DNA from: Gammaproteobacteria bacterium | GTDB taxonomy: Bacteria > Pseudomonadota > Gammaproteobacteria > Ga0077536 | Reading direction: 5' to 3' | DNA: 64,000 nucleotides | Assembly (NCBI GenBank): GCA_050186725.1 | Contig: JBFWYG010000018.1 | Span: forward strand, 1,284 to 65,283 | Shown: positions 1 to 64,000 of the stretch, piece by piece | Layout of the letters: every line of letters starts with the position of its first letter | Position numbering within the stretch: position 1 is the first letter of the stretch | Translations under genes and position numbers: made by a program | The notes under the pieces: model-generated | What the model was told of the DNA's origin: nothing | Database searches by the model: none | The model's input: only the letters and a program-made list of their open reading frames with translations

Positions 1-1
1 C

Positions 2-652
2 ATCACGGTGCGGGACACCGGCGTGGGCATCGCGAGCGAGAACCTGGCGCGCATCTTCGAGGTATTCGAGCGTGGACCGTCGCGCGCCGCACAGGTGGAC
101 GGCGGGCTCGGCATCGGGCTCACGGTGGTGCGCATGCTGGTGGAGATGCACGGCGGCAGCATCGTCGCGCGCAGCGAGGGCGCCGGCCAGGGCAGCGAGT
201 TCATCATCACGCTGCCGCTGGTGAGCAACGACGCCGAGGCGCGACCGGCCCGCGAGGAGGCGCCGCCCCTGGCCCTGCCGCGGCGACGCATCCTGGTGGT
301 CGACGATAACCGTGACGCGGCCGACAGTCTCGCCATGCTGCTGGAGATGATGGGGCTGGAGGTGCGCGTGGCCTACGACGGGCGCGCCGCGCTCGACCTG
401 CTCGCGAATTATGGCGCGGAGGTGGTGCTGCTGGACATCGCCATGCCGGAGATGGACGGCATCGAGGTGGCGCGCCGGATTCGTGACCAGTCCGCCGGCC
501 GGCACGTGGTGCTGATCGCGATGACCGGCTGGAGCGAGGAGGAGCTCGCGCGTCGCGGTGCGCGCGCCGACTTCGACCTGCACCTGATCAAACCGGTGTC
601 GGGCGCGGTGCTGCTCGGCACGCTCGCCACGCTCCCGGTGCCCGCGGTCTGA
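2..652 (+). CDS. Hybrid sensor histidine kinase/response regulator, C-terminal part (HATPase_c + REC); 5' end lies outside the window
   Basis: DTGVGI (G1), IFEVF (F box) and GLGIGL (G2) motifs, then a receiver domain with VVDDN, LLDIAMP, MTG and KP. Confidence 0.93.
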   Translation: MTVRDTGVGIASENLARIFEVFERGPSRAAQVDGGLGIGLTVVRMLVEMHGGSIVARSEGAGQGSEFIITLPLVSNDAEARPAREEAPPLALPRRRILVVDDNRDAADSLAMLLEMMGLEVRVAYDGRAALDLLANYGAEVVLLDIAMPEMDGIEVARRIRDQSAGRHVVLIAMTGWSEEELARRGARADFDLHLIKPVSGAVLLGTLATLPVPAV

Positions 653-669
653 CAGATACGCCGCGTGGC

Positions 670-1230
670 TCAGTGCGGCAGGTCCTGGTCGATCAGGTCG
701 ACCACCTCCACCGGGTCTATCTCGCGCTCGAGGTGCCGACCGGACTCGTCCACCGGAATCTCGAGCTTCGCGCAGATCGCGTGCAGCAGGCGCAGGGTGT
801 GGGTGGTCTCCTGCTCGGCGAGCAGGTTGATCTGCAGGTCGAGATGATTACGCCGGTCGGCGATGCGGGTCTCGCGATTCTGGCTGATGAGAATGAAGGC
901 TGAGAGGAATACCGCCTCCAGCGAGACGGTGACGGCCAGCCAATCGAAGGGCGGCGGATCGAAGGGAACCTCGGCGAGCGGCAGGCTGTTCCACGCGAGC
1001 CACACGCCGAACCAGCCGAGATGCAGCCACACGAACCACAGGCTTCCGCAGAAGCCACCGATGGTTTCCGCGATGCGCTCACCGAGCGTCAGGCGTTCGC
1101 GTTCACTCTGTTCGAGCCGCGCGATCTCGCGCACGTTCTTGGCGGTCAGCGCCGCCGAGAGGTCCAGCCGACCGCGCCGCTTCCTGCCGCTGCCGGGTGC
1201 TGGCCCCGAGCTTGCAGTCTGCTCCGTCAT
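670..1230 (-). CDS. DUF1003-family membrane protein
   Basis: GS-W-F..H..WF..W..WN...FDPPPF..L...VSLEAVFLSAFILISQNR....AD.R..LDLQINLLAEQE pattern; start taken at MTEQTA (1230). Confidence 0.85.
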   Translation of the reverse strand: MTEQTASSGPAPGSGRKRRGRLDLSAALTAKNVREIARLEQSERERLTLGERIAETIGGFCGSLWFVWLHLGWFGVWLAWNSLPLAEVPFDPPPFDWLAVTVSLEAVFLSAFILISQNRETRIADRRNHLDLQINLLAEQETTHTLRLLHAICAKLEIPVDESGRHLEREIDPVEVVDLIDQDLPH

Positions 1231-1453
1231 GATCGGCTCGAGGTCATCCGTCGGTTGGGGATTCGTCCGCTGCGTGCTGTCGGCGTTGCTGGTCATGCTG
1301 GTCCCCCCGGCGCTGGCCGCGGTGCACACGCTGGCCGGGCTCGATGTGGACAGCAAGGTGTTGTATGGCCTGCTGGCGGCCAGCATGGCCGCCGCGGCGG
1401 TGCAGGTTGCCGCCGGCTTCGTTGGACTTGGTGAGGACGCGTGAGTGACACCT

Positions 1454-1494
1454 GGCGCGACGACGCGGCGGCGCATACGCCGCCGCGTCGCGCC
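1454..1494. terminator. GC-rich hairpin just downstream of the BON gene stop
   Basis: Stem ACGCGGCGGCG-cata-CGCCGCCGCGT, extended by GGCGCG/CGCGCC; no U-tract. Confidence 0.5.
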
Positions 1495-1499
1495 TCGCC

Positions 1500-2630
1500 T
1501 CAGCGCTTGGGAGTGGCGGCGCTGCTGCCGCTTTCGCTGCCCTGCTCGCTCGCGCCACGCGCGGACTTATCGCTACCCTGCTGCATGCCTTGGCCGCTCA
1601 TCGATTGCTGACCACTGGTGACGCGCAGGTTGTTGTGAATCTCCTTCACGCCGCTGCAGCTATCGATCAGGTCTTCGATGCGGTGCTTGGTCATGCGACT
1701 GTCGACGCTGCCTTCGAGCGTGACCTCGCCCTTGCTGACCTGCACGTTGACCTCGCTGGGATCGATGTCGTGATGCTCGGTCAGGCGTTCGCAGATCATT
1801 TCCTTCAGCCGGTCATCGGAGCGCTCGTAGCCCTTGGGTCCGCGCCCGCGGTGCGATTGCCCACCCTGGCCCATGCTCCAGCCACCACCTTGCTGACCGC
1901 GCTCCTGGCTGCCCTGGCCCCACTGGCCCCACTGCTGTCCGCCCTGCGAGCCTTCGCTACCCGGCGCGTAGCCATCGCCACCACGGTAGCCCTGGGCGCC
2001 GTAGCCCTGACCGCTGTATCCCTGCGTGCCGAAGCCCTGGCTGCCGTAGCTCTGGCCACCATAGCCCTGGCCGCCGGCCTGACCACCGTAGCTCTGGCCA
2101 CCATAGCCCTGGCCGCCGGGCTGACCACCGTAGCTCTGGCCACCATAGTCCTGGCCGCCGCTCTGACCACCGTAGCTCTGGCCGCCATAGTCCTGGCCGC
2201 CGCCCTGGCCACCGTAGCGCTGTCCGCCATACCCCTGGCCGCCGCCCTGGCCACCGTAGCGCTGGCCGCCATAGCCCTGCTGGCCATAGCCGCTGCCCTG
2301 ACTGCTCTGGCCGCCGCCGTAACTGCTCTGACCACCGTAGCTGCCCTGGCCACCGCCATAGCCGCCATAGCCGCCGCGCTGCTGGCCGCCGCGCCACTGG
2401 CCTTCACCACCCTGGTCCTCGTGCCAGCGCTCGCCGCCCTGCTGCCGTCCGCCTTCGAACTCGTAGCCGCGGCCGCCGCGCCAACCTTCACCGCGGTTCC
2501 GTCCGCTCTCGCCCTGCCAGGATTCGCGATCCTGCTCGCGATAGCCGCGGCCGTAGCTCTCGTCGTTCTGCGCGCGGATCTCGTCGGCGTAGGGGTCGAA
2601 ACGATCGCGATTCGACTGTCTCTGAGCCAT
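1500..2630 (-). CDS. BON-domain protein with a long G/Q/S/Y low-complexity N-terminal region
   Basis: C-terminal HRGRGPKGYERSDDRLKEMICERLT...V.V..GEVTLEGSV...GVKEIHNNLRV (BON); SD GAGGAG before ATG 2630. Confidence 0.9.
   Translation of the reverse strand: MAQRQSNRDRFDPYADEIRAQNDESYGRGYREQDRESWQGESGRNRGEGWRGGRGYEFEGGRQQGGERWHEDQGGEGQWRGGQQRGGYGGYGGGQGSYGGQSSYGGGQSSQGSGYGQQGYGGQRYGGQGGGQGYGGQRYGGQGGGQDYGGQSYGGQSGGQDYGGQSYGGQPGGQGYGGQSYGGQAGGQGYGGQSYGSQGFGTQGYSGQGYGAQGYRGGDGYAPGSEGSQGGQQWGQWGQGSQERGQQGGGWSMGQGGQSHRGRGPKGYERSDDRLKEMICERLTEHHDIDPSEVNVQVSKGEVTLEGSVDSRMTKHRIEDLIDSCSGVKEIHNNLRVTSGQQSMSGQGMQQGSDKSARGASEQGSESGSSAATPKR
2038..2290 (-). repeat. About 6 tandem 42-bp (14-aa) coding repeats, xGGQ[G/D]YGGQ[S/R]YGGQ
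   Basis: Unit ccaccgtagctctggccaccatagccctggccgccgggctga repeated with variation. Confidence 0.9.
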
Positions 2631-2709
2631 GTCTGTTTCTCCTCTCGTGGACTCGAAAAAACTCGTGAAAGCGACCCGCGCTCGGAGGGCGGATCGCGTA
2701 CTCACAGGC

Positions 2710-2725
2710 AGCAAGTGGCGTGCCA
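2710..2725 (-). promoter_or_regulatory. Sigma-54 promoter for the BON gene
   Basis: TGGCACG-CCAC-TTGCT on the minus strand, a consensus -24/-12 site. Confidence 0.85.
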
Positions 2726-2748
2726 CAGCCCCGGCGTAGGTGTTCGTC

Positions 2749-2764
2749 TGGCACGCCCATTGCT
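2749..2764 (+). promoter_or_regulatory. Sigma-54 promoter for the Cys-rich gene/ku unit
   Basis: TGGCACG-CCCA-TTGCT, a consensus -24/-12 site. Confidence 0.85.
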
Positions 2765-2796
2765 GCCACGTCATGCCCAGCGCGAGGAGCGCCGAC

Positions 2797-3030
2797 ATGC
2801 CCAAGTGCGACACCTGTGGTAACAACTATGAACGGGCCATCGAGATTCGACGCGGCGCCCGCAGTCACTGGTTCGATTGCTTCGAGTGCGCGATCCACGC
2901 GCTCGCACCGCGTTGCGCCCACTGCCGCTGCGCGATCATCGGCCACGGCGTCGAGCACGGCGGACGCGACTATTGCTGTACACACTGTGCGCGGTGCGGC
3001 CAATCCGACCTGCCGCTGTTCGATCCCTGA
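2797..3030 (+). CDS. Small Cys/His-rich metallothionein-like or Zn-ribbon protein (77 aa)
   Basis: MPKCDTCGNNY...FDCFECAIHALAPRCAHCRCAIIGHGVE...YCCTHCA; 11 Cys and 6 His; SD GAGGAG. Confidence 0.8.
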   Translation: MPKCDTCGNNYERAIEIRRGARSHWFDCFECAIHALAPRCAHCRCAIIGHGVEHGGRDYCCTHCARCGQSDLPLFDP

Positions 3031-3096
3031 GCCAGTCGTCCGGCGGCGTAAGCCTTACATGCACGTGTAGCAATTGCGCGTTGGAGGGCAGTGCAC

Positions 3097-3984
3097 ATGG
3101 CGCGCAAGCGCAAGTCGCAAGCCGACGCCGCCAAGTCGGTTCGTGAACAGCCCGTTGGTGGTCGACCGTTGTGGAGCGGGCAGATCCGCCTGTCGCTGGT
3201 GTCGGTGCCGGTGCAGATTCATGCCGCGGTGAACAGCGGCGCGCGGCTGTCCTTCCACCAGGTGCACGCGCCGAGCGGCAAGCGCATCCGCTACGAGAAG
3301 ATCGCGCCTGGTATCGGGCCGGTGCCGGCGACGGAGATCCTCAAGGGTTACGAGATCAGCGATGGACAATATGTCCTGCTGGAACAGGCGGAGATCGACA
3401 GCGTCAAGTTGAGCGCCAAGCACATCTTCGAGCTGGTGCAGTTCGTCGAGCAGGGCGCGATCGACCTGCTGTACTTCGACCGTCCCTATTACGTGACGCC
3501 GCAGAACGAACTCGCCGAGGATGGCTATCGTGTGCTGCGCGACGCGCTGCGCGAGACGCGCAAGGTCGGCATCGGGCAGATAGTGATGCGCAGTCGCGAG
3601 TACATCGCGGCGCTCAAGCCCTGCGGTCGCGGGCTCCTGATGGAGACGCTGCGCTTCGATGACGAAGTTCGGCGGGCCGCGCCGCTGTTCGCGCCGGTCG
3701 ATGAAGGCGGCAGCGATGGCGAGCTGGTGGCTCTCGCGCGCGAACTGATCGAGCGCAAGTCGGCGCCCTTCGATCCCGCGACGTTCCGCGATCGCTACAG
3801 CGAGGCGCTGCGCGCGCTGGTCGAGGACAAGGTCAAGCACCGCCGCGCGGTGAGCGTCGACGAGGACGAGGCGCCGGACGGCGCGGAGGTCATCGACCTG
3901 GTGGCGGCGCTGCGGCGCAGCCTCGGCGGCAGCGGCAAGCCGACCCCCGCACGTCCCCGGCGCAAGGCGCGTCGCGCCCGCTAG
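3097..3984 (+). CDS. ku: Non-homologous end-joining protein Ku
   Basis: RPLWSGQIRLSLVSVPV, RIRYEK, ILKGYEI, YFDRPYYVTP, F.DRY, VIDLVAALRRSL and a basic tail. Confidence 0.95.
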   Translation: MARKRKSQADAAKSVREQPVGGRPLWSGQIRLSLVSVPVQIHAAVNSGARLSFHQVHAPSGKRIRYEKIAPGIGPVPATEILKGYEISDGQYVLLEQAEIDSVKLSAKHIFELVQFVEQGAIDLLYFDRPYYVTPQNELAEDGYRVLRDALRETRKVGIGQIVMRSREYIAALKPCGRGLLMETLRFDDEVRRAAPLFAPVDEGGSDGELVALARELIERKSAPFDPATFRDRYSEALRALVEDKVKHRRAVSVDEDEAPDGAEVIDLVAALRRSLGGSGKPTPARPRRKARRAR

Positions 3985-4460
3985 CCGCGTTCCTCGCGCA
4001 CGTCCACCGCGCCGTGGGCGGACAGCACCTCGAGCGCGAGCGCGCGGCCCGCGGCGCCGTTCACTTCGACTTTGATGATCTCATCGCGCTGGGCGAGGGA
4101 CGGTTCGTCCGGCGCGGCATTCTGCTCGGCGCCGGACAGCGCGCCGATCAGGGCGCCCGCGTAGGCCCCTACGCCAATGCCGGCGACGATGGCGCCGGGG
4201 CCGATGAGCGGCGCGACCGCGGTCGCTGCCACCACGCCGACCACGCCACCGGCCACGCTGCCCGCCACCGCGCCACCGGCCGCGTGGCTGCCGGTGCGTT
4301 CGGCGCCGCTCGATTCCGCAGGGTCGGGCGAGACGTGGAAATCCGGCGCGGCGCCGGCCGCGGTCGATTCCCGACCGAGGCTGAAGCCCCGCGCGTTGAG
4401 CGCCTGCACGGCGCGCTCGGCATCGGCGCGCTCGCGAAAGCGGGCGATGATCAGGTCCAT
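3981..4460 (-). CDS. General-stress-type membrane protein with a glycine-zipper hairpin
   Basis: MDLIIARFRERADAERAVQAL..RGF followed by GGAVAGSVAGGVVG...GIGVGAYAGALIGALSG; SD GGAGGG. Confidence 0.75.
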   Translation of the reverse strand: MDLIIARFRERADAERAVQALNARGFSLGRESTAAGAAPDFHVSPDPAESSGAERTGSHAAGGAVAGSVAGGVVGVVAATAVAPLIGPGAIVAGIGVGAYAGALIGALSGAEQNAAPDEPSLAQRDEIIKVEVNGAAGRALALEVLSAHGAVDVREERG

Positions 4461-4495
4461 CGCTGGCCCTCCGTTGTGACTGGTGCCGAGGTCGA

Positions 4496-4511
4496 CGCAA
4501 GCCGCATGCCA
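4496..4511 (-). promoter_or_regulatory. Sigma-54 promoter for the glycine-zipper gene
   Basis: TGGCATG-CGGC-TTGCG on the minus strand. Confidence 0.8.
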
Positions 4512-4617
4512 CGCGCGCCGCGCTACGTCATTTCCGCAAGTCCTACAGTCCGGGCGGGAGGGCCGTGCTAGCCTGCCTCGGCCACCTGTGAGGGGCGCGT
4601 GAGTTGGAAGCAAGAGG

Positions 4618-5709
4618 ATGTCGGCAGAAGATTCCCCCCCGCTCGTAGCACCCGCTCCGGACGCCCCGCCTGCGGTCGTCACCCCCGGGCTCGATGTGCA
4701 TCTGCTGGGCGACTTCGTCCACGAGATGCGCAACCAGCTCGCGCCCATCGCCCACGCGGGCGACGCGCTCGCGCTGCTGCGCGAAGCGCCGGCGCCGGTC
4801 CGCAACGCCGCGCTCAGCATCCAGCGCCAGGGGCGGCAAGTGAGTCGACTGCTCGATCGCATGGCGCTGGCGGCGCGCATCTTCGTGCCCGATTTCACCC
4901 TCGATCTCGAACCCGTGGCGCTCGAGGACCTGCTCGCGGACGTCGTGCGCGATTTCGCCACCCTGCACGGCGGGCGTGTCGAAGTCCTGCCCCACGCGGC
5001 CAGGCTGAGCGTGCGCGCCTCGCGCGAGCACTTGTCCTGGACGCTGCTCGAGGTGCTGGAAATGAGCGCCGCGCGGCGCGAGCCCGAGTTCGGTCTGCTG
5101 CTCCGCGTGCTCCGCGAAGGGGACACGGTGGTGCTCGCGGTCGGCGAAGCGCGGGACGAACAGGCGGTCGCGCCGGCCTCGCGCGGGGCCGCGCTCGGCG
5201 TACGCTGCGCGACGCGCCTCGCCGAGCTGATGGGCGGCGCCCTCGTGTGCGGCTTCGACGAGCAGGCCGCGGCTGATGGCTTTCGCCTGACTCTCGCGAG
5301 CGCCGCGCCCGCGGAGCTCGCGGCCTCGGACAGGCTGCACGGCGCCACCCGGCGCGTGCTGGTGGTCGACGACAACCGTGCGCTGTGCGACTCGCTCTTG
5401 AGCCTGGTGGACGAGCTCGGACATGTCGCGCGCGCCGCCTGCACCGGCCTCGATGCGATGTCCATCGCCATCCTGTGGGAACCGGACCTGGTGCTGATCG
5501 ATGTGAACCTCGCCGGCACCAACGGCTACGACGTGGCGCTGCGCCTGCGCAGCGAGTTTCCGGAAAGCGCGATGAAGATCCACATGATGAGCGGCGACGC
5601 GAGTGGCGAGGCCCTCGCCCGCGAGGCGCGCCGCCGCGGTCTCGACGGCTTCGTCGGCAAGATGGAGTGCGGGGCGTTCCTGCATCGAGCGCTCGTGGTG
5701 GGTGCATGA
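4618..5709 (+). CDS. Atypical hybrid kinase-like protein: HisKA + degenerate ATPase region + REC
   Basis: H-box FVHEMRNQLAPI; no recognisable N, G1 or G2 boxes; receiver with VLVVDDN...LIDVNL...MSG...K. Confidence 0.75.
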   Translation: MSAEDSPPLVAPAPDAPPAVVTPGLDVHLLGDFVHEMRNQLAPIAHAGDALALLREAPAPVRNAALSIQRQGRQVSRLLDRMALAARIFVPDFTLDLEPVALEDLLADVVRDFATLHGGRVEVLPHAARLSVRASREHLSWTLLEVLEMSAARREPEFGLLLRVLREGDTVVLAVGEARDEQAVAPASRGAALGVRCATRLAELMGGALVCGFDEQAAADGFRLTLASAAPAELAASDRLHGATRRVLVVDDNRALCDSLLSLVDELGHVARAACTGLDAMSIAILWEPDLVLIDVNLAGTNGYDVALRLRSEFPESAMKIHMMSGDASGEALAREARRRGLDGFVGKMECGAFLHRALVVGA

Positions 5710-5875
5710 GCGGGCAGAGTCCGCAGCCGCGCGCGACGGGAAGTTGATACGAACTCCGCGACCGCCGGGGACGACTAGCGGGCTCTAGTCCGACCTGCGG
5801 GGGCGATGCTTGCCGACAGCCGCCGGGGAGAGCGGGCGCGACCATGGGCGCCGCATCTCGCGGAGGGCAGACACC

Positions 5876-6766
5876 ATGAGTCACGACACTTCCAGTGCGG
5901 CGCAACCGCGTCCGCCTTTTCCCGCGCAGCACCAGGCAACGCCGGGGCTGGAAACCGAACTCGAGCCACCGCCGCGCTACGCCGCGCCGGCCTACCGGCC
6001 CGCGGCCAAGCTGGTCGGCAAGGTGGCGCTCATCACCGGCGGCGACTCGGGCATCGGCCGGGCGGTCGCGCTCATGTACGCGCGCGAGGGCGCGGCGGTC
6101 GCCATCAACTATCTCATCGACGAGGAAGAGGACGCGGTCATCACCCAGACCGCGATCCACGAGCATCACGGCGAATGCCTGCTGCTGCCGGGCGATCTGT
6201 CCGAGGCGCCGACCTGTCATTCGCTGGTGGAACGCACGGTGCGCAGGTTCGGGCGCCTGGACATCCTGGTTTCGAATGCCGCGCACCAGGCGCGCAAGTC
6301 CGAGCCCGAGGACATCACCGACGACGAACTCGAGCTGACCTTTCGCACCAACGTGTTTCCCTTCGTGTGGCTGTGCCGCGCCGCGCTGCCGCACCTCACG
6401 CGCGGCAGCAGCATCATCGCGACCAGTTCCAAGGTGGGGCTGTTCGGCTCGTCCAGGCTGCCCGACTATGCAGCGAGCAAGGGGGCATTGAACGCGCTGG
6501 TGAAATCGCTCGCGCAAGCGCTGGTGGGGCGTGGCATTCGCGTCAACGCGGTGGCGCCCGGGCCGGTGTGGACACCTTTGAACGCGGCCGATCCGGGCCA
6601 GCCGCCGGACAAGGTGGCGACTTTCGGTGGCTCCAACCCGATGGGCCGCCCGGCGCAGCCGGAGGAACTGGCGCCGGCCTACGTGTTCCTGGCCTCCGAG
6701 GCCGATTCGCCTTACATCACCGGCACGGTGCTGGAGGTGATGGGCGGCGAGACCAGCGGCGGCTGA
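5876..6766 (+). CDS. SDR oxidoreductase (YghA/general stress protein 39-like)
   Basis: P.Q.Q..PGLE N-terminus, TGGDSGIG, YAASK, RVNAVAPGPVWTP, GRPAQPEE. Confidence 0.92.
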   Translation: MSHDTSSAAQPRPPFPAQHQATPGLETELEPPPRYAAPAYRPAAKLVGKVALITGGDSGIGRAVALMYAREGAAVAINYLIDEEEDAVITQTAIHEHHGECLLLPGDLSEAPTCHSLVERTVRRFGRLDILVSNAAHQARKSEPEDITDDELELTFRTNVFPFVWLCRAALPHLTRGSSIIATSSKVGLFGSSRLPDYAASKGALNALVKSLAQALVGRGIRVNAVAPGPVWTPLNAADPGQPPDKVATFGGSNPMGRPAQPEELAPAYVFLASEADSPYITGTVLEVMGGETSGG

Positions 6767-6781
6767 ACGACTCGGCAGGCG

Positions 6782-7090
6782 ATGGCGAAGTACGGCAAGA
6801 AGGCGCAGGCCAAGGTGCGCGAAGTCATGGAAGAATTCGCGGCGGGCGAACTGCGGAGCGGACGCTCGGGCAAGAAGGTCACCAACCGCCGCCAGGCGGT
6901 GGCCATCGGCCTGGCGGAAGCGCGCGAGGCCGGCGCCAAGGTGCCGCCGCCGCCGGCCCCGCGGGCCGGCAGGAAGAAGTCTGCCACGAAGACCTCGGGG
7001 AAGAAGAAGGCGGCCAAGTCGCGTGCGTCCAAGAAGAAGGCGCCCAGCAAGAAGACTCCTGGGAGGAAGACGCAGAAGCGCGCGAGCTAG
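6782..7090 (+). CDS. DUF6496-like small protein with a Lys-rich histone-like tail
   Basis: AQAKVREVMEEF..GELRSGRSGKKVTNRRQAVAIGLAEAR..GAKVP followed by a KKSATK/KKKAAK tail. Confidence 0.85.
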   Translation: MAKYGKKAQAKVREVMEEFAAGELRSGRSGKKVTNRRQAVAIGLAEAREAGAKVPPPPAPRAGRKKSATKTSGKKKAAKSRASKKKAPSKKTPGRKTQKRAS

Positions 7091-8136
7091 GTGCCCGGCG
7101 ACCGGCGTCTGGCACGCTTCCCGCCGTTCAGGAAGGCGAGCAGTGCCCGCTCCGCGGTGAGGCGGTCATCGCTCGCGCAGCGGGCCAGCACGTCGGGCCA
7201 GGCGCCGCTCTGGTAGGCGTCGATCAGCGCCGGATGCACGTAGCTCTTGCGGCAGATGGCGGGCGTATTGCCGAGCGCGGCCGCGACCGCTTCGAGCACT
7301 GGGCGCAGACCCTGGCGCGGCGCGCCGGCGGCTTGCTCCGCACTCTGCCGCGCGAAGAGCCGCGCCGCGAGCAGGCTGGCGCCCCAGGTGCGAAAGCTCT
7401 TGGCGGTGCAGCCCTCGCCGGCGACCGTCGCCAGGTAGGCGTTGACCGCGCCCGAATCGATGGGCCGTTGGCGGCCCTCCGCGTCGAGATACTGAAAGAG
7501 TTCCTGTCCTGGCAGTTCACGGCAGCGCGCCACGATGCGCGCCAGGCGGCGGTCGATCACACCCAGGCGCTGAGCGCGACCACCCTTGCCACGAAAGCTG
7601 AACAGTACCTGTTCGCCTGCGACGCGCACGTGCCGGTTGCGGAGCGTGGTGAGACCGAAGGAACCGTTCAAGCGTGCGTACTCGGTATTGCCGATGCGCA
7701 TCAGCGTCAGGTCCAGCAGGCGCACCGCCGCCGCCACCACCTTGGTGTCGCTCAAGCCGGGCAGCGCGAGGTCGGCCTCCACCCGGCGGCGCAGCGTCGG
7801 CAGCGCACGTCCGAAGTCGCGCAACGCGCCGAACTTGTCGCGCTCGCGACGCGCGCGCCAGGCCGGGTGGTAGCGATACTGCTTGCGCCCGCGCGTGTCG
7901 CGTCCCGTCGCCTGCAGATGCCCCTGCGGATCGGCGCAGATCCACACATCGGTCCAGGCCGGCGGTATGGCCAGTCGCGCGATGCGCGCCAGGATCTCGG
8001 CGTCGCGCACGACGGCGCCTGTCGCCTCCACGTAACGCATCCCGCCCCGCACGTTCTCACGCGTGTAGCCGGGGCGCCGGTCGCTCACGTAACGCAGGCG
8101 GCCTGGTGCGGATTCGCTGTCGACGACGGTGGGCAC
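7087..8136 (-). CDS. Bacterial DNA topoisomerase IB
   Basis: LAIPPAWTDVWIC, GHLQATGRD.RGRKQYRYH, RIGN, SFGLTTL, FRGKG, KSFRTW, LGNTPAICRKSYVHP (catalytic Tyr). Confidence 0.95.
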   Translation of the reverse strand: MPTVVDSESAPGRLRYVSDRRPGYTRENVRGGMRYVEATGAVVRDAEILARIARLAIPPAWTDVWICADPQGHLQATGRDTRGRKQYRYHPAWRARRERDKFGALRDFGRALPTLRRRVEADLALPGLSDTKVVAAAVRLLDLTLMRIGNTEYARLNGSFGLTTLRNRHVRVAGEQVLFSFRGKGGRAQRLGVIDRRLARIVARCRELPGQELFQYLDAEGRQRPIDSGAVNAYLATVAGEGCTAKSFRTWGASLLAARLFARQSAEQAAGAPRQGLRPVLEAVAAALGNTPAICRKSYVHPALIDAYQSGAWPDVLARCASDDRLTAERALLAFLNGGKRARRRSPGT

Positions 8137-8147
8137 GCGAGCCCAAT

Positions 8148-8163
8148 CGCAAGCGGCATGCCA
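8148..8163 (-). promoter_or_regulatory. Sigma-54 promoter for topoisomerase IB
   Basis: TGGCATG-CCGC-TTGCG on the minus strand; predicted +1 falls at about the GTG start. Confidence 0.8.
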
Positions 8164-8251
8164 GCGCGCAGCGCGCCGCCTTCTTACACGTCGCCCGCGT
8201 AGAAGCTACATGCGCGCCGAGGCAGGCCACGACGCGCGTGGCTCGCGCGCG

Positions 8252-8267
8252 AGGCATGGAGTTTGCT
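8252..8267 (+). promoter_or_regulatory. Sigma-54 promoter for the hemerythrin gene
   Basis: AGGCATG-GAGT-TTGCT. Confidence 0.8.
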
Positions 8268-8303
8268 GATGCACTGGACACTTCATTCTCCAGGAGTTCT
8301 TCC

Positions 8304-8909
8304 ATGACCCGCGCCAAAACAAAATCCCGATCCACCAAGTCCGACAAGGCGGAGAAGTCGCCCAAGGACGCCATCGCGCTGTTGAAGGCCGATCACAAGG
8401 CGGTCAAGCAAATGTTCGACGAGTACGCCGAGCAGTGCGAGGCCGAAGCGGAAGCGAGCGAGCGTCAGCCGCTTGCCGAGCGGATCTGCGCCGAACTCAC
8501 CGTGCACACCCAGATCGAAGAGGAGCTGTTCTACCCGGCCCTGCGTGATGCGCTGGACGAGCAGGCGCTGCTCGACGAGGCCGAGGTCGAGCACACCACG
8601 GCCAAGGATCTGATCGAGCAGATTCGCGCCATGTCCGCCGACGACGACTTGTACGACGCCAAGGTCACGGTGCTCGGCGAGTACGTGCTGCATCACGTCA
8701 AGGAAGAAGAGCAGGAGATGTTCAAGCAGGCACGCGACATCGAGCTCGATCTCGCCGAACTGGGCCAGGCCATGGCGGCCCGGCGCGACGAGCTGCGTGC
8801 CGAGTTCGAAGACGGCGCGGAGGACGAGGACGAAGACGGCGCAGCCGAACTGCCGCTCGGTGAAGAGGACGACGACGCCTCGCGGCCACGCCGCAGCGCG
8901 CGGGGCTGA
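8304..8909 (+). CDS. Hemerythrin/HHE cation-binding domain protein with an acidic tail
   Basis: DAIALLKADHKAV, ELTVHTQIEEELFYP, EAEVEH, HHVKEEE; SD AGGAG. Confidence 0.92.
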   Translation: MTRAKTKSRSTKSDKAEKSPKDAIALLKADHKAVKQMFDEYAEQCEAEAEASERQPLAERICAELTVHTQIEEELFYPALRDALDEQALLDEAEVEHTTAKDLIEQIRAMSADDDLYDAKVTVLGEYVLHHVKEEEQEMFKQARDIELDLAELGQAMAARRDELRAEFEDGAEDEDEDGAAELPLGEEDDDASRPRRSARG

Positions 8910-8950
8910 GAGGAACAGCGCCTGCGGGAAGACCCCAGGAAAGGAAAACT

Positions 8951-8994
8951 GCGCCCACGGCGTCCCGGCACTGGCTCCGGGGCGCCGTGGGCGC
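8951..8994. terminator. Long hairpin between the convergent hemerythrin and CHRD genes (probably bidirectional)
   Basis: GCGCCCACGGCGtCCCGG-loop-CCGGGgCGCCGTGGGCGC. Confidence 0.65.
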
Positions 8995-9000
8995 TCGCGC

Positions 9001-9576
9001 TCAGCGACGCGAACGACGCATCCAGCCCATGCCCACCAGGGCCGAGCCCAGCAGCCACACGCCCGCCGGCAACGGTACCGCGCTTGGCGCCTGCGCCACC
9101 ATCAGCTGGCCGCGAATCTCGCCGTCGGGGTTGGTCGCCGTGTGGATGTTCACGTACCAGTCGGTCGCCGCGCCGGTGGTCAGCGCGCCGCCGCCGGTGA
9201 GCGCGTCGATCTGATCGGCGCTGAGCGTGGTCGCCAGGCTGTAACCGATGATGCCGGGCGTGTTGATGCCCGGCGCACCGAGGTCCAGCACGATCGGCCC
9301 CGCCACGCCTGGCGCGCCGGCGTGAATGTGCGCGCCGGTCGGATCGCCGGTCAGGCCCGTGGCGAAGGCGTTGACCAGGAAACTGCCGGACTCGTCGTCC
9401 AGGCTCGCCGACACCAGTCCGCCGCCGAAGTAGATGGCCGGCACGCTCACGTCGTGCGTCGCCATCTCCTGGCTGAGGTTGATGGCGCCGGCGAAGTTCC
9501 ACATCGCGGCGTTGGCGATGGCGGGCAGCGAGAGCATCACGGCAAGAAGGACACTTGGCATTATTTTCGTTCGCAT
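9001..9576 (-). CDS. Secreted CHRD-domain protein with a VPLPA-type PEP-CTERM sorting signal
   Basis: Signal peptide ending ANA; AHIH.GAPGVAGPI and WYVNIHT..NPDGEIRGQL (CHRD); VPLPAGVWLLGSALVGMGWMRRSRR. Confidence 0.92.
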   Translation of the reverse strand: MRTKIMPSVLLAVMLSLPAIANAAMWNFAGAINLSQEMATHDVSVPAIYFGGGLVSASLDDESGSFLVNAFATGLTGDPTGAHIHAGAPGVAGPIVLDLGAPGINTPGIIGYSLATTLSADQIDALTGGGALTTGAATDWYVNIHTATNPDGEIRGQLMVAQAPSAVPLPAGVWLLGSALVGMGWMRRSRR

Positions 9577-9635
9577 AACTGTTGGTCTCCGGTGGATTGA
9601 CGTGCCCGTGCGAAACGCAGGGCACGGGACGGTGG

Positions 9636-9651
9636 AGCAATTAGCGATCCA
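9636..9651 (-). promoter_or_regulatory. Sigma-54 promoter for the CHRD/PEP-CTERM gene
   Basis: TGGATCG-CTAA-TTGCT (GG-N10-GC); a hairpin at 9601-9626 would lie in the 5' UTR. Confidence 0.65.
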
Positions 9652-9801
9652 TGGGCGCGAGTTGCGGACCACCCGTGGAGACGCGGGTAGCGAGTTTCAG
9701 ATCGGGAAATTCTTACGCGCTTGGCACGCGATATTTCACGCCACGGCGCTGGCGCGACACGAAGCCACCAGCGGGAAAGTTCTCGAGACGGAAAGAAGGG
9801 C

Positions 9802-9842
9802 AAAAAAAGGCAGATGCAGTCTTGGGGGGAACTGCATCTGCC
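9802..9842 (-). terminator. Rho-independent terminator
   Basis: Perfect 12-bp stem GGCAGATGCAGT/ACTGCATCTGCC followed by TTTTTTT on the minus strand. Confidence 0.85.
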
Positions 9843-9910
9843 CGGTGCCTGCAGGGCTGGCACCTCAGTTTGGGGTTGGGCGCGGGGGTGCGCTTGGGGT
9901 CAAACTGTGG
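9802..9910 (-). ncRNA. Candidate small RNA (about 108 nt) with three stem-loops, C-rich loops and an intrinsic terminator
   Basis: Stems 9866-9872/9901-9907, 9844-9849/9859-9864 and 9809-9820/9831-9842 followed by T7; TAGGCT -10-like hexamer at 9916-9921; no plausible CDS. Confidence 0.6.
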
Positions 9911-9996
9911 ATCAAAGCCTAGTTCGCCGCGCGGCCCGTCGCTGTAAGCGCAACGGCCACTTCGGCGACGGCGCCCACCTACGTCGCGCGCCGTGG

Positions 9997-10012
9997 CGGT
10001 ACATGTCTTGCA
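9997..10012 (+). promoter_or_regulatory. Sigma-54 promoter for the SRPBCC-dehydrogenase unit
   Basis: CGGTACA-TGTC-TTGCA (GG-N10-GC). Confidence 0.7.
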
Positions 10013-10064
10013 ATCCTCATCGCAGGCTGGCGTCGCTGGCCCTTGATGTGGAGACCCGCGAGCC

Positions 10065-10568
10065 ATGGAGCGAATCGAGAAAACCATCGAGGTCGCATGC
10101 CCTCTGCGCGCGGCCTATGACCAGTGGACGCAGTTCGAGAGCTTTCCCGAGTTCATGGACGGAGTGCGTGACGTGCGCCAGCTCGACGCCGTGCACGTGC
10201 AATGGTACGTGGAGGTCGGCGGGCGCGAGACGCAGTGGATAGCCGAGATCACCGAGCAGACGCCTGACCAGCGCATATCCTGGCGCAGCATAAGCGGCGC
10301 GCAGAGCGCGGGCACGGTGCGCTTCGAGGCGTTGCCGGACAATCGTACGCTCGTGCGCCTGGTCATGGCCTACGAGCCGGAAGGCATGATCGAGTCGTTC
10401 GGCGACGCCATGGGTGTGACCGACGCGCAGGTCGAGCGCAGCCTGCGCAACTTCAAGACCTTCATGGAGGAGCAGGGCGCCGCCACCGGCGCGTGGCGCG
10501 GTACGGTGCACGACAGTGCGGTGGAGGGCGAGGACACCACCATGCCCGCGCTGCGCGGCGAGCGCTGA
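10065..10568 (+). CDS. SRPBCC/polyketide cyclase-like protein
   Basis: IEV..P...AYDQWTQFESFPEFMDGV, AEITEQ.PDQRISWRS, FKTFME..G.ATGAWRG. Confidence 0.92.
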   Translation: MERIEKTIEVACPLRAAYDQWTQFESFPEFMDGVRDVRQLDAVHVQWYVEVGGRETQWIAEITEQTPDQRISWRSISGAQSAGTVRFEALPDNRTLVRLVMAYEPEGMIESFGDAMGVTDAQVERSLRNFKTFMEEQGAATGAWRGTVHDSAVEGEDTTMPALRGER

Positions 10569-10571
10569 GAG

Positions 10572-11816
10572 GTGCGCGCGCTCACCTGGCACGGTGCGCG
10601 CGACGTGCGCGTCGAGAGCGTGGCCGATCCGGCGCTGATCGAGAGCGACGATGTCATCCTGCGCATCACGGCGACCGCGATCTGCGGCAGCGATCTGCAT
10701 CTCTACCGTGGCAAGGTGCCGGGCATGGAGACAGGTGACATCCTCGGCCACGAATTCATGGGTGTGGTCGAGGAATGCGGTTCGGCGGTGCACGCCCTGG
10801 CGCCGGGCGATCGGGTGGTGGTGCCCTTCACCATCTCCTGCGGGCAGTGCTTCTTCTGCGAACGGGACCTCTACGCCTGCTGCGAGACCACCAACGATGG
10901 CCGCGGCGCGATCGTGAACAAGAAGGACCTGCGGCCGGGCGCCGGCATGTTCGGGTACACCCATCTCTATGGCGGCTACGCCGGCGGCCAGGCCGAGTAC
11001 GCACGCGTGCCCTGCGCCAACGTCGGCCCGCTGCTCGTGCCGCCAGGCGTGGCCGACGAGCGCGTGCTGTTCCTGAGCGACATCCTCCCGACCGGCTACC
11101 AGGCGGTCTTGAACGCGGGGGTGAGCGTGGGCGGCACGCTGGCGATCTTCGGCGCGGGGCCCGTGGGGCTGATGTCAGCCGCCTGCGCGCGCATGCTGGG
11201 CGTCGAGCGCATCTTCATGATCGATCACCATCCCTACCGCCTCGACTTCGCCGCGCGCGAGTACGGCGTGGAGACGCTGAACTTCGACCAGGTCGACGAT
11301 CCGGCCGAGATCATCATCGAGCGCACCGACGGCCGCGGCGTGGACGCGTCGATCGACGCGGTCGGCTTCGAGGCCAAGGGCAGCATGCTCGAGACCGCAC
11401 TCGCCACCATGAAGCTGGAGGGTTCGAGCGGCACCGCGCTGCGCCAGGCGATTGCGGCGGCGCGTCGCGGGGGCACGGTGAGCGTGCCAGGCGTGTACGC
11501 AGGCTTCATCCATGGCTTCCTGTTCGGCGACGCCTTCGACAAGGGGCTGCACTTCGCCATGGGACAGACCCATGTGCAGCGCTACATGCCCCAGCTGCTG
11601 GAACGCATCCTGAGCGGCGAACTGCATCCGGAGGTGATAGTCACCCACCATCTCGCGCTCGAGGAGGCGGCGCACGGCTACCGCATCTTCGCCGAGAAGG
11701 CCGAGGACTGTCGCAAGATCATCCTCACGCCCGGTGGCATGGACGAGCCCCTGCGAGTGCTGGACGAGGAGGCGACGGTGGCGCTCGAAGCTGTGGCCGG
11801 GCTGGCGCCGGCTTGA
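10572..11816 (+). CDS. Zn-dependent (formaldehyde-type) alcohol dehydrogenase, YbdR-like
   Basis: [22 protein letters not shown]...[30 protein letters not shown]. Confidence 0.93.
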
Positions 11817-11822
11817 GCGCGC

Positions 11823-12581
11823 TCAGGGCGCCGCGCGCAAATCGATCATGTCCTGCAGCAGGTGCGCGATGTGGGCGTGACTCTCGATGAAGTACCGCGC
11901 CGCGGAGTCCGCGCCGGCGTCGCCCACCCGCACCGTCAGCCAATGGGACGGCGCGATTTCGAACGCGGCTTCGTCGTTCAGGTCGTCGCCGATGAAGACC
12001 ACCGCCTCGGCCTCGGTCCGCTGCGCGAGCGCGGTCAGCGCTTCCCCTTTGTGGGGCGCGTCGGCCACCACGACGTTGACCACGCACTTGCCGCCAAACG
12101 CCTTCAGTGGAGGCACGAAGTCGGCGAGCAGGCGGTCGATGAAGGCCAGCGCGCGCGCTCTCTCGGGCGCGCTGCGGTAATGCAGCGCGAGCGACAGGCG
12201 CTTGTCCTCCACGCGGACGCCGAGCGCACCGAGCGCGGCCTGGCGCGCGCGGAGAGTGGCGCGCAACCCGTCCAACTGGCGCGACTGGCGCGCCGGATCG
12301 AGATCGGCCCAGCCTTCGGCGCCATGGTTGCCGAGAATGTAGGTCGGCGAGAAGCCGAGGCGCCGACGCACATCGTCAACCGCGCGACCGGTGATCACCG
12401 CCACCGGGCACAAGGTCGCGAGCACCGCCAGGCGGCGCGCGATGCCGGTCGGCGTGTGCGCGCTCTCGGGGAGGGGCACGATGGGCGCGAGCGTGCCGTC
12501 GAAATCGAAGGCCAGCAGGCAGCGGCGCGCCATGGCTGTCCGCAGCGCCGCTTTGCCCGCGTCACTGAACATGTGCTTCAT
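11823..12581 (-). CDS. otsB: Trehalose-6-phosphate phosphatase
   Basis: HAD motifs FDFDGTLAPI, ITGR, GNHGAE, EDK...ALHYR, GGKCV, HKG, FIGDDLNDE. Confidence 0.93.
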   Translation of the reverse strand: MKHMFSDAGKAALRTAMARRCLLAFDFDGTLAPIVPLPESAHTPTGIARRLAVLATLCPVAVITGRAVDDVRRRLGFSPTYILGNHGAEGWADLDPARQSRQLDGLRATLRARQAALGALGVRVEDKRLSLALHYRSAPERARALAFIDRLLADFVPPLKAFGGKCVVNVVVADAPHKGEALTALAQRTEAEAVVFIGDDLNDEAAFEIAPSHWLTVRVGDAGADSAARYFIESHAHIAHLLQDMIDLRAAP

Positions 12582-12593
12582 CGCGAAGCGTCG

Positions 12594-12609
12594 AGCAAGA
12601 CTTGTGCCG
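12594..12609 (-). promoter_or_regulatory. Sigma-54 promoter for otsB
   Basis: CGGCACA-AGTC-TTGCT on the minus strand; predicted +1 is about 2 nt before the ATG. Confidence 0.8.
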
Positions 12610-12660
12610 GCGAGCCCGGCGCGGCGCCGCGTGCGGCCGATACCAAGGATTGCAAGTACG

Positions 12661-14088
<1,428 letters not shown>

Positions 14089-14344
14089 CAGGCAGCGCGG
14101 CGCACGGTGCCTTAAGGTCGAGTCGGGACATTAGCCTGACCTTGCCATCCGCTGCGGAACCGTGACCCGGTCGACTGGGTCGTGCCACAGCCAGCCGATC
14201 GCATGTCTCGTTCCGCATCGTGCAGGGTGCCTCGGGTGTAAACGCTGGCGCGTGCCCCTGCAGCATTTACATGCGCAGGGCCTCGCTCGCTCCGCACTTG
14301 GTCGTCCGCGCCAGCGCTCGGCGAGCCTGCCGGGATGTGCGCCT

Positions 14345-14360
14345 CGGCATCGCCCTTGCA
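14345..14360 (+). promoter_or_regulatory. Sigma-54 promoter for the small secreted protein unit
   Basis: CGGCATC-GCCC-TTGCA. Confidence 0.75.
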
Positions 14361-14419
14361 GGCGGTCCATGGGGCACGCGCACGCCGCCTTCGCGGCGCG
14401 CAACGAGGAGGAATACATC

Positions 14420-14785
14420 ATGTTCAAGACCTGTTTGCTGGCCGTGGGCCTCGCGCTCGCGACACATGGCGCGCTGGCCCAGAGCGATACGCGGGGTGCC
14501 GGCGTCGATGCCACCGACAACGGCGGCGCGGTGACGCCAGGCACCACCAACTGCGCACGCGCCTCCGATCCCGACTGCCGTACCGGTCCCGCGGGCGGCA
14601 GCATGGGCTCCGGCGGCGGTATGGGCACCCCCGGCGCCATCGGTCCTGATGACGGCGCGGACATCGACAACACCGATCGCATGCCCGTGGAACGGCGAGA
14701 CGGCGTGTTGCGCGGCAGCGGGGCCATTGATGGCGGGGGCGGTGCGGGCGCCGGCGCCGGCGGCGTGGGCGGCGGCTCACGCTGA
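14420..14785 (+). CDS. Small secreted Gly-rich hydrophilic protein
   Basis: SD GAGGAGG; signal peptide MFKTCLLAVGLALATHGALA; disordered-looking G/D/T-rich mature part with one Cys pair. Confidence 0.7.
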   Translation: MFKTCLLAVGLALATHGALAQSDTRGAGVDATDNGGAVTPGTTNCARASDPDCRTGPAGGSMGSGGGMGTPGAIGPDDGADIDNTDRMPVERRDGVLRGSGAIDGGGGAGAGAGGVGGGSR

Positions 14786-14817
14786 ACGCAGCCCCTCAAT
14801 CTGTATCCAGCCAATAA

Positions 14818-15150
<333 letters not shown>

Positions 15151-15158
15151 AGCTCGAC

Positions 15159-15198
15159 CCTGCCTGGTACGTCGCCGATCCGCGACGAACCAGGCAGG
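15159..15198. terminator. Hairpin after the DUF2892-like gene
   Basis: CCTGCCTGG..CGTCGC-loop-GCGACG..CCAGGCAGG. Confidence 0.55.
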
Positions 15199-15339
15199 CA
15201 TGTTGCATTGCTGTAACCAAGTCCTTCGATTGTTGGCGGTATGTAGCCTGGCCCTGCGGTGAAGTCGACTACCAGTTAGACTGCGACCCGCGACGCGTCT
15301 GCGTCGCGTTTATCCAGCCGATGTCGGGGAGACACCATC

Positions 15340-17073
15340 ATGCCGAGCCTGTTACACGCCACGTGCGCCGTTTTCGTTGTGAGCCTGCTCTGCCTGAACG
15401 CGGCCGTCGCCGCGGACGAGGCCGCTCATGGCGGCAGCCATCAGCACTATGCCGACGAGCCGCGTGCCGCCGCGCCAGGACCCGACGGCGAACTCGCGCC
15501 GCGCCTGCAGAACCTGGGCGATCACCATTTCCCGGTCAGTACCAAGAACGACCAGGCCCAGCGCTTCATCGACCAGGGCCTGAAACTCGCCTACGCGTTC
15601 AATCATGCCGAAGCGCGCCGCGCGTTCCGCGAAGCGGCGCGCCTGGATCCGACCCTCGCCATGGCCTACTGGGGCCAGGCGCTGGTGCTGGGTCCGAACA
15701 TCAACGCCATGATGCAGCCGAACGAAGAGCCGCACGCGCAGGAGATGGCGCGCAAGGCGAAATCGCTGGCGGCGAGCGCGACGCCGCGCGAGCAGGCGCT
15801 GATCGAAGCGCTGCTGGCGCGCTATTCAGGGGACGCGGCGGCGCGCAAGGCCAATGACCAGGCCTATGCCAAGGCGATGCATGACGTCTGGCAGCGCTTT
15901 CCCGAGGACGACGACATCGCCGTGCTGTACATCGAGTCGATGATGGATCTGCGCCCCTGGGGCTACTGGATGCCCGATGGCACGCCGCACGAGGGCACCG
16001 CGGAAATCGTCGCGCTGACCGAGCGCGTGCTGGCGCGCAATCCCAGGCACCCGGGCGCGCTGCACCTGCACATTCATCTGCTCGAGCCGACCGCGCAGGC
16101 GCGCCGCGCCGAGCGCTCGGCCGACACGCTGCTCACGCTGATGCCGGCCGCCGGTCACATGGTGCACATGCCCTCGCACATCTACCAGCGCGTCGGACGC
16201 TACGCGGACGCGATCCGCAGCAATGAACTCGCGGTGGCGGCGGACGAGGATTACATCTCCCAGTGCCGCGCCCAGGGCCTCTACCCCATGGCCTACTACC
16301 CGCACAACATCCACTTCCTGTGGTTCGCGGCGATGTTCGACGGGCAGCAGGCGCAGGCGCTGACGGCGGCGCGCAAGGTGGCCGCCAAGATCGACGACGC
16401 GACGCTTGCCAGCATGCCGATGCTGGCGGGCTTCCGCGTCGTGCCCTACTGGACCCTGGTGCGCTTCGGGCGCTGGGAGGAGATGCTGAAGGAGCCGGCG
16501 CCGCCGGCCAGCAACGACTTCCTGACCGGCGCCTGGCACTACGGGCGCGGCGAAGCGTTGGTCGCGACCGGCAAGCTGAATGATGCGAAGCGCGAACTGG
16601 CGGCGCTGGACCCGTTGATGCAGGCCGACAGCCTGAAGCAGCCCCTGTTCTCGCCAAACACCGCGGGCGCGATCCTCGGCGTCGGACAGCCGGTGCTGAG
16701 CGGGCTCGTGGCGGCGGCCGAGGGGCGCTACGATGCGGCCGTCACCGCGCTCGAACTCGCGGTGCGTCGTGAAGATGCGCTGGTCTACACCGAGCCGTCC
16801 GAGTGGGCCTACCCGCCGCGTCATGCGCTCGCGCGCGTGCTGCTCCAGGCCGGCCGCGCGGCGGAGGCCGAGACCGTGCTGTGGCAGGATCTCGCCGAGC
16901 ATCCGGAGAACGGCTGGGCGCTGCACACGCTCGCGCAGGCGCTCCGCGCGCAGCACAAGGACACGCTCGCTGACACCGTTCAGCAACGTTTCGTCAAGGC
17001 CTGGAAGCGCGCGGACGTCAAGCTCGAGGACGTCAAGCCGGGCACGGCGCTGGCCGTCGCCGCGCAGCGCTGA
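15340..17073 (+). CDS. Secreted TPR-repeat protein of unknown function
   Basis: Signal peptide; AQRFIDQGL.L.YAFNH.EA.RAF, GPNIN, HPGALHLHIH, GHMVHMPSHIY; helical repeats. Confidence 0.8.
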   Translation: MPSLLHATCAVFVVSLLCLNAAVAADEAAHGGSHQHYADEPRAAAPGPDGELAPRLQNLGDHHFPVSTKNDQAQRFIDQGLKLAYAFNHAEARRAFREAARLDPTLAMAYWGQALVLGPNINAMMQPNEEPHAQEMARKAKSLAASATPREQALIEALLARYSGDAAARKANDQAYAKAMHDVWQRFPEDDDIAVLYIESMMDLRPWGYWMPDGTPHEGTAEIVALTERVLARNPRHPGALHLHIHLLEPTAQARRAERSADTLLTLMPAAGHMVHMPSHIYQRVGRYADAIRSNELAVAADEDYISQCRAQGLYPMAYYPHNIHFLWFAAMFDGQQAQALTAARKVAAKIDDATLASMPMLAGFRVVPYWTLVRFGRWEEMLKEPAPPASNDFLTGAWHYGRGEALVATGKLNDAKRELAALDPLMQADSLKQPLFSPNTAGAILGVGQPVLSGLVAAAEGRYDAAVTALELAVRREDALVYTEPSEWAYPPRHALARVLLQAGRAAEAETVLWQDLAEHPENGWALHTLAQALRAQHKDTLADTVQQRFVKAWKRADVKLEDVKPGTALAVAAQR

Positions 17074-17087
17074 GAGGCGACTGACCG

Positions 17088-17957
17088 ATGTCCACGGCGC
17101 TCGAACATCTGATCGACGTCCTGACCCTGGAGTCCATCGGGCCGGACCGCTGGCGCGGCCTTGGTTCGCGGGACGATGGCGTCGATGCGACCTACGGCGG
17201 TCATATGCTCGGCCAGGCGACCGCCGCGGCCTGCGCGAGTTGTGCGCCGGAGCGCGTGCTGCATTCGCTCCACGTCTACTTCCTGCGCGGTGGGCAACCG
17301 GGCGTGCCCTACGAGTACGCTGTCGAGCGCGTGCGCGACGGGCGTTCGTTCAGCACGCGGCGCGTGAGCGCGTGGCAGAACGGACGCCACGTGCTGGAAC
17401 TCACCGCGTCGTTCAGCGATGGGGCCGCGGGTCCCTCGCTCGTCGCGGCGCCGCCCGCCGATTTCGCCGCGCTGCCAGCGCCCGCGACGCTCACGAGCTA
17501 CTCGGAGCTCATGCACGTGCTCGACCCGCCACCGCTGCCGCTGGAATGGGCGCGGCGTCCGCTCGCGATCGATCTGCGCCCGGTGAATGCGCCGTGGAGC
17601 CCGCGCGGTCCGTCCGCCGCCGGCGGCATCCGCCACTGGATCAGGGCGGTCGCGCCGCTGCCGGACGACGCGGCCCTGCACCGCGCGGCGCTTGCCTACC
17701 AGAGCGATGAATCGCTGGCCGACTGCCTGCTCGTGCCGCAGGGGCTCACCTGGGGCGCGCAGGGTATGACCTTCGTCAGTATCGATCACGCGATGTGGTT
17801 CCATCGCCGCATCGATCTGAACGACTGGCTGTTCGTCGAACAGTGGCCCGGCACGGCGGAACACGGCCGCGGACTGGCGCATGGTCGGGTCTGGTCACGT
17901 GCGGGCGAGCTGGTCTGCAGCTACACCCAGGAAGTGCTGATGCGCCTCGAGGGCTGA
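17088..17957 (+). CDS. tesB: Acyl-CoA thioesterase II
   Basis: YGG.MLGQ, HSLHVYFLR.G, RDGRSFSTRRV, AYQSD, SIDHAMWFH, QE. Confidence 0.9.
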   Translation: MSTALEHLIDVLTLESIGPDRWRGLGSRDDGVDATYGGHMLGQATAAACASCAPERVLHSLHVYFLRGGQPGVPYEYAVERVRDGRSFSTRRVSAWQNGRHVLELTASFSDGAAGPSLVAAPPADFAALPAPATLTSYSELMHVLDPPPLPLEWARRPLAIDLRPVNAPWSPRGPSAAGGIRHWIRAVAPLPDDAALHRAALAYQSDESLADCLLVPQGLTWGAQGMTFVSIDHAMWFHRRIDLNDWLFVEQWPGTAEHGRGLAHGRVWSRAGELVCSYTQEVLMRLEG

Positions 17958-17998
17958 CCCGCTCAGGGCCGCGTCGCTGGTCGCCGCGACCGAAGCAC

Positions 17999-19006
17999 TC
18001 AACCGTAGGTCAATGCGCGGGCCTTACCCCAGAACACGCGGTACATGTAGAACGTGTAGGCGATGATCACCGGCAGCGTGAGCGCGACGCCCACGAACAC
18101 GAAGTTCAGTGACGCCGTGCCGATGGCGGCTTCCCAGACCGTCATGCGGCCGATGACGATGTGGGGAAAGATGCTGTAGGCGAGGCCGAAGAAGGCCAGC
18201 ACGAAGACGAGCACCGTGGCGGCGAACACCAGCCAGCCGTGGCCGGCCTCGACCAGCGCGGGATGGGTGGAGACCCAGCGCACGGTGAGCAGCGCGAGTC
18301 CGGAGACCAGCGGCACCGGCAGGAGCGCGAAGAAATTCGGCAGCGTGAACCACTTCGCCACCACCGTCGGACTGACCAGCGGCGTGGCGACGGAAATGGC
18401 GACGAGGCCGAGCGCCATCGGCCACAGGAAGCGTCGCGCCCAGCCGACCGCGCGCCGCTGCAGGTCACCCTCGCACTTCATGATCAGCCAGCCCGCGCCC
18501 AGCAGGCAGTAGGCCGCCGGCAAGGTGAGCGCGACGCCGAGCGCGAAGGCGTGGCCGAGCAGACCGGCCTCGAAGCCGGTGACGTAGTGCCCGAGCATCC
18601 AGCCCTGCGCGGAGGCCGCGAGCAGCGAGCCGGCGAAGAACGCGCGGTTCCAGAACGGCTGGTAGCGTGGTGGCGACTTGACGCGGAAATCGAACGCGAC
18701 GCCACGCAGGATGAGACCGATGAGCATCACCGCCACCGGCAGATACAACGCCTGCAGCACGATGCTGTGCGCCATGGGAAAGGCCACCAGCAGCACGCCG
18801 ACGCCGAGCACGAGCCAGGTCTCGTTGGCGTCCCAGAACGGCCCGATGCTGGCGATCATGGTGTCCTTGTCGACGTCGGACGCGGCGGGCAGCAGGAGAC
18901 CCACGCCGAGGTCGTAGCCGTCCAGGACGACGTACACCAGGAGCGCGAGTCCCATCACGCCGAGGAACAGCAAGGGCAGCCAGTCGGCCCAGCTCATGCC
19001 GAACAT
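17999..19006 (-). CDS. cydB: Cytochrome bd ubiquinol oxidase subunit II
   Basis: YVVLDGYDLGVG, SIGPFWDANETWLV, LRGVAFDFR, YRVFWGK. Confidence 0.95.
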   Translation of the reverse strand: MFGMSWADWLPLLFLGVMGLALLVYVVLDGYDLGVGLLLPAASDVDKDTMIASIGPFWDANETWLVLGVGVLLVAFPMAHSIVLQALYLPVAVMLIGLILRGVAFDFRVKSPPRYQPFWNRAFFAGSLLAASAQGWMLGHYVTGFEAGLLGHAFALGVALTLPAAYCLLGAGWLIMKCEGDLQRRAVGWARRFLWPMALGLVAISVATPLVSPTVVAKWFTLPNFFALLPVPLVSGLALLTVRWVSTHPALVEAGHGWLVFAATVLVFVLAFFGLAYSIFPHIVIGRMTVWEAAIGTASLNFVFVGVALTLPVIIAYTFYMYRVFWGKARALTYG

Positions 19007-19007
19007 C

Positions 19008-20372
19008 TCACACCCCCGCCTTGCCGAATTCCGCGCCCGTGGCGTCGCCTGCCGGGCGCTGCGCGGGATGTTCGGCCATGTACTTGAGTACGCCCACGTA
19101 GGCGACGAGCAGCAGCGCATAGACCACGAGATAGGCCGTGAGCGTGAAGCCCACGTAGCGTGCGGGCAGGGTGGTCACCACCTCGGCGACGCGCACCTGG
19201 CCATAGACGATGAAGGGCTGGCGGCCAATCTCGGTCACGTACCAGCCGGCGAGCGTCGCGAGCCAGCCGGAGAAACTCATGCCGGCGAGCAGCCACAGCA
19301 GGGGCTGCGGCAGGGCGAGGCGCGCGTTACCACGCTGACGCCATGCCTGCCAGGCGCCGAGCGCGGCCACCAGCAGCATCAGGCTGCCCACGCCCACCAT
19401 CACGCGAAACGCGAAGAACACGGGCGCCACCGGTGGATGGGCGTTGGGGAAGTCGGCGATGCCGGCCAGTTCACCGTCCGCATCGTGGGTCAGGATGAGG
19501 CTCGCGAGGCGCGGGATCTCGAGCGCGTAGCGCGTGCTGCCGGTCGCTTCGTCGGGCAGGCCGAAGAGCGTCAACGGTGCGCCGCGCTGGCGCTCCCAGA
19601 TGCCTTCGATGGCGGCGATCTTCGCCGGCTGGTGCTCGAGCGTGTTCAAGCCGTGCAGGTCACCGACGAACACCTGCAGAGGGGCGGCCACCGCCACCAC
19701 CGCGAGCGCGGCCCGCAGTGCGTGGTGGGTACCGATGGTGTCCACGCGCTTCAGCATCTGCCAGGCACAGAGCCCCAGGATCAGGAAGGAGGCGGTCAGG
19801 AAGGAAGCCAGCAGCACGTGGGCGAAGCGGTAGGGAAAGGAGGGGTTGAACACGATCGCGAACCAGTCGACCGGCAGAAGACGCCCATCGACCACTTCGT
19901 ATCCGGCCGGGGTCTGCATCCAGGAATTCAGGCTCAGGATCCAGAAGGCGGAGAGCGTGGTGCCGGCGGCGACGAAGAAGGTCGCGGCGAGATGCATGGC
20001 GGGCGGCACGCGCTCGCGGCCGAACAGCATGATGCCGAGGAAGCTCGCCTCGAGAAAGAACGCGGTCAGCACTTCGTAGCCGAGCAGGGGCCCGGCGATG
20101 TCGCCCGCGCGCTGCATGAAGCCCGGCCAGTTGGTCCCGAACTGGAAGCTCATGACGATGCCGGACACCACGCCGAGCGCGAAGCTCAATGCGAACACCT
20201 TGGTCCAGAAGTAGCAGGTCTGTTCCCAGGCCGGCGCGCGGGTCTGCACGTGGCGCAGGCGGAAATACAGCAGGTACCAGCCGAGCGCGATGGTGATGGT
20301 CGGGAACAGGATGTGAAAGCTGATGTTCGCCGCGAACTGCAGGCGCGACAGCAACAGGACGTCGGCGCTCAT
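19008..20372 (-). CDS. cydA: Cytochrome bd ubiquinol oxidase subunit I
   Basis: LSRLQFA...FHILFP, FQFGTNW, YEVLTAFFLEASF, NSWMQTP, QPAKIAAIEG, EIGRQP. Confidence 0.96.
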   Translation of the reverse strand: MSADVLLLSRLQFAANISFHILFPTITIALGWYLLYFRLRHVQTRAPAWEQTCYFWTKVFALSFALGVVSGIVMSFQFGTNWPGFMQRAGDIAGPLLGYEVLTAFFLEASFLGIMLFGRERVPPAMHLAATFFVAAGTTLSAFWILSLNSWMQTPAGYEVVDGRLLPVDWFAIVFNPSFPYRFAHVLLASFLTASFLILGLCAWQMLKRVDTIGTHHALRAALAVVAVAAPLQVFVGDLHGLNTLEHQPAKIAAIEGIWERQRGAPLTLFGLPDEATGSTRYALEIPRLASLILTHDADGELAGIADFPNAHPPVAPVFFAFRVMVGVGSLMLLVAALGAWQAWRQRGNARLALPQPLLWLLAGMSFSGWLATLAGWYVTEIGRQPFIVYGQVRVAEVVTTLPARYVGFTLTAYLVVYALLLVAYVGVLKYMAEHPAQRPAGDATGAEFGKAGV

Positions 20373-20388
20373 GCTCGGGCTCCCACGC

Positions 20389-20973
20389 TCAGGTCGCGGG
20401 GCGCTTGCCGGCCTTCGCGCGCGCGCCGCCGACCCGTTCCTTGAAGTCCAGCGCGCGTGACACGAGCGTGCCCATGCCCATCAGCTTGCGCGCCGTGTCG
20501 GGCGAGAGCTTCTGCATCTCGTCGAACCAGCCGAGCAGCAGGCTGATGAGGTCGTACATCGCGCGCATGCGGTCGAGCGCGTAGCGCTCCTGGTCGCTGC
20601 CAGGTGCGCCCTGCAGCGCGCCGCGCAACATGCTGAGCGTCGGTTCGACCTCGCGCCGACGCCGCTCCTCGGCCAGCACGCGAAAGATCTCCCACACGTC
20701 CTCCGGCGCCTCGAAGAACTCGCGGCGCTCACCGGCCTGGTGGCGCAGCCGCACCAGCCGCCAGGCCTGCAACTCCTTCAGCCCCATGCTGACGTTGGAG
20801 CGCGAGAAGCCCAGGGCAAGAACGATGTCCTCCGCGCTGAGCGCGCGCGGCGACAGGTAGAGCAGGGCGTAGATCTGGCCGACGGTGCGGTTGATGCCCC
20901 AGCGGCTGCCCATCTCGCCGAAGTGGGCGATGAATTCCCGGCTGACCGCGGGCAGGGTGTCGATGTCGCTCAT
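20389..20973 (-). CDS. GbsR/MarR-family transcriptional regulator heading cydAB
   Basis: FIAHFGEMGSRWGINRTVGQIYALL, SRSNVSMGLKEL, RRRREVEPTL. Confidence 0.92.
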   Translation of the reverse strand: MSDIDTLPAVSREFIAHFGEMGSRWGINRTVGQIYALLYLSPRALSAEDIVLALGFSRSNVSMGLKELQAWRLVRLRHQAGERREFFEAPEDVWEIFRVLAEERRRREVEPTLSMLRGALQGAPGSDQERYALDRMRAMYDLISLLLGWFDEMQKLSPDTARKLMGMGTLVSRALDFKERVGGARAKAGKRPAT

Positions 20974-20980
20974 GGCGCGC

Positions 20981-21023
20981 AGTATAGCGGCCTATTCCCG
21001 TAATTTCAGAAATTCCTGAAATT
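20981..21023 (-). promoter_or_regulatory. Sigma-70-type promoter with an overlapping palindromic operator
   Basis: -10 TATACT (20981-20986) 7 nt before the ATG; CTGAAA at 17-bp spacing; perfect inverted repeat AATTTCAG-N6-CTGAAATT at 21002-21023. Confidence 0.75.
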
Positions 21024-21138
21024 TCACAAACGAACGGCCGCAGACCAAGGGCTGCGGGGCGTCGGGCTAAAGGCTAGAACGCGGCCGCCGCTACCCCTGC
21101 ACGCCTCATCCCGGGCGCGCGCTCACGGAGCCATCTGC

Positions 21139-21531
21139 ATGAACACGACGCTGTCCCTGACCTTCGCCGACCCTGCCCTGGCCGAGCACCTGCCCGAACT
21201 CGACGCCGCGGAGCTCGACGAGCTCGAATTCGGCGTAATCGGCTTCGACGAGGCCGGCGTGGTGCGCCTATACAACGCGACCGAATCGAAATACGCCGGC
21301 CTGTCGCCGTCGCGCGTGCTGGACCACCCGCTGTTCACCATCGTCGCGCCGTGCATGAACAACTACCTGGTCGCGCAGCGCTTCGAGGACGCGGCCGCGG
21401 CGGCCGAGCCCCTCGATGCGACCATCGACTACGTGCTGACGCTGCGCATGCGTCCGGTGAAGGTCAAGCTGCGCCTGCTGGCCGTGCCGGGGGCGGCTCT
21501 GCGTTACGTGCTGGTGCAGCGTCAGCACTGA
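21139..21531 (+). CDS. Photoactive yellow protein (PYP)-like single PAS protein
   Basis: LDELEFGVIGFD..G.V..YNATE...G..P..V....F..VAPC; residues equivalent to PYP Tyr42, Glu46 and Cys69 are present. Confidence 0.85.
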   Translation: MNTTLSLTFADPALAEHLPELDAAELDELEFGVIGFDEAGVVRLYNATESKYAGLSPSRVLDHPLFTIVAPCMNNYLVAQRFEDAAAAAEPLDATIDYVLTLRMRPVKVKLRLLAVPGAALRYVLVQRQH

Positions 21532-21541
21532 GGTCGCCGTC

Positions 21542-22867
21542 ATGAGCGCGATGCTCGAGATCCCTGCCGCCGACCTGGCGCGGGAGCACGAGGCGCTGCT
21601 GCAGTTCCTCTATCTCGCCCCGGTGGGGCTGGTGCAGATGCGGTCGGACGGCGAGATCTTGATGATCAACCCGCTGTCGGCCCAACTCCTGATGCCGCTG
21701 TCGCGGGACGGCGCGCTGACCAACCTGTTCGTCGCACTGGAAGACGTCGCGCCCGATCTGCGCCACCAGGTGCAGCAGTTCGACGCGCCCTGGGGCGCGG
21801 TATGCGACGGCCTGCGCCTGCAGCTCCGGCCCACGACGCGCGATGCCCGCGAGCCACAGTTCCTGTCCTTGAGCCTGCTCAAGCTCGACGAGACGCTCCT
21901 GATGGCGGTCATCACCGACATCAGCGAACAGGTGCGGCGCGAGCGCCTGCTGCGTCAGCACGAGGCGTGGATGAACGCCATCTTCTGCGGCATCAGCGAC
22001 TATGCCTTGCTGAGCCTGGACCGCCAGGGACGCATCTGGGACTGGAACGCGAGCATCGCGCGCGTCACCGGCCATGGGGCCGACGCGGTACGCGGCCGGT
22101 GCTACTCGCTGTTCTCGCCCGCGGAAACCTCCACACCTGAGCGCGTGCTCGATCGCCTGCGTGAAGCCGACGCCAACGGCTGGAGCCTGGACGAGGGCTG
22201 GCGCCTGCGCGCCGACGGCAGCCGCTTCTGGGGCAGCATGCTGATCGCGCCGCTCTACGACCGCAAGGGCGGCGCGGGCGAAGAGCTCGCGCTGGCAAGC
22301 GATCCCGCCTACTGCCTGGTGCTGCGCGACATCAGCGAACGCCGCGAGGCGAGCGAGCGGGAGCGGCGCGCGGTGGCGAGCGACCACCTGACGGGGCTCG
22401 CCAACCGTCGCGCCTTCTTCGAGGCGGCGGAACTCGAACTAGAGCGCTGGCGCCGCGCGCCGCGTCCGCTGTCACTCGTGCTGTTCGATGCCGATTGCTT
22501 CAAGCAGATCAACGACACCCACGGCCACGCCGCGGGCGATGCCGTGCTGCGCGACCTCGCCGAGTGCCTGCTGGATGCGGTGCGCCCGGTCGACCTGGTG
22601 GCGCGGATCGGCGGCGAGGAGTTCGCCATTTTGCTGCCTTCCACCTCGCTTGCCGTCGCCGAAGCGGTCGCCAACCGCGTGCGCGAGGCCGCACAGCGGC
22701 GGGAAGTGCCGGTCGAGGGCTGCACGCTGCGCTACACCTTGAGCGGCGGCGTGGCGGAGTTCGAGCCGTCGGCCGCGACCCTCGATGTGTGGCTGAAGCG
22801 CGCTGACGCGGCGCTCTACCGGGCCAAGGCCGCGGGTCGCAATCGCATCGAGCGCTGGCAGCCATGA
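21542..22867 (+). CDS. PAS-PAS-GGDEF diguanylate cyclase
   Basis: PAS with WN and R.RADGSRFW; DHLTGLANRR, DADCFKQINDTHGHAAGD, RxxD I-site (RPVD), GGEEF. Confidence 0.93.
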   Translation: MSAMLEIPAADLAREHEALLQFLYLAPVGLVQMRSDGEILMINPLSAQLLMPLSRDGALTNLFVALEDVAPDLRHQVQQFDAPWGAVCDGLRLQLRPTTRDAREPQFLSLSLLKLDETLLMAVITDISEQVRRERLLRQHEAWMNAIFCGISDYALLSLDRQGRIWDWNASIARVTGHGADAVRGRCYSLFSPAETSTPERVLDRLREADANGWSLDEGWRLRADGSRFWGSMLIAPLYDRKGGAGEELALASDPAYCLVLRDISERREASERERRAVASDHLTGLANRRAFFEAAELELERWRRAPRPLSLVLFDADCFKQINDTHGHAAGDAVLRDLAECLLDAVRPVDLVARIGGEEFAILLPSTSLAVAEAVANRVREAAQRREVPVEGCTLRYTLSGGVAEFEPSAATLDVWLKRADAALYRAKAAGRNRIERWQP

Positions 22868-24657
22868 TGCCCGGCCCGCAGGACAGCGCGCCGAGCATCT
22901 CGGCGGACGCCTACGAGGCGTTGATGCAGTTCCTCTACCGCGCGCCCATCGGGCTGGTGCAGACCGACGGCGCCGGCGCGGTCGAGATGCTGAACCCGAT
23001 GTCGGCGAATCTGCTCATGCCGCTCTCGCCGGATGGCACGCTGGACAACCTGTTCGACGTGCTGGACGGCGTGGCGCCGGGCCTGCGCGCCTTGTGCGCC
23101 GAAACCCATGTGGACGGCGTGATTTGCGAGAACCTGCGCTTCGTGCTGCCGCCGGCGCTGCCCGGCGCCGAGTCCCAGGTGCTGTCGCTGAGCCTGCTGC
23201 GCCTCGACGCGCAGCGCCTGATGGCCGTACTGACCGACGTCACCCAGGAAGTGGAGCGCGAGCAGGCGACGCTCGCGCGCCGCGTGCGCGACGCCACCCA
23301 CACCGACGGGCTGACCCGCATGCCGAATCGGCTCGCGATCCTCGAACAGCTCGCGCGCCTGCTCGAGCTGCGTGCGCAGGACGCGGGGCGCGAGTTCGCG
23401 GTGCTGTTCCTGAACTGCGATCGCTTCAAGCAGGTGAACGACGCCTTCGGTCCTGGCGCGGGTGATGCCGTCCTCTCGATGATTGGTGAACGTCTGCGCG
23501 CGGCGCTGCGCCAGGGCGACAGCGTGGGCCGCGGTGAAGGCGAGGCGAGCATGGCAGGCCGCATCGGCGGCGACGAGTTCGTGGTGCTGGTCGAGAACCT
23601 GCGCCGCGGGAGCGACGTGCATGCCATCACCAACCGCCTGATCGGCGCGCTCGCGCCCGAGTACGACGTGGATGGTCACGCCGTGCGCTGCGGGGTGAGC
23701 ATGGGCGTCGTGCTCGGCAGCGCGGCGCGCACCGAGGCCGACGGCGTGCTGGCCGACGCCAGCATCGCCACGGAGGAGGCCAAGCGCGCCGGTGGCATGC
23801 GCGCGGTGCTGTTCGAGCCGGCCATGCGTGAACGCGCGGCGCGACGTGGCGGACTGGAGGCCGAACTGCGCCGGGCGCTGGCCGAGGGCCAGTTCTTCGT
23901 GGTCTACCAGCCGGTCATCGCGCTGGCCGAGCAGGGCTCGGACCACGCGCTGGCCGGCGTGGAAGCGCTGGTGCGCTGGCAGCACCCCGAGCGCGGGCTG
24001 GTGCCGCCGCTGGAATTCATCGAGGTGGCGGAGTCCTGCGGGCTGATCGGCGAACTCGGCTTCCAGGTCCTGGAAGCCGCCTGCCGCCAGTTCCTGCGCT
24101 GGCGTGAACAGTTCGGGCCACGGGCGCCGCGGCGCCTGGCGGTCAACCTGTCGCGCGCGCAGCTCGCGGAAACGGACTTCGTGCCGCGCGTCGCCGCGCT
24201 GCTGGCGGCGCTTGGCATGGCACCGCCGGATCTGCAGTTCGAGGTCACCGAGAGCCTGGCGGCCCAGGACAGCAGCGTGCAGGCGGTGCTGAAGGCGCTG
24301 AAGGCCCTGGGCCTCACGCTCGCGCTGGATGACTTCGGCACCGGCTACTCGTCACTGGCGAGTCTGCATCTGCTGCCGGTGGACACGGTCAAGATCGATC
24401 GCTCCTTCGTCTGTCACGCCGATCACAGTCAGCACCACCGCGTGCTGATCGACGCCACCGTGCGCGTCGCCGCGAGCCTCGGCATGGACACCGTGGCCGA
24501 GGGTATCGAGACCGTCGCGCAGGCCGCGGTGGTGCGCGAACTCGGCTGCGACAAGGGCCAGGGCTACCTGTTCAGCAAGCCGCTGCGCGGGGCGGAACTG
24601 GTGGAGTGGTTGAACGAGGAGCGCGGCCTGCGTGAGGGGAGTGCGGTGGCGGCGTGA
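22864..24657 (+). CDS. PAS-like-GGDEF-EAL c-di-GMP enzyme (probably a phosphodiesterase)
   Basis: GGDEF; YQP, EALVRW, DDFGTGYSSL, KIDRSF, AEGIE, QGYL. Confidence 0.93.
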   Translation: MMPGPQDSAPSISADAYEALMQFLYRAPIGLVQTDGAGAVEMLNPMSANLLMPLSPDGTLDNLFDVLDGVAPGLRALCAETHVDGVICENLRFVLPPALPGAESQVLSLSLLRLDAQRLMAVLTDVTQEVEREQATLARRVRDATHTDGLTRMPNRLAILEQLARLLELRAQDAGREFAVLFLNCDRFKQVNDAFGPGAGDAVLSMIGERLRAALRQGDSVGRGEGEASMAGRIGGDEFVVLVENLRRGSDVHAITNRLIGALAPEYDVDGHAVRCGVSMGVVLGSAARTEADGVLADASIATEEAKRAGGMRAVLFEPAMRERAARRGGLEAELRRALAEGQFFVVYQPVIALAEQGSDHALAGVEALVRWQHPERGLVPPLEFIEVAESCGLIGELGFQVLEAACRQFLRWREQFGPRAPRRLAVNLSRAQLAETDFVPRVAALLAALGMAPPDLQFEVTESLAAQDSSVQAVLKALKALGLTLALDDFGTGYSSLASLHLLPVDTVKIDRSFVCHADHSQHHRVLIDATVRVAASLGMDTVAEGIETVAQAAVVRELGCDKGQGYLFSKPLRGAELVEWLNEERGLREGSAVAA

Positions 24658-24845
24658 GTATGCTTGGGGTTGGCTTCGGCTAGATGCCCTGGGAGGGAAT
24701 GTCGCACTGAAGTGCGACCTACAGGCGACCTGCACGCGACCCTTCTGTCGGCGGGACGCCTACATGACGTGTGGCTGGCCAGGCGCGGGTGTTCGATGCG
24801 ATAGTCGAGGGCCCCGCCCTGGAGCTGTCGCCCTTGTCTTCAATC

Positions 24846-25841
24846 ATGCGCCGCCCCGCGCGCCTGACCTTCGCTCTCCCGCTCACCACCGTGCTCGGCT
24901 GCAGTGCGCCGCTCATCGACAGCGGCGCGCTGCCGGCACCGGTCAGCGGTGAGACCTTCACCCTGGAGAGCATTGCGGGGCCGCTTGCCTGTTACGTCGA
25001 CGGACAGGCGAGCGCGAACCATGGACCGCTGCTGCTCGTGCACAGCGTCAATGCCGCCGGCTCAGCCTACGAGGTCAAGCCGCTCTACGACCACTACCGT
25101 GGATCGCGACGCGTGTACGCGCTCGAACTGCCCGGCTACGGCCATTCGGATCGCAGCGATCGGGTCTATACGCTGCGCATGATGACCGACGCAGTGCTCG
25201 CGGCGACGGACGAGATCCGCCGACGCGAGAACGTCGATGCGATCGACGCGTTGGCGGTGTCCCTGTCGAGCGAATTCCTCGCGCGCGCGGCCAGCGAACG
25301 GCCGGCGGCGTATCGCACGCTCGCGCTGGTGAGCCCCACGGGCTTCGATGGTCGCGGTCCCTATCGAGGTCCGGCGGGAAGTTCGCGTGGCAAAGCCTGG
25401 TTGTATCGGCTGTTCACCATGCCATTGTGGCGACGCGGGCTGTTCGATGTGCTCACGAGCCGCGCCAGCATCCGCTTCTTTCTGGAGAAGACCTGGGGCG
25501 GCACGCATATCGACGAGGGCGTGTTCGAGTACGCGCGCCTGACGACGCGCCATCCCGGCGCGCACCACGTGCCCTACTACTTCATCTCCGGTTACCTGTT
25601 CGGCGCCGACATCACCTCGGTGTACGAGTCCCTGCGGCAGCCGGTGTGGATGTCCCACGGCGTACGGGGCGACTTCGTCGATTATCGCTACAAGGACGCC
25701 CTGGCCAACCGTTCCAACTGGCACTTCACGGTGTTCGACTCGGGCGCCTTGCCGCACTTCGAACACCCGCGCGAATTCACGGCCGCCTACGACGCCTTCC
25801 TCGACGCGGTGGGCCGCGCCGACGGGCACCCGGCGCCCTGA
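24846..25841 (+). CDS. Alpha/beta hydrolase fold protein, possibly a lipoprotein
   Basis: LLLVHS.NA, ELPGYGHSDR, AVSLS nucleophile elbow, LPHFEHP; N-terminal VLGC lipobox-like motif; start uncertain. Confidence 0.8.
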   Translation: MRRPARLTFALPLTTVLGCSAPLIDSGALPAPVSGETFTLESIAGPLACYVDGQASANHGPLLLVHSVNAAGSAYEVKPLYDHYRGSRRVYALELPGYGHSDRSDRVYTLRMMTDAVLAATDEIRRRENVDAIDALAVSLSSEFLARAASERPAAYRTLALVSPTGFDGRGPYRGPAGSSRGKAWLYRLFTMPLWRRGLFDVLTSRASIRFFLEKTWGGTHIDEGVFEYARLTTRHPGAHHVPYYFISGYLFGADITSVYESLRQPVWMSHGVRGDFVDYRYKDALANRSNWHFTVFDSGALPHFEHPREFTAAYDAFLDAVGRADGHPAP

Positions 25842-25870
25842 CTGGCGCGCGGCTCGCGATACGGCTCGCC

Positions 25871-26305
25871 TCAGGCGAGCACGTCGCGCACCTGGTCTTC
25901 GACGATCAGGGTGTACATGAACTGCTCGAGCTCCGGCCCCATGGCGTCGCGCGACGAGACGATGCCGATGGGCCGGCCGTTGTCGACCACCGGCACGTGC
26001 CGGAAGCGTCCGGCGTGCATCAGCTCCAACGCGCGGGCGAAGGGCTTGTCGGCGTCGATGGTGGTGGGGTTGGCGGTCATCACTTCGCCGACCGGCGTGG
26101 TCTGCGGATCGCGGCCCTCGGCCACCACGCGGAACAGCGCGTCGCGCTCGGTGAAGATGCCTGCCAGGCGCTCGCCGTCCACCACCACGATGGCGCCCAC
26201 CTTGTGGGTACGCATCAGGCGCGCGGCATCCGCCACCGGCAGGCTGGCCGGCGTGCTCAACAGATCTTGCCCCTCGATGATCGAACGAATGGTGCGGATG
26301 CTCAT
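25871..26305 (-). CDS. CBS-domain protein
   Basis: GIFTERD, VMTANP, FRHVPVVD, GIVSSRD; SD GGGAG. Confidence 0.9.
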   Translation of the reverse strand: MSIRTIRSIIEGQDLLSTPASLPVADAARLMRTHKVGAIVVVDGERLAGIFTERDALFRVVAEGRDPQTTPVGEVMTANPTTIDADKPFARALELMHAGRFRHVPVVDNGRPIGIVSSRDAMGPELEQFMYTLIVEDQVRDVLA

Positions 26306-26461
26306 GATCTTGACTCCCTGGATGACCCTTGTTCGGTCGGATGATAGCCTCGCGCGCGAGTCGATGTGAGTACCCTGTCGGTGGGCGGCGCTGGGCGCTG
26401 GAAAACCGTTTTTACGCCCAACCCGACCGTGACGGATCACATGGATACGCCGCCCAGCGAC

Positions 26462-27103
26462 TCAGAACGCGCGGCGAAAGCTCAGGTTGTAGCGCACTGC
26501 GCCAGCCGCCGGGTGGTGCCCGGCCCCCGGCGCCTCGACTCCATGGAATCGCAACCGATCCTCGCCACCCCACACCACCACGTCGCCATGGTTCACGGGC
26601 ACGCGTCGCACCCGCGCGTTGCGCACGGCGCCGCCCCAGAGGAAATCCGCGGTGAGGCCCAGGGACACCGAGACTATCGGCTGATCGAGCGGCAATTCGT
26701 CGCGATCCTGGTGCAGCGATAGCCGGGCATCGGATTCGTAGCGGTTCATCAGGCAGGCGTCAGGTTCGAAACCGTCGAACCCGGCGGCGGCCGCGGCGGT
26801 CCGCGCGAGTTCCAGGAATGTCGCCGGCATCGAGGGCCAGGCCAGACCGCTGTCCGGATCGGTCGCGACGTAGCGATAGCCGCGACGATCGCTTACCCAG
26901 CCGAGCGCGCCGCAGTTGGTCATCGCCGCGGACATGCGGCGATTGCCGGGTGTCAGCATGTGTCGGAACGGGGCCGCGACCGCGACCGCGTGCAGTGCTT
27001 GCAGCAGATCATCCGCCATCGGCAACGCGAAGCCGCAGAGCAGCGCGGCGTGGGCGCCGAGGGACACGGGCGCGGACGTGGGCGTGAAGAGTGGCAGGGT
27101 CAT
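26462..27103 (-). CDS. alkB: DNA oxidative demethylase AlkB
   Basis: MTNCGALGWVSD..GYRY, PDACL.NRY, SLHQDRDE, VSVSLG, RLRFHG, RYNLSFR. Confidence 0.95.
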   Translation of the reverse strand: MTLPLFTPTSAPVSLGAHAALLCGFALPMADDLLQALHAVAVAAPFRHMLTPGNRRMSAAMTNCGALGWVSDRRGYRYVATDPDSGLAWPSMPATFLELARTAAAAAGFDGFEPDACLMNRYESDARLSLHQDRDELPLDQPIVSVSLGLTADFLWGGAVRNARVRRVPVNHGDVVVWGGEDRLRFHGVEAPGAGHHPAAGAVRYNLSFRRAF

Positions 27104-27169
27104 GCGGTGCATTGTGGCATGGCGGGTGCGTCGCTGTTCCCCGATGCCATCGCCGACTCAGGCGAGCGC

Positions 27170-27736
27170 TCACGAGGCGACCACCGCGGCGCTTGCTGGT
27201 GCTGCCGGCGCGGCACAGACGATGCCGAGTACGATGCCGACCAGCCAGCGCCCACCACCTTCCATGAACAGCAGCAAGTGCTCCAGCGGCAGGGCGCTGA
27301 AGGTATCGCCATCGCCTGCGCTGGCGGCGAGCAGGCTCGCGACTCGTCCGGCCAGCAGCGGCGGGGTCGTGAGCGACAAGACCAGTGCTGCCCCAATGCC
27401 GAGCAACAGCAGACGCGGTCGTCCGGCATTGGTCACAAGTCGCGCGATCGCCACCCACAAGAACAGCGCGAGCGGTAGCAACACGTGGGCGACGTGCGTG
27501 GCGCCACCGTCGAAATCAGCGCCCGGCGGCAGCGTGCGGCCGGAGGCGATGCGCAGCGGTGTGCGCAGCACGCAGCGCATCGTGACCATCGGTTGACCGG
27601 CCACCTGCCTGATGCGCAACACCGGGTAGTAGTCAGATTGCAGCGCGCCGACGGCAATCTCCAGTGCCGGCAGCGAGATCTGCAGCAGTGGGCGAGCGAG
27701 AAAATACACGGCCGGCGTTACCATAAGCCACAGCAC
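27170..27736 (-). CDS. Exosortase-associated membrane protein
   Basis: Several TM segments and FMEGGGRW; lies directly downstream of the exosortase; start uncertain. Confidence 0.65.
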   Translation of the reverse strand: MLWLMVTPAVYFLARPLLQISLPALEIAVGALQSDYYPVLRIRQVAGQPMVTMRCVLRTPLRIASGRTLPPGADFDGGATHVAHVLLPLALFLWVAIARLVTNAGRPRLLLLGIGAALVLSLTTPPLLAGRVASLLAASAGDGDTFSALPLEHLLLFMEGGGRWLVGIVLGIVCAAPAAPASAAVVAS

Positions 27737-27755
27737 GAAGACGCGCCCGACAAGC

Positions 27756-28271
27756 TCAACTCTGCTCGGGATCGACGTGATCCTCCGCGGGTGACCAGCG
27801 GTTCAACCACCAGGCAAAGTAGGCCGCGCAGGCCAGAATCTCCAACATCGGAATGAAATAGACGTGCAAGGGCACGAACAGGGTGTGGTGATGGGCGGCA
27901 ATGAAATATAGACCGACGATGCGCAGTTCATTGAGCGCGAACACCATCACCCCGCCGCCAAGCGCGCCAGCCAGCTTTCTGCCCGGTGACGCATCAACCG
28001 CGACGATCGCAGCGACCAGCAGGAACAGCAGCCCGGCGCCATCACAACCGCGCACGATCTCGAGCACGGCGTGGGCCGAGCGAAGCTGATTATCGATCAC
28101 CTGCACTGCTTCACCAGGTGCGAGCCAGGCCACAATCACCGCGGCCGGCTGCACGATGGCGTAGCGATACGCGACTTCCACCAGGAAGGACGTGGGCACC
28201 TGCAGATAGGCGACGTGCAGGACGAGGTAGGCGGCGCCAAATACAGGAACGAAACCACGTGAGGACTTCAT
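27756..28271 (-). CDS. Exosortase-family transpeptidase (short XrtM/XrtH-like type)
   Basis: Cys-Arg-His triad motifs IVRGCDG, NELRI and LHVY in a multi-TM protein; ATG overlaps the upstream stop. Confidence 0.85.
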   Translation of the reverse strand: MKSSRGFVPVFGAAYLVLHVAYLQVPTSFLVEVAYRYAIVQPAAVIVAWLAPGEAVQVIDNQLRSAHAVLEIVRGCDGAGLLFLLVAAIVAVDASPGRKLAGALGGGVMVFALNELRIVGLYFIAAHHHTLFVPLHVYFIPMLEILACAAYFAWWLNRWSPAEDHVDPEQS

Positions 28272-30553
28272 CAGCGCGTCTGCCGCGGGCGGGATTTCGC
28301 CCGGTGCCCCACCACACCCAGGACCAGTGCCAGCACTGCAAGCCAGCCGGGCGGCAGCGCTACCTGATGGGCAACCTGCGGTGTGGACGTCTGATCGTTG
28401 GGGTCGGACTCGCCGCTATCGAGCGCGCCATTGCGGTTGAGATCCTCGGCGCCGTCGCTCGCGCCGTCGCCATCGCTGTCAGGCGCCAGCGGTGAAGTCC
28501 CGGTCGTGGGATCGGCATCGGGGATGAACAACGTCGGGTCGGTGCCGAGCAAGGAGCCATCACCGTCTGGGTCCGGCACCGCTGTTACGAGCCCGAGTTC
28601 GGTGCCATCCAGCACGCCATCACCGTCGGTGTCCGAGCGGCGCGGATCGGTCTCGCCGGCGTCGTGCGTGCCGTCGCAGTTGAGGTCTTCGTCACTGTCA
28701 GCTAGGCCGTCGTCATCACTGTCGATGTCGAAAGCATGGGTGCTCGTCGCGTTCTCCAGGTCGTCGCCGATGCAGTCGCCGTCCGTGTCCAGCGCCCAGG
28801 CAAGGCCGAGCGATCCGCCGGCGCCGTCGCGACCGTCGACGGCGATGGCGTAGGTCACGCCCGCGGCGACCTGCACAGCCAGCGTCGCGGGCTCGCCTTC
28901 GGGGTTACTCGCCGCGGCCACTGGCGCCAGCGCGCTCACGGCCTCACCGGTATAGACAGCGAGCAACGTATTGATGGTGCTGCCGGCAGTCGTGAGGCGC
29001 AGGGTGGTGCGCACGGTAATGTCTTGCGGCGCGGTCCAACGCCACCAGGCCGATGCGCCACCGGCATTGCCCGCATGATCGGGTTCGCCGACCTCCTTGC
29101 TTGCGTAACGATTGTCGAGTGTCTGCGAACCACTGGTGGCCGACAGCGTCACCCCATCGATGAACGCGTCATTGGGTGGCGGCGGAAAGATCGCTTTCAA
29201 ATCCAGACGTGGTTTGGTGATCGCGCTCTGTGGGCGCGAGTCCGTCACCGGCACGCCGGCGGCGATCAGTCGGTTGGCGGTGTCACCGGGCGTGTCGGCG
29301 GGGAAAGCAGCCTTCAACGCGGCCACCGCACCCGCGACGTGGGGCGCCGCTTGCGAAGTCCCACCGAAGGTGACACCGGCGGCGGTAATCTGCGCGCCTG
29401 GCGCATAACCCGACAAATAGCTCGCAGTATTGGAGAAACAGGTCACCTTGTCGGCAGCCGTGCTCGAGTCACTGCATATGCTCCAATTGACCGGGCCGAT
29501 ATCGCTGTCGTAGACCGCGCCGACCGACAGCGCCCCTGGGGTGCAAGCCGGTGAAGACAGGCCATCGAGAAAAGCTTCGTTACCCGCCGCGATGACGCTG
29601 ATGATGCCGACGTTCAGTGCGTTGTTGACTGCCGATCGGTACGGATTGAGCACCCCTCCGCACGGCGAGGTGCGCTTCAAGCCGTCCCCGAGGCTGAGAT
29701 TCATGGCGGCGATATTCCAGGTGCTGCGATTGGCGATCGCCCAGTCCATGGCGGCGATCACGTCGCTGCTCCGGGCAGTGTCGCCGTCGAACACGTCCAG
29801 CGCGATGATGCGCGTGCCCGGCGCGACACCGAGCGCGATGGCCGCCACCGAGCTGCCATGGCCGTCGGCGTCCAGCGTGTTGTCCTGATTGGCGAATTCC
29901 TGCGCGTAGGCGACCTTGCAGCTGGTCGCGGGGCTACCTGGCGTGACGCATGAGCCGAAGGCAGGCCGGGTGTAGTCCACACCGGTGTCGAGCACCGCGA
30001 CCGTCGTGCCGGCACCCAGCTGTGACGCAGCACCGGCCGGGGGACGGTGGATCAGCGGCAGGCTCTGCGTCAGCGCGTGGCGCAACAGCACGTCTTCGTG
30101 CACGGCCTCGACCTCGGGGCGACGCAGCAGCCGCAAGAGTTCGGGCATGTTGCGAATCTTCACCGCAGACATCGGTAGCTGGGTGTACTCACGCACGACC
30201 GGCGCATCGCCGCGCGCCAGACGTGTGCGGGCGAGACGCTTGAGCTCGCGGTAACCCGCGACGCGCTGCCTTTGGCTGTCCTCACGCGCCGCGCGGTCAC
30301 CGCGCGCGAGGCGCAAGTCAGCGAGCGCGTCGATGTCGGCGGTGCGAAACTGCACCAGCACGGTCAACACCGGTTCACGCTCCAGGCGCCGCCACAGCGC
30401 ATCCGTGACTTTGGCTCGCGCCCGCTCGAGAATCTCCTCCGGCGTGGGTAGTTCAGCAGCGTGGGCGCCAACCGATCCGCAAACGAAGGTCGCGGCAAGC
30501 AGCACGTTGGCCAGCAGCCGCCTGATGTGCGGCAGCTGTAACAAACTTGTCAT
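28271..30553 (-). CDS. Secreted S8 subtilase with Ca-binding DxDxDG repeats and a C-terminal sorting signal
   Basis: Signal peptide and propeptide; VLDTG, GHG, AAGN, GTSQAAPH; NDAF...GEP.HAG domain; DTDGD/DSDDDG repeats; C-terminal QVALPPGW-TM-basic tail. Confidence 0.92.
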   Translation of the reverse strand: MTSLLQLPHIRRLLANVLLAATFVCGSVGAHAAELPTPEEILERARAKVTDALWRRLEREPVLTVLVQFRTADIDALADLRLARGDRAAREDSQRQRVAGYRELKRLARTRLARGDAPVVREYTQLPMSAVKIRNMPELLRLLRRPEVEAVHEDVLLRHALTQSLPLIHRPPAGAASQLGAGTTVAVLDTGVDYTRPAFGSCVTPGSPATSCKVAYAQEFANQDNTLDADGHGSSVAAIALGVAPGTRIIALDVFDGDTARSSDVIAAMDWAIANRSTWNIAAMNLSLGDGLKRTSPCGGVLNPYRSAVNNALNVGIISVIAAGNEAFLDGLSSPACTPGALSVGAVYDSDIGPVNWSICSDSSTAADKVTCFSNTASYLSGYAPGAQITAAGVTFGGTSQAAPHVAGAVAALKAAFPADTPGDTANRLIAAGVPVTDSRPQSAITKPRLDLKAIFPPPPNDAFIDGVTLSATSGSQTLDNRYASKEVGEPDHAGNAGGASAWWRWTAPQDITVRTTLRLTTAGSTINTLLAVYTGEAVSALAPVAAASNPEGEPATLAVQVAAGVTYAIAVDGRDGAGGSLGLAWALDTDGDCIGDDLENATSTHAFDIDSDDDGLADSDEDLNCDGTHDAGETDPRRSDTDGDGVLDGTELGLVTAVPDPDGDGSLLGTDPTLFIPDADPTTGTSPLAPDSDGDGASDGAEDLNRNGALDSGESDPNDQTSTPQVAHQVALPPGWLAVLALVLGVVGHRAKSRPRQTR

Positions 30554-30859
30554 GTTCCCTCGGCCTCCTTGTCGGACGCGGACGACATCTTGGCGACGAT
30601 GGTAACGCGCTTACCCGAGTGTGCATCCTGGCGTTGCCGCGATTGTCCAGGATGTCGCACTTCGACCCCTGGCGAGATGGTGGCTGCCGCGATCGACCGC
30701 CCTCCGCGCGGCCCAGCCCGCGCCCAGCGTGGTGGGCGCAGTTGCTCCGCGCGCGTTCACTACACCCCCCAAGGCGCGGTCGGCATGTCCTCTTCTATTG
30801 GCACGACTCGGGTGGTCGAGGAAGCTGCGAAAGGCAGCGCTTCCGCGCGTCAAGCATGG

Positions 30860-33480
30860 CCCGCTCGTGAATCCAATGCCGTACTCGCGCGACAGTCAGG
30901 CGCCGCGGGCGAACGTGCCGTCACTTTTCAGCCCGAAGCCCTTCACCTCGGGAAACACCGACATCAACTCGGTTCGGTGGTGTCGCATATCAGGATGTCG
31001 CTTCTTTCCACCTGTCTGATCTGGTCGAGTTTCGGCACGATGCGCGCAATGTCGGCGGCGAGTCCGCGCTTGGTGGCGAAGCCGGCCAGGGTGCCGGGCG
31101 GGACGGCCAGCAGCTCTTGCGCCGCGCCGGAAAGATCGACCGGCACATCGTTCCGGATCCAGGTCGGCGTCGGCTCGAGACGCGCGTTGCGGCGCTGAAA
31201 CACCCGCTTGCGCGCAGCCATCTTGGCCTTGCACAGCGCCGCCGGCTCCTGACCGAGCAGGTAGCCATACAGTTCGAAGCGCGCGAGGAACCAGAAATCT
31301 TCCGGCGCATCGAGCAAGCCCCGCGCCTGCAGACGCTTGCCGATCTCGAGGAACACGCGCTTCTTGCCGTAGGTCAGGCGATCGCGATAGTGACGTTCAT
31401 CGTCTCGAAACTTGCGGAAGCGCAGGCAATAGTTCGCGACATAGCGAAACAGCCTTTCGCGCAGCGCACCCCAGCGCTGCTTGCGCAGATGGGCGCACAC
31501 CGCCGCGGTCACTGCGCGACGCCGTTTGACCAGCTTGTCCATCAGCACCTCCGGATGGACCGGATCGTCGGAATCCAGCAGATGGCGCAAGGCTTCGTAG
31601 TCCAGCGAAGGATTCTCGGCTCGCCGTTCGTAGTAGAAGTCGCAATCCTGGTGGCCACGGTGGCCGTGCTGTTCGATAAAGCGACCGTAGGCGACGGTGA
31701 ATGCCTGCGCGTCAGGGTGATCGCTCGAGCGCACGGTGTCGAAGAACGAAGCTTTGTGCGCCGTCACGAACAGCCGGTTCAACTCCGCCGAATGCCGAAT
31801 GCGTTCAGCGAGTTCGAACATGGCCTCGGCTTCGAGCGCGACCTGGTTGCCCGGAGTACCGCAGAGCAGATCCTGGAAAGTCGACGGCGTGTTGTCCGCG
31901 TACCAGTGCTCGAGTATTTTTGCGAGTCCGGCCAGCGCGCCGGTGGCGTAGAGGAAAAACGGCGGCCACAGCGTCCTGTACCACCCGTCGACAAGGGCGA
32001 CGCGCGCCTCGGCGGCCGCGATCAGGGCCGTGTCGTCCAACGCCGCCAACGCCGCCGCGCTCGGGCCGTCGGCCTCGGCGGTGCGGTGGTCGAGGTAGTC
32101 GTAGGTGGTGGCGAACCAGCGCGTAACACCGAATTCAGGTTCGAGCAGATGCACCCGCGCCCACATGCGCAGCAGGCTCCACTTGGAAACCGGCGTGGCG
32201 AGGTAGTCCTGATGCCACGCCGGTGGAATATTGGTCAGGTCGCGCAACTGGGCCGGCCACTGTTGGGTGAGCCACGCACGTTCGGCGTCCGCATTGAAAT
32301 AGGCCGTCGCGCGTCGGTACTTGTGCCAGCGCACCTTGGTGATGCCCTTGAGGCCGAACAGCCGCGCGAAACGCGCATAGTTGAGATAGCACTCGAAGGC
32401 ACGACAGGAATAGAACAGCGGGGAGATCCCGCCGGTCGAGTCCATCGACCTGGTATAGGTCCAGGTCGTGTCAGCCGCGTCGCGCGCGTCCTGCCAACCG
32501 TCGACGTCCTCGTCCCAGGTAAATTCCACGCCGGTCATCGGCCGCACCCGCAGAACGAAGAACGACTCTCCGACGCGCGCCCACTCGATGTCCTGCGGCT
32601 GGCCGCCATAGCGCTGCATGATGTCGCGACCGATGGCGGCGAGCTGACGCGCCTGCGCCTCGTTCAGCGACGGCAGGGCACGTTCCTCCGGCGTGGTGGA
32701 CAGTTCCAGCGCGCCGTGGCCAGCGTGCAAATTGCGCACGATCTTCTTGTCCTTGCGCCCGAGCTCGCGTGACTTGATGGTGAGACTGTCGCGTGCCAGT
32801 ACCCAACTGTCGGGCTTCACAATGCCAGATATCACCGCTTCGCGACGCCCCCAACTGGCGTTCAGCACGATCTCGTCGGTACCAGCGCTCATCGGGTTGG
32901 CGGTGAACATCACCCCGGCCGCGGTGGGCTCGAGCATCGTCTGCACCATCACCGCGAGTCGCTCGACGTCGCCGTCGAAACCCATCTGATGTCGATAGGT
33001 GATGACCCGCGCGGTCCACATCGATGCCCAGCAGCGGCGCACCGCGGCGAGTACCGCCTCTCTACCGTAGACGTCGAGATGGGTGTCGTACATGCCGGCA
33101 AAGGACGCGACTGCGGGATCTTCGGCCGTGCTGGAGGAGCGCACCGCGACATAGACCTCGTCGCCGAGCGCGGCGTAGGCCGTTGCTATGGCCGCGACGA
33201 TCGTCGGCGGTAATGGCTGTGCCTCGATCAATGCGCGAATCGCGGCCGTCTGCCGCTCGAGCGCCAGCGCATCGTTGGTGTCCAGCTCGCCGAGCTGAGC
33301 GCGAAGGCGCGTGTGTAGCCCGTCGGCGGCGAGAAACTCGTCGTGCGCGTGGGTGCTGACCGTGAACCCCGGCGGTACATGGAAACCCAGTGCGGCCAGT
33401 CGGCCGAGGCTGCACGCCTTGCCGCCGACCAGCGCGCAGTGTGTGGCGCGGGGGTCGTCCAACCCGATCACCAAGGACAT
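30860..33480 (-). pseudogene. PEP/pyruvate-binding (PPDK_N) + RPH-like central domain + disrupted phospho-His swivel domain
   Basis: VGGKA, AVRSS, SFAG, QDIEWA; the open frame stops at 30964 (TTEPS*), and the swivel remnant MSVFP...FARGA*LSREYG continues in another frame with a second stop at 30896. Confidence 0.8.
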
Positions 33481-34235
33481 GAAACCTCCTAGTGGTTGTG
33501 CTTCGAGGGAGAGGGGCCAACAGATGATGGCCCACGCTTTCTGCGCGGCCGACGACGAAACTAGCGTAGGCCGCGGAGCGCCGTCAACGCGGGCACGAGC
33601 GCTACAGCGACAACGTAGGCCGGGTTACCGACGATGCGCGAGGCGCGGCGTGCCGACAGGCCGAATGACACAGGTGGGCGTCAGGCTCGACCGCCGGATA
33701 GCACTCGATAGCCGAGGTACCGAGAGCCATCTCATGCAAGGTCGACTCGGCGCATTGCCGCTGTCGTCGCCGGTGGCGCCGGTGGCGCCTTCCAGCTTCC
33801 GGCGCCGACATGGCCGCCGCACCGGGCCAGCCGGAGCGGCGCGCTCTGGCGGCAGCGCTCATGCCGCTCGGCGGACGCCTTGCCGAGGTCATTCCCCAGG
33901 CCTCCGATTCACAACGGAGTCGCGTCGCGGGCTTTCGCGGCAGCGTGGGGATCATAAGCGTTTCACTCGGCGACAGTCCGACCTTCGTCCATGGCAAGGC
34001 CAAGGCGCAGGGCGGCTCTTGTCCGGCATTCATTGGCTACGATTTCGAGCGTCTTGCGGTCGCGCGGTCGGAACCAGTCTGCCACGGACTTAAGTCACCA
34101 GTGGTCGAGGGACCAGCGCTGTGGATGGATGGGTGAGCCCTCTCGTGTGATAGCATCCCGTTCATATCCAAGTGCCCTCCTGACCACGATGATCAGCGGT
34201 GTGCTGAATGTGCTGAACGTTGAACGGCGCGGCAT

Positions 34236-34251
34236 TGGCGACAGGATTGCA
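34236..34251 (+). promoter_or_regulatory. Possible sigma-54 promoter upstream of the ATP-grasp gene
   Basis: TGGCGAC-AGGA-TTGCA (GG-N10-GC). Confidence 0.4.
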
Positions 34252-34432
34252 CGCTTCGATCGGCGTCGGCGAAGCCAGGCCGATTTCCTCGCTCGTGGCA
34301 AACGGCTGTCGGCACGAGCTCACGCTTATGGATATCCGGGACGCCTTCTGGAGGGTTGGTGGCGAAACCCTGTCAGGCCGTGGCGGATAAGGATGAAAAG
34401 GCTGGTCTTCTTCCCCTCCGGTCCGGCTCCGC

Positions 34433-35884
34433 TTGCGCCCCGGCGATAGACCAACGCTGTCGGCAGACGGAACTCTGATCGTGCTTCCTTCGGCGTCCGT
34501 CATCGGTGTTGTCATTGACGCCGTTCGTCTGCTCGTGTCTCCCCCGAAATGGGAAGATTTGATGGATGTCGCCACCCATCATGATCTCTTTCAACTATGG
34601 TCGGTTCTTCACATCGCTTGTCTTCGGGTTCCCGCGACGCGCAAAACGGCTCTGGCTTTGCACCGCGTGCTTCCGGACAAACTTGTATACAGGGTTTGCT
34701 GGATCCCTGTTCTTCTGCTCTACATGGTCGTCGCGGCTTCCAGAGCGGTTCGAAAATTTGGTCCCGGCGCCCGCCGCCTCGCCGATGTTTCTCCATGGCA
34801 GCAATACCTGGTCCTCTTGCGGACGTGCTTCCAGTTTCCCGGACTACTTCCGGTGGAGTTCTACAAGCAGGGATTCTATCTCCCGAAGTATGCTGGACGC
34901 ATCGCAGGCGCCGGACACAGTTTCGATGTTCGAGCGATTTCGCATCTTGTGTCCGGCAAGTCGGTCGCCGGCATAGAGCGCGACATGGCGTTTGTCCACG
35001 ACAAGATCACATTCTCTCGCTTCCTCGAACAAAACGGTCTTCCAGCCGGTCCGATGCTTGCGCTGTTCCGTGGGGGCAGCGCGGAATGGCTGGTCTCGGA
35101 CAAGGCCATTCCTAAAGGCGACCTCTTCGTCAAACCCGCGCATGAGGACGCGGGAAGGGGCGCCAGGAGGATCTTCTACGATCCTGTGTCGGAGACGTAC
35201 TCAATCGAACGGCCACGTGCTCCCATGATCGGGCAAGACGCGCTTCTGGAGTTCGCCCAAGTCCGCCTGAGCGGTGACGAACTCATCCGGCACTTGTGCC
35301 GAGCCTCGGAAACAGGGGATTGGATTCTGATGCCGCGCCTGCACAACCACCTGCGTGTGGCCGAGCTGGCAGGTGACGCGACCCTGGCGACTTTGCGAAT
35401 CACTACCATCAGGGATCGGCAGGGTTGTTTCTCGGTCTTTTCCGTCTATTGGCGCGTTGCGACGTCGGACTCAGCGGTGGATAACGTCGCTCAGGGAGGA
35501 ATTGAATGTCAGGTGGATCCGGTCACCGGCCGTCTCAGTGCCGGATACCTTGCTGAGCAAGACACTCTTCTCAGTGTTCATCCCGTCACCCACGCGCCCA
35601 TCGAAGGCGTCTTTCTTCCCGACATCCCCGAAGCCGTTGACCTTTGCATCCAGACCCACCGGCTTCTCACGGAGGGTGCGCGCGATTATCTGTTCCTCGT
35701 CGGATTCGATGTGGCCCTGACGCTCACGGGGCCGGTATTCATCGAGGCGAATATGCCCGGCGACCTCACCGGACCGTACGTAGCGCCAATTCCCCTGTGG
35801 CGTGATGCGGAATTCGTGCGGCGCGTGGACTCCTACCTCAAGCCGCTGCGCGGACAGCGCACGCATTTCCACCCGGACCTGTGA
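34433..35884 (+). CDS. Sugar-transfer-associated ATP-grasp domain protein
   Basis: DK..F, LFVKP....GRG, L.NH, TLRITT, VDN..QGG....VDPVTGRL, HPVT, GFDVALT..GPVFIEAN; start uncertain. Confidence 0.8.
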   Translation: MRPGDRPTLSADGTLIVLPSASVIGVVIDAVRLLVSPPKWEDLMDVATHHDLFQLWSVLHIACLRVPATRKTALALHRVLPDKLVYRVCWIPVLLLYMVVAASRAVRKFGPGARRLADVSPWQQYLVLLRTCFQFPGLLPVEFYKQGFYLPKYAGRIAGAGHSFDVRAISHLVSGKSVAGIERDMAFVHDKITFSRFLEQNGLPAGPMLALFRGGSAEWLVSDKAIPKGDLFVKPAHEDAGRGARRIFYDPVSETYSIERPRAPMIGQDALLEFAQVRLSGDELIRHLCRASETGDWILMPRLHNHLRVAELAGDATLATLRITTIRDRQGCFSVFSVYWRVATSDSAVDNVAQGGIECQVDPVTGRLSAGYLAEQDTLLSVHPVTHAPIEGVFLPDIPEAVDLCIQTHRLLTEGARDYLFLVGFDVALTLTGPVFIEANMPGDLTGPYVAPIPLWRDAEFVRRVDSYLKPLRGQRTHFHPDL

Positions 35885-36066
35885 AGCCGGGATCAAGAGC
35901 CCCTGGCGCCGATGAGCTCGTGAGAATTCGCTGACTCGAATGCGCCCGGAATAGGTTCCGAGGTGAACCGGAAAAGAGGTGGAGAAGGGCACATTCCCGA
36001 TTTCCGTGCGGCGCGGCACACCGGTGTTTTCGCGTCTTCGCGACGAACAACTGTGCGAAACGCTGG

Positions 36067-37488
36067 CTAGACGACAAATACCTGGATGTCTGTCGCGAGC
36101 AGGGTCGCGCCTGGATTGAGGGTGACGATGGTCTGCAGGCTGCCGCCGTTGCCGGTCGCGTCGTAGGACAGCACGCCGCTCGCCTGGTCATAGACCAGGA
36201 AGTCGTCGAAGCCGGTCTGTGCCCCGGGAGTGCCGAACTGGCCTGGATCGAGAGCGCCGGCGCTGAGCCCGGCAAACACGTTGCCGTCCAGGCGCAGCTT
36301 GTCGGTGCCGGACAGGAAGTCGCTGATGTGGTCGGCGTGCTCACCGCTGTGGGCGAAGATGAAGCGATCCGCACCCGCCCCGCCAATCACGAGATCGGCG
36401 CCCGCGCCGCCGGCGAGATCGTTGTCGCCGGCGTTGCCGCGCAGCCGGTTGTCGAGGGCATTGCCGGTCGCGTTGATGTCACGGACGCCGAGCAAGGTGA
36501 GGTCTTCGACGTGGGCGGCCAGCGTGTAGCTCACGCTGGCGGACACCTCGTCGTCGCCCTGGTTGGCGAGTTCGACCGTCTTGTCGGTGGCGCGATCGAC
36601 GATATAGTTGTCGTCGCCCAGGCCGCCTTTCAGGGTATCGGCACCGCGCCCACCATCCAGCGTGTCATCGCCGGCACGGCCTTCCAGCACGTTCGCGCCG
36701 GCGTTGCCGGTGATGATGTTGTCGGCGGCGTTGCCGATCGCGTGCAGACTTTTCTTGCCGGTGAGGATGAGTTCTTCCACGCCGTTGGGCATGGTCCAGT
36801 GGACCGAACTGCGTACCGTGTCGATGCCAGCCTTGCTACCTTCCGCCACCCGGTCGGCCCGGTTGTCCACCACGTAGATGTCTTTGCCGGTGCCGCCAAT
36901 CATGATGTCGATGCCGCGCCCGCCGTCCAACACATCGTTGCCGGCCCCGGCGTTCAGGCGGTCGTCACCGGCGCCACCACGCAGAACGTCGTTACCCGCG
37001 CCCGTGACGAATCGGTCGCCGCCCGCCAGCCCGACCACGATGTCCTCGGTCGCGCCGCTGCTCAAGCTGAAACCGCGATTCATCTCGCGCCGAATCTCGT
37101 CCTGCGATGCGCCGGCCCCGCCGTCGAGATCCCCGAATTCAATACCGGGAAGACCGGTGACCCTGACCAGTCGACTGCCGGTCGGTGAAATCACGTCAAA
37201 GGCTGTAACCTCGCTGCCACGCAGATCGCCGGCGCTGCTGGCACTGAAATCACCGCGCAACATGACTGTGTTGCCGTTCGACGTCACGGCTTCCGCCCTC
37301 AGCTTGTTGACGACCGTGATCGAGTCGATGCTGCCGAGGTAGGGTAGGAAGGTTCCGCTGGCACTCGTGGCGACTGGCACCCCGAAGATGAAACTGATCA
37401 CGGCAAGACCCCAGGCGAAACGCCGGCCGCCATTATGCAGAGCGGTCGGCGGTCGCGACAACCTCGCCGCGCGGGCCATCGAGGCCAT
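36067..37488 (-). CDS. RTX/hemolysin-type calcium-binding protein (likely T1SS substrate)
   Basis: Many GGxGxD nonapeptides, GN..DN.I.GN.G.N motifs, and a C-terminal YD..SG.LSYD..G.G segment; true start uncertain (possibly GTG 37380). Confidence 0.88.
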   Translation of the reverse strand: MASMARAARLSRPPTALHNGGRRFAWGLAVISFIFGVPVATSASGTFLPYLGSIDSITVVNKLRAEAVTSNGNTVMLRGDFSASSAGDLRGSEVTAFDVISPTGSRLVRVTGLPGIEFGDLDGGAGASQDEIRREMNRGFSLSSGATEDIVVGLAGGDRFVTGAGNDVLRGGAGDDRLNAGAGNDVLDGGRGIDIMIGGTGKDIYVVDNRADRVAEGSKAGIDTVRSSVHWTMPNGVEELILTGKKSLHAIGNAADNIITGNAGANVLEGRAGDDTLDGGRGADTLKGGLGDDNYIVDRATDKTVELANQGDDEVSASVSYTLAAHVEDLTLLGVRDINATGNALDNRLRGNAGDNDLAGGAGADLVIGGAGADRFIFAHSGEHADHISDFLSGTDKLRLDGNVFAGLSAGALDPGQFGTPGAQTGFDDFLVYDQASGVLSYDATGNGGSLQTIVTLNPGATLLATDIQVFVV

Positions 37489-37878
37489 GCGATGAGTAAC
37501 CGTGAACTTTGGTGTCGCGACAGGGGCAAGCCTCGCAACGTGCAGAGCACCAGCTTGCCTAACTGCTCGGTCTTCTGGACGCGTTCGAGCGCCGCGACGG
37601 CCGTGACGAACGGGTAGACGAGCTCGCCCACTGGTCTGAGGTGATTGGCGCAGACGCAGGCCAGCATGCCGCTAGAATTCTGCGGAAGGCCCACGGTCGT
37701 GCCCTGGATACGAATCTGGACGAAGAACGACTTGGCCAGGGTGAGGCCCTCTACGGCTTTCATCCTGGATGGCGCCGCCAACAGCCACAACGATCGTGAG
37801 AGCGGCGCGCGCTTCAGCGCGATATGGCCGTGCGTACGGCCAGTGTCTCCACGGTTCGACGCCGGCTGAATTTCGCTC

Positions 37879-39294
37879 CTAGCCCAGCAGCAGGCCGTCC
37901 AGCGACAATCCGCTCTGCAGCGGAGCACTGGCGAAGTCAGGGAACACCAGTGGCTTGCTGCCGGGCGCGACCCACTCCGCGATGCGGCCGAACACGTGGT
38001 CGATGGCGTTGACCCCGATGATGTCGGCCGAATCCTGCCTGAAGCGCGCGATCTCCTCGTCGGGGAACATCGTGCCGTAGACGCCGCCGGCCACCGCATC
38101 GCCGATCACCAGCATGCTCGTGCCCTCGCCGTGCTCGGTGCCACCACCGCCGTTGGCGGCGAGTTGCCGGCCGAATTCGCCGCCGATGACGAACACCAAT
38201 CGCGCACGCGCCGCGTCGGGCAGCTCCGACCACAGTGTGGCGAGCGCTCCCGTCGCGCCAAACAGAACACTGGAATGGGCGGCGAAGTTCGCGGCCTGGT
38301 TGCTGTGGGTGTCCCACACGTTGTATTCCATTGAGGCCACGCGCAGCGCCAGCAAGTCATTGCAAACAAGCGCGTCGTAGAGATTGCGCGTCTGCAGCGC
38401 GAGATTGTAACGGGTGCCGCGCCTGTCACCGAACAGCGCCTCCAGTGTGGTCGGCACCGGCACGTCGGCAAGGCGCGCATCGATTGCGCCGCCCAGTTCG
38501 CGCAGCATGCGTTCGTGGTCGAAGTACTGGGCATAGACCGACCGTGCATCGACCGAGGCGCGTCGCGCGCCGTAATAGTTTTCGAGCGCGCGCTTGAGCC
38601 GATCGCTCGTGGAGCGGAAATTGCTGTCGGGCGCCGGGGCGGCGAGCGCCATTTCACGCATGTCGCCGGCCGCCACCAGGCGGCGATTGTCGACCCGCGC
38701 GAGGTCGGTCGGCAGCGTCGGGTCGGGCCCGAAAGCGAATCGCCGGGGCGTTTTGGTAAGCGCGACCGCGTTGCCTCCGGCGGCGAACGCCAGCCGCCCA
38801 CCCCAGCCCGAGCCGAGGGTGTCCTTCCGCGCGCGACGGTTACCCATCTCGCGCGTGCGCACGGCGAGATCGTGATCGCGCGAGGGACTGCTCTCCACGC
38901 CACACACCACGGCGAGCTTGCCCGCGTTCCACATTGTGTGCAGCCAGCCGGCCTCGCGCAGGATGCCGAATTCGAGCGCGCCATCGCTCACCGGCAGGTA
39001 GGCGTCGTGCCAGCGCGCTTCCAACGCCACCGGCGTGTCGGCGCTGGCCTGCACATTGGCGCGTAGCCGCCAGAACTCGTGACCATAGCTGCCGGTCGTG
39101 GCCGACCACGGCGGCATCAGCAGATGTCGCATGTCCGGCCCGCCGTTCAGCATGACATTGACCAGGACGCGGTTGGACAGCGCGATGTCGCCCGGTGCGG
39201 CGCGCACGGTGCCGAGCGGCAGGCCGTTGGCGGCCAGTGCGGCGAGCATCAGGCTGCGTTTGAGAAAGGCGCGACGTAACGTGCAGGTATCCAT
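37879..39294 (-). CDS. DUF1501-family Tat-exported protein
   Basis: RRAFLK Tat motif, LNGGPD, SRDH, WDTHSNQ, GEFGRQ..NG..GTEHG, VIG..V.GG. Confidence 0.9.
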   Translation of the reverse strand: MDTCTLRRAFLKRSLMLAALAANGLPLGTVRAAPGDIALSNRVLVNVMLNGGPDMRHLLMPPWSATTGSYGHEFWRLRANVQASADTPVALEARWHDAYLPVSDGALEFGILREAGWLHTMWNAGKLAVVCGVESSPSRDHDLAVRTREMGNRRARKDTLGSGWGGRLAFAAGGNAVALTKTPRRFAFGPDPTLPTDLARVDNRRLVAAGDMREMALAAPAPDSNFRSTSDRLKRALENYYGARRASVDARSVYAQYFDHERMLRELGGAIDARLADVPVPTTLEALFGDRRGTRYNLALQTRNLYDALVCNDLLALRVASMEYNVWDTHSNQAANFAAHSSVLFGATGALATLWSELPDAARARLVFVIGGEFGRQLAANGGGGTEHGEGTSMLVIGDAVAGGVYGTMFPDEEIARFRQDSADIIGVNAIDHVFGRIAEWVAPGSKPLVFPDFASAPLQSGLSLDGLLLG

Positions 39295-39295
39295 C

Positions 39296-41206
39296 TCAGC
39301 GTCCCTCCTCGGCAAGCATGAACGGCGTGGCGATGATGAACGCGACCGCCGCCCCGACGCGATCGTTGGCCGCCGCACGCGACTCGGGTGAGCGGCTTGC
39401 CAGCGGGAGCGTGCGCGCAGCGGTGCGTTTCATCCACTGCAGGCCCGCGCCGCTCTTCAGGTCTTTGGGCATCACCCGCGTGCCTGCCGCGCGTGGTCGC
39501 AGCTCCGCGCCGAGATCGCGGCCGGTGGTTAGCAGCGCGTACACATGGCCGCGCTCCAGTAGTCCGAAGTTCTTCAAGCCGTCGGCGACGAAACGCTGCC
39601 ATAGCCATTCGGCGGTGGCGCGCACCTGGTGGCGGGCGGCGGGTGGCATCAGCGCGCGCCAGTCCTTGTAGCGAGTTCGGCCGCTCAGGGACTGTTTGCT
39701 GCCGGCGAACCGAGCGTCGCTGGCACGCGCGTAGTACTTGCGGAACAGGTCGGCGCTGGCGGCCGCCTCAGCACCAGTTTGATGCCCGAACACTTCGTGC
39801 CAGGGTTCGAAGGGTACGAACCCTTCCTCCAAGTGCAGGCGCCAGGACTCGACCACGTCGCGGTAGTGCTCGAGATTGGAGTCTGTGAAACGATTGGCGA
39901 AGATCATGAAGCGATCAAGGCTGCTCAGCTGCCGTGCGCGCTGCGGCGAGTGAAAGTGGGTCGAGATGGCGTAGGCGCGCAGGAAGCGCAACAGATCCTT
40001 GCGCGGCATCGCGCGCCAGGCGCGGCGTAACGCCTGGGCTTCTCCTTGCGAGAGTTGATCGTCGGCCATGCCCTGCACAATCATCAGTGGCAGTGCATCG
40101 CTGCTTTCCGGATGTCGAATCTCGAAGCGCGCCAGATCGCGCAGATCGTCGCGCATGTTCGCGCCACCGATCATTGTGCGGAGGATCGGTACCGGGGCGT
40201 TGATATGGCCGACACTGCCGAACAACGGCACCTCGGCCTGCGAATCGTCTGGCGCTTCGCGCGAAGTGAGTCTCATGCCGGTCAGCAGCTTGGCGGTGTT
40301 CTTGATCGAAACTCGCTCATGATAGGTGCGGTCGCCTGTGCCCAGTACGCCGAATCCGAGCTGGTGCAGTTCGCGCGCGAAGTCCTCGTTGCAGTAACAG
40401 ACGCCGTCGATGTAGCGGTTGTAGCGATGACCGTACTGCTGCGCGATGGCAGCGCTGCTGGCGGCAGTAGCGATCACCTCGTCATAGCTGTCGCCGCGTG
40501 CCAAGGCGGCCAGCACGTCGTCGTAGTAGCGCACAAGCTGATAGTTCGAGACTTCGCTCGTGTGGCTGACCGCCAGATGGTGGTTGGTTTCCCAGAAGCC
40601 GACGCGATGACGAAACGGATTGCCGCCGCGCACCCGCGCGGCGAGCATCCAGGTGAGCATGGGGCCATATCGTGCATCGCGTGTGAACTGGCGGCGCAGC
40701 GCGCTCGGCATGAGGTTGCTCGGGTCGGTCGAGGACCAGTAGTCGCCGAGCGAGCGCAGAGTCTGGGGACGGCTCGCCATCGCTTCGCGGCGCAATGCCG
40801 GGTCGGGCGGTGACAGTCGCAGGTTGTGTTCGTCAAAATTGAGCATCTGCACGATGGCATCCTGTGGTGCCATCGCCGCCCACAGGTCGACCTGGGCGTC
40901 GGTGGCGTGACCGCCGAAGGCGAAGGTGCGCATGACCTTGCGCACTGCCGTGGCGTCCCAGCGCGCAGGGCTGATGGTGGTGAGGCCGGGCAGCGCAGGC
41001 GGTCCGCCGCTGACGGCCGCCGGCGCGTTGACCGCAGCGAACGCGAGCAGCACCGCCATCGCCACGCGGGCGACGAGACGAGGTCGCACGCACGGGCGAG
41101 GCGCGCCGGCAGCCCGTTGTGTGCCACACCGGGCCGCGGCACTGCCGGCGCCGGCGGACCGGAAAGCGGGGGAGAGGGCGATGTCGGCGCGATCGTGGCT
41201 GTTCAT
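39296..41206 (-). CDS. DUF1800-family protein
   Basis: FWETNHHLAVS, NEDFARELHQLG, AKLLTG; directly upstream of DUF1501; start uncertain. Confidence 0.75.
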   Translation of the reverse strand: MNSHDRADIALSPAFRSAGAGSAAARCGTQRAAGAPRPCVRPRLVARVAMAVLLAFAAVNAPAAVSGGPPALPGLTTISPARWDATAVRKVMRTFAFGGHATDAQVDLWAAMAPQDAIVQMLNFDEHNLRLSPPDPALRREAMASRPQTLRSLGDYWSSTDPSNLMPSALRRQFTRDARYGPMLTWMLAARVRGGNPFRHRVGFWETNHHLAVSHTSEVSNYQLVRYYDDVLAALARGDSYDEVIATAASSAAIAQQYGHRYNRYIDGVCYCNEDFARELHQLGFGVLGTGDRTYHERVSIKNTAKLLTGMRLTSREAPDDSQAEVPLFGSVGHINAPVPILRTMIGGANMRDDLRDLARFEIRHPESSDALPLMIVQGMADDQLSQGEAQALRRAWRAMPRKDLLRFLRAYAISTHFHSPQRARQLSSLDRFMIFANRFTDSNLEHYRDVVESWRLHLEEGFVPFEPWHEVFGHQTGAEAAASADLFRKYYARASDARFAGSKQSLSGRTRYKDWRALMPPAARHQVRATAEWLWQRFVADGLKNFGLLERGHVYALLTTGRDLGAELRPRAAGTRVMPKDLKSGAGLQWMKRTAARTLPLASRSPESRAAANDRVGAAVAFIIATPFMLAEEGR

Positions 41207-42088
41207 GGCATTCCTGTCACTGGCAATGGAGCAGGCCGCGGCGGCGCGCCTCGTACTGAACGAGACCCCCGCACCGCTCGCGTCCTGGACCGGCCGGGCG
41301 CTCGACGGCGCGCCACACCGTGACTGTCCGGGCGAACTCGATAGCGGCACGCGACACCGTGCCTTGAGCGCGCCGCTCAGCGCGGACGGCGGCAACTAGA
41401 CCCTCGGCGCGGTGCAGGACGGTCCGACCCGGGGGGCGTTGCCGGGCGACGTGGAACAGTGGCCGCAGGCGGCCGAAGCCGACAGCCGAGCGAAGGTGAC
41501 GCCCCAGCGACGTCCGACGCTCCATCTAGAGATCGGGTGGGTCGGGCTGTGCGGCCGATTCGCGCGGCCGAGCTTGCGGGAAAGTCTGGCCCCGCCAACC
41601 CATACTGGCGTCGTCCTTGTCAGACCTGGCCGATGCCGCGGGGCCACGACTCGCCACAGCCACAGATGATTGCAGGAGGGAATCTGGCTCTGCGCCGCGC
41701 GCCCCGCGCTGCGAGAGCTTTCAGGCGCGGCAAGAGGCCAACCCGGAGGCTTGTCCGTTGAATGGGGCGGCGAGTGTGGAAGGTTGTTTGCGATTGCCGG
41801 CGTAGATGTGTCTAGCCGTGAGCACCGGTCATGCTGAGAGACCCTGAATCAAGTGTCAGAATGCCAGAACCATCACCTGACCCATACCTGCGCCGACACC
41901 AGCCCCGACGCGAGGTCCAGTGGCATGGTCGGCAACGCTTCCTGGCTTGGTACGGACCATCGTTACGGCGTGCAAGCGACGCATGCGTGCCGGCTACTTG
42001 CGCGAGTCAGGATTCAAGTGATGTACTTCCGCGCCGCGGGTAGAAAGAGCGACACGCTCATGGCTTTTCATACGAGAGATTGGCGCCT

Positions 42089-43246
42089 GTGCGTACGCTG
42101 ACCATCCTTGCTTTCGTGCTGCTGGCGATAGCAATCCCACTTGCCTCCCTCAAGTACTTAAGTTTACCGTTCGTCTGGTGCCTCTTATCGTGGGCGGGAG
42201 CTTGTATCCTTCTGGCGGTCCGCTTCTCCGGTGCGCGGACGCGAGCAGTGTTCGTCAATTTGGCCGCGGCAGTGTTTGCGCTCATGTTTGCCGAAGCGTA
42301 CTTCGTCTACCTCCAAAAGCAGTCCTCGGATCCGGTCCAGCTAGACCAGGTTCACATCACGAGCCCGCATCCGATCCTCGGCTATGTCGCCCCGTCGAAT
42401 ACCCAGCGAACAGCCCGGAAGGTCAACAGAAAGACCGGCAAGATCATCTATGAGCACGCGGTCACGATTGGGGAAAACGGCCTTCGCGCCACTTTGCCAT
42501 TCAATAGCCTGTCGAAGGAAGCCATCCTTTTCTTCGGCGACTCGTTTGCCTACGGAGAAGGCGTGGGCGACGACGACACGCTGCCCGCTCAGGTTGCGAA
42601 GCTGACCAAAGGAAGCTATCGAGTCTACAATTTCGGTCTGCATGGGTATGGCCCGCAACACATGCTGGCCGCGATTGAAAACGATCTGGTTAACCCGATC
42701 ATTCAGCCAACAGTTCGATTCGTGTTCTATGTGACAATCAAGGATCACGTGCGCCGCCTTGCGGGGAACGCTTCGTATCTCAGGTATGGTCCGCGCTATA
42801 TTTTGTCCGACGAGGGAGAAGCGGTTAGTGCGGGATGGTTCAACCGTCCCGGGTCCTTCTGGGGCGCGCTGGGCGCGGGAATAAAGACGCAACTCATGAA
42901 GTCTGTCCTCCTGATGCGTGTGTGGTTCAGTCGGGTGGATGAGTCAGACCTGCGCCTGTACATAGCGGCGGTGAAGAAGGCATCGAAACTCATCGGCGAG
43001 GCCTATCCGAGCGCCGAGTTTCGTGTGTTGTTCTGGGATATCGGAAAGGACAAGGACGAGGTCAGTATTGTCGACCGATTGAGACAGGAAGGTATTGCGG
43101 TGTATGCAATTACTCCAGCGGAGTTTCCAGGTTTCCTGGTTGACCCTGACAAGTATCAGATTGCTGGCGACGGACATCCCACCGCGTACATGTATCATCT
43201 CGTGGCACAAGAGGTAGTGCGGCAGTTCATCGAAGCTCGAAAATAG
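42089..43246 (+). CDS. Membrane-anchored SGNH/GDSL hydrolase-family protein
   Basis: N-terminal TMs, GLR, FGDSFAYGEGV, NFG..GYGP, DGHP. Confidence 0.85.
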   Translation: MRTLTILAFVLLAIAIPLASLKYLSLPFVWCLLSWAGACILLAVRFSGARTRAVFVNLAAAVFALMFAEAYFVYLQKQSSDPVQLDQVHITSPHPILGYVAPSNTQRTARKVNRKTGKIIYEHAVTIGENGLRATLPFNSLSKEAILFFGDSFAYGEGVGDDDTLPAQVAKLTKGSYRVYNFGLHGYGPQHMLAAIENDLVNPIIQPTVRFVFYVTIKDHVRRLAGNASYLRYGPRYILSDEGEAVSAGWFNRPGSFWGALGAGIKTQLMKSVLLMRVWFSRVDESDLRLYIAAVKKASKLIGEAYPSAEFRVLFWDIGKDKDEVSIVDRLRQEGIAVYAITPAEFPGFLVDPDKYQIAGDGHPTAYMYHLVAQEVVRQFIEARK

Positions 43247-43753
43247 GCCGATAGCTGAATACGAACTCCGTCTACTTGTCGCGTTCATGAGCCGCGGCAA
43301 GGAATCATCTACCTGGTCAATACGGGCTCTGAAAATGCGTCCGCGGCGGCCAAGCACCAGTGCGGCGAGTCCGGAAACGCCCGACGGCACATTCCCCAGT
43401 CTCCGGCACCAGCACTGCTCGGACCCTGTCTCCTGGGGCTTCGCTGGTGCAGCCGAGCTGGTTGCGCTCGGCGGCCACGATGATGTCGTTCGCCGATCGC
43501 GCCACCATCCAGTACTAGCACCCCTCGGCGGCCACACGGTGGCCCTCACCGGATCGGTCCCGACGTCTTCTGCGAGGGCGACAGGCCCGCGTAGTGCGCC
43601 TTATGGCGCCGCACCTGATTGGCTTCACGACCGGGGGCGGTACGCTTGTGTTCTCCGGCCTGGGGGCGCCGCCCAGGGTGCGCCTGTTCGTCGATTGGTC
43701 TCAATGCGATAGGCGCGTCATCCCTCGGTGCAAATCGAGCTTATACTTGCGAC

Positions 43754-44167
43754 ATGTCAGATCTCATCTCCGCTGCCCCTCCCCAACTGCCCACCAACCG
43801 TAAATTTGGGGGGACTGGCGCGGCTGTGTTTGCCGCGCTTGCCGCCTATGCCTATTGGAATGATCGTGGCCTGATGGTCATTGCGGCCTCGATCGCCGCC
43901 ATTCTGTTCGCAGGTGTCACGCTCTTAGCGCCTCAAGCACTCACACGTTTGAATCGTCATTGGTATGGCTTGGGGATACTGCTTGGCAAGATCACCGGCC
44001 CTGTCGTCTTAGGGCTGATTTTCTTCGTGCTGATCACGCCGGTTGCACTCGCGCTGCGGCTGTTTGGTCGTGATGATCTGAAAATCAAGAAGCGGTCTGT
44101 TGAAAGCTATTGGATTGACCGCTCACCGCCCGGCCCTCCATCTGATTCATTCAAGAACCAATACTAG
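43754..44167 (+). CDS. SxtJ-family membrane protein
   Basis: NRKFG, P..L..LN..W...G..LG.I..P..LG.IFF..ITP, GRD.L, SYWIDR, FKNQY. Confidence 0.9.
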   Translation: MSDLISAAPPQLPTNRKFGGTGAAVFAALAAYAYWNDRGLMVIAASIAAILFAGVTLLAPQALTRLNRHWYGLGILLGKITGPVVLGLIFFVLITPVALALRLFGRDDLKIKKRSVESYWIDRSPPGPPSDSFKNQY

Positions 44168-44176
44168 GATCTGTTT

Positions 44177-44326
44177 ATGGGCTTTCTTAGAGAGCTGTGG
44201 GCATTTCTTCGCGTACGCAAGAAACTCTGGCTCGCGCCGATCATCATCGTGATGGTTGTGCTCGGCGGCCTACTGGTGCTTGCTCAAGGTTCTGTCATCG
44301 CGCCGTTTATCTACACACTGTTCTAG
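44177..44326 (+). CDS. DUF5989/SxtK-like small membrane protein (49 aa; absent from the ORF track)
   Basis: MGFLRELWAFLRVRKKLWLAPIIIVMVVLGGLLVLAQGSVIAPFIYTLF. Confidence 0.9.
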   Translation: MGFLRELWAFLRVRKKLWLAPIIIVMVVLGGLLVLAQGSVIAPFIYTLF

Positions 44327-44332
44327 AGACAA

Positions 44333-46171
44333 ATGAAGATACTCGGCATCTCGGCGTACTACCATGACGCGGCGGCGTGCCTTGTCATTGACGGTGAAAT
44401 CGTGGCCGCTGCACAAGAGGAGCGGTTCACACGACAGAAGCATGACGCGAATTTCCCTGTCAATGCCATTACGTATTGCCTTGGCCAACCGGGCATCGCC
44501 CCTGACGACATCGACCATGTCGTTTTTTATGACAAGCCGTTCTTGAAGTTTGAGAGATTGGTCGAGACCTACCTTGCGTACGCGCCGAAGGGATTCAAGA
44601 GCTTTGCCACTTCGCTACCGATTTGGCTCAAGGATAAATTGTTTCAGAAGACGGTCATCACTGATGCGCTGAAGCAGCTGTGGGGTAAGGATGGCAAGTG
44701 GGAAGAAAAGCTTCTCTTCTCCGAGCATCACTTGAGCCATGCGGCAAGCGCCTTCTTCCCAAGTCCCTTCGACCGTGCGGCGATTTTGACGATGGATGGC
44801 GTGGGCGAGTGGACCACAACATCGCTTGCCGTGGGCAAAGGGAATGAACTTGCCGTCCACAAGGAGATTCACTTTCCCCATTCCGTAGGCCTGCTGTACT
44901 CGGCCATGACTTACTACACGGGGTTCAAGGTCAACAGCGGCGAGTACAAGGTCATGGGGCTCGCTCCCTATGGTGATCCTAAGTACGCGAAGACGATCAA
45001 GGACCACCTCATCGATCTTAAAGATGACGGCTCATTCGCTCTCGACATGCAGTACTTCGATTACTGCACTGGTCTGACCATGACCAATGAGAAATTTGAT
45101 GCTCTGTTTGGTGGTCCGCCGCGAAAGCAGGAGTCCACTCTGACGCAGCGCGAGATGGACCTGGCGGCGTCGGTACAGGTCGTCGTAGAGGAGATCGTAC
45201 TGAAGCTTGCGAAAGGTGTAGCGAAGACCACGGGTGAGAAGAACCTGTGTCTCGCCGGCGGCGTGGCGCTTAACTGTGTCGCCAACGGCAAGCTCCTGAG
45301 AGAGGGGATTTTCGATCGAATGTGGATACAACCCGCCGCGGGTGATGCGGGGGGCGCCCTGGGCGCAGCGCTCGGTGCCTATCACATCATGCTCAATCGG
45401 CCGCGCAAACTGACCAGCGGCATCGATGCGATGAAAGGCGCATATCTTGGGCCGGAGTTCAGCCAGCAGGAAATCGTGGAGCGACTCACGCGCTGTGGTG
45501 CGGTCTTCGAGATCCTCACAGAAGACGAAGTGATAGAACAGACAGCGCAGGCATTGGCCAACGGCAAGGCGGCGGGGTGGATGAGTGGACGTATGGAGTT
45601 CGGCCCTCGTGCCCTGGGTGGTCGCAGCATCATCGCTGATCCACGCTCTCCCACTATGCAAAAACTGCTTAATCTCAAGGTCAAGTACAGAGAGTCATTC
45701 AGACCCTTTGCGCCAAGTGTACTAAGGGAGGATGTACGTCACTGGTTTGAGATGGATGATGACAGCCCCTACATGCTGCTCGTGGCTGATGTCGTGAAAG
45801 AAAGAAGAAGAAATATGACGGTAGAGGAACAAGCCCTGTTCGGGATCGACAAGCTGAATGTGCCACGCTCGGAGATCCCGGCAGTTACGCATGTGGACTA
45901 CTCTGCTCGAGTGCAGACTGTCCACAAGGAAACCAATCCACGCTACTACGCGTTGATCGAACGATTCAAAGCCATTACTGGCTGTCCGGTGATCGTCAAT
46001 ACATCGTTCAATGTTCGAGGCGAACCCATCGTTTGCACGCCCGAAGATGCATTCAGATGTTTCATGGGCACGGAGCTAGATGTATTGGTTGTGGGTAACG
46101 CTCTTTTATCAAAAGTCGCTCAAACGCAAGCACTGGCGGCGGACTACAAGCTGGAATATGCGCTCGACTGA
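44333..46171 (+). CDS. O-carbamoyltransferase (NodU/CmcH/SxtI family)
   Basis: ILGISAYYHD, EERF.R.KH, EHHLSHAASAF, EYKVMGLAPYG, GGVALNC, EFGPRALG.RSI, RESFRPFAP, NTSFN. Confidence 0.96.
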   Translation: MKILGISAYYHDAAACLVIDGEIVAAAQEERFTRQKHDANFPVNAITYCLGQPGIAPDDIDHVVFYDKPFLKFERLVETYLAYAPKGFKSFATSLPIWLKDKLFQKTVITDALKQLWGKDGKWEEKLLFSEHHLSHAASAFFPSPFDRAAILTMDGVGEWTTTSLAVGKGNELAVHKEIHFPHSVGLLYSAMTYYTGFKVNSGEYKVMGLAPYGDPKYAKTIKDHLIDLKDDGSFALDMQYFDYCTGLTMTNEKFDALFGGPPRKQESTLTQREMDLAASVQVVVEEIVLKLAKGVAKTTGEKNLCLAGGVALNCVANGKLLREGIFDRMWIQPAAGDAGGALGAALGAYHIMLNRPRKLTSGIDAMKGAYLGPEFSQQEIVERLTRCGAVFEILTEDEVIEQTAQALANGKAAGWMSGRMEFGPRALGGRSIIADPRSPTMQKLLNLKVKYRESFRPFAPSVLREDVRHWFEMDDDSPYMLLVADVVKERRRNMTVEEQALFGIDKLNVPRSEIPAVTHVDYSARVQTVHKETNPRYYALIERFKAITGCPVIVNTSFNVRGEPIVCTPEDAFRCFMGTELDVLVVGNALLSKVAQTQALAADYKLEYALD

Positions 46172-46650
46172 GTCGTGGTGGGATCGCCGGAGGCGGTTTT
46201 GTCTGGGTCAGGCCGCACGGCTGACTGGATGATTGGATTCTGGCGGGTTTTGAAGTTGCCTTTTGAAGTGCAACACCGTGAGGACCGGTTGAAGAAGACT
46301 TCGGCGAGCGTTCTGAACTCGAACCGCTCTCGCGGTTATTCTGCGACTTTCAGGCACTTGATCGAGCGCCAATCTCATATTGATATTGATTGGGGCCCGC
46401 GAATTAGATGTGCGGTCCCCTATCGCGCCAACGAGTCCTCCCGAGCGTGATACGGAACGATTCAGCGCAGCAAGGCCGCGCAGTCGCAGTCCGAGCTACC
46501 CGCTGCGGCCTTGTGTGTCGGTGTGAGCGACGGCCATAGCTTGGTGAGAAATGCCCTCAGGCGAGCATTGAGCTGCAATCGGCGGTGCACACCGGTCCCC
46601 GGTAGCCGGAAATCAGGGGCTTGCCGCCTGGCCGGTGCGCGAGGTGGTGA

Positions 46651-47028
46651 TTACTGGTCGCCTCGATCCGCGGCCTTGGCTGCACATTCCTCTGCCAGGA
46701 AGCTGGCCATGGACTCGATGGTTGGATAATCCCAGACCAGAGTGGGGGAAAGTTCGAGCCCCAGCAGTTCCTCAAGTTCACCAGAGAGCCGCACCGCGGT
46801 CCGCGAGTCGAACCCGTAGTCGGCGAACGGTAAGGTGCGATCTATCTCCTGCGCGTCGATCGCGAGCGTCTCTGCGACGCGTTGCACGATCCAGTCTTCG
46901 ATCTCCTTCTCACTGCGTTGCACGCGTGGCGCGCGTTCCTTGCGCCGACCCGTGAGGAGTCGCTGCGCCGTGTCCAGGAGCGCCGACAATTTCGATGCTT
47001 CTCGTTCTGCCATATGTAGCTGCTTCAA
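46651..47028 (-). CDS. Acyl carrier protein with an N-terminal extension
   Basis: PF..YGFDS (Ppant Ser), LSGELEE.LG, PTLVWDYPTI. Confidence 0.9.
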   Translation of the reverse strand: MKQLHMAEREASKLSALLDTAQRLLTGRRKERAPRVQRSEKEIEDWIVQRVAETLAIDAQEIDRTLPFADYGFDSRTAVRLSGELEELLGLELSPTLVWDYPTIESMASFLAEECAAKAADRGDQ

Positions 47029-47047
47029 GTACCCGGCGGCCGCCAGA

Positions 47048-47980
47048 TCAACGGGCCCGAGCGTTTTGGATGTCTTGTGCCGATGGAGCGCGTAGCTCCC
47101 AGGCCAAGCCGGTGTATTTCATCAAACAAATAACCCAGGCGCTCAAATCGGGTTGCCACCAATGCATCGCATGCCGGTACGATGCGGGAAACGCGTGATG
47201 GTTGTTCTGCAGCCCTTCGCCGAAAGCCAGAACCGCAACGGTGTAGTTGTTTGCGCTCTTGTCCTTGGTGTCGAACGGCCTGGTTCCGAACCGGTGACAG
47301 ATGGAGCCCACGCACCAACTGGCGTGATTGACCAAGAAGATGCGGACCAGGCCGCCCCACAGGAATGCCAGGAACGCGCCTTCCCAGGTACCAGTGAGCA
47401 GCCCGCCGGCAAGCGCCGGTAGCAAGAGCCCCAGAAATACCCATAGCAGGTAGGACTGGTGGATCCGAAAGAGCATGCGATCTCGGAGTACGTCTTTTGC
47501 GTAGTGCCCTACGTCTGCGAGGTTTCCGTCGAACATCCAGCCGATGTGTGCAAACCACAAACCACGCGCGGTGCCTTTCAGCCCGTCGCCATGCAGGTTC
47601 GGCGAGTGTGGATCGCCTTCGCGGTCGCTATGTGCGTGATGACGACGATGGGTGGACACCCAGAACAATACTGGACCCTGTGCGGCCATCGAGCCGGCAA
47701 CCGCGAGCAGCGCCTGCATCGCCCGTCCTGTCTTGAAGGAGCGGTGCGCGAAAAGTCTGTGCAGACCCACCGTCACTCCCAGCATGCACAGGAGATACAT
47801 AGCGATGAGGCTCGTTATCTCGACGGCGGATATCCCGTTACGGAACCACAACACGCCAGCGAGGATCGAACCCAGAAACGGGAACACGACGGTAGACAGC
47901 GCGATGGCTTGCTGTATTCGTAAAACCTGCGGTCGCGTCAGGGTGACGACGGCGCCAGCGGTAGGTGCATCGACGTTCAT
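47048..47980 (-). CDS. Membrane fatty-acyl desaturase/acetylenase (JamB-like), third box QNNHH
   Basis: His boxes HRLFAH, HRRHH and QNNHH; GDPHSP, HIGW. Confidence 0.9.
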   Translation of the reverse strand: MNVDAPTAGAVVTLTRPQVLRIQQAIALSTVVFPFLGSILAGVLWFRNGISAVEITSLIAMYLLCMLGVTVGLHRLFAHRSFKTGRAMQALLAVAGSMAAQGPVLFWVSTHRRHHAHSDREGDPHSPNLHGDGLKGTARGLWFAHIGWMFDGNLADVGHYAKDVLRDRMLFRIHQSYLLWVFLGLLLPALAGGLLTGTWEGAFLAFLWGGLVRIFLVNHASWCVGSICHRFGTRPFDTKDKSANNYTVAVLAFGEGLQNNHHAFPASYRHAMHWWQPDLSAWVICLMKYTGLAWELRAPSAQDIQNARAR

Positions 47981-48951
47981 GAGGATTCGCCTTGACTGTC
48001 CGAGGCATCCGACGCTGCGCGAGTCGCGATCTTCCGGTCACTTGCAACGCGTAGATCCCAGGCAAGGCCCGAAAGCTGCAGCAGGCGGACGAACCAGCCG
48101 CATGGATCGAACTGCCACCAGTAGAAGTCGTTCCGGGCGACTGCCGGGAATGCGTGATGGTTGTTGTGCCAGCATCCACCCAGGGAACTCAGCAGCAACA
48201 AGGGGTTGTTGGTGCTGTTGTTTCCGGTGTCGAACGGTCGGCTTCCGAAACGATGACAGATGGAATTCACGCTCCAGGTTGCATGTTGTACCAGGAACAC
48301 GCGTACCAGACCGCCCCACAGGAACCCGCTCAGAGCGCCTTCCCAACTTTGTGCGAGCACACCCCCGATTGCGGCCGGCAGTAGCAGTCCTAATGCGACC
48401 CACAGGGGATAGTAGCGATGCAGGCGGAAGATGAGCCTGTCGCTCAGCAGGTCGGATACCTTACCGCCAAAGTCCTGGGGTAAAGGCTTGAACATCCAGC
48501 CAATGTGAGCGTGCCAGAGCCCTTGCATGGCGGCGAGCGCGCCGGGCGACGCGGCGCGCGGAGAATGGGGATCCCCCTCCTGGTCGGTATGGCCATGGTG
48601 CTCACGGTGTACGGCGGCCCAAAACAAGACTGGCCCCTGCGCGGAAGCAGAACCGAGGATGGCGAGTAGTGCACGCACCGCAGGGTGCGCTTTGAAGGCC
48701 CGATGGGAGAAATGGCGGTGATAGCCGACCTCCACGCCGATAACGTTCGCCACGTAGAGCACCAGCAGCAATACGAGATCGACGGTAGTCACGCCGCTTC
48801 TGTAGGCGAGGTAGCCGGCGCCCGCCACGCCGAGCATGGGGACGAACACGATCAGCCGCGCCAGGTTCCTCTGCCAGCGTAAGATCTGGAGGGCGGGCTG
48901 CCTCGCCGAGGTGGCTCCGATGGCTACTGCTGCCTCTGAACGCTGCGTCAT
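47977..48951 (-). CDS. Membrane fatty-acyl desaturase/acetylenase (JamB-like)
   Basis: His boxes HRHFSH, HREHH and HNNHH; GDPHSP, WSVNSICH. Confidence 0.9.
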   Translation of the reverse strand: MTQRSEAAVAIGATSARQPALQILRWQRNLARLIVFVPMLGVAGAGYLAYRSGVTTVDLVLLLVLYVANVIGVEVGYHRHFSHRAFKAHPAVRALLAILGSASAQGPVLFWAAVHREHHGHTDQEGDPHSPRAASPGALAAMQGLWHAHIGWMFKPLPQDFGGKVSDLLSDRLIFRLHRYYPLWVALGLLLPAAIGGVLAQSWEGALSGFLWGGLVRVFLVQHATWSVNSICHRFGSRPFDTGNNSTNNPLLLLSSLGGCWHNNHHAFPAVARNDFYWWQFDPCGWFVRLLQLSGLAWDLRVASDRKIATRAASDASDSQGESS

Positions 48952-48967
48952 TGAAGTCAATCCCGAC

Positions 48968-50803
48968 TCAAATCGCTTGCAAAGCGTTGTCTAGATACTG
49001 TTGGCGGCAAACGCGCCGTCGCAGTTTACCGCTAGACGTTCTCGGTAGCGAGGCCGGTCGCACGAGTACCAGGTCAAAAATCTGCACGTCGTGCTCACGC
49101 GCAACAGCCGAGCGTACCGCACGAAGAACAGCCTGCTCGTCCTCTTCCCCTGCCAAATTCAGGCGTTGGCTCCGCTTCACTTCCGCCACGGCTATCAGGA
49201 CTTCGTGATGAGCTTGTTCTACGCAGAACACGATGCAACCACGTGCCTGGAGCATCGGGTGAGCGTTTTCGACCGTTCGCTCCAAGTCCTGGGGATAATG
49301 ATTGCGGCCGGCTATGATGATGAGTTCCTTCAGCCTTCCGGTGACGAAGAGTTCACCATCGCGCAGGAAACCCAGGTCCCCCGTCCTCAGGAACGGGGTT
49401 TCCAGCGAAGGCTCCCCCCTGTGAGGAGCCGTTGGGCACTGCACGGCGGTACTCCCCCTCGGCGCTCCCCCCGGGGTGCCAGCGGAGTTGGGCGCGTCAG
49501 CGAGACGTGCCGCAAAGGTCGCGTCGCTTTCGGCCGCGCGACCCCAGTAGCCGGATGCAACGCTTGGCCCGGAGATCCAGATCTCACCGATATGCTCGTC
49601 CGGGCACGCTCGACGGGTCTGCGGATCAACAATCAGCAGATGCTGCCCGTCACGGACCGGCCCGCATCCCACCAACTCGGGCCCTTCGGGATCAGGCGCG
49701 GCACGCCCCAACTCGAGGTCACGAGACGAGCACCGCAGGAACGAGGCCGGTCGGGATCTTTCCCTGCCGGAAACCATCAGCGTCGCCTCGGCGAGGCCGT
49801 AACACGGTAGCCAGGCTTCAGAGCTGAAGCCACATTGCGAAAAGGTTTGCTCGAACCGTTCGAGGGTCCGGGCACGAACTGGCTCGGCGCCGGTAAATGC
49901 CACCTGCCAGCTGCCGAGATCCAGCTCTGAACGCTGCTCGGCGGTTATTCGGTCCGCGCACAGATCGAAGGCGAAGTCCGGGCCGCCACTGGTCGTGGCA
50001 CGCCATTCACTCACGGCTCGGAGCCAGCGCACGGGCTGTTGCAGAACATGCAGCGGAGACATCAGCACGACCGGAAAACCAACGTACATCGGTTGGAGGA
50101 TGCCCCCGATGAGTCCCATGTCGTGATAAGGAGGAAGCCAGATCACGCCGCGGCTGTCGGGTGTGTGCTCGAAGCACTGCGCGATCACTCGCGAATTGTG
50201 CATGAGGTTGCCGTGCGTGAGCATGACCCCACGGGGCTCGCCCGTGGCGCCAGACGTATATTGCAGCATGGCAATAGAGTCAGGACATGGTCTGGAGGCC
50301 GCCGAGAGCTGATCTATTGGCGGAAGGGGCTCCGCCGTCTCCGCGGCCTCCTCGGGGGTCAGGACGGGCATTGACCAGTCGCTATCGAAGCCCGATATCG
50401 CTCCCGTACGCGGATCCGGCGCCGCGACCATGACACTCGGTTGCGCGTTCGCGGCCACGCCTCTGAGCTTTGCGATCTGACGCTCGCCGCGCGGTGGATA
50501 GGCCGGCACCGCGACGAATCCGCCATACAGTGCGCCATAGAATGCGGCTATGAGCTCAAGACCGGGCGGCAACACCAGTAGAACTCTGTCGCCAGGCTCG
50601 GCCACCGCAGCGAGCTTCGCGGCCCACTTTCGCGCGGCAAGATCGAGAGCCGCATAGGTGAACTCGACCCGCTCATCGTCGCCGTCCAGCAAGAACACGT
50701 AGGCTCTGCGCTCCGGCTGTTGCCGAGCCCTCACGCTCATGAGATGAGCGAGCGTTGGCTGCTCAAATGAAGCGTCCGCCGACATGGTCTGTGGTGGGGC
50801 CAA
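48968..50803 (-). CDS. Fatty acyl-AMP ligase (FAAL)
   Basis: LQYTSG, WLPPYHDMGLIG, CYGLAEATL, FAAL-type insertion before VGCG, RTGDLG, GRNHYPQD, TSSGK. Confidence 0.93.
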   Translation of the reverse strand: MAPPQTMSADASFEQPTLAHLMSVRARQQPERRAYVFLLDGDDERVEFTYAALDLAARKWAAKLAAVAEPGDRVLLVLPPGLELIAAFYGALYGGFVAVPAYPPRGERQIAKLRGVAANAQPSVMVAAPDPRTGAISGFDSDWSMPVLTPEEAAETAEPLPPIDQLSAASRPCPDSIAMLQYTSGATGEPRGVMLTHGNLMHNSRVIAQCFEHTPDSRGVIWLPPYHDMGLIGGILQPMYVGFPVVLMSPLHVLQQPVRWLRAVSEWRATTSGGPDFAFDLCADRITAEQRSELDLGSWQVAFTGAEPVRARTLERFEQTFSQCGFSSEAWLPCYGLAEATLMVSGRERSRPASFLRCSSRDLELGRAAPDPEGPELVGCGPVRDGQHLLIVDPQTRRACPDEHIGEIWISGPSVASGYWGRAAESDATFAARLADAPNSAGTPGGAPRGSTAVQCPTAPHRGEPSLETPFLRTGDLGFLRDGELFVTGRLKELIIIAGRNHYPQDLERTVENAHPMLQARGCIVFCVEQAHHEVLIAVAEVKRSQRLNLAGEEDEQAVLRAVRSAVAREHDVQIFDLVLVRPASLPRTSSGKLRRRVCRQQYLDNALQAI

Positions 50804-51344
50804 GCGCAGGATCCCGCTGTGAAATTTAATGTGCAGGTTCTTAGGGCATTGATATCATATTTTGGCGATGGCGCGCATAGGCAAGAAACAACGTGAACAA
50901 AAGTCAACAACCCCAGACTTTCGTGCAGGCTCGATTGAACCGACTCCCCTCGGCATCGGAGGGCGCGGCGGTCGACCCTGAAGTTGCGCCTCGCGAGCGC
51001 TGTTCGCCTCGATAGGCTACGCTCCCGCTATCAAGGGAACCGTGATGGACTCCCATTTCGGAGGAGCCTGAGGAGCGAGAGCACTCAATCACCGGACCAC
51101 TTTTCGCCTAGCAGGGGCACGGTCGCATGCAACGGTTCGCCTTGTGCTCGCACACCCTTTTGTCTGAAGCTGCGCTCGAGCTCATCGGGGAAGGAAATGG
51201 GGGGCGATCGATGCCGTGGAGTACTCTGCGGGGGGCGCTCCTAGCGCATGGCCGTGCACGCGGCCGCCGCCGCCCGCTGAGCCATCTTTGGCGCGAACCC
51301 TGACGCATGCGGAACTGAGCACGATGAATTGACGGCACAAGGAT

Positions 51345-53117
51345 ATGACGCAGACATTTGAGTCCGACCAACCCTGGCGTGCGGCGACACGCATGCAAGC
51401 CACGACACTTGTCGACATTCTCCGCGCGCGAGCCGATCAGCACCCTCAACGTTCGTTGTACACGTTCCTCAAGCGCGCCCGGGAAGTGGAACAAGAACTC
51501 ACTTTCGGGGCTCTGGATGCTCGCGCCCGGGCCATCGCTGCTCATCTGCAGGACTCTTCACAGGTCGGAGACTGCGCCGCGGTGATTTGTCCAAACGACC
51601 TCAGTTTTACTGAAGCGTTCATGGGCTGTCAGTACGCGGGAGTGGTCCCGGTGCCTACCCCCCCGTTGCAAGGCTTCCACGCCGTCGAACGCCTGCGTGC
51701 AGTGTTCAATGCAGTCAGTCCAGTGTGCATCGTCACGACGAGCACGGTCAGTGCACGGCTGATGTCGCAAAGCAGCAAGCTGCCGGTGCTCGCCGATCTG
51801 CCGCATCTGTGCATCGATAAGATAGCCGATCATGATCGAGAACAATGGCGTGCACCGGCTATTGACGACACCACCCTTGCGTTTTTGCAGTTCACCTCGG
51901 GATCCCTCTCGGCGCCCAAGGGCGTCAAGATAAGTCACGGCAACATCCTGCATAACCTGTCGCTGCTACAGCGCACATTCGAGCACGACGAACACAGCAG
52001 AATCGTCAGCTGGCTGCCCTTTTTTCACGATTGGGGCCTGATCGGCGGGTTGCTGCAACCACTGTATTCCGGCGTTCACGGTGTTCTGTTCGACCCGCTC
52101 GAGTTCATTCGCAAGCCGATGAGTTGGTTGCAAGTGATCTCGCGCTTCGGCGCTACCCTGAGCGGCGCGCCAAATTTCGCGTACGAACGATGCACGCAAA
52201 CTGTTCGCCCCGAAGATTTCGAGGATCTCAACCTCGGTGCTTGGAACGCCGCCATAGTGGGTGCCGAGCCGATTCGTGCCGAAACGCTTGATCGCTTTAC
52301 GGCGTGCTTCGCTCAATCCGGTTTCGAACCCCGTGCGTTCTATCCGTCCTACGGTCTCGCGGAATCGACTCTTATGGTGACAGGCACGCGTAAGAGCGGT
52401 ATCCCGGTCAGACTCTCGATAGATAGAGCTGCCCTCGAGAGCGGAAGGATAGAGCACGGCATAGGCACAGATGTCGCACGGTCACGCACCTTGGTCAGCT
52501 GTGGCCCGGAGGTGCTGGAGCAACGAGTCTGCATCGTCGATACCGACTTGATGCGAGCATGTGAACCGATGCGCATTGGCGAAATCTGGGTCTCTGGCCC
52601 AAGTGTCGGGCAAGGCTACTGGGGACTCGAGGCGGACAGCGCCGACTGCTTCGCCGCAACCCTCGATGGCGACAGCGGCACGCGCTGGCTGCGCACCGGC
52701 GATGAGGGATTCATTTACGACGGCGAGCTGTACGTCACGGGACGTATCAAGGACCTGATCATCGTTCACGGCCGCAACCTGTATCCCGAGGATATAGAGC
52801 GAGTCGTAAGCGATGCCCACCCCGCGCTCAACCAAGGGCGCGGCGCTGCATTCTCTATCGATCTGAACGAAAGCGAGCAACTCATCGTCGTCCATGAGCT
52901 CGAATTTGGCGAGCGTTTCAACGCCGAAAGTATCGTCGAGGAAGTCCGTCGCGCTGTGGTCGGTGTCGTCGGCGTACCGCCTGCCACAGTTGCCTTGGTA
53001 AAGGTGGGGAGTGTGCCATTGACCACCAGTGGCAAAGTCCAGCGGCGCGCTTGCAAGAATCTCTATCTCGGACAAGCGTTGCCTTGTCTGCACGAATGGC
53101 GCACTGGAGCTGTCTGA
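51345..53117 (+). CDS. Second fatty acyl-AMP ligase (FAAL), divergent from the first
   Basis: LQFTSGS, WLPFFHDWGLIG, YGLAESTL, IDRAALE.G insertion, RTGD, GRNLYPED, TTSGKVQR. Confidence 0.92.
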   Translation: MTQTFESDQPWRAATRMQATTLVDILRARADQHPQRSLYTFLKRAREVEQELTFGALDARARAIAAHLQDSSQVGDCAAVICPNDLSFTEAFMGCQYAGVVPVPTPPLQGFHAVERLRAVFNAVSPVCIVTTSTVSARLMSQSSKLPVLADLPHLCIDKIADHDREQWRAPAIDDTTLAFLQFTSGSLSAPKGVKISHGNILHNLSLLQRTFEHDEHSRIVSWLPFFHDWGLIGGLLQPLYSGVHGVLFDPLEFIRKPMSWLQVISRFGATLSGAPNFAYERCTQTVRPEDFEDLNLGAWNAAIVGAEPIRAETLDRFTACFAQSGFEPRAFYPSYGLAESTLMVTGTRKSGIPVRLSIDRAALESGRIEHGIGTDVARSRTLVSCGPEVLEQRVCIVDTDLMRACEPMRIGEIWVSGPSVGQGYWGLEADSADCFAATLDGDSGTRWLRTGDEGFIYDGELYVTGRIKDLIIVHGRNLYPEDIERVVSDAHPALNQGRGAAFSIDLNESEQLIVVHELEFGERFNAESIVEEVRRAVVGVVGVPPATVALVKVGSVPLTTSGKVQRRACKNLYLGQALPCLHEWRTGAV

Positions 53118-53359
53118 TGCCCGACGTCTACGAACTCATCCCCTTGGGCGACGCGCGCGGCAGTGAAACTGGTGGCGCGTGCTGACGGCCCGCGCCGATG
53201 TCGCTTCGTACCCGACTCCCACGCCAGACCAAACCCCGGGTCGCAGTTGGCTGGCGAATGCCTGGGAATATCGTCGTGACGGCAGACCCGCCCCGGTCAG
53301 CGTTCGAATCGCCCTTGCACCGTGCCGCGTAAAGGTGGAATTATTGCGAGCAGGGTCAC

Positions 53360-53375
53360 TGGCGCATTTATTGCG
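53360..53375 (+). promoter_or_regulatory. Sigma-54 promoter upstream of the wzz-like gene
   Basis: TGGCGCA-TTTA-TTGCG. Confidence 0.6.
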
Positions 53376-53567
53376 CGGTCGCTGGTGCCCAATGGATAAT
53401 ATTGACCTCATTTGCGAGCGAAACGAACGGCGGGAGCACGCACGCGCAAGCTTGGCGATGCCTGCAGGTAACAGCACATCTTCCGGGGTGCATACCGGGA
53501 ACTGGAGAACCCCGCTCGATGGCAATCTCGGTCTTCCAAGCACCCCAAAAAGCTTCCACGCATTCTG

Positions 53568-54473
53568 ATGAGTGAACAAGGGACCCTCTACGACTATTGG
53601 ATGGCGCTCTATCGTCGCAGGATCGCGATTCTGTTCGTCAGCCTTTCTGCGGCGGTGTTCGCCTACTTGATCAGCCTTGTGCTACCGCCTGTCTATGAGG
53701 CCAAGTCGGCATTCTACTTGCCAGTGGTGAGCGGCGCCCCGCCGTATACAGCCGATCCGGGGGCGGGACAGACGGAAAAGGCGCCGCTGATGCCCGTTAC
53801 CAATGAAAAGGAGGGCGGTGTTCATCTGGGCATTCTGAAGGGTGAAGCGATAACGACGGCAATCCTTGAGCAGTTTCCATCCAAGACACGCAGCGACCTG
53901 AAGCTGAATGTCGATTTCGTAATGAGCGAATACTTCCTGACCGAAGTCTACGTGCGAGATGTGGACCCGGAATTGGCGGCGGCGATGGCCAACGCATACC
54001 CCGTGGCTTACAAGGCATTCCATGGCCGCTCCCTGGCCAATCGCAGTGCTTTCCCGGTAAAAGCCTTGGAGAACCAATTGGCCTCAATCGAGAAGTCACT
54101 TGCGAAGAATCTCGCCGCACAACAACAACATCGCGACCGCAACGTTTCGTCGTCGGTGGTCATGGAATCGCTGCGGACAGAGTACCGTAACCTTGCGGCG
54201 CTCCTGGACTCGACACAGAAGAACCTCATAGAAGCGAAGCTGAAGCAGGAGAACCCCGCCGTAGAACTGGTGCTTGTCGAACGGGCAACTGTTCCTACGA
54301 GACCGACATTCCCGCGACCAATCCTCAACACCATAGTGTCGTTGATATTCGGTCTTGCCGCAGGGTGTTACTACGCACTATTCCTGGAGTACTTGACCAA
54401 GTTGCGTAGATATCGCCTCGAACGAACCATGGACACGGCGCCGCTCGAAGCTGCGGATGGTGGAGCGGCGTAA
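53568..54473 (+). CDS. Wzz/GumC-type polysaccharide co-polymerase (chain-length determinant)
   Basis: N-terminal TM + PPVYEA, DPELAA.MAN, coiled coil, A.VP..P.FPRP + C-terminal TM. Confidence 0.88.
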   Translation: MSEQGTLYDYWMALYRRRIAILFVSLSAAVFAYLISLVLPPVYEAKSAFYLPVVSGAPPYTADPGAGQTEKAPLMPVTNEKEGGVHLGILKGEAITTAILEQFPSKTRSDLKLNVDFVMSEYFLTEVYVRDVDPELAAAMANAYPVAYKAFHGRSLANRSAFPVKALENQLASIEKSLAKNLAAQQQHRDRNVSSSVVMESLRTEYRNLAALLDSTQKNLIEAKLKQENPAVELVLVERATVPTRPTFPRPILNTIVSLIFGLAAGCYYALFLEYLTKLRRYRLERTMDTAPLEAADGGAA

Positions 54474-54730
54474 TGGGAACCAGCGACGACCGGTCGAAAC
54501 ATGTGCGTGATCCTCGAATGCGCGAAAGCCTTGCAGACGCCTATCTGTACATTCAAAAGAAGTACGAAGATGAGGGGCGGATCCCGCGAGATTCGGGCAA
54601 CGTCCTTTCGAGTCACCAGGCCTTGTGGGAGACGCTAGGTGCGATCCACCTGGGCATGTTCGTTGCTGCTGTGAGCGTTGTCATGAGCTTCATCTTGATC
54701 AATTTCCTGCTGCATCTGCCACCTTCTTGA
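54473..54730 (+). CDS. Small membrane protein (85 aa)
   Basis: Translationally coupled to the wzz-like gene (TAATG); single C-terminal TM. Confidence 0.6.
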   Translation: MGTSDDRSKHVRDPRMRESLADAYLYIQKKYEDEGRIPRDSGNVLSSHQALWETLGAIHLGMFVAAVSVVMSFILINFLLHLPPS

Positions 54731-54747
54731 TGTGGAGTTTGGGCAGG

Positions 54748-55014
54748 ATGAAGCAACAAGCACAAACGAACCAGCCTGTAGATGCTCCGGCGCCTGAGGT
54801 CTTGAAGCGTGTTCTCGCCTATGCCGAACGTAGCGCGTCGAGCGGGCGCTTCCCGTATGAAGGGCAGTGGCTCACCATGGTAGAGATTGAAGAGCAGATT
54901 CGCGCAAAGCGGCGGACAGCACTGATGCATGCTCGCGAGCTGTCAGCGTTGTTCTTTTTCACGTACGTGCTGGCCGCGGTATTGTGGAAGTTCATCTCGC
55001 TCCTTACCTACTGA
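54748..55014 (+). CDS. Small membrane protein (88 aa)
   Basis: MKQQAQ...GRFPYEGQWLT...; single C-terminal TM. Confidence 0.6.
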   Translation: MKQQAQTNQPVDAPAPEVLKRVLAYAERSASSGRFPYEGQWLTMVEIEEQIRAKRRTALMHARELSALFFFTYVLAAVLWKFISLLTY

Positions 55015-55508
55015 CCCTACTCCACTGAATTCAACAATGGCGTCACATCGCATGTTTGAGAAAGACACGTGTCGGCACTAGCCCGTAAACCGACTGCGCG
55101 AACAAGACTCGAGCTCAAGGGTACCCACGGTTCACACGAAGACGCGCGAGCAAAGCACTTCGTTAGCGGCAATTCCGCCTCTCCCCCCAGCGTTGGCGAA
55201 GGGGTGCCGAAACGCCTCAGGTGTTCGACCGGGTAAAAGCCACCTGTCCTGTCCGAAACTGAGATCTGGTAACCGCACATCGATAAGCGCGGACCTGTCT
55301 TTAAGTGGCGGCGATTGGACGTATATCGCATCAGTAACGAGACGTAACAGGATTGACGCACTTGCGCGTCTGTCATAGTGTCCTTTCGCTCCGGCGTTGT
55401 AGCACTAGCATGCGCCCCATGCGGATACCACCGTCGGCCCATATCCCGCTTTAATGAGCCATAGCCATTTGACAACGGCCGGCCGTGGCGGTCCTGATCC
55501 ATCACATA

Positions 55509-56717
55509 ATGAGTCGACCGATGATAAAGCCGCCACCAGTTGTTCACGATCTCCAAGTGGCACACGGTTCCGTGTACGGGCAGGAGGAGCGTGACGCGGT
55601 CCTTGCTGTCCTCGACGAGAGCGCCCCAACTTGTAGCAAACGGGTCGCCGAGTTTGAGGCGCAGTTCGCGGAGTTCTGTGGCACCAGATACGCTGTCTCG
55701 GTTTCGTCCGCCACCACCGGCTTGATGCTCGCCGGCATCGCCTTGGACATTCAGGCGAACGATGAGGTCATCACCACCCCCATCAGTTGGATAGCCACCG
55801 CAAACGCCTTCCAGCTACTCGGCGCGAAGATACGATTCTGCGACGTCGATCCCCGCACGATGAATCTCGATCCGCAAGCTCTCGAGAAGCTGATCACTCC
55901 GCAGACGAAGGCGATCGTACCAGTTCATCTCTACGGTCAATGCTGTGACATGGAGGCCATCACCGGCATCGCGAACGAGGCAGGGATTCCAATTGTCGAA
56001 GATTGCGCGCATGCCCCTGGGGCCACGTTCAATCATCGCATGGCCGGCAGTTTCGGCGCTGCTGGAGTGTTCAGTTTCCACCAGCAAAAGAACCTCGTCA
56101 CCCTCGGTGAGGGCGGGATGCTCACCACCAATGAGGATCTGATCTACGCACGGGCCATGTCGTTCAGGTCGCACTGTTACCGCGTCTACGGAAGCCGGCA
56201 CAAATTCGGCGGTATTGATGAAACTGAGCAACCGATGGGAAGGCGCTATTGGTGGCAAGAATTTGATGATGTCGGCTACAACTTTCGAATGACCGACATA
56301 CAGGCCGCCGTCGGGAGCGTGCAACTAGTCAAGCTAGGTGCCCACAACGCCACACGGGCGGAATTGGGACATCGATTGATGCGTGGCATTTCCGACATCA
56401 AAACCGTAGTGGCACCGTTCGTGGACCACCGGGCCGAGCACGTTTTTCACCTTTTTCCGTTGTTGCTTCAGGAAGATCATCCTCTCGGTAAGGACGAATT
56501 CATCTGGCGGATGCTGCACGACCATGGAATCAAAGCGTGGTCCCACTACATTCCGATCAACACAACCGCCGCTTATCGGAGGCTCGGACATAGCGCACTC
56601 GAATGCCCGGTTGCCAGCAAAATGTTCGAGCGGCTGGTTACACTGCCTATCCATCCGCGGCTGACTCACGAGGCGATCGACTATATGGCCGGTGCGATCC
56701 GTAAGTTGAGCAGCTGA
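55509..56717 (+). CDS. DegT/DnrJ/EryC1/StrS PLP-dependent sugar aminotransferase
   Basis: FE..FA, SSATTGL, IVPVHLYG, VEDCAHA.G, FSFHQQKN...GEGG, GYNFRM, LPIHP. Confidence 0.93.
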   Translation: MSRPMIKPPPVVHDLQVAHGSVYGQEERDAVLAVLDESAPTCSKRVAEFEAQFAEFCGTRYAVSVSSATTGLMLAGIALDIQANDEVITTPISWIATANAFQLLGAKIRFCDVDPRTMNLDPQALEKLITPQTKAIVPVHLYGQCCDMEAITGIANEAGIPIVEDCAHAPGATFNHRMAGSFGAAGVFSFHQQKNLVTLGEGGMLTTNEDLIYARAMSFRSHCYRVYGSRHKFGGIDETEQPMGRRYWWQEFDDVGYNFRMTDIQAAVGSVQLVKLGAHNATRAELGHRLMRGISDIKTVVAPFVDHRAEHVFHLFPLLLQEDHPLGKDEFIWRMLHDHGIKAWSHYIPINTTAAYRRLGHSALECPVASKMFERLVTLPIHPRLTHEAIDYMAGAIRKLSS

Positions 56718-56873
56718 ATTCCTCAAGAACTGACTGCGGGCATGGCGCGATAGAGGCGCGCTCGACCTAGGCTGTCAGCGAAAGAGCGCGACAGCCTTGG
56801 CACGCCGATTCGCCACGGTAGAATCCCCAACCCGGCCATCTTGCAGCCAGAGCTGCCCGGCGCTGGAGCGTAG

Positions 56874-57815
56874 TCAGAACGCCCGTTTCCCGGCGAGTCG
56901 AAGCAGAGGCGCCACTAGGCCATAGGGGAAGAAGGTCAGGCAGAAGAGCACCCTTCGCCGCAGAGGCCTGCCTCGAATCTCCCGCAGGTGCTGCCGCGCC
57001 CGGGCACCGTCCCGCCTGATCCAGCTGGACATAGCTGCCGTCCAGTAGGCGACCTCCAGGATCCCGTCCCGGATAACTGAAGGATCCAGACCGAGTTTCT
57101 CGAAGGTCTGCATCATCCTCTTCCCGTCCTGGATGAAGTTCTCGGAATTCGTCCACGTATCGCTCGACGCATGCACGCGGTAACGGGACAGTACTGCCGG
57201 ATTGAAGACCGTGCGGTGGCGACTCGCAATCCGGATGAACAGGTCGGCCTCCTCGGCCGCCATCAATTCCGGATCGACCAGGTAGGAAAGCTCGGACAAC
57301 ACGCGCCGCTCGAAGACTGTCGCCGAGATGCAGACGTCATAATCGAGGGCGAGCGTACGGTAGTCGAGCTCCTCGATCTCGGCGCCCTTGTTCTTGGAGT
57401 GGAGTTGTTCCCGACCGTCCGGATAGAAGCTGGTTGCGTTGGAATAGACTAACGATGCGCCGGTCTGCTCGAGCACAGCCAACTGGCGCTCCAGGAAATC
57501 GGGATGCCAGATGTCGTCCGAATCCAGGAAGGCCACCCATCTTCCGGTCGCGACTGCCAAAGCACGGCTGCGCGCCTTGCCCAGCGTATCGTCACTGTCC
57601 GACAATAGATAACGAATTCGAGGATCGTTGTAACTCTTGACGATCGCAGCCGTTCCATCCTGTGACCGATTGTCCCAGAACACCAGTTCCCAGTCCGGCA
57701 TCGTCTGACGCAGCACGCTGTCGATGGTTTCCCGCACAAAGCGTTCACCATTGCGACAATTCATGACCACACTTACCAGTGGGGATGCATTATCGTCCAC
57801 GTTAGACGCCATCAT
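56874..57815 (-). CDS. GT2 glycosyltransferase
   Basis: VSVVM..RNGE, DN.SQDGT, AR..A...A.G.WVAFLDSDD. Confidence 0.92.
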   Translation of the reverse strand: MMASNVDDNASPLVSVVMNCRNGERFVRETIDSVLRQTMPDWELVFWDNRSQDGTAAIVKSYNDPRIRYLLSDSDDTLGKARSRALAVATGRWVAFLDSDDIWHPDFLERQLAVLEQTGASLVYSNATSFYPDGREQLHSKNKGAEIEELDYRTLALDYDVCISATVFERRVLSELSYLVDPELMAAEEADLFIRIASRHRTVFNPAVLSRYRVHASSDTWTNSENFIQDGKRMMQTFEKLGLDPSVIRDGILEVAYWTAAMSSWIRRDGARARQHLREIRGRPLRRRVLFCLTFFPYGLVAPLLRLAGKRAF

Positions 57816-57843
57816 GGTTCGTGGCGCACTTCATCATGGCTCC

Positions 57844-58914
57844 TCACGCGGAGCGCCCGCGCGATATCCAGCGCAGTTTGTCGTCCAGAATCCCCTTGCT
57901 CACCAGACCGCGAAGCACGTTCAGTCTCATATGCAGCGACTCGCGGAAGTTCCGGTCGGCGAAACCCATTGCCAGCAGCCCATCCCTCAACTCGTCAATC
58001 GACTGATCAAGGCTGACAGTAGGGAGAAAGTCGGGCGCTAGAGCTCTGTATCGAGCGAAATCGACGCGGTAGGAGCGCTTGTCGGGCGCGGCCGCTCCCC
58101 GAATCTCGACCTCTACGGAGGGAAATCGTCGAGCAACCGCTTCGGAAAGTTCGGAGATTCGATAGTTGGCGTCATCGCGTCCCACGTTAATTGCTTCAAA
58201 AGCATTGCTGAGGCGCGCATCTCGACGAATCGCCCATTCGATGCCGCGGGCCATGTCCTTGGTGTCGATGATAGGCCGCCATGGCGTGCCATCGCTCAGG
58301 ATCTCGATGCGCCCCAGGGCTATGGCAGACGCAACGAAATCGTTGAGCACCAGATCAAGGCGAAGCCGTGGGCTCATTCCACAGGCAGTCGGAAATCTGA
58401 GGCAACTTACTATGAAGTTATCCGACGCAAGCGTGGACAAAGCCTCTTCAGCCGCAAGTTTCGAACGCGCGTACGCAGTAAGGGGGTTTACTGCAGAGCT
58501 CTCGTTCTTCGCTTCGTCTTCGGCATATCCATACACACTGCATGAAGATGCGAAGACCAGCCGTGCTACCCCGGCTTGTTTGGCAAGTTGGCCAATTCGA
58601 ATGGCAGCGTGCGAATTGACGTCCATGGTCACATTCTCGAACGCATTACCCATCGGGTCATTAGAGATGGCCGCCAACTGCACAACGACGTCCGCACCTT
58701 CGAATAACTCGGGCCTGAGATCGCGGACGTCGGCGAAGTACTGCACGTCAACCGAGACTTCCGGAAGACGATCGACATTGGTCAGGCTGTGGCCGAAAAA
58801 GCAGGAATCGACGCCGGCTATTTCAATATTCGAAAAGGCAGAGCGCAAGTGCGCGACGACCGTCGGTCCAACGTAGCCCATGTTCCCTGTGATCACTATT
58901 CTCATCGCGTTCAC
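57844..58914 (-). CDS. NAD-dependent epimerase/dehydratase
   Basis: TGNMGYVG, LAAISNDP, ASSCSVYG, YARSK, RLDLVLNDF, DGTPWRP. Confidence 0.92.
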   Translation of the reverse strand: MNAMRIVITGNMGYVGPTVVAHLRSAFSNIEIAGVDSCFFGHSLTNVDRLPEVSVDVQYFADVRDLRPELFEGADVVVQLAAISNDPMGNAFENVTMDVNSHAAIRIGQLAKQAGVARLVFASSCSVYGYAEDEAKNESSAVNPLTAYARSKLAAEEALSTLASDNFIVSCLRFPTACGMSPRLRLDLVLNDFVASAIALGRIEILSDGTPWRPIIDTKDMARGIEWAIRRDARLSNAFEAINVGRDDANYRISELSEAVARRFPSVEVEIRGAAAPDKRSYRVDFARYRALAPDFLPTVSLDQSIDELRDGLLAMGFADRNFRESLHMRLNVLRGLVSKGILDDKLRWISRGRSA

Positions 58915-58922
58915 CTACGTGT

Positions 58923-59693
58923 TCACCACACTTTCCACGGTGCACTCCCGGACGCCCACATTTCCTGCAAGCGAAGCTTGTCTCTCAAAGTATCCATGCA
59001 TTGCCAGAATCCCTCATGTTTATAGGCCATGAGTTGGCCATCGGCGGCCAGGGTCTCGAGCGGCTTTCCCTCGAGAACCGTTTCGTCCCCTTCCAAGTAG
59101 TCGAAAACTTCCGGCTCGAAGACAAAGAAGCCGCCGTTTATCCATCCTTCCCCGGTCTGAAGCTTTTCCTTGAACTCGAGCACTTGGTCACCCTGGAAGT
59201 GCATGGTGCCGAACCGCGCCGGCGGCCTGACCGCAGTCACAGTAGCAACTCGGCCGTGCTTTCGATGAAAGTCCAGGAGCTTATGGATATCAATGTCGCA
59301 GACGCCGTCACCGTAGGTCAGCATGAACGTGCCGCCGGGGCGCAGCAGAGACTCCAGGCGATGGAGCCTGCCACCGGTCATTGTAGCTGCGCCGGTATCC
59401 GTCATCTGAATGCGCCAGTTGATGGTCGGTGACGTTTCGTACTGGATCTCGCCATTGGCAAGATCGATGCTCAGATCTCGGTAGGAGGCGTAGAAATTGA
59501 GAAAGTACTGCTTGATGAACTCGCCCTTGTAGCCAAGAGCAATCACGAAATCCTCAAAGCCATAGGCAGCATAGGCCTTCATGATGTGCCACAGGATTGG
59601 CTGCTCTCCAATCTCGACCATCGGCTTCGGTCTGACACCCGTTTCCTCCGCCAGGCGAGTGCCAAAACCGCCGGCCAGCAACACCACTTTCAT
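58923..59693 (-). CDS. rfbF: Glucose-1-phosphate cytidylyltransferase
   Basis: LAGGFGTRLAEET..RPKPMVEIG, TMTGGRL, TYGDG, WINGGFF, FWQCMDTLRD. Confidence 0.95.
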   Translation of the reverse strand: MKVVLLAGGFGTRLAEETGVRPKPMVEIGEQPILWHIMKAYAAYGFEDFVIALGYKGEFIKQYFLNFYASYRDLSIDLANGEIQYETSPTINWRIQMTDTGAATMTGGRLHRLESLLRPGGTFMLTYGDGVCDIDIHKLLDFHRKHGRVATVTAVRPPARFGTMHFQGDQVLEFKEKLQTGEGWINGGFFVFEPEVFDYLEGDETVLEGKPLETLAADGQLMAYKHEGFWQCMDTLRDKLRLQEMWASGSAPWKVW

Positions 59694-60099
59694 TACTGAT
59701 CCCTTCCTCTAGAAAAGTGCCGCCTAAGGCGCCTAGTATGGAATTCGAGCATTTCTTTCACTAAGGACTTGCTCGCAATAATCCGTGAGCGGTAAACCTG
59801 AGCGCAAGTATGGTCGTGCCAAGCAATCGACCATCGGCGTTGAAGCATACACTGGCTCGATGGGCGCTTCACAGACAACCCGGATGCGCCGGGTCGAACA
59901 CGTGAGTCACACCCGGTAACGAGTTGTTAACAATCGTCAAAGGCAAGAGTCTTGCGGCCTCTGGATCGACGCCGATGAACAGTGCTCCGATAGAACCGAG
60001 GCCTGCCGTGTCGGCGGTCGCGACCATGTCTGGCGCGGCTTTCACGTTCCTCGCGTGTACGCCCACTTCAATAGCCGCTTGCATGCCTTTACCCTGGCG

Positions 60100-60295
60100 A
60101 AGACCGTCGATTAGAATCCGGTCGCGAGTTCCAACTACGTTGCTCATGCCGGCCCTGTCAAACTGGGATCGCAAATCGGCAGCATCGCGCACCGATAGAC
60201 TCGCTCAGCGACAATCGGCATCTGCGTCTCCCTGGCAGTATCCAGCGCACAGAACTCGTCGCGTTGCACGACAAAAGTCATGCACTCATGTTTGA
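60100..60295 (+). pseudogene. Possible eroded GT4 glycosyltransferase remnant
   Basis: Frame 60204-60293 reads LSDNRHLRLPGSIQRTELVALHDKSHALMF, resembling the GT4 pattern V.F.G.V...EL...Y..S...VF; no intact ORF. Confidence 0.3.
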
Positions 60296-60471
60296 ATGTA
60301 TCGACCCTGGGCGGTGCCGAGAATCCGGCAAATGCGCCTGGGACCTCCCATTGAGTTTGCGGAAGGTGAGCGAGATGGGCCGAACCGGTGCCTGGATACA
60401 CAGCCGCTGGGCCGGTATACGCTGGTTGGGCCCCGAAGCATTCAAAACGTTGCAGTTTGACGAGGTAAGTC

Positions 60472-61485
60472 TTGTCCAGTTCGCATGAATCCCAGGCAAC
60501 GTCCAAGCTTGCCTCCGTGGTGATTCCGGCTTACAACGCCGAAAATCAGATAACGGCCTGTGTCGAAGCGCTAGCCAAGCAATCTATTCCCTCGAGCCGA
60601 TTCGAGATCATCGTCGTTGACGATGGCTCTACCGACCATACCCGGGCGGTGCTCGAGACGTTGCCGGTTAGGACCATCCTGCAGGCGAATCAGGGGCCGG
60701 CCGGCGCGAGAAACACGGGCGCGGCGGCGGCAACTGGAGAGTTCATCCTCTTTATCGATTCGGACTGCGTCCCGAGCCCTGATTTCCTCGAGCAGATGCT
60801 AAAGCCGTTCGCGAATCAAGACGTAGTCGGGGTCAGCGGCGCGTACAAAACGAAGCAGCGAGCTCTAGTGGCCAGGTTCGCTCAGTTCGAGTTTGAAGAG
60901 CGGTACCGAATGCTGGAGAGCCAACCCTTCATCGACATGATCGCCTCGCATGCAGCGGCGTACCGCAGACAGACGTTTATCGAGTCGGGTGGATTCTTGC
61001 GCGAACTCAAGATGAATGAGGACGTCGAATTGTCCTATCGCCTTTCTACCCAGTCCGGCAAGCTGGTTTTCAATCCTCTGGCGGTCATTTACCACCTCCA
61101 TCCTGCGAGTTGCGCACGCTACTTCCGCATCAAAATCGGCCGCGGCTACTGGCGAATAATGGTGTACAAGGAGTTTCCGCAAAAAGCAGTCTCCGACACA
61201 TACACGCCGCAAAACCTGAAATACCAGGTGATGTCGATCTACTTGCTCGCATTATGCCTGGTGCTTGCACCGCTGATACCGAGTTTATTGTTCGTCGCCG
61301 CGGGCGTCTTCACTTTGTCCAGCGCTACCATGCTGCCGATGTGCATGAACGTTGCCAGACAAAGCCCTGGGATGGGCCTTGTTTGCCTGCCGCTCCTCTG
61401 GTTGCGCGCGCTGGCGCTGGGGCTGGGCAGCGCTGCAGCCTTGGTAAGGATCGCGTGGGAGGGCTTGCGGGCGAGGCTTCGCTAG
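60472..61485 (+). CDS. GT2 glycosyltransferase with C-terminal TM helices
   Basis: SVVIPAYN, VVDDGSTD, GPAGARN.G, FIDSDC, EDVEL; TTG start uncertain. Confidence 0.9.
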   Translation: MSSSHESQATSKLASVVIPAYNAENQITACVEALAKQSIPSSRFEIIVVDDGSTDHTRAVLETLPVRTILQANQGPAGARNTGAAAATGEFILFIDSDCVPSPDFLEQMLKPFANQDVVGVSGAYKTKQRALVARFAQFEFEERYRMLESQPFIDMIASHAAAYRRQTFIESGGFLRELKMNEDVELSYRLSTQSGKLVFNPLAVIYHLHPASCARYFRIKIGRGYWRIMVYKEFPQKAVSDTYTPQNLKYQVMSIYLLALCLVLAPLIPSLLFVAAGVFTLSSATMLPMCMNVARQSPGMGLVCLPLLWLRALALGLGSAAALVRIAWEGLRARLR

Positions 61486-61673
61486 ACCGTTCGAGCCCGC
61501 CGCGGGATGCGAGGTCGAGTGTGCAACGCCACCATTGTCCACTGGTCTGCCGCACATCGATGACTCACGCGGACGCGGCGGCCTCTTGCAAGTCTGGCGC
61601 GCGGCCTAAGAGCAACAGGCAGTCACACTTGCCGGGTCACCACGGCCGGATGCAGCGCTAGGCGGCCTATCAG

Positions 61674-63554
61674 TCAATGAGACGTGCCGCGTCGTAAGAC
61701 AATCAGATGGACGGAGTTCGGCTGGAGCGTTGTCGTGACAACATGTGACGAACCCTCGATTGTCACCACGTTGCTCGCGATACGTCCGGAATCGGCGCTG
61801 GTACGCGCGTTGACGATGTCTCTTATTTTCTGCATCTGCTGCTGATCGCGTTTCGGATCAAGCGATGCTGCTTGCTCAGCAATCGCGGCCCTCTCGGCAT
61901 AACTGTTTGCATGGTCCTTATCGATCACATATTCCTCGAAGGTCCATTTGCTGTCACCAGTCTTGAGTCCGGTGAGGCCGACGCTAACCTGAGCGACCTG
62001 GTGGACGCGTTCCATGGCGCCTCGAGCCACATGGACTACGCCCGTGACTTTCTTCGCAACCTCGCTCGGCAGATCGAGCCCTTCGACGCGAATTGTGCCA
62101 TCCAGTAGACCCTTGATGAGTTCCTCCTTGCTCCTTCGCGAATTCTTGAGCTGCTTCTTTAACGCGGCTCTATCTTCTTCGCCGAGTGTCCCGCCGTCTA
62201 TACCGAACGTGTTGTGAACTATGATGCGTCTGGAGGGAATGAAGTTGGCGAGAAGCAGATAAATCGCGTCGTCTTCGACAGTTGCCAGAGCCCTCACAAA
62301 GTCATCACCGGTCTCGACAAGCGTTATCTTGCCCTGCATCTTGCTCAAAAGCGCATACGTGTTGTAGACCGGCTTCGCTAGTCCGACGCGGGTAAAAAGC
62401 CCTGTTCCCCCGCCAAACGATGCGTTCGCTTTGGTGGCTTTGCTGAACGCAGGGATATCCATCAGTCCGAGATACAGGGGCTTCACGGTGCCATTCTCGA
62501 CCATGGAAATCACGCCGCTCGCGACGTAAGCGGCTTGAAACTCGCTGTCATTTTCGTGCTCAACCGGCTTCCACTCCGGCCAGTCATTGAGGATCAGTTC
62601 TACGCCTGAGTAGCCGAACTCGGACAGCCAGCTGCGAATGTTCTTTTCGGCTACGACCCAGTTTGCCGTGCGGCTTGGAACAGGGCTTGCCGCCGGATAG
62701 TCGTGCCAGGTGACCACCTTGACCGGTAGATTCTCGGACGCTGAGAATCGCAGCCAGTTGTACAGCATGGGTTTGCCGCCGTCTGTTGGCAGCGGAGCGA
62801 AGGTTACTCGACCGTCCGGCGTGCTCTGTGGGTGGGACTTGTTGAAGTGATCCGTCATCGGAGAAGACGGATTTATGCCGCCGACCTTGGCATTCTTGTC
62901 TGCTTGCAGGGCGCCTAGTGCGAAATGTTTGTAGTACTGGTGAAACTCTTGTTCGCTCCCGACCCAGTAGCTTTCGGGTTCATTACCGAGGACGTAGTAG
63001 ACGTTGCCCTTGGTATCGAGTTCGTTATTGAAGTGATGGACAAACGCACGGATGACTTCTTGCCATTTGACGTAGTCGGATGGCGGAACGCTCTGCCAGA
63101 TCTTTTCTCCTGCGCCTGTGCTTCCTTCGAAAATGCTCCCTTCATTGTGCGGGTCTGAAGACAACCACCGTGGCATTCCATTCTGAAACACCAGCTGTAT
63201 CCGCCCGCCGCGAGAAATCGTTTGGGAGACCAGCGGATCGAGCGCAGTCATTCGTCGCTTGATGTCTTCCAGGCTTAGAGAATCTCGCGTGATGCTAGTG
63301 GTATCCAGCAATATGTCACCGACGCGTTGTTCGGCAAAGAACTTCGACCAGACATAGGGAGGGATGTATTCGTGGATATAGGCGACTACATTGGTTCGAA
63401 GAACTGCATCTGCGGCGCGAGCAGTTGAATTGCTGGCATCCAGTGGGAAATTTATGCGAATCCCGCCCTGCGCGAATGTGGGGAACGAGTTGCTGATAAG
63501 AAGCAGGAACGCAATAGATAAGGTCCAGCTGTTGAATACCGAGCATCGATTCAT
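61674..63554 (-). CDS. Secreted GH39-like (clan GH-A) glycoside hydrolase
   Basis: Signal peptide, MPRWL, PP.DY..W, GNEP (acid/base), A.VGG, WHDY, GLF....KPVY; start taken at MNRCSV. Confidence 0.75.
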   Translation of the reverse strand: MNRCSVFNSWTLSIAFLLLISNSFPTFAQGGIRINFPLDASNSTARAADAVLRTNVVAYIHEYIPPYVWSKFFAEQRVGDILLDTTSITRDSLSLEDIKRRMTALDPLVSQTISRGGRIQLVFQNGMPRWLSSDPHNEGSIFEGSTGAGEKIWQSVPPSDYVKWQEVIRAFVHHFNNELDTKGNVYYVLGNEPESYWVGSEQEFHQYYKHFALGALQADKNAKVGGINPSSPMTDHFNKSHPQSTPDGRVTFAPLPTDGGKPMLYNWLRFSASENLPVKVVTWHDYPAASPVPSRTANWVVAEKNIRSWLSEFGYSGVELILNDWPEWKPVEHENDSEFQAAYVASGVISMVENGTVKPLYLGLMDIPAFSKATKANASFGGGTGLFTRVGLAKPVYNTYALLSKMQGKITLVETGDDFVRALATVEDDAIYLLLANFIPSRRIIVHNTFGIDGGTLGEEDRAALKKQLKNSRRSKEELIKGLLDGTIRVEGLDLPSEVAKKVTGVVHVARGAMERVHQVAQVSVGLTGLKTGDSKWTFEEYVIDKDHANSYAERAAIAEQAASLDPKRDQQQMQKIRDIVNARTSADSGRIASNVVTIEGSSHVVTTTLQPNSVHLIVLRRGTSH

Positions 63555-64000
63555 GTTCACTCGAAGGTCCCTCATCTGGAGAATCAGCTGATTGCCGAGA
63601 ACAGACACAGCAGTGCATCTAATCTGCGAACGATGCGCTCGGCGCCTTGCGCGCGCGCCGCTGCCGCGTTCCGTACCAGGTCATGACCGTGCGACATTTG
63701 TTCACGCGGGTCAAGTGTTTGCGGCGAGTGGTCGGTAGTGGACAGGTCGTTTCGAGATGCGTCGTGCGATAGAATCCACAAATGGTGCGCGTCTGGGCTG
63801 TCTTGTTCCCGATGATCTCCCCCTGCATATGAACGTTTATGGCCACGTTGGCAAGAGAGGGCGGGGCGCCGCGCGCAGAATCGCCGGACAAGGTAGGCGA
63901 CTAGCGTTGCGCTGCTGAGTATTTGTGCTGGTCTGCTCAAACACATCACCGCCGTGACGCCGTTCGGATTTCACATTCATGTCAATCGAGCTTCGCACTC

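Follow-up and report, generated by a model that had tools for sequence, protein, structure and literature searches.

The window (the whole 64,000-nucleotide stretch of DNA analysed here, from the 94.7%-complete genome of an uncultured gammaproteobacterium, G000) contains a minus-strand unit at 46651-50803 that reads fatty acyl-AMP ligase (FAAL), desaturase, desaturase, ACP, next to a divergent second FAAL. Pfam searches confirm this arrangement, which a preliminary description had proposed, and all of the flanking genes named there are present, with the SGNH-like and Wzz-like matches falling below cut-off. The genes are as follows:

42080-43246, plus strand: SGNH/AlgX-like protein of 388 aa that opens the low-GC island (Pfam Lipase_GDSL_2, E 0.0045, under cut-off)
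43751-44167, plus strand: SxtJ-family membrane protein (Pfam SxtJ 6.1e-8)
44177-44326, plus strand: DUF5989 small membrane protein of 49 aa (Pfam DUF5989 9.7e-27, full length; dN/dS 0.03)
44333-46171, plus strand: NodU/CmcH-type carbamoyltransferase (Carbam_trans_N 1e-108; Carbam_trans_C 4.1e-74; NodU 3e-46, under cut-off)
46651-47028, minus strand: ACP (Pfam PP-binding 2.7e-17; DS-motif serine visible; probable start ATG at 47013)
47048-47980, minus strand: desaturase B (DesB), F-type, in the PgnF/CayC position (FA_desaturase 1.1e-19; dN/dS 0.10)
47977-48960, minus strand: desaturase A (DesA), E-type, in the PgnE/CayB position (FA_desaturase 1.2e-19)
48968-50803, minus strand: FAAL1 (AMP-binding 1.4e-64, with a DIP2-like C-terminal domain)
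51345-53117, plus strand: FAAL2, the divergent second FAAL (AMP-binding 1e-58)
53568-54473, plus strand: Wzz/GNVR-like co-polymerase-type protein (Wzz 24.4 bits, cut-off 25.5; GNVR 18.6 bits; sub-threshold)
55485-56717, plus strand: DegT-family sugar aminotransferase (DegT_DnrJ_EryC1 1e-105; PseC-like 305 bits, under the 423 cut-off)
56874-57815, minus strand: GT2 glycosyltransferase a (Glycos_transf_2 5e-33)
57844-58914, minus strand: SDR sugar epimerase/dehydratase (Epimerase 4.7e-31; no NCBIfam equivalog cut-off reached)
58923-59693, minus strand: glucose-1-phosphate cytidylyltransferase RfbF (TIGR02623 369 bits, NCBIfam equivalog cut-off 300)
60472-61485, plus strand: GT2 glycosyltransferase b (Glycos_transf_2 3.9e-38)
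61674-63608, minus strand: GH39-like protein (Glyco_hydro_39 1.8e-12; PDB GH39 beta-xylosidases 1e-7)
63958 to about 64644, plus strand, crossing the window end at 64000: Sfp/EntD-type 4'-phosphopantetheinyl transferase (PPTase), assigned from the domains of its ortholog in the congener G004
From about 64780, beyond the window and ended by the contig end: PF00975 type II thioesterase (TE), about 14 kb from the cassette

Cassette junctions are tight: FAAL1 and DesA are 7 nt apart, DesA and DesB overlap by 4 nt, and about 20 nt separate DesB from the ACP gene. Three His boxes are visible in both desaturases, and DesA matches mouse SCD1 (4YMK) at 3.6e-33. The top solved relatives of FAAL1 in a PDB comparison are FAALs (3KXW, FadD32, FadD23 and 3PBK); it shares 38-48% identity with cassette FAALs of other loci and 39% with FAAL2, which is intact in G004 at 90% amino acid identity. 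The ORF at 46175-46450 lacks both a family match and conservation in the sister genome. For the SGNH/AlgX-like protein, an NCBIfam match to an LA_2486-type SGNH esterase (1.7e-6) is also under cut-off, Atlas feature and structure neighbours in SGNH/GDSL and ALGX clusters provide a lead only, and no PDB sequence relative was found; its dN/dS against G004 is 0.20. The Wzz-like protein has weak EpsF and chain-length-determinant matches and a dN/dS of 0.08. By eye, the hydrophobic N-terminus of the GH39-like protein looks like a secretion signal.

Positions 42-64 kb of the window and about 1 kb beyond are best read as a single horizontally acquired, low-GC accessory biosynthetic island. GC content is 55-63% from 42 kb onward compared to about 68% upstream. 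The complete island occurs in two of the 81 genomes searched in the order and was not found in the remaining 79. G000 and G004 are syntenic across it up to the thioesterase, near which both assemblies break. Each of the 17 annotated island genes is intact in G000 and in G004; dN/dS is 0.03-0.23 (0.08-0.23 for the four cassette genes), and purifying selection acts on every one. Synonymous divergence between the two genomes is 0.19-0.25 for FAAL1, DesA and DesB, about half that of flanking genes (0.41-0.66), so that the cassette could have had a different history from the sugar genes. Because the island is known from two related genomes only, its co-inheritance represents one event. RNA-seq contigs from one library, 91-98% alike, fall on DesB, DesA, FAAL1 and the Wzz-like, DegT and GT2a genes, which is a weak hint of expression, since an RNA library is not proof of transcription.

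The preliminary description reported no PKS/NRPS, thioesterase or third desaturase. This is literally true of the window, and no type I PKS, condensation domain or third desaturase was found genome-wide, but a TE lies just beyond the window end. Its first 52 aa are present at the G000 contig end, and the G004 ortholog matches the Thioesterase family at 1.4e-36. The PPTase gene (G000:C18:65241-65927) encodes a protein 83% identical to that of G004, in which 4PPT_N (6.2e-18) and ACPS (5.4e-12) domains are recognized. Within the genus, the TE occurs only in the two cassette-bearing genomes (2/11); homologs with 36% identity occur in two PKS-free FAAL/desaturase/ACP loci (L127 and L143). Among solved structures, RifR and the thioesterase entries 3QMV/3QMW (match 1e-36) are among the nearest relatives of the TE; we take 3QMV/3QMW to be RedJ, an acyl-ACP-releasing thioesterase. 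RedJ-type enzymes free acyl chains from stand-alone ACPs. With the PPTase at 63958 and the TE just past the window, thiotemplate genes bracket the sugar genes; since both belong to the island, the chain could as readily be released as a free acid as be moved to a sugar. The earlier proposal of transfer instead of release is thereby weakened, and no acyltransferase for moving a chain from ACP to sugar was identified. Neither a type I PKS KS nor an NRPS condensation domain was found in the genome, and only three other carrier domains were found, so the usual PKS/NRPS acceptors appear to be absent.

Desaturase phylogeny links the cassette to bacterial polyyne clusters, as had been suggested. In a careful ML tree (76 rows, without authentic JamB, TtuB, Cay or Pgn sequences and with reference loci assigned by architecture), DesA belongs to a clade of 9 rows that includes first desaturases from polyyne-type clusters (support 96/90), and DesB to one of 17 rows that includes the second (96/92). 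The cyanobacterial Jam-like clade (99/99) contains neither protein, and neither groups with stand-alone delta-9-like desaturases; the sister group of the cassette-associated clades that hold them is the Jam-like clade rather than the stand-alone enzymes. Loci from Pseudomonas danubii, Burkholderia sp. and Streptomyces polyasparticus have the canonical order FAAL-Des-Des-ACP-Des(other subfamily)-hydrolase, and the P. danubii locus carries a desaturase-hydrolase didomain of the pgnH kind (pgnH is so described in the excerpted text of PMC8406139). Judged by sequence, the lipid part of the island shares ancestry with the first four polyyne core genes (pgnDEFG/cayA-D). Several independent lineages with only E- and F-type desaturases surround the polyyne clade, which suggests that the E/F pair is an older, self-sufficient form.

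Gene neighborhoods in other organisms do not repeat the linkage to glycan genes. Across 160 related loci, not one has a glycan gene of the window's set, and the linkage is seen only in the two congeners that share the island. A type I PKS KS gene adjoins the cassette in 26 of 41 two-desaturase loci, with a downstream flank of <3 kb in 13 of the other 15, which makes a PKS, rather than a glycan, the ancestral partner. Next to the cassette, the closest DesB relatives (L108, L109 and L111, one lineage) encode a GT1 glycosyltransferase together with an exporter of the MacB/HlyD type. In L127 and L143, cassette desaturases occur among CMAS, amine oxidase and DUF1365 genes; given such lipid-tailoring neighbors, FAAL-Des-ACP architecture alone is not proof of an alkyne.

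We tentatively interpret the island as an accessory cluster whose product is an unsaturated, perhaps acetylenic, acyl chain, either set free or attached to a sugar, a reading that falls a little short of even odds. That it encodes a thiotemplated desaturation module is very probable. The dedicated ACP would be primed by the island PPTase; FAAL1 would adenylate a fatty acid and load it onto the ACP; the bound chain would be oxidised by DesA and DesB as SCD1-type membrane di-iron desaturases; and it would then be freed by the TE or handed on by a further putative enzyme. Gene content, homology, clade membership, co-inheritance and purifying selection are direct observations; the substrate, the formation of a triple bond, the role of FAAL2, the joining of lipid to sugar and the product are inferred. 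Formation of at least one triple bond has somewhat less than an even chance. The delta-12-like third desaturase and rubredoxin are missing, so a product less unsaturated than a tetrayne is expected; it could carry a terminal alkyne, an enyne or no more than a diene. Attachment of the chain to a sugar is plausible, if doubtful. Because thiotemplate genes bracket a co-inherited CDP-glucose/aminotransferase/two-GT2/carbamoyltransferase set, the most likely end product on this gene content would be a glycosylated lipid that may also be carbamoylated, and not a polymerised surface polysaccharide. This rare island unites polyyne-type fatty-acid genes with sugar-building genes and may yield an unusual unsaturated glycolipid.

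Two independent neighbors could also account for the region, although we think this less likely than not. The cassette, PPTase and TE would produce a tailored fatty acid in free form, as a signal, antimicrobial or membrane component, and the sugar, carbamoyl and Wzz-like genes would be an unrelated variable polysaccharide locus in a shared hypervariable region. Polysaccharide loci are textbook examples of variable regions with low GC. The releasing-type TE, its homologs in PKS-free loci elsewhere, the 0/160 linkage count and the low cassette dS all fit such a juxtaposition, as does genome G009, in which the carbamoyltransferase is likewise adjoined by SxtJ but in another glycan locus without the cassette. 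The layout argues otherwise: thiotemplate genes flank the sugar genes on both sides instead of forming one block, the sugar set has no polymerase, flippase, priming or export genes, and the Wzz-like and DegT genes lie downstream of FAAL2 in the same orientation. A dienoic or polyenoic chain with double bonds only, destined for a lipid or glycolipid, is about as likely as that reading. The His boxes are of the ordinary SCD1 type, related cassettes adjoin CMAS-type genes, and E and F alone yielded no polyyne in characterised systems (PMC9828172); set against this, DesA and DesB lie within clades that hold polyyne-cluster desaturases and are sister to the Jam-like clade, and JamB and TtuB are single enzymes of this kind that form terminal alkynes on ACP (excerpts of PMC8341276).

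The preliminary description went further, to an ACP-bound alkynyl or enynyl chain moved onto a cell-surface glycan, here taken as EPS or O-antigen. Such an alkyne-decorated polysaccharide is possible but unlikely, and the earlier interpretation is partly supported overall: polyyne-cassette homology stands, and the surface-glycan locus and its linkage in relatives are unsupported or weakened. Wzz-like, GH39-like, GT2, RfbF, DegT and carbamoyltransferase genes do surround E/F-type desaturases, and the Atlas neighbors of the island-opening SGNH/AlgX-like protein include polysaccharide O-acyltransferase-type clusters (a lead only). However, no Wzx, Wzy, priming transferase, OPX or ABC exporter gene was found among the island ORFs scanned, the Wzz match is under the Pfam cut-off, a TE is at hand for release, and the linkage is confined to two congeners. 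AlgX-type enzymes, moreover, are known for transferring acetyl groups, not long acyl chains. Decay of a canonical polyyne cluster into a non-functional remnant would explain the three of seven core genes that are missing, but is already disfavoured and very improbable given four intact cassette genes under constraint in two species, the retained PPTase and TE, and the apparent self-sufficiency of E/F-only lineages.

Several known systems resemble the island in part. Its TE matches the RifR and 3QMV/3QMW type II thioesterases at 1e-36, and its role may be editing or releasing. Nod-factor acylation is an analogy: a special unsaturated acyl chain is assembled on its own ACP and then attached to an oligosaccharide that is carbamoylated, using the NodF ACP, NodE KS, NodA N-acyltransferase and NodU carbamoyltransferase. 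The island carbamoyltransferase shares the sub-threshold NodU match, but no NodA-, NodC- or NodE-type proteins were identified, and the island would desaturate with membrane desaturases rather than a KS. Bacterial polyyne cores (pgnD-I of Pseudomonas protegens, cayA-F with rubredoxin/ferritin of Trinickia caryophylli, cepacin and collimonin) share the order FAAL, desaturase, desaturase, ACP, a dedicated ACP and thiotemplated logic (PMC9828172). Unlike them, the island has a PF00975 TE about 14 kb away, a second FAAL and adjoining sugar genes, and no delta-12-like third desaturase, CayF-type alpha/beta hydrolase or rubredoxin was found in it or in the rest of the genome. With pgnDEFG by itself, polyynes went undetected (PMC9828172); in PMC9828172 and the excerpted text of PMC8406139, the same held for pgnDEFG or cayABCD(E) lacking the third desaturase and thioesterase, and single desaturase mutants did not accumulate intermediates. 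The literature treats a gene triad as essential for polyynes. JamABC/TtuABC terminal-alkyne cassettes likewise combine an acyl-ACP ligase, membrane desaturase/acetylenase and ACP acting on an ACP-bound fatty acid (excerpts of PMC8341276), but have one desaturase where the island has two from distinct clades, both separate from the Jam-like clade (99/99), and the island's genome has no downstream PKS or NRPS. The uncharacterised environmental two-desaturase cassettes (L112-L147) likewise lack a third desaturase and pair a FAAL and an ACP with desaturases of E- or E'-type and F-type. Gene order in L136 and L147 is identical to that of the island, and the ACPs of these two loci are 52-58% identical to its own, compared to 34-38% for polyyne-cluster ACPs. 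Directly downstream, these cassettes have a single-module type I PKS gene, KS(-AT-DH)-ACP, where the island has no PKS and sugar genes instead.

The four-gene cassette comprising one fatty acyl-AMP ligase (FAAL1), two desaturases (DesA and DesB) and an acyl carrier protein (ACP) is very probably a genuine and conserved desaturation module, thiotemplated and of polyyne E/F type. It lies in a low-GC island: window GC is ~66-72% up to ~42 kb and 55-63% from there to the window end. Island genes were identified with Pfam and NCBIfam.

Annotated genes of the island in window coordinates
42080-43246, plus strand: SGNH-like protein (weak match)
43751-44167, plus strand: SxtJ (Pfam)
44177-44326, plus strand: DUF5989 protein (9.7e-27)
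44333-46171, plus strand: carbamoyltransferase (Pfam/NCBIfam)
47028-46651, minus strand: ACP (DS serine motif)
47980-47048, minus strand: DesB (three histidine boxes)
48960-47977, minus strand: DesA (three histidine boxes; SCD1 match)
50803-48968, minus strand: FAAL1 (best solved relatives are FAALs)
51345-53117, plus strand: FAAL2 (divergent from FAAL1 and 39% identical to it)
53568-54473, plus strand: Wzz/GNVR-like protein (Wzz 24.4 bits against a cut-off of 25.5; GNVR 18.6 against 27.7)
55485-56717, plus strand: DegT aminotransferase (Pfam)
after DegT, minus strand: GT2 glycosyltransferase, SDR and glucose-1-phosphate cytidylyltransferase (RfbF, 369 bits against an equivalog cut-off of 300)
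distal to RfbF, ending at 63608: second GT2, then a GH39-like protein whose N-terminus is hydrophobic

The genes named in the preliminary description (the ligase-desaturase-desaturase-ACP series, the divergent second ligase and the sugar-gene flanks) are real, as domains, motifs and solved relatives agree; the observation is confirmed by the ACP motif, the desaturase histidine boxes, the SCD1 match and the nearest solved relatives of FAAL1. The cassette genes converge on the plus-strand set from the SGNH-like protein to the carbamoyltransferase and are tightly packed, with a 7-nt gap between FAAL1 and DesA, a 4-nt overlap between DesA and DesB and a gap of ~20 nt before the ACP. Ligase and dedicated ACP share one operon, as the polyyne core requires. 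A promoter and terminator scan of 46000-53700 gave no promoter-like sites and six terminator-like sites against 5.7 expected, which leaves no usable signal. Three ORFs (53179-53568, 54473-54730 and 54625-55014) have no family match, the first is interrupted in the congener G004, and their status as genes is doubtful. ORF 46175-46450 (91 aa), which has neither a family match nor a G004 counterpart and lies where the nucleotide alignment to G004 breaks, is probably not a gene.

Joining the window tail to the rest of the contig revealed two further genes. The first starts at 63958 and has a G004 ortholog of the Sfp/EntD type of phosphopantetheinyl transferase (PPTase; 4PPT_N 6.2e-18, ACPS 5.4e-12). 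It is followed by a PF00975 thioesterase (1.4e-36 for the G004 ortholog), of which only the first 52 residues are present in the window's genome (G000) because the contig ends there. Nearest solved relatives of the thioesterase are type II enzymes, such as RifR and the 3QMV/3QMW thioesterase. Within the genus it occurs in two of 11 genomes, exactly the two that carry the cassette, and the PPTase matches it in distribution except for one 36% relative in the congener G009. Thiotemplate genes therefore flank the sugar genes on both sides. Both assemblies stop within 1-3 kb of the thioesterase (at the end of G000 contig C18, window position ~64935, and at the start of G004 contig C324). A metallophosphoesterase gene lies beyond the thioesterase in G004.

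DesA matches mouse SCD1 (4YMK) at 3.6e-33, and the histidines of the three boxes in DesA and DesB are invariant in the desaturase alignment; both are predicted SCD1-type integral-membrane di-iron desaturases. A search of 5.8 billion proteins returned thousands of relatives labelled delta-9 or acyl-CoA desaturase. The best are 91, 71 and 66% identical to DesA and the remainder at most 58%; closer cassette relatives, with or without sugar genes, may exist, as the 71% and 66% relatives (P0004 and P0005) are known as proteins alone. Related loci comprised the best 80 of at least 600 genomic stretches and 80 metagenomic loci, which were compared with the island proteins. Three genomic loci, from Pseudomonas danubii (L009), Burkholderia (L023) and Streptomyces polyasparticus (L016), have the canonical polyyne order of FAAL, desaturase, desaturase, ACP, a desaturase from a different subfamily and an alpha/beta hydrolase. 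The last two genes are fused in L009, which matches published pgnH, described in PMC8406139 as a fused desaturase-hydrolase didomain. A thiolase follows the hydrolase in L023, and a Phenylobacterium locus (L019) has FAAL and two desaturases before its contig ends.

In a careful, unrooted maximum likelihood tree of 76 desaturase rows (supports are ultrafast bootstrap/SH-aLRT), DesA groups with the first desaturases of L009, L016, L019 and L023 in a nine-row clade (96/90), and DesB groups with the second desaturases of these four loci in a clade of 17 rows (96/92). Cyanobacterial Jam-like loci form a separate clade (99/99), stand-alone actinobacterial and planctomycete desaturases fall outside the cassette clades, and a quick 90-row tree gives the same placement. 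The reference loci are polyyne-type by architecture, in a tree without authentic JamB, TtuB, Cay or Pgn sequences. Grouping with ordinary delta-9 enzymes, which the preliminary description named as a point against its reading, was not observed: the two enzymes fall in polyyne-type clades, with stand-alone enzymes outside. With reference loci assigned by architecture, DesA and DesB would be orthologous to PgnE/CayB and PgnF/CayC, respectively.

The island is rare, intact and under purifying selection. The cassette occurs in one of ten other genomes of the genus (G004) and was not found in the other 79 of 81 genomes searched in the order. An even class-wide sample had a relative of any kind at E<=1e-60 in five of 400 genomes, none closer than 43% and all with uninformative genomic context. 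Synteny between G004 and the window extends from 16 to 63.8 kb, with 80-92% nucleotide identity and every island gene in the same order. Among the other congeners examined, three (G003, G005 and G008) retain the bordering DUF1800/DUF1501 pair and lack the island. Each of the 17 annotated island genes is intact in G000 and in G004, with dN/dS of 0.03-0.23. dS between the two genomes is 0.19-0.25 for FAAL1, DesA and DesB and 0.41-0.66 for the flanking island genes (42080-46171 and 51345-63608), a difference that subsequent exchange of the cassette or tighter codon constraint could account for.

Other features were observed in the surrounding region. A ‘sugar-transfer associated ATP-grasp’ protein (34433-35884; 5.5e-27) sits in a local GC dip (0.60) ~6 kb upstream of the low-GC island and is conserved in G004. 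An RTX calcium-binding repeat protein (36067-37488; 3.2e-28) lies between it and the DUF1501/DUF1800 pair. Within 21040-24793, two GGDEF/EAL genes (21.5-24.7 kb) have no G004 counterpart, and G004 has ~11 kb of extra DNA between positions that match window 26349 and 26461. Contigs from one RNA-seq library, 91-98% alike, map to DesB and FAAL1, to the junctions DesB/DesA and DesA/FAAL1, and to the Wzz-like gene, DegT and a GT2. Their source is a relative and they do not prove transcription, so they give a weak hint of island expression. DNA contigs from three other studies, 85-98% alike, map to both cassette and sugar genes. Stretches to which no such contig maps are uninformative.

Related cassettes mostly lead elsewhere. 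Among the best 80 genomic (of at least 600) and 80 metagenomic loci, 41 have two cassette-type desaturases and no third, and in 26 of these a large gene of one BLAST cluster lies directly downstream. Three cluster members scanned with Pfam are type I polyketide synthase (PKS) modules (KS-AT-DH-ACP, KS...ACP and KS), and 13 of the remaining 15 loci have less than 3 kb of downstream flank. Two-desaturase cassettes therefore usually hand over to a PKS, in keeping with the Jam paradigm. At least 20 metagenome contigs (L114-L133, L138, L139, L142 and L149-L152) have a divergent FAAL, then desaturase-ACP-desaturase, then KS...ACP; this layout is a putative starter module with two desaturases, and no third, for a type I PKS of a single module, and no description of it was found in the papers examined. 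The closest DesB relatives among the matches listed (L108, L109 and L111) are effectively one lineage, in which FAAL and E-type desaturase form one ORF and in which an SDR, a PEMT-like methyltransferase, a GT1 glycosyltransferase and a MacB/HlyD-type exporter precede the ACP and KS. Such fusion ORFs (888-1022 aa) occur in metagenome contigs L108 (79-2745), L109, L110 (1809-4877) and L111 (3216-5936), and a natural fusion argues that ligase and E-type desaturase act together. Neighbours of L136, L147, L115 and L121 have no recurring sugar theme.

Two further loci, L127 (2517-11427) and L143 (9938-17829), combine FAAL-desaturase-ACP with CMAS, amine oxidase, DUF1365 and a PF00975 thioesterase, with TauD added in L127 and RPE65 in L143, and have no PKS. 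Their cassette type is more basal and their thioesterase is 36% identical to that of the island. They look like thiotemplated fatty-acid tailoring lines, which means that thioesterase-terminated, PKS-free lines exist and that an alkyne is not proven by FAAL-desaturase-ACP architecture alone. Several E/F-only lineages (the window, L108-L113, L136, L147/L123 and L112-L126) surround the polyyne clade in the tree. This unrooted pattern suggests that the E/F pair is the older unit, to which the triad would have been added later, rather than that the island is a decayed polyyne cluster.

A saxitoxin connection can be rejected: SxtJ, DUF5989 and carbamoyltransferase are a widespread trio, also found in a plain glycan locus of G009. 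The literature found on these three genes consists entirely of saxitoxin papers. In that G009 locus, carbamoyltransferase and SxtJ occur in a different setting that lacks the cassette. Synteny with glycan genes, a check proposed in the preliminary description, was not seen outside the genus: none of the 160 related loci (best 80 of at least 600 genomic and 80 metagenomic) matches any non-cassette island protein at E<1e-6, and the PPTase and phosphoesterase likewise have no match there. Linkage represents one evolutionary event, shared by two congeners, and the thioesterase can simply release an acid; both points count against a lipid-sugar link, as do the result for the 160 loci and the missing genes named below. 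In its favour, lipid genes bracket the sugar genes, the two sets share low GC and distribution, the Wzz-like gene and DegT follow FAAL2 on the same strand, and the usual PKS partner is absent. Nucleotide-sugar synthesis and glycosyltransferase genes are present (RfbF above its equivalog cut-off, DegT, SDR and two GT2s). No flippase, polymerase, priming transferase or outer-membrane exporter was found among the island ORFs and the ten upstream ORFs scanned; such genes could sit past the contig end or in another place. No candidate acyltransferase emerged, and the sole lead, the SGNH/AlgX-like protein, could equally serve the carbamoyl or glycan side. For a gene set of two GT2s, CDP-glucose synthesis, an aminotransferase and a carbamoyltransferase, the more economical product would be a small glycolipid and not a polymer. 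Among the papers listed for JamB, alkynes and glycolipids, none appears to deal with such a locus; the supplements of PMC8406139 and PMC9828172 (Figs S1-S12, Table S3), with their desaturase and ACP trees and accession tables, may already contain E/F-only cassettes. The term ‘polysaccharide’ occurs 0 times in the available text of the FAAL review PMC11837247.

Bacterial alkyne and polyyne cassettes are sought for bio-orthogonal tags and antifungals. Formation of a triple bond by this cassette is plausible, with the balance tipped slightly against it, and an acyl chain that ends on a sugar is a more tentative proposition. An alkyne-decorated surface polysaccharide is improbable. A broader scheme is nearly as unlikely: the E/F pair would be a self-sufficient older polyyne form that installs a terminal alkyne or enyne, rewired here from a PKS starter to a sugar pathway to give a carbamoylated glycolipid or acylated exopolysaccharide with a natural click-reactive acyl tail, and would point to an extensive, so far unrecognised class of acetylenic starter modules with two desaturases in soil bacteria. 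Should the pair suffice for a triple bond, the minimum needed for acetylenic chains longer than JamB/TtuB substrates would be redefined, evolution of the triad would be explained and a natural alkyne-bearing glycoconjugate would become possible. Should it produce only alkenes, it would still reveal how the two conserved polyyne desaturases act when their partner is missing. E/F two-desaturase cassettes as a broader group may be a more general result than the island itself.

The polyyne core, as set out in PMC9828172 and PMC8406139, has seven genes, which encode a FAAL, an ACP, a pair of JamB-like desaturases, one delta-12-like desaturase, a thioesterase and a rubredoxin. According to the same papers, all three desaturases and the thioesterase are essential for polyyne production, and pgnDEFG or cayABCD(E) alone gives no detectable polyyne. 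G000 is 94.7% complete. The absence of a third desaturase, first noted for the window, extends to the genome: no match occurs in the island, none occurs in G000 with the L009 didomain protein as query, and the other five PF00487 genes have at best 28% identity over 107 aa to the third desaturase. Rubredoxin (PF00301) has no matches in G000, although it was detected in control genomes. No CayF-type hydrolase or PgnH C-terminal domain lies near the cassette, and only weak hydrolase matches occur on other G000 contigs. Without these three components, the island is not a member of the seven-gene polyyne family. Instead of the CayF/PgnH alpha/beta hydrolase, it ends in the type II thioesterase of another family (PF00975). 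The possibility, raised initially, that a cognate PKS or thioesterase elsewhere uses this ACP divides: G000 has no type I PKS ketosynthase (the best PF00109 match is a 449-aa ORF at 148 bits) and no NRPS condensation domain, whereas a thioesterase is found at the island's own end. The other carrier domains of G000 are those of a protein that is probably AcpP, of a tridomain protein resembling Aas and of a small ACP from an asparagine synthase/hydrolase locus; no link between these and the island was seen. Two carrier domains were examined. One, on contig C22 (3508-9607; L194), is a 94-aa ACP that has an alpha/beta hydrolase, a DAHP-synthase-like protein and an asparagine synthase as neighbours; the other, on contig C3 (78368-81235; L193, 6369-9236), belongs to a 955-aa protein that combines PP-binding, AMP-binding and PlsC-acyltransferase domains.

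Compared with JamABC/TtuABC, ligase and ACP are present, but there are two desaturases, which fall in clades apart from the cyanobacterial Jam-like clade in a tree without authentic JamB or TtuB, and G000 has no PKS or NRPS to take over an alkynyl-ACP. The published framework consists of the three-gene alkyne cassette and the seven-gene polyyne cassette, and no other pathway that evolved from the alkyne cassette had been found according to PMC8406139. The island and many environmental loci display a four-gene form with the polyyne-type desaturase pair and no triad, which feeds single-module PKSs elsewhere and here is accompanied by sugar genes as well as by a PPTase and a type II thioesterase.
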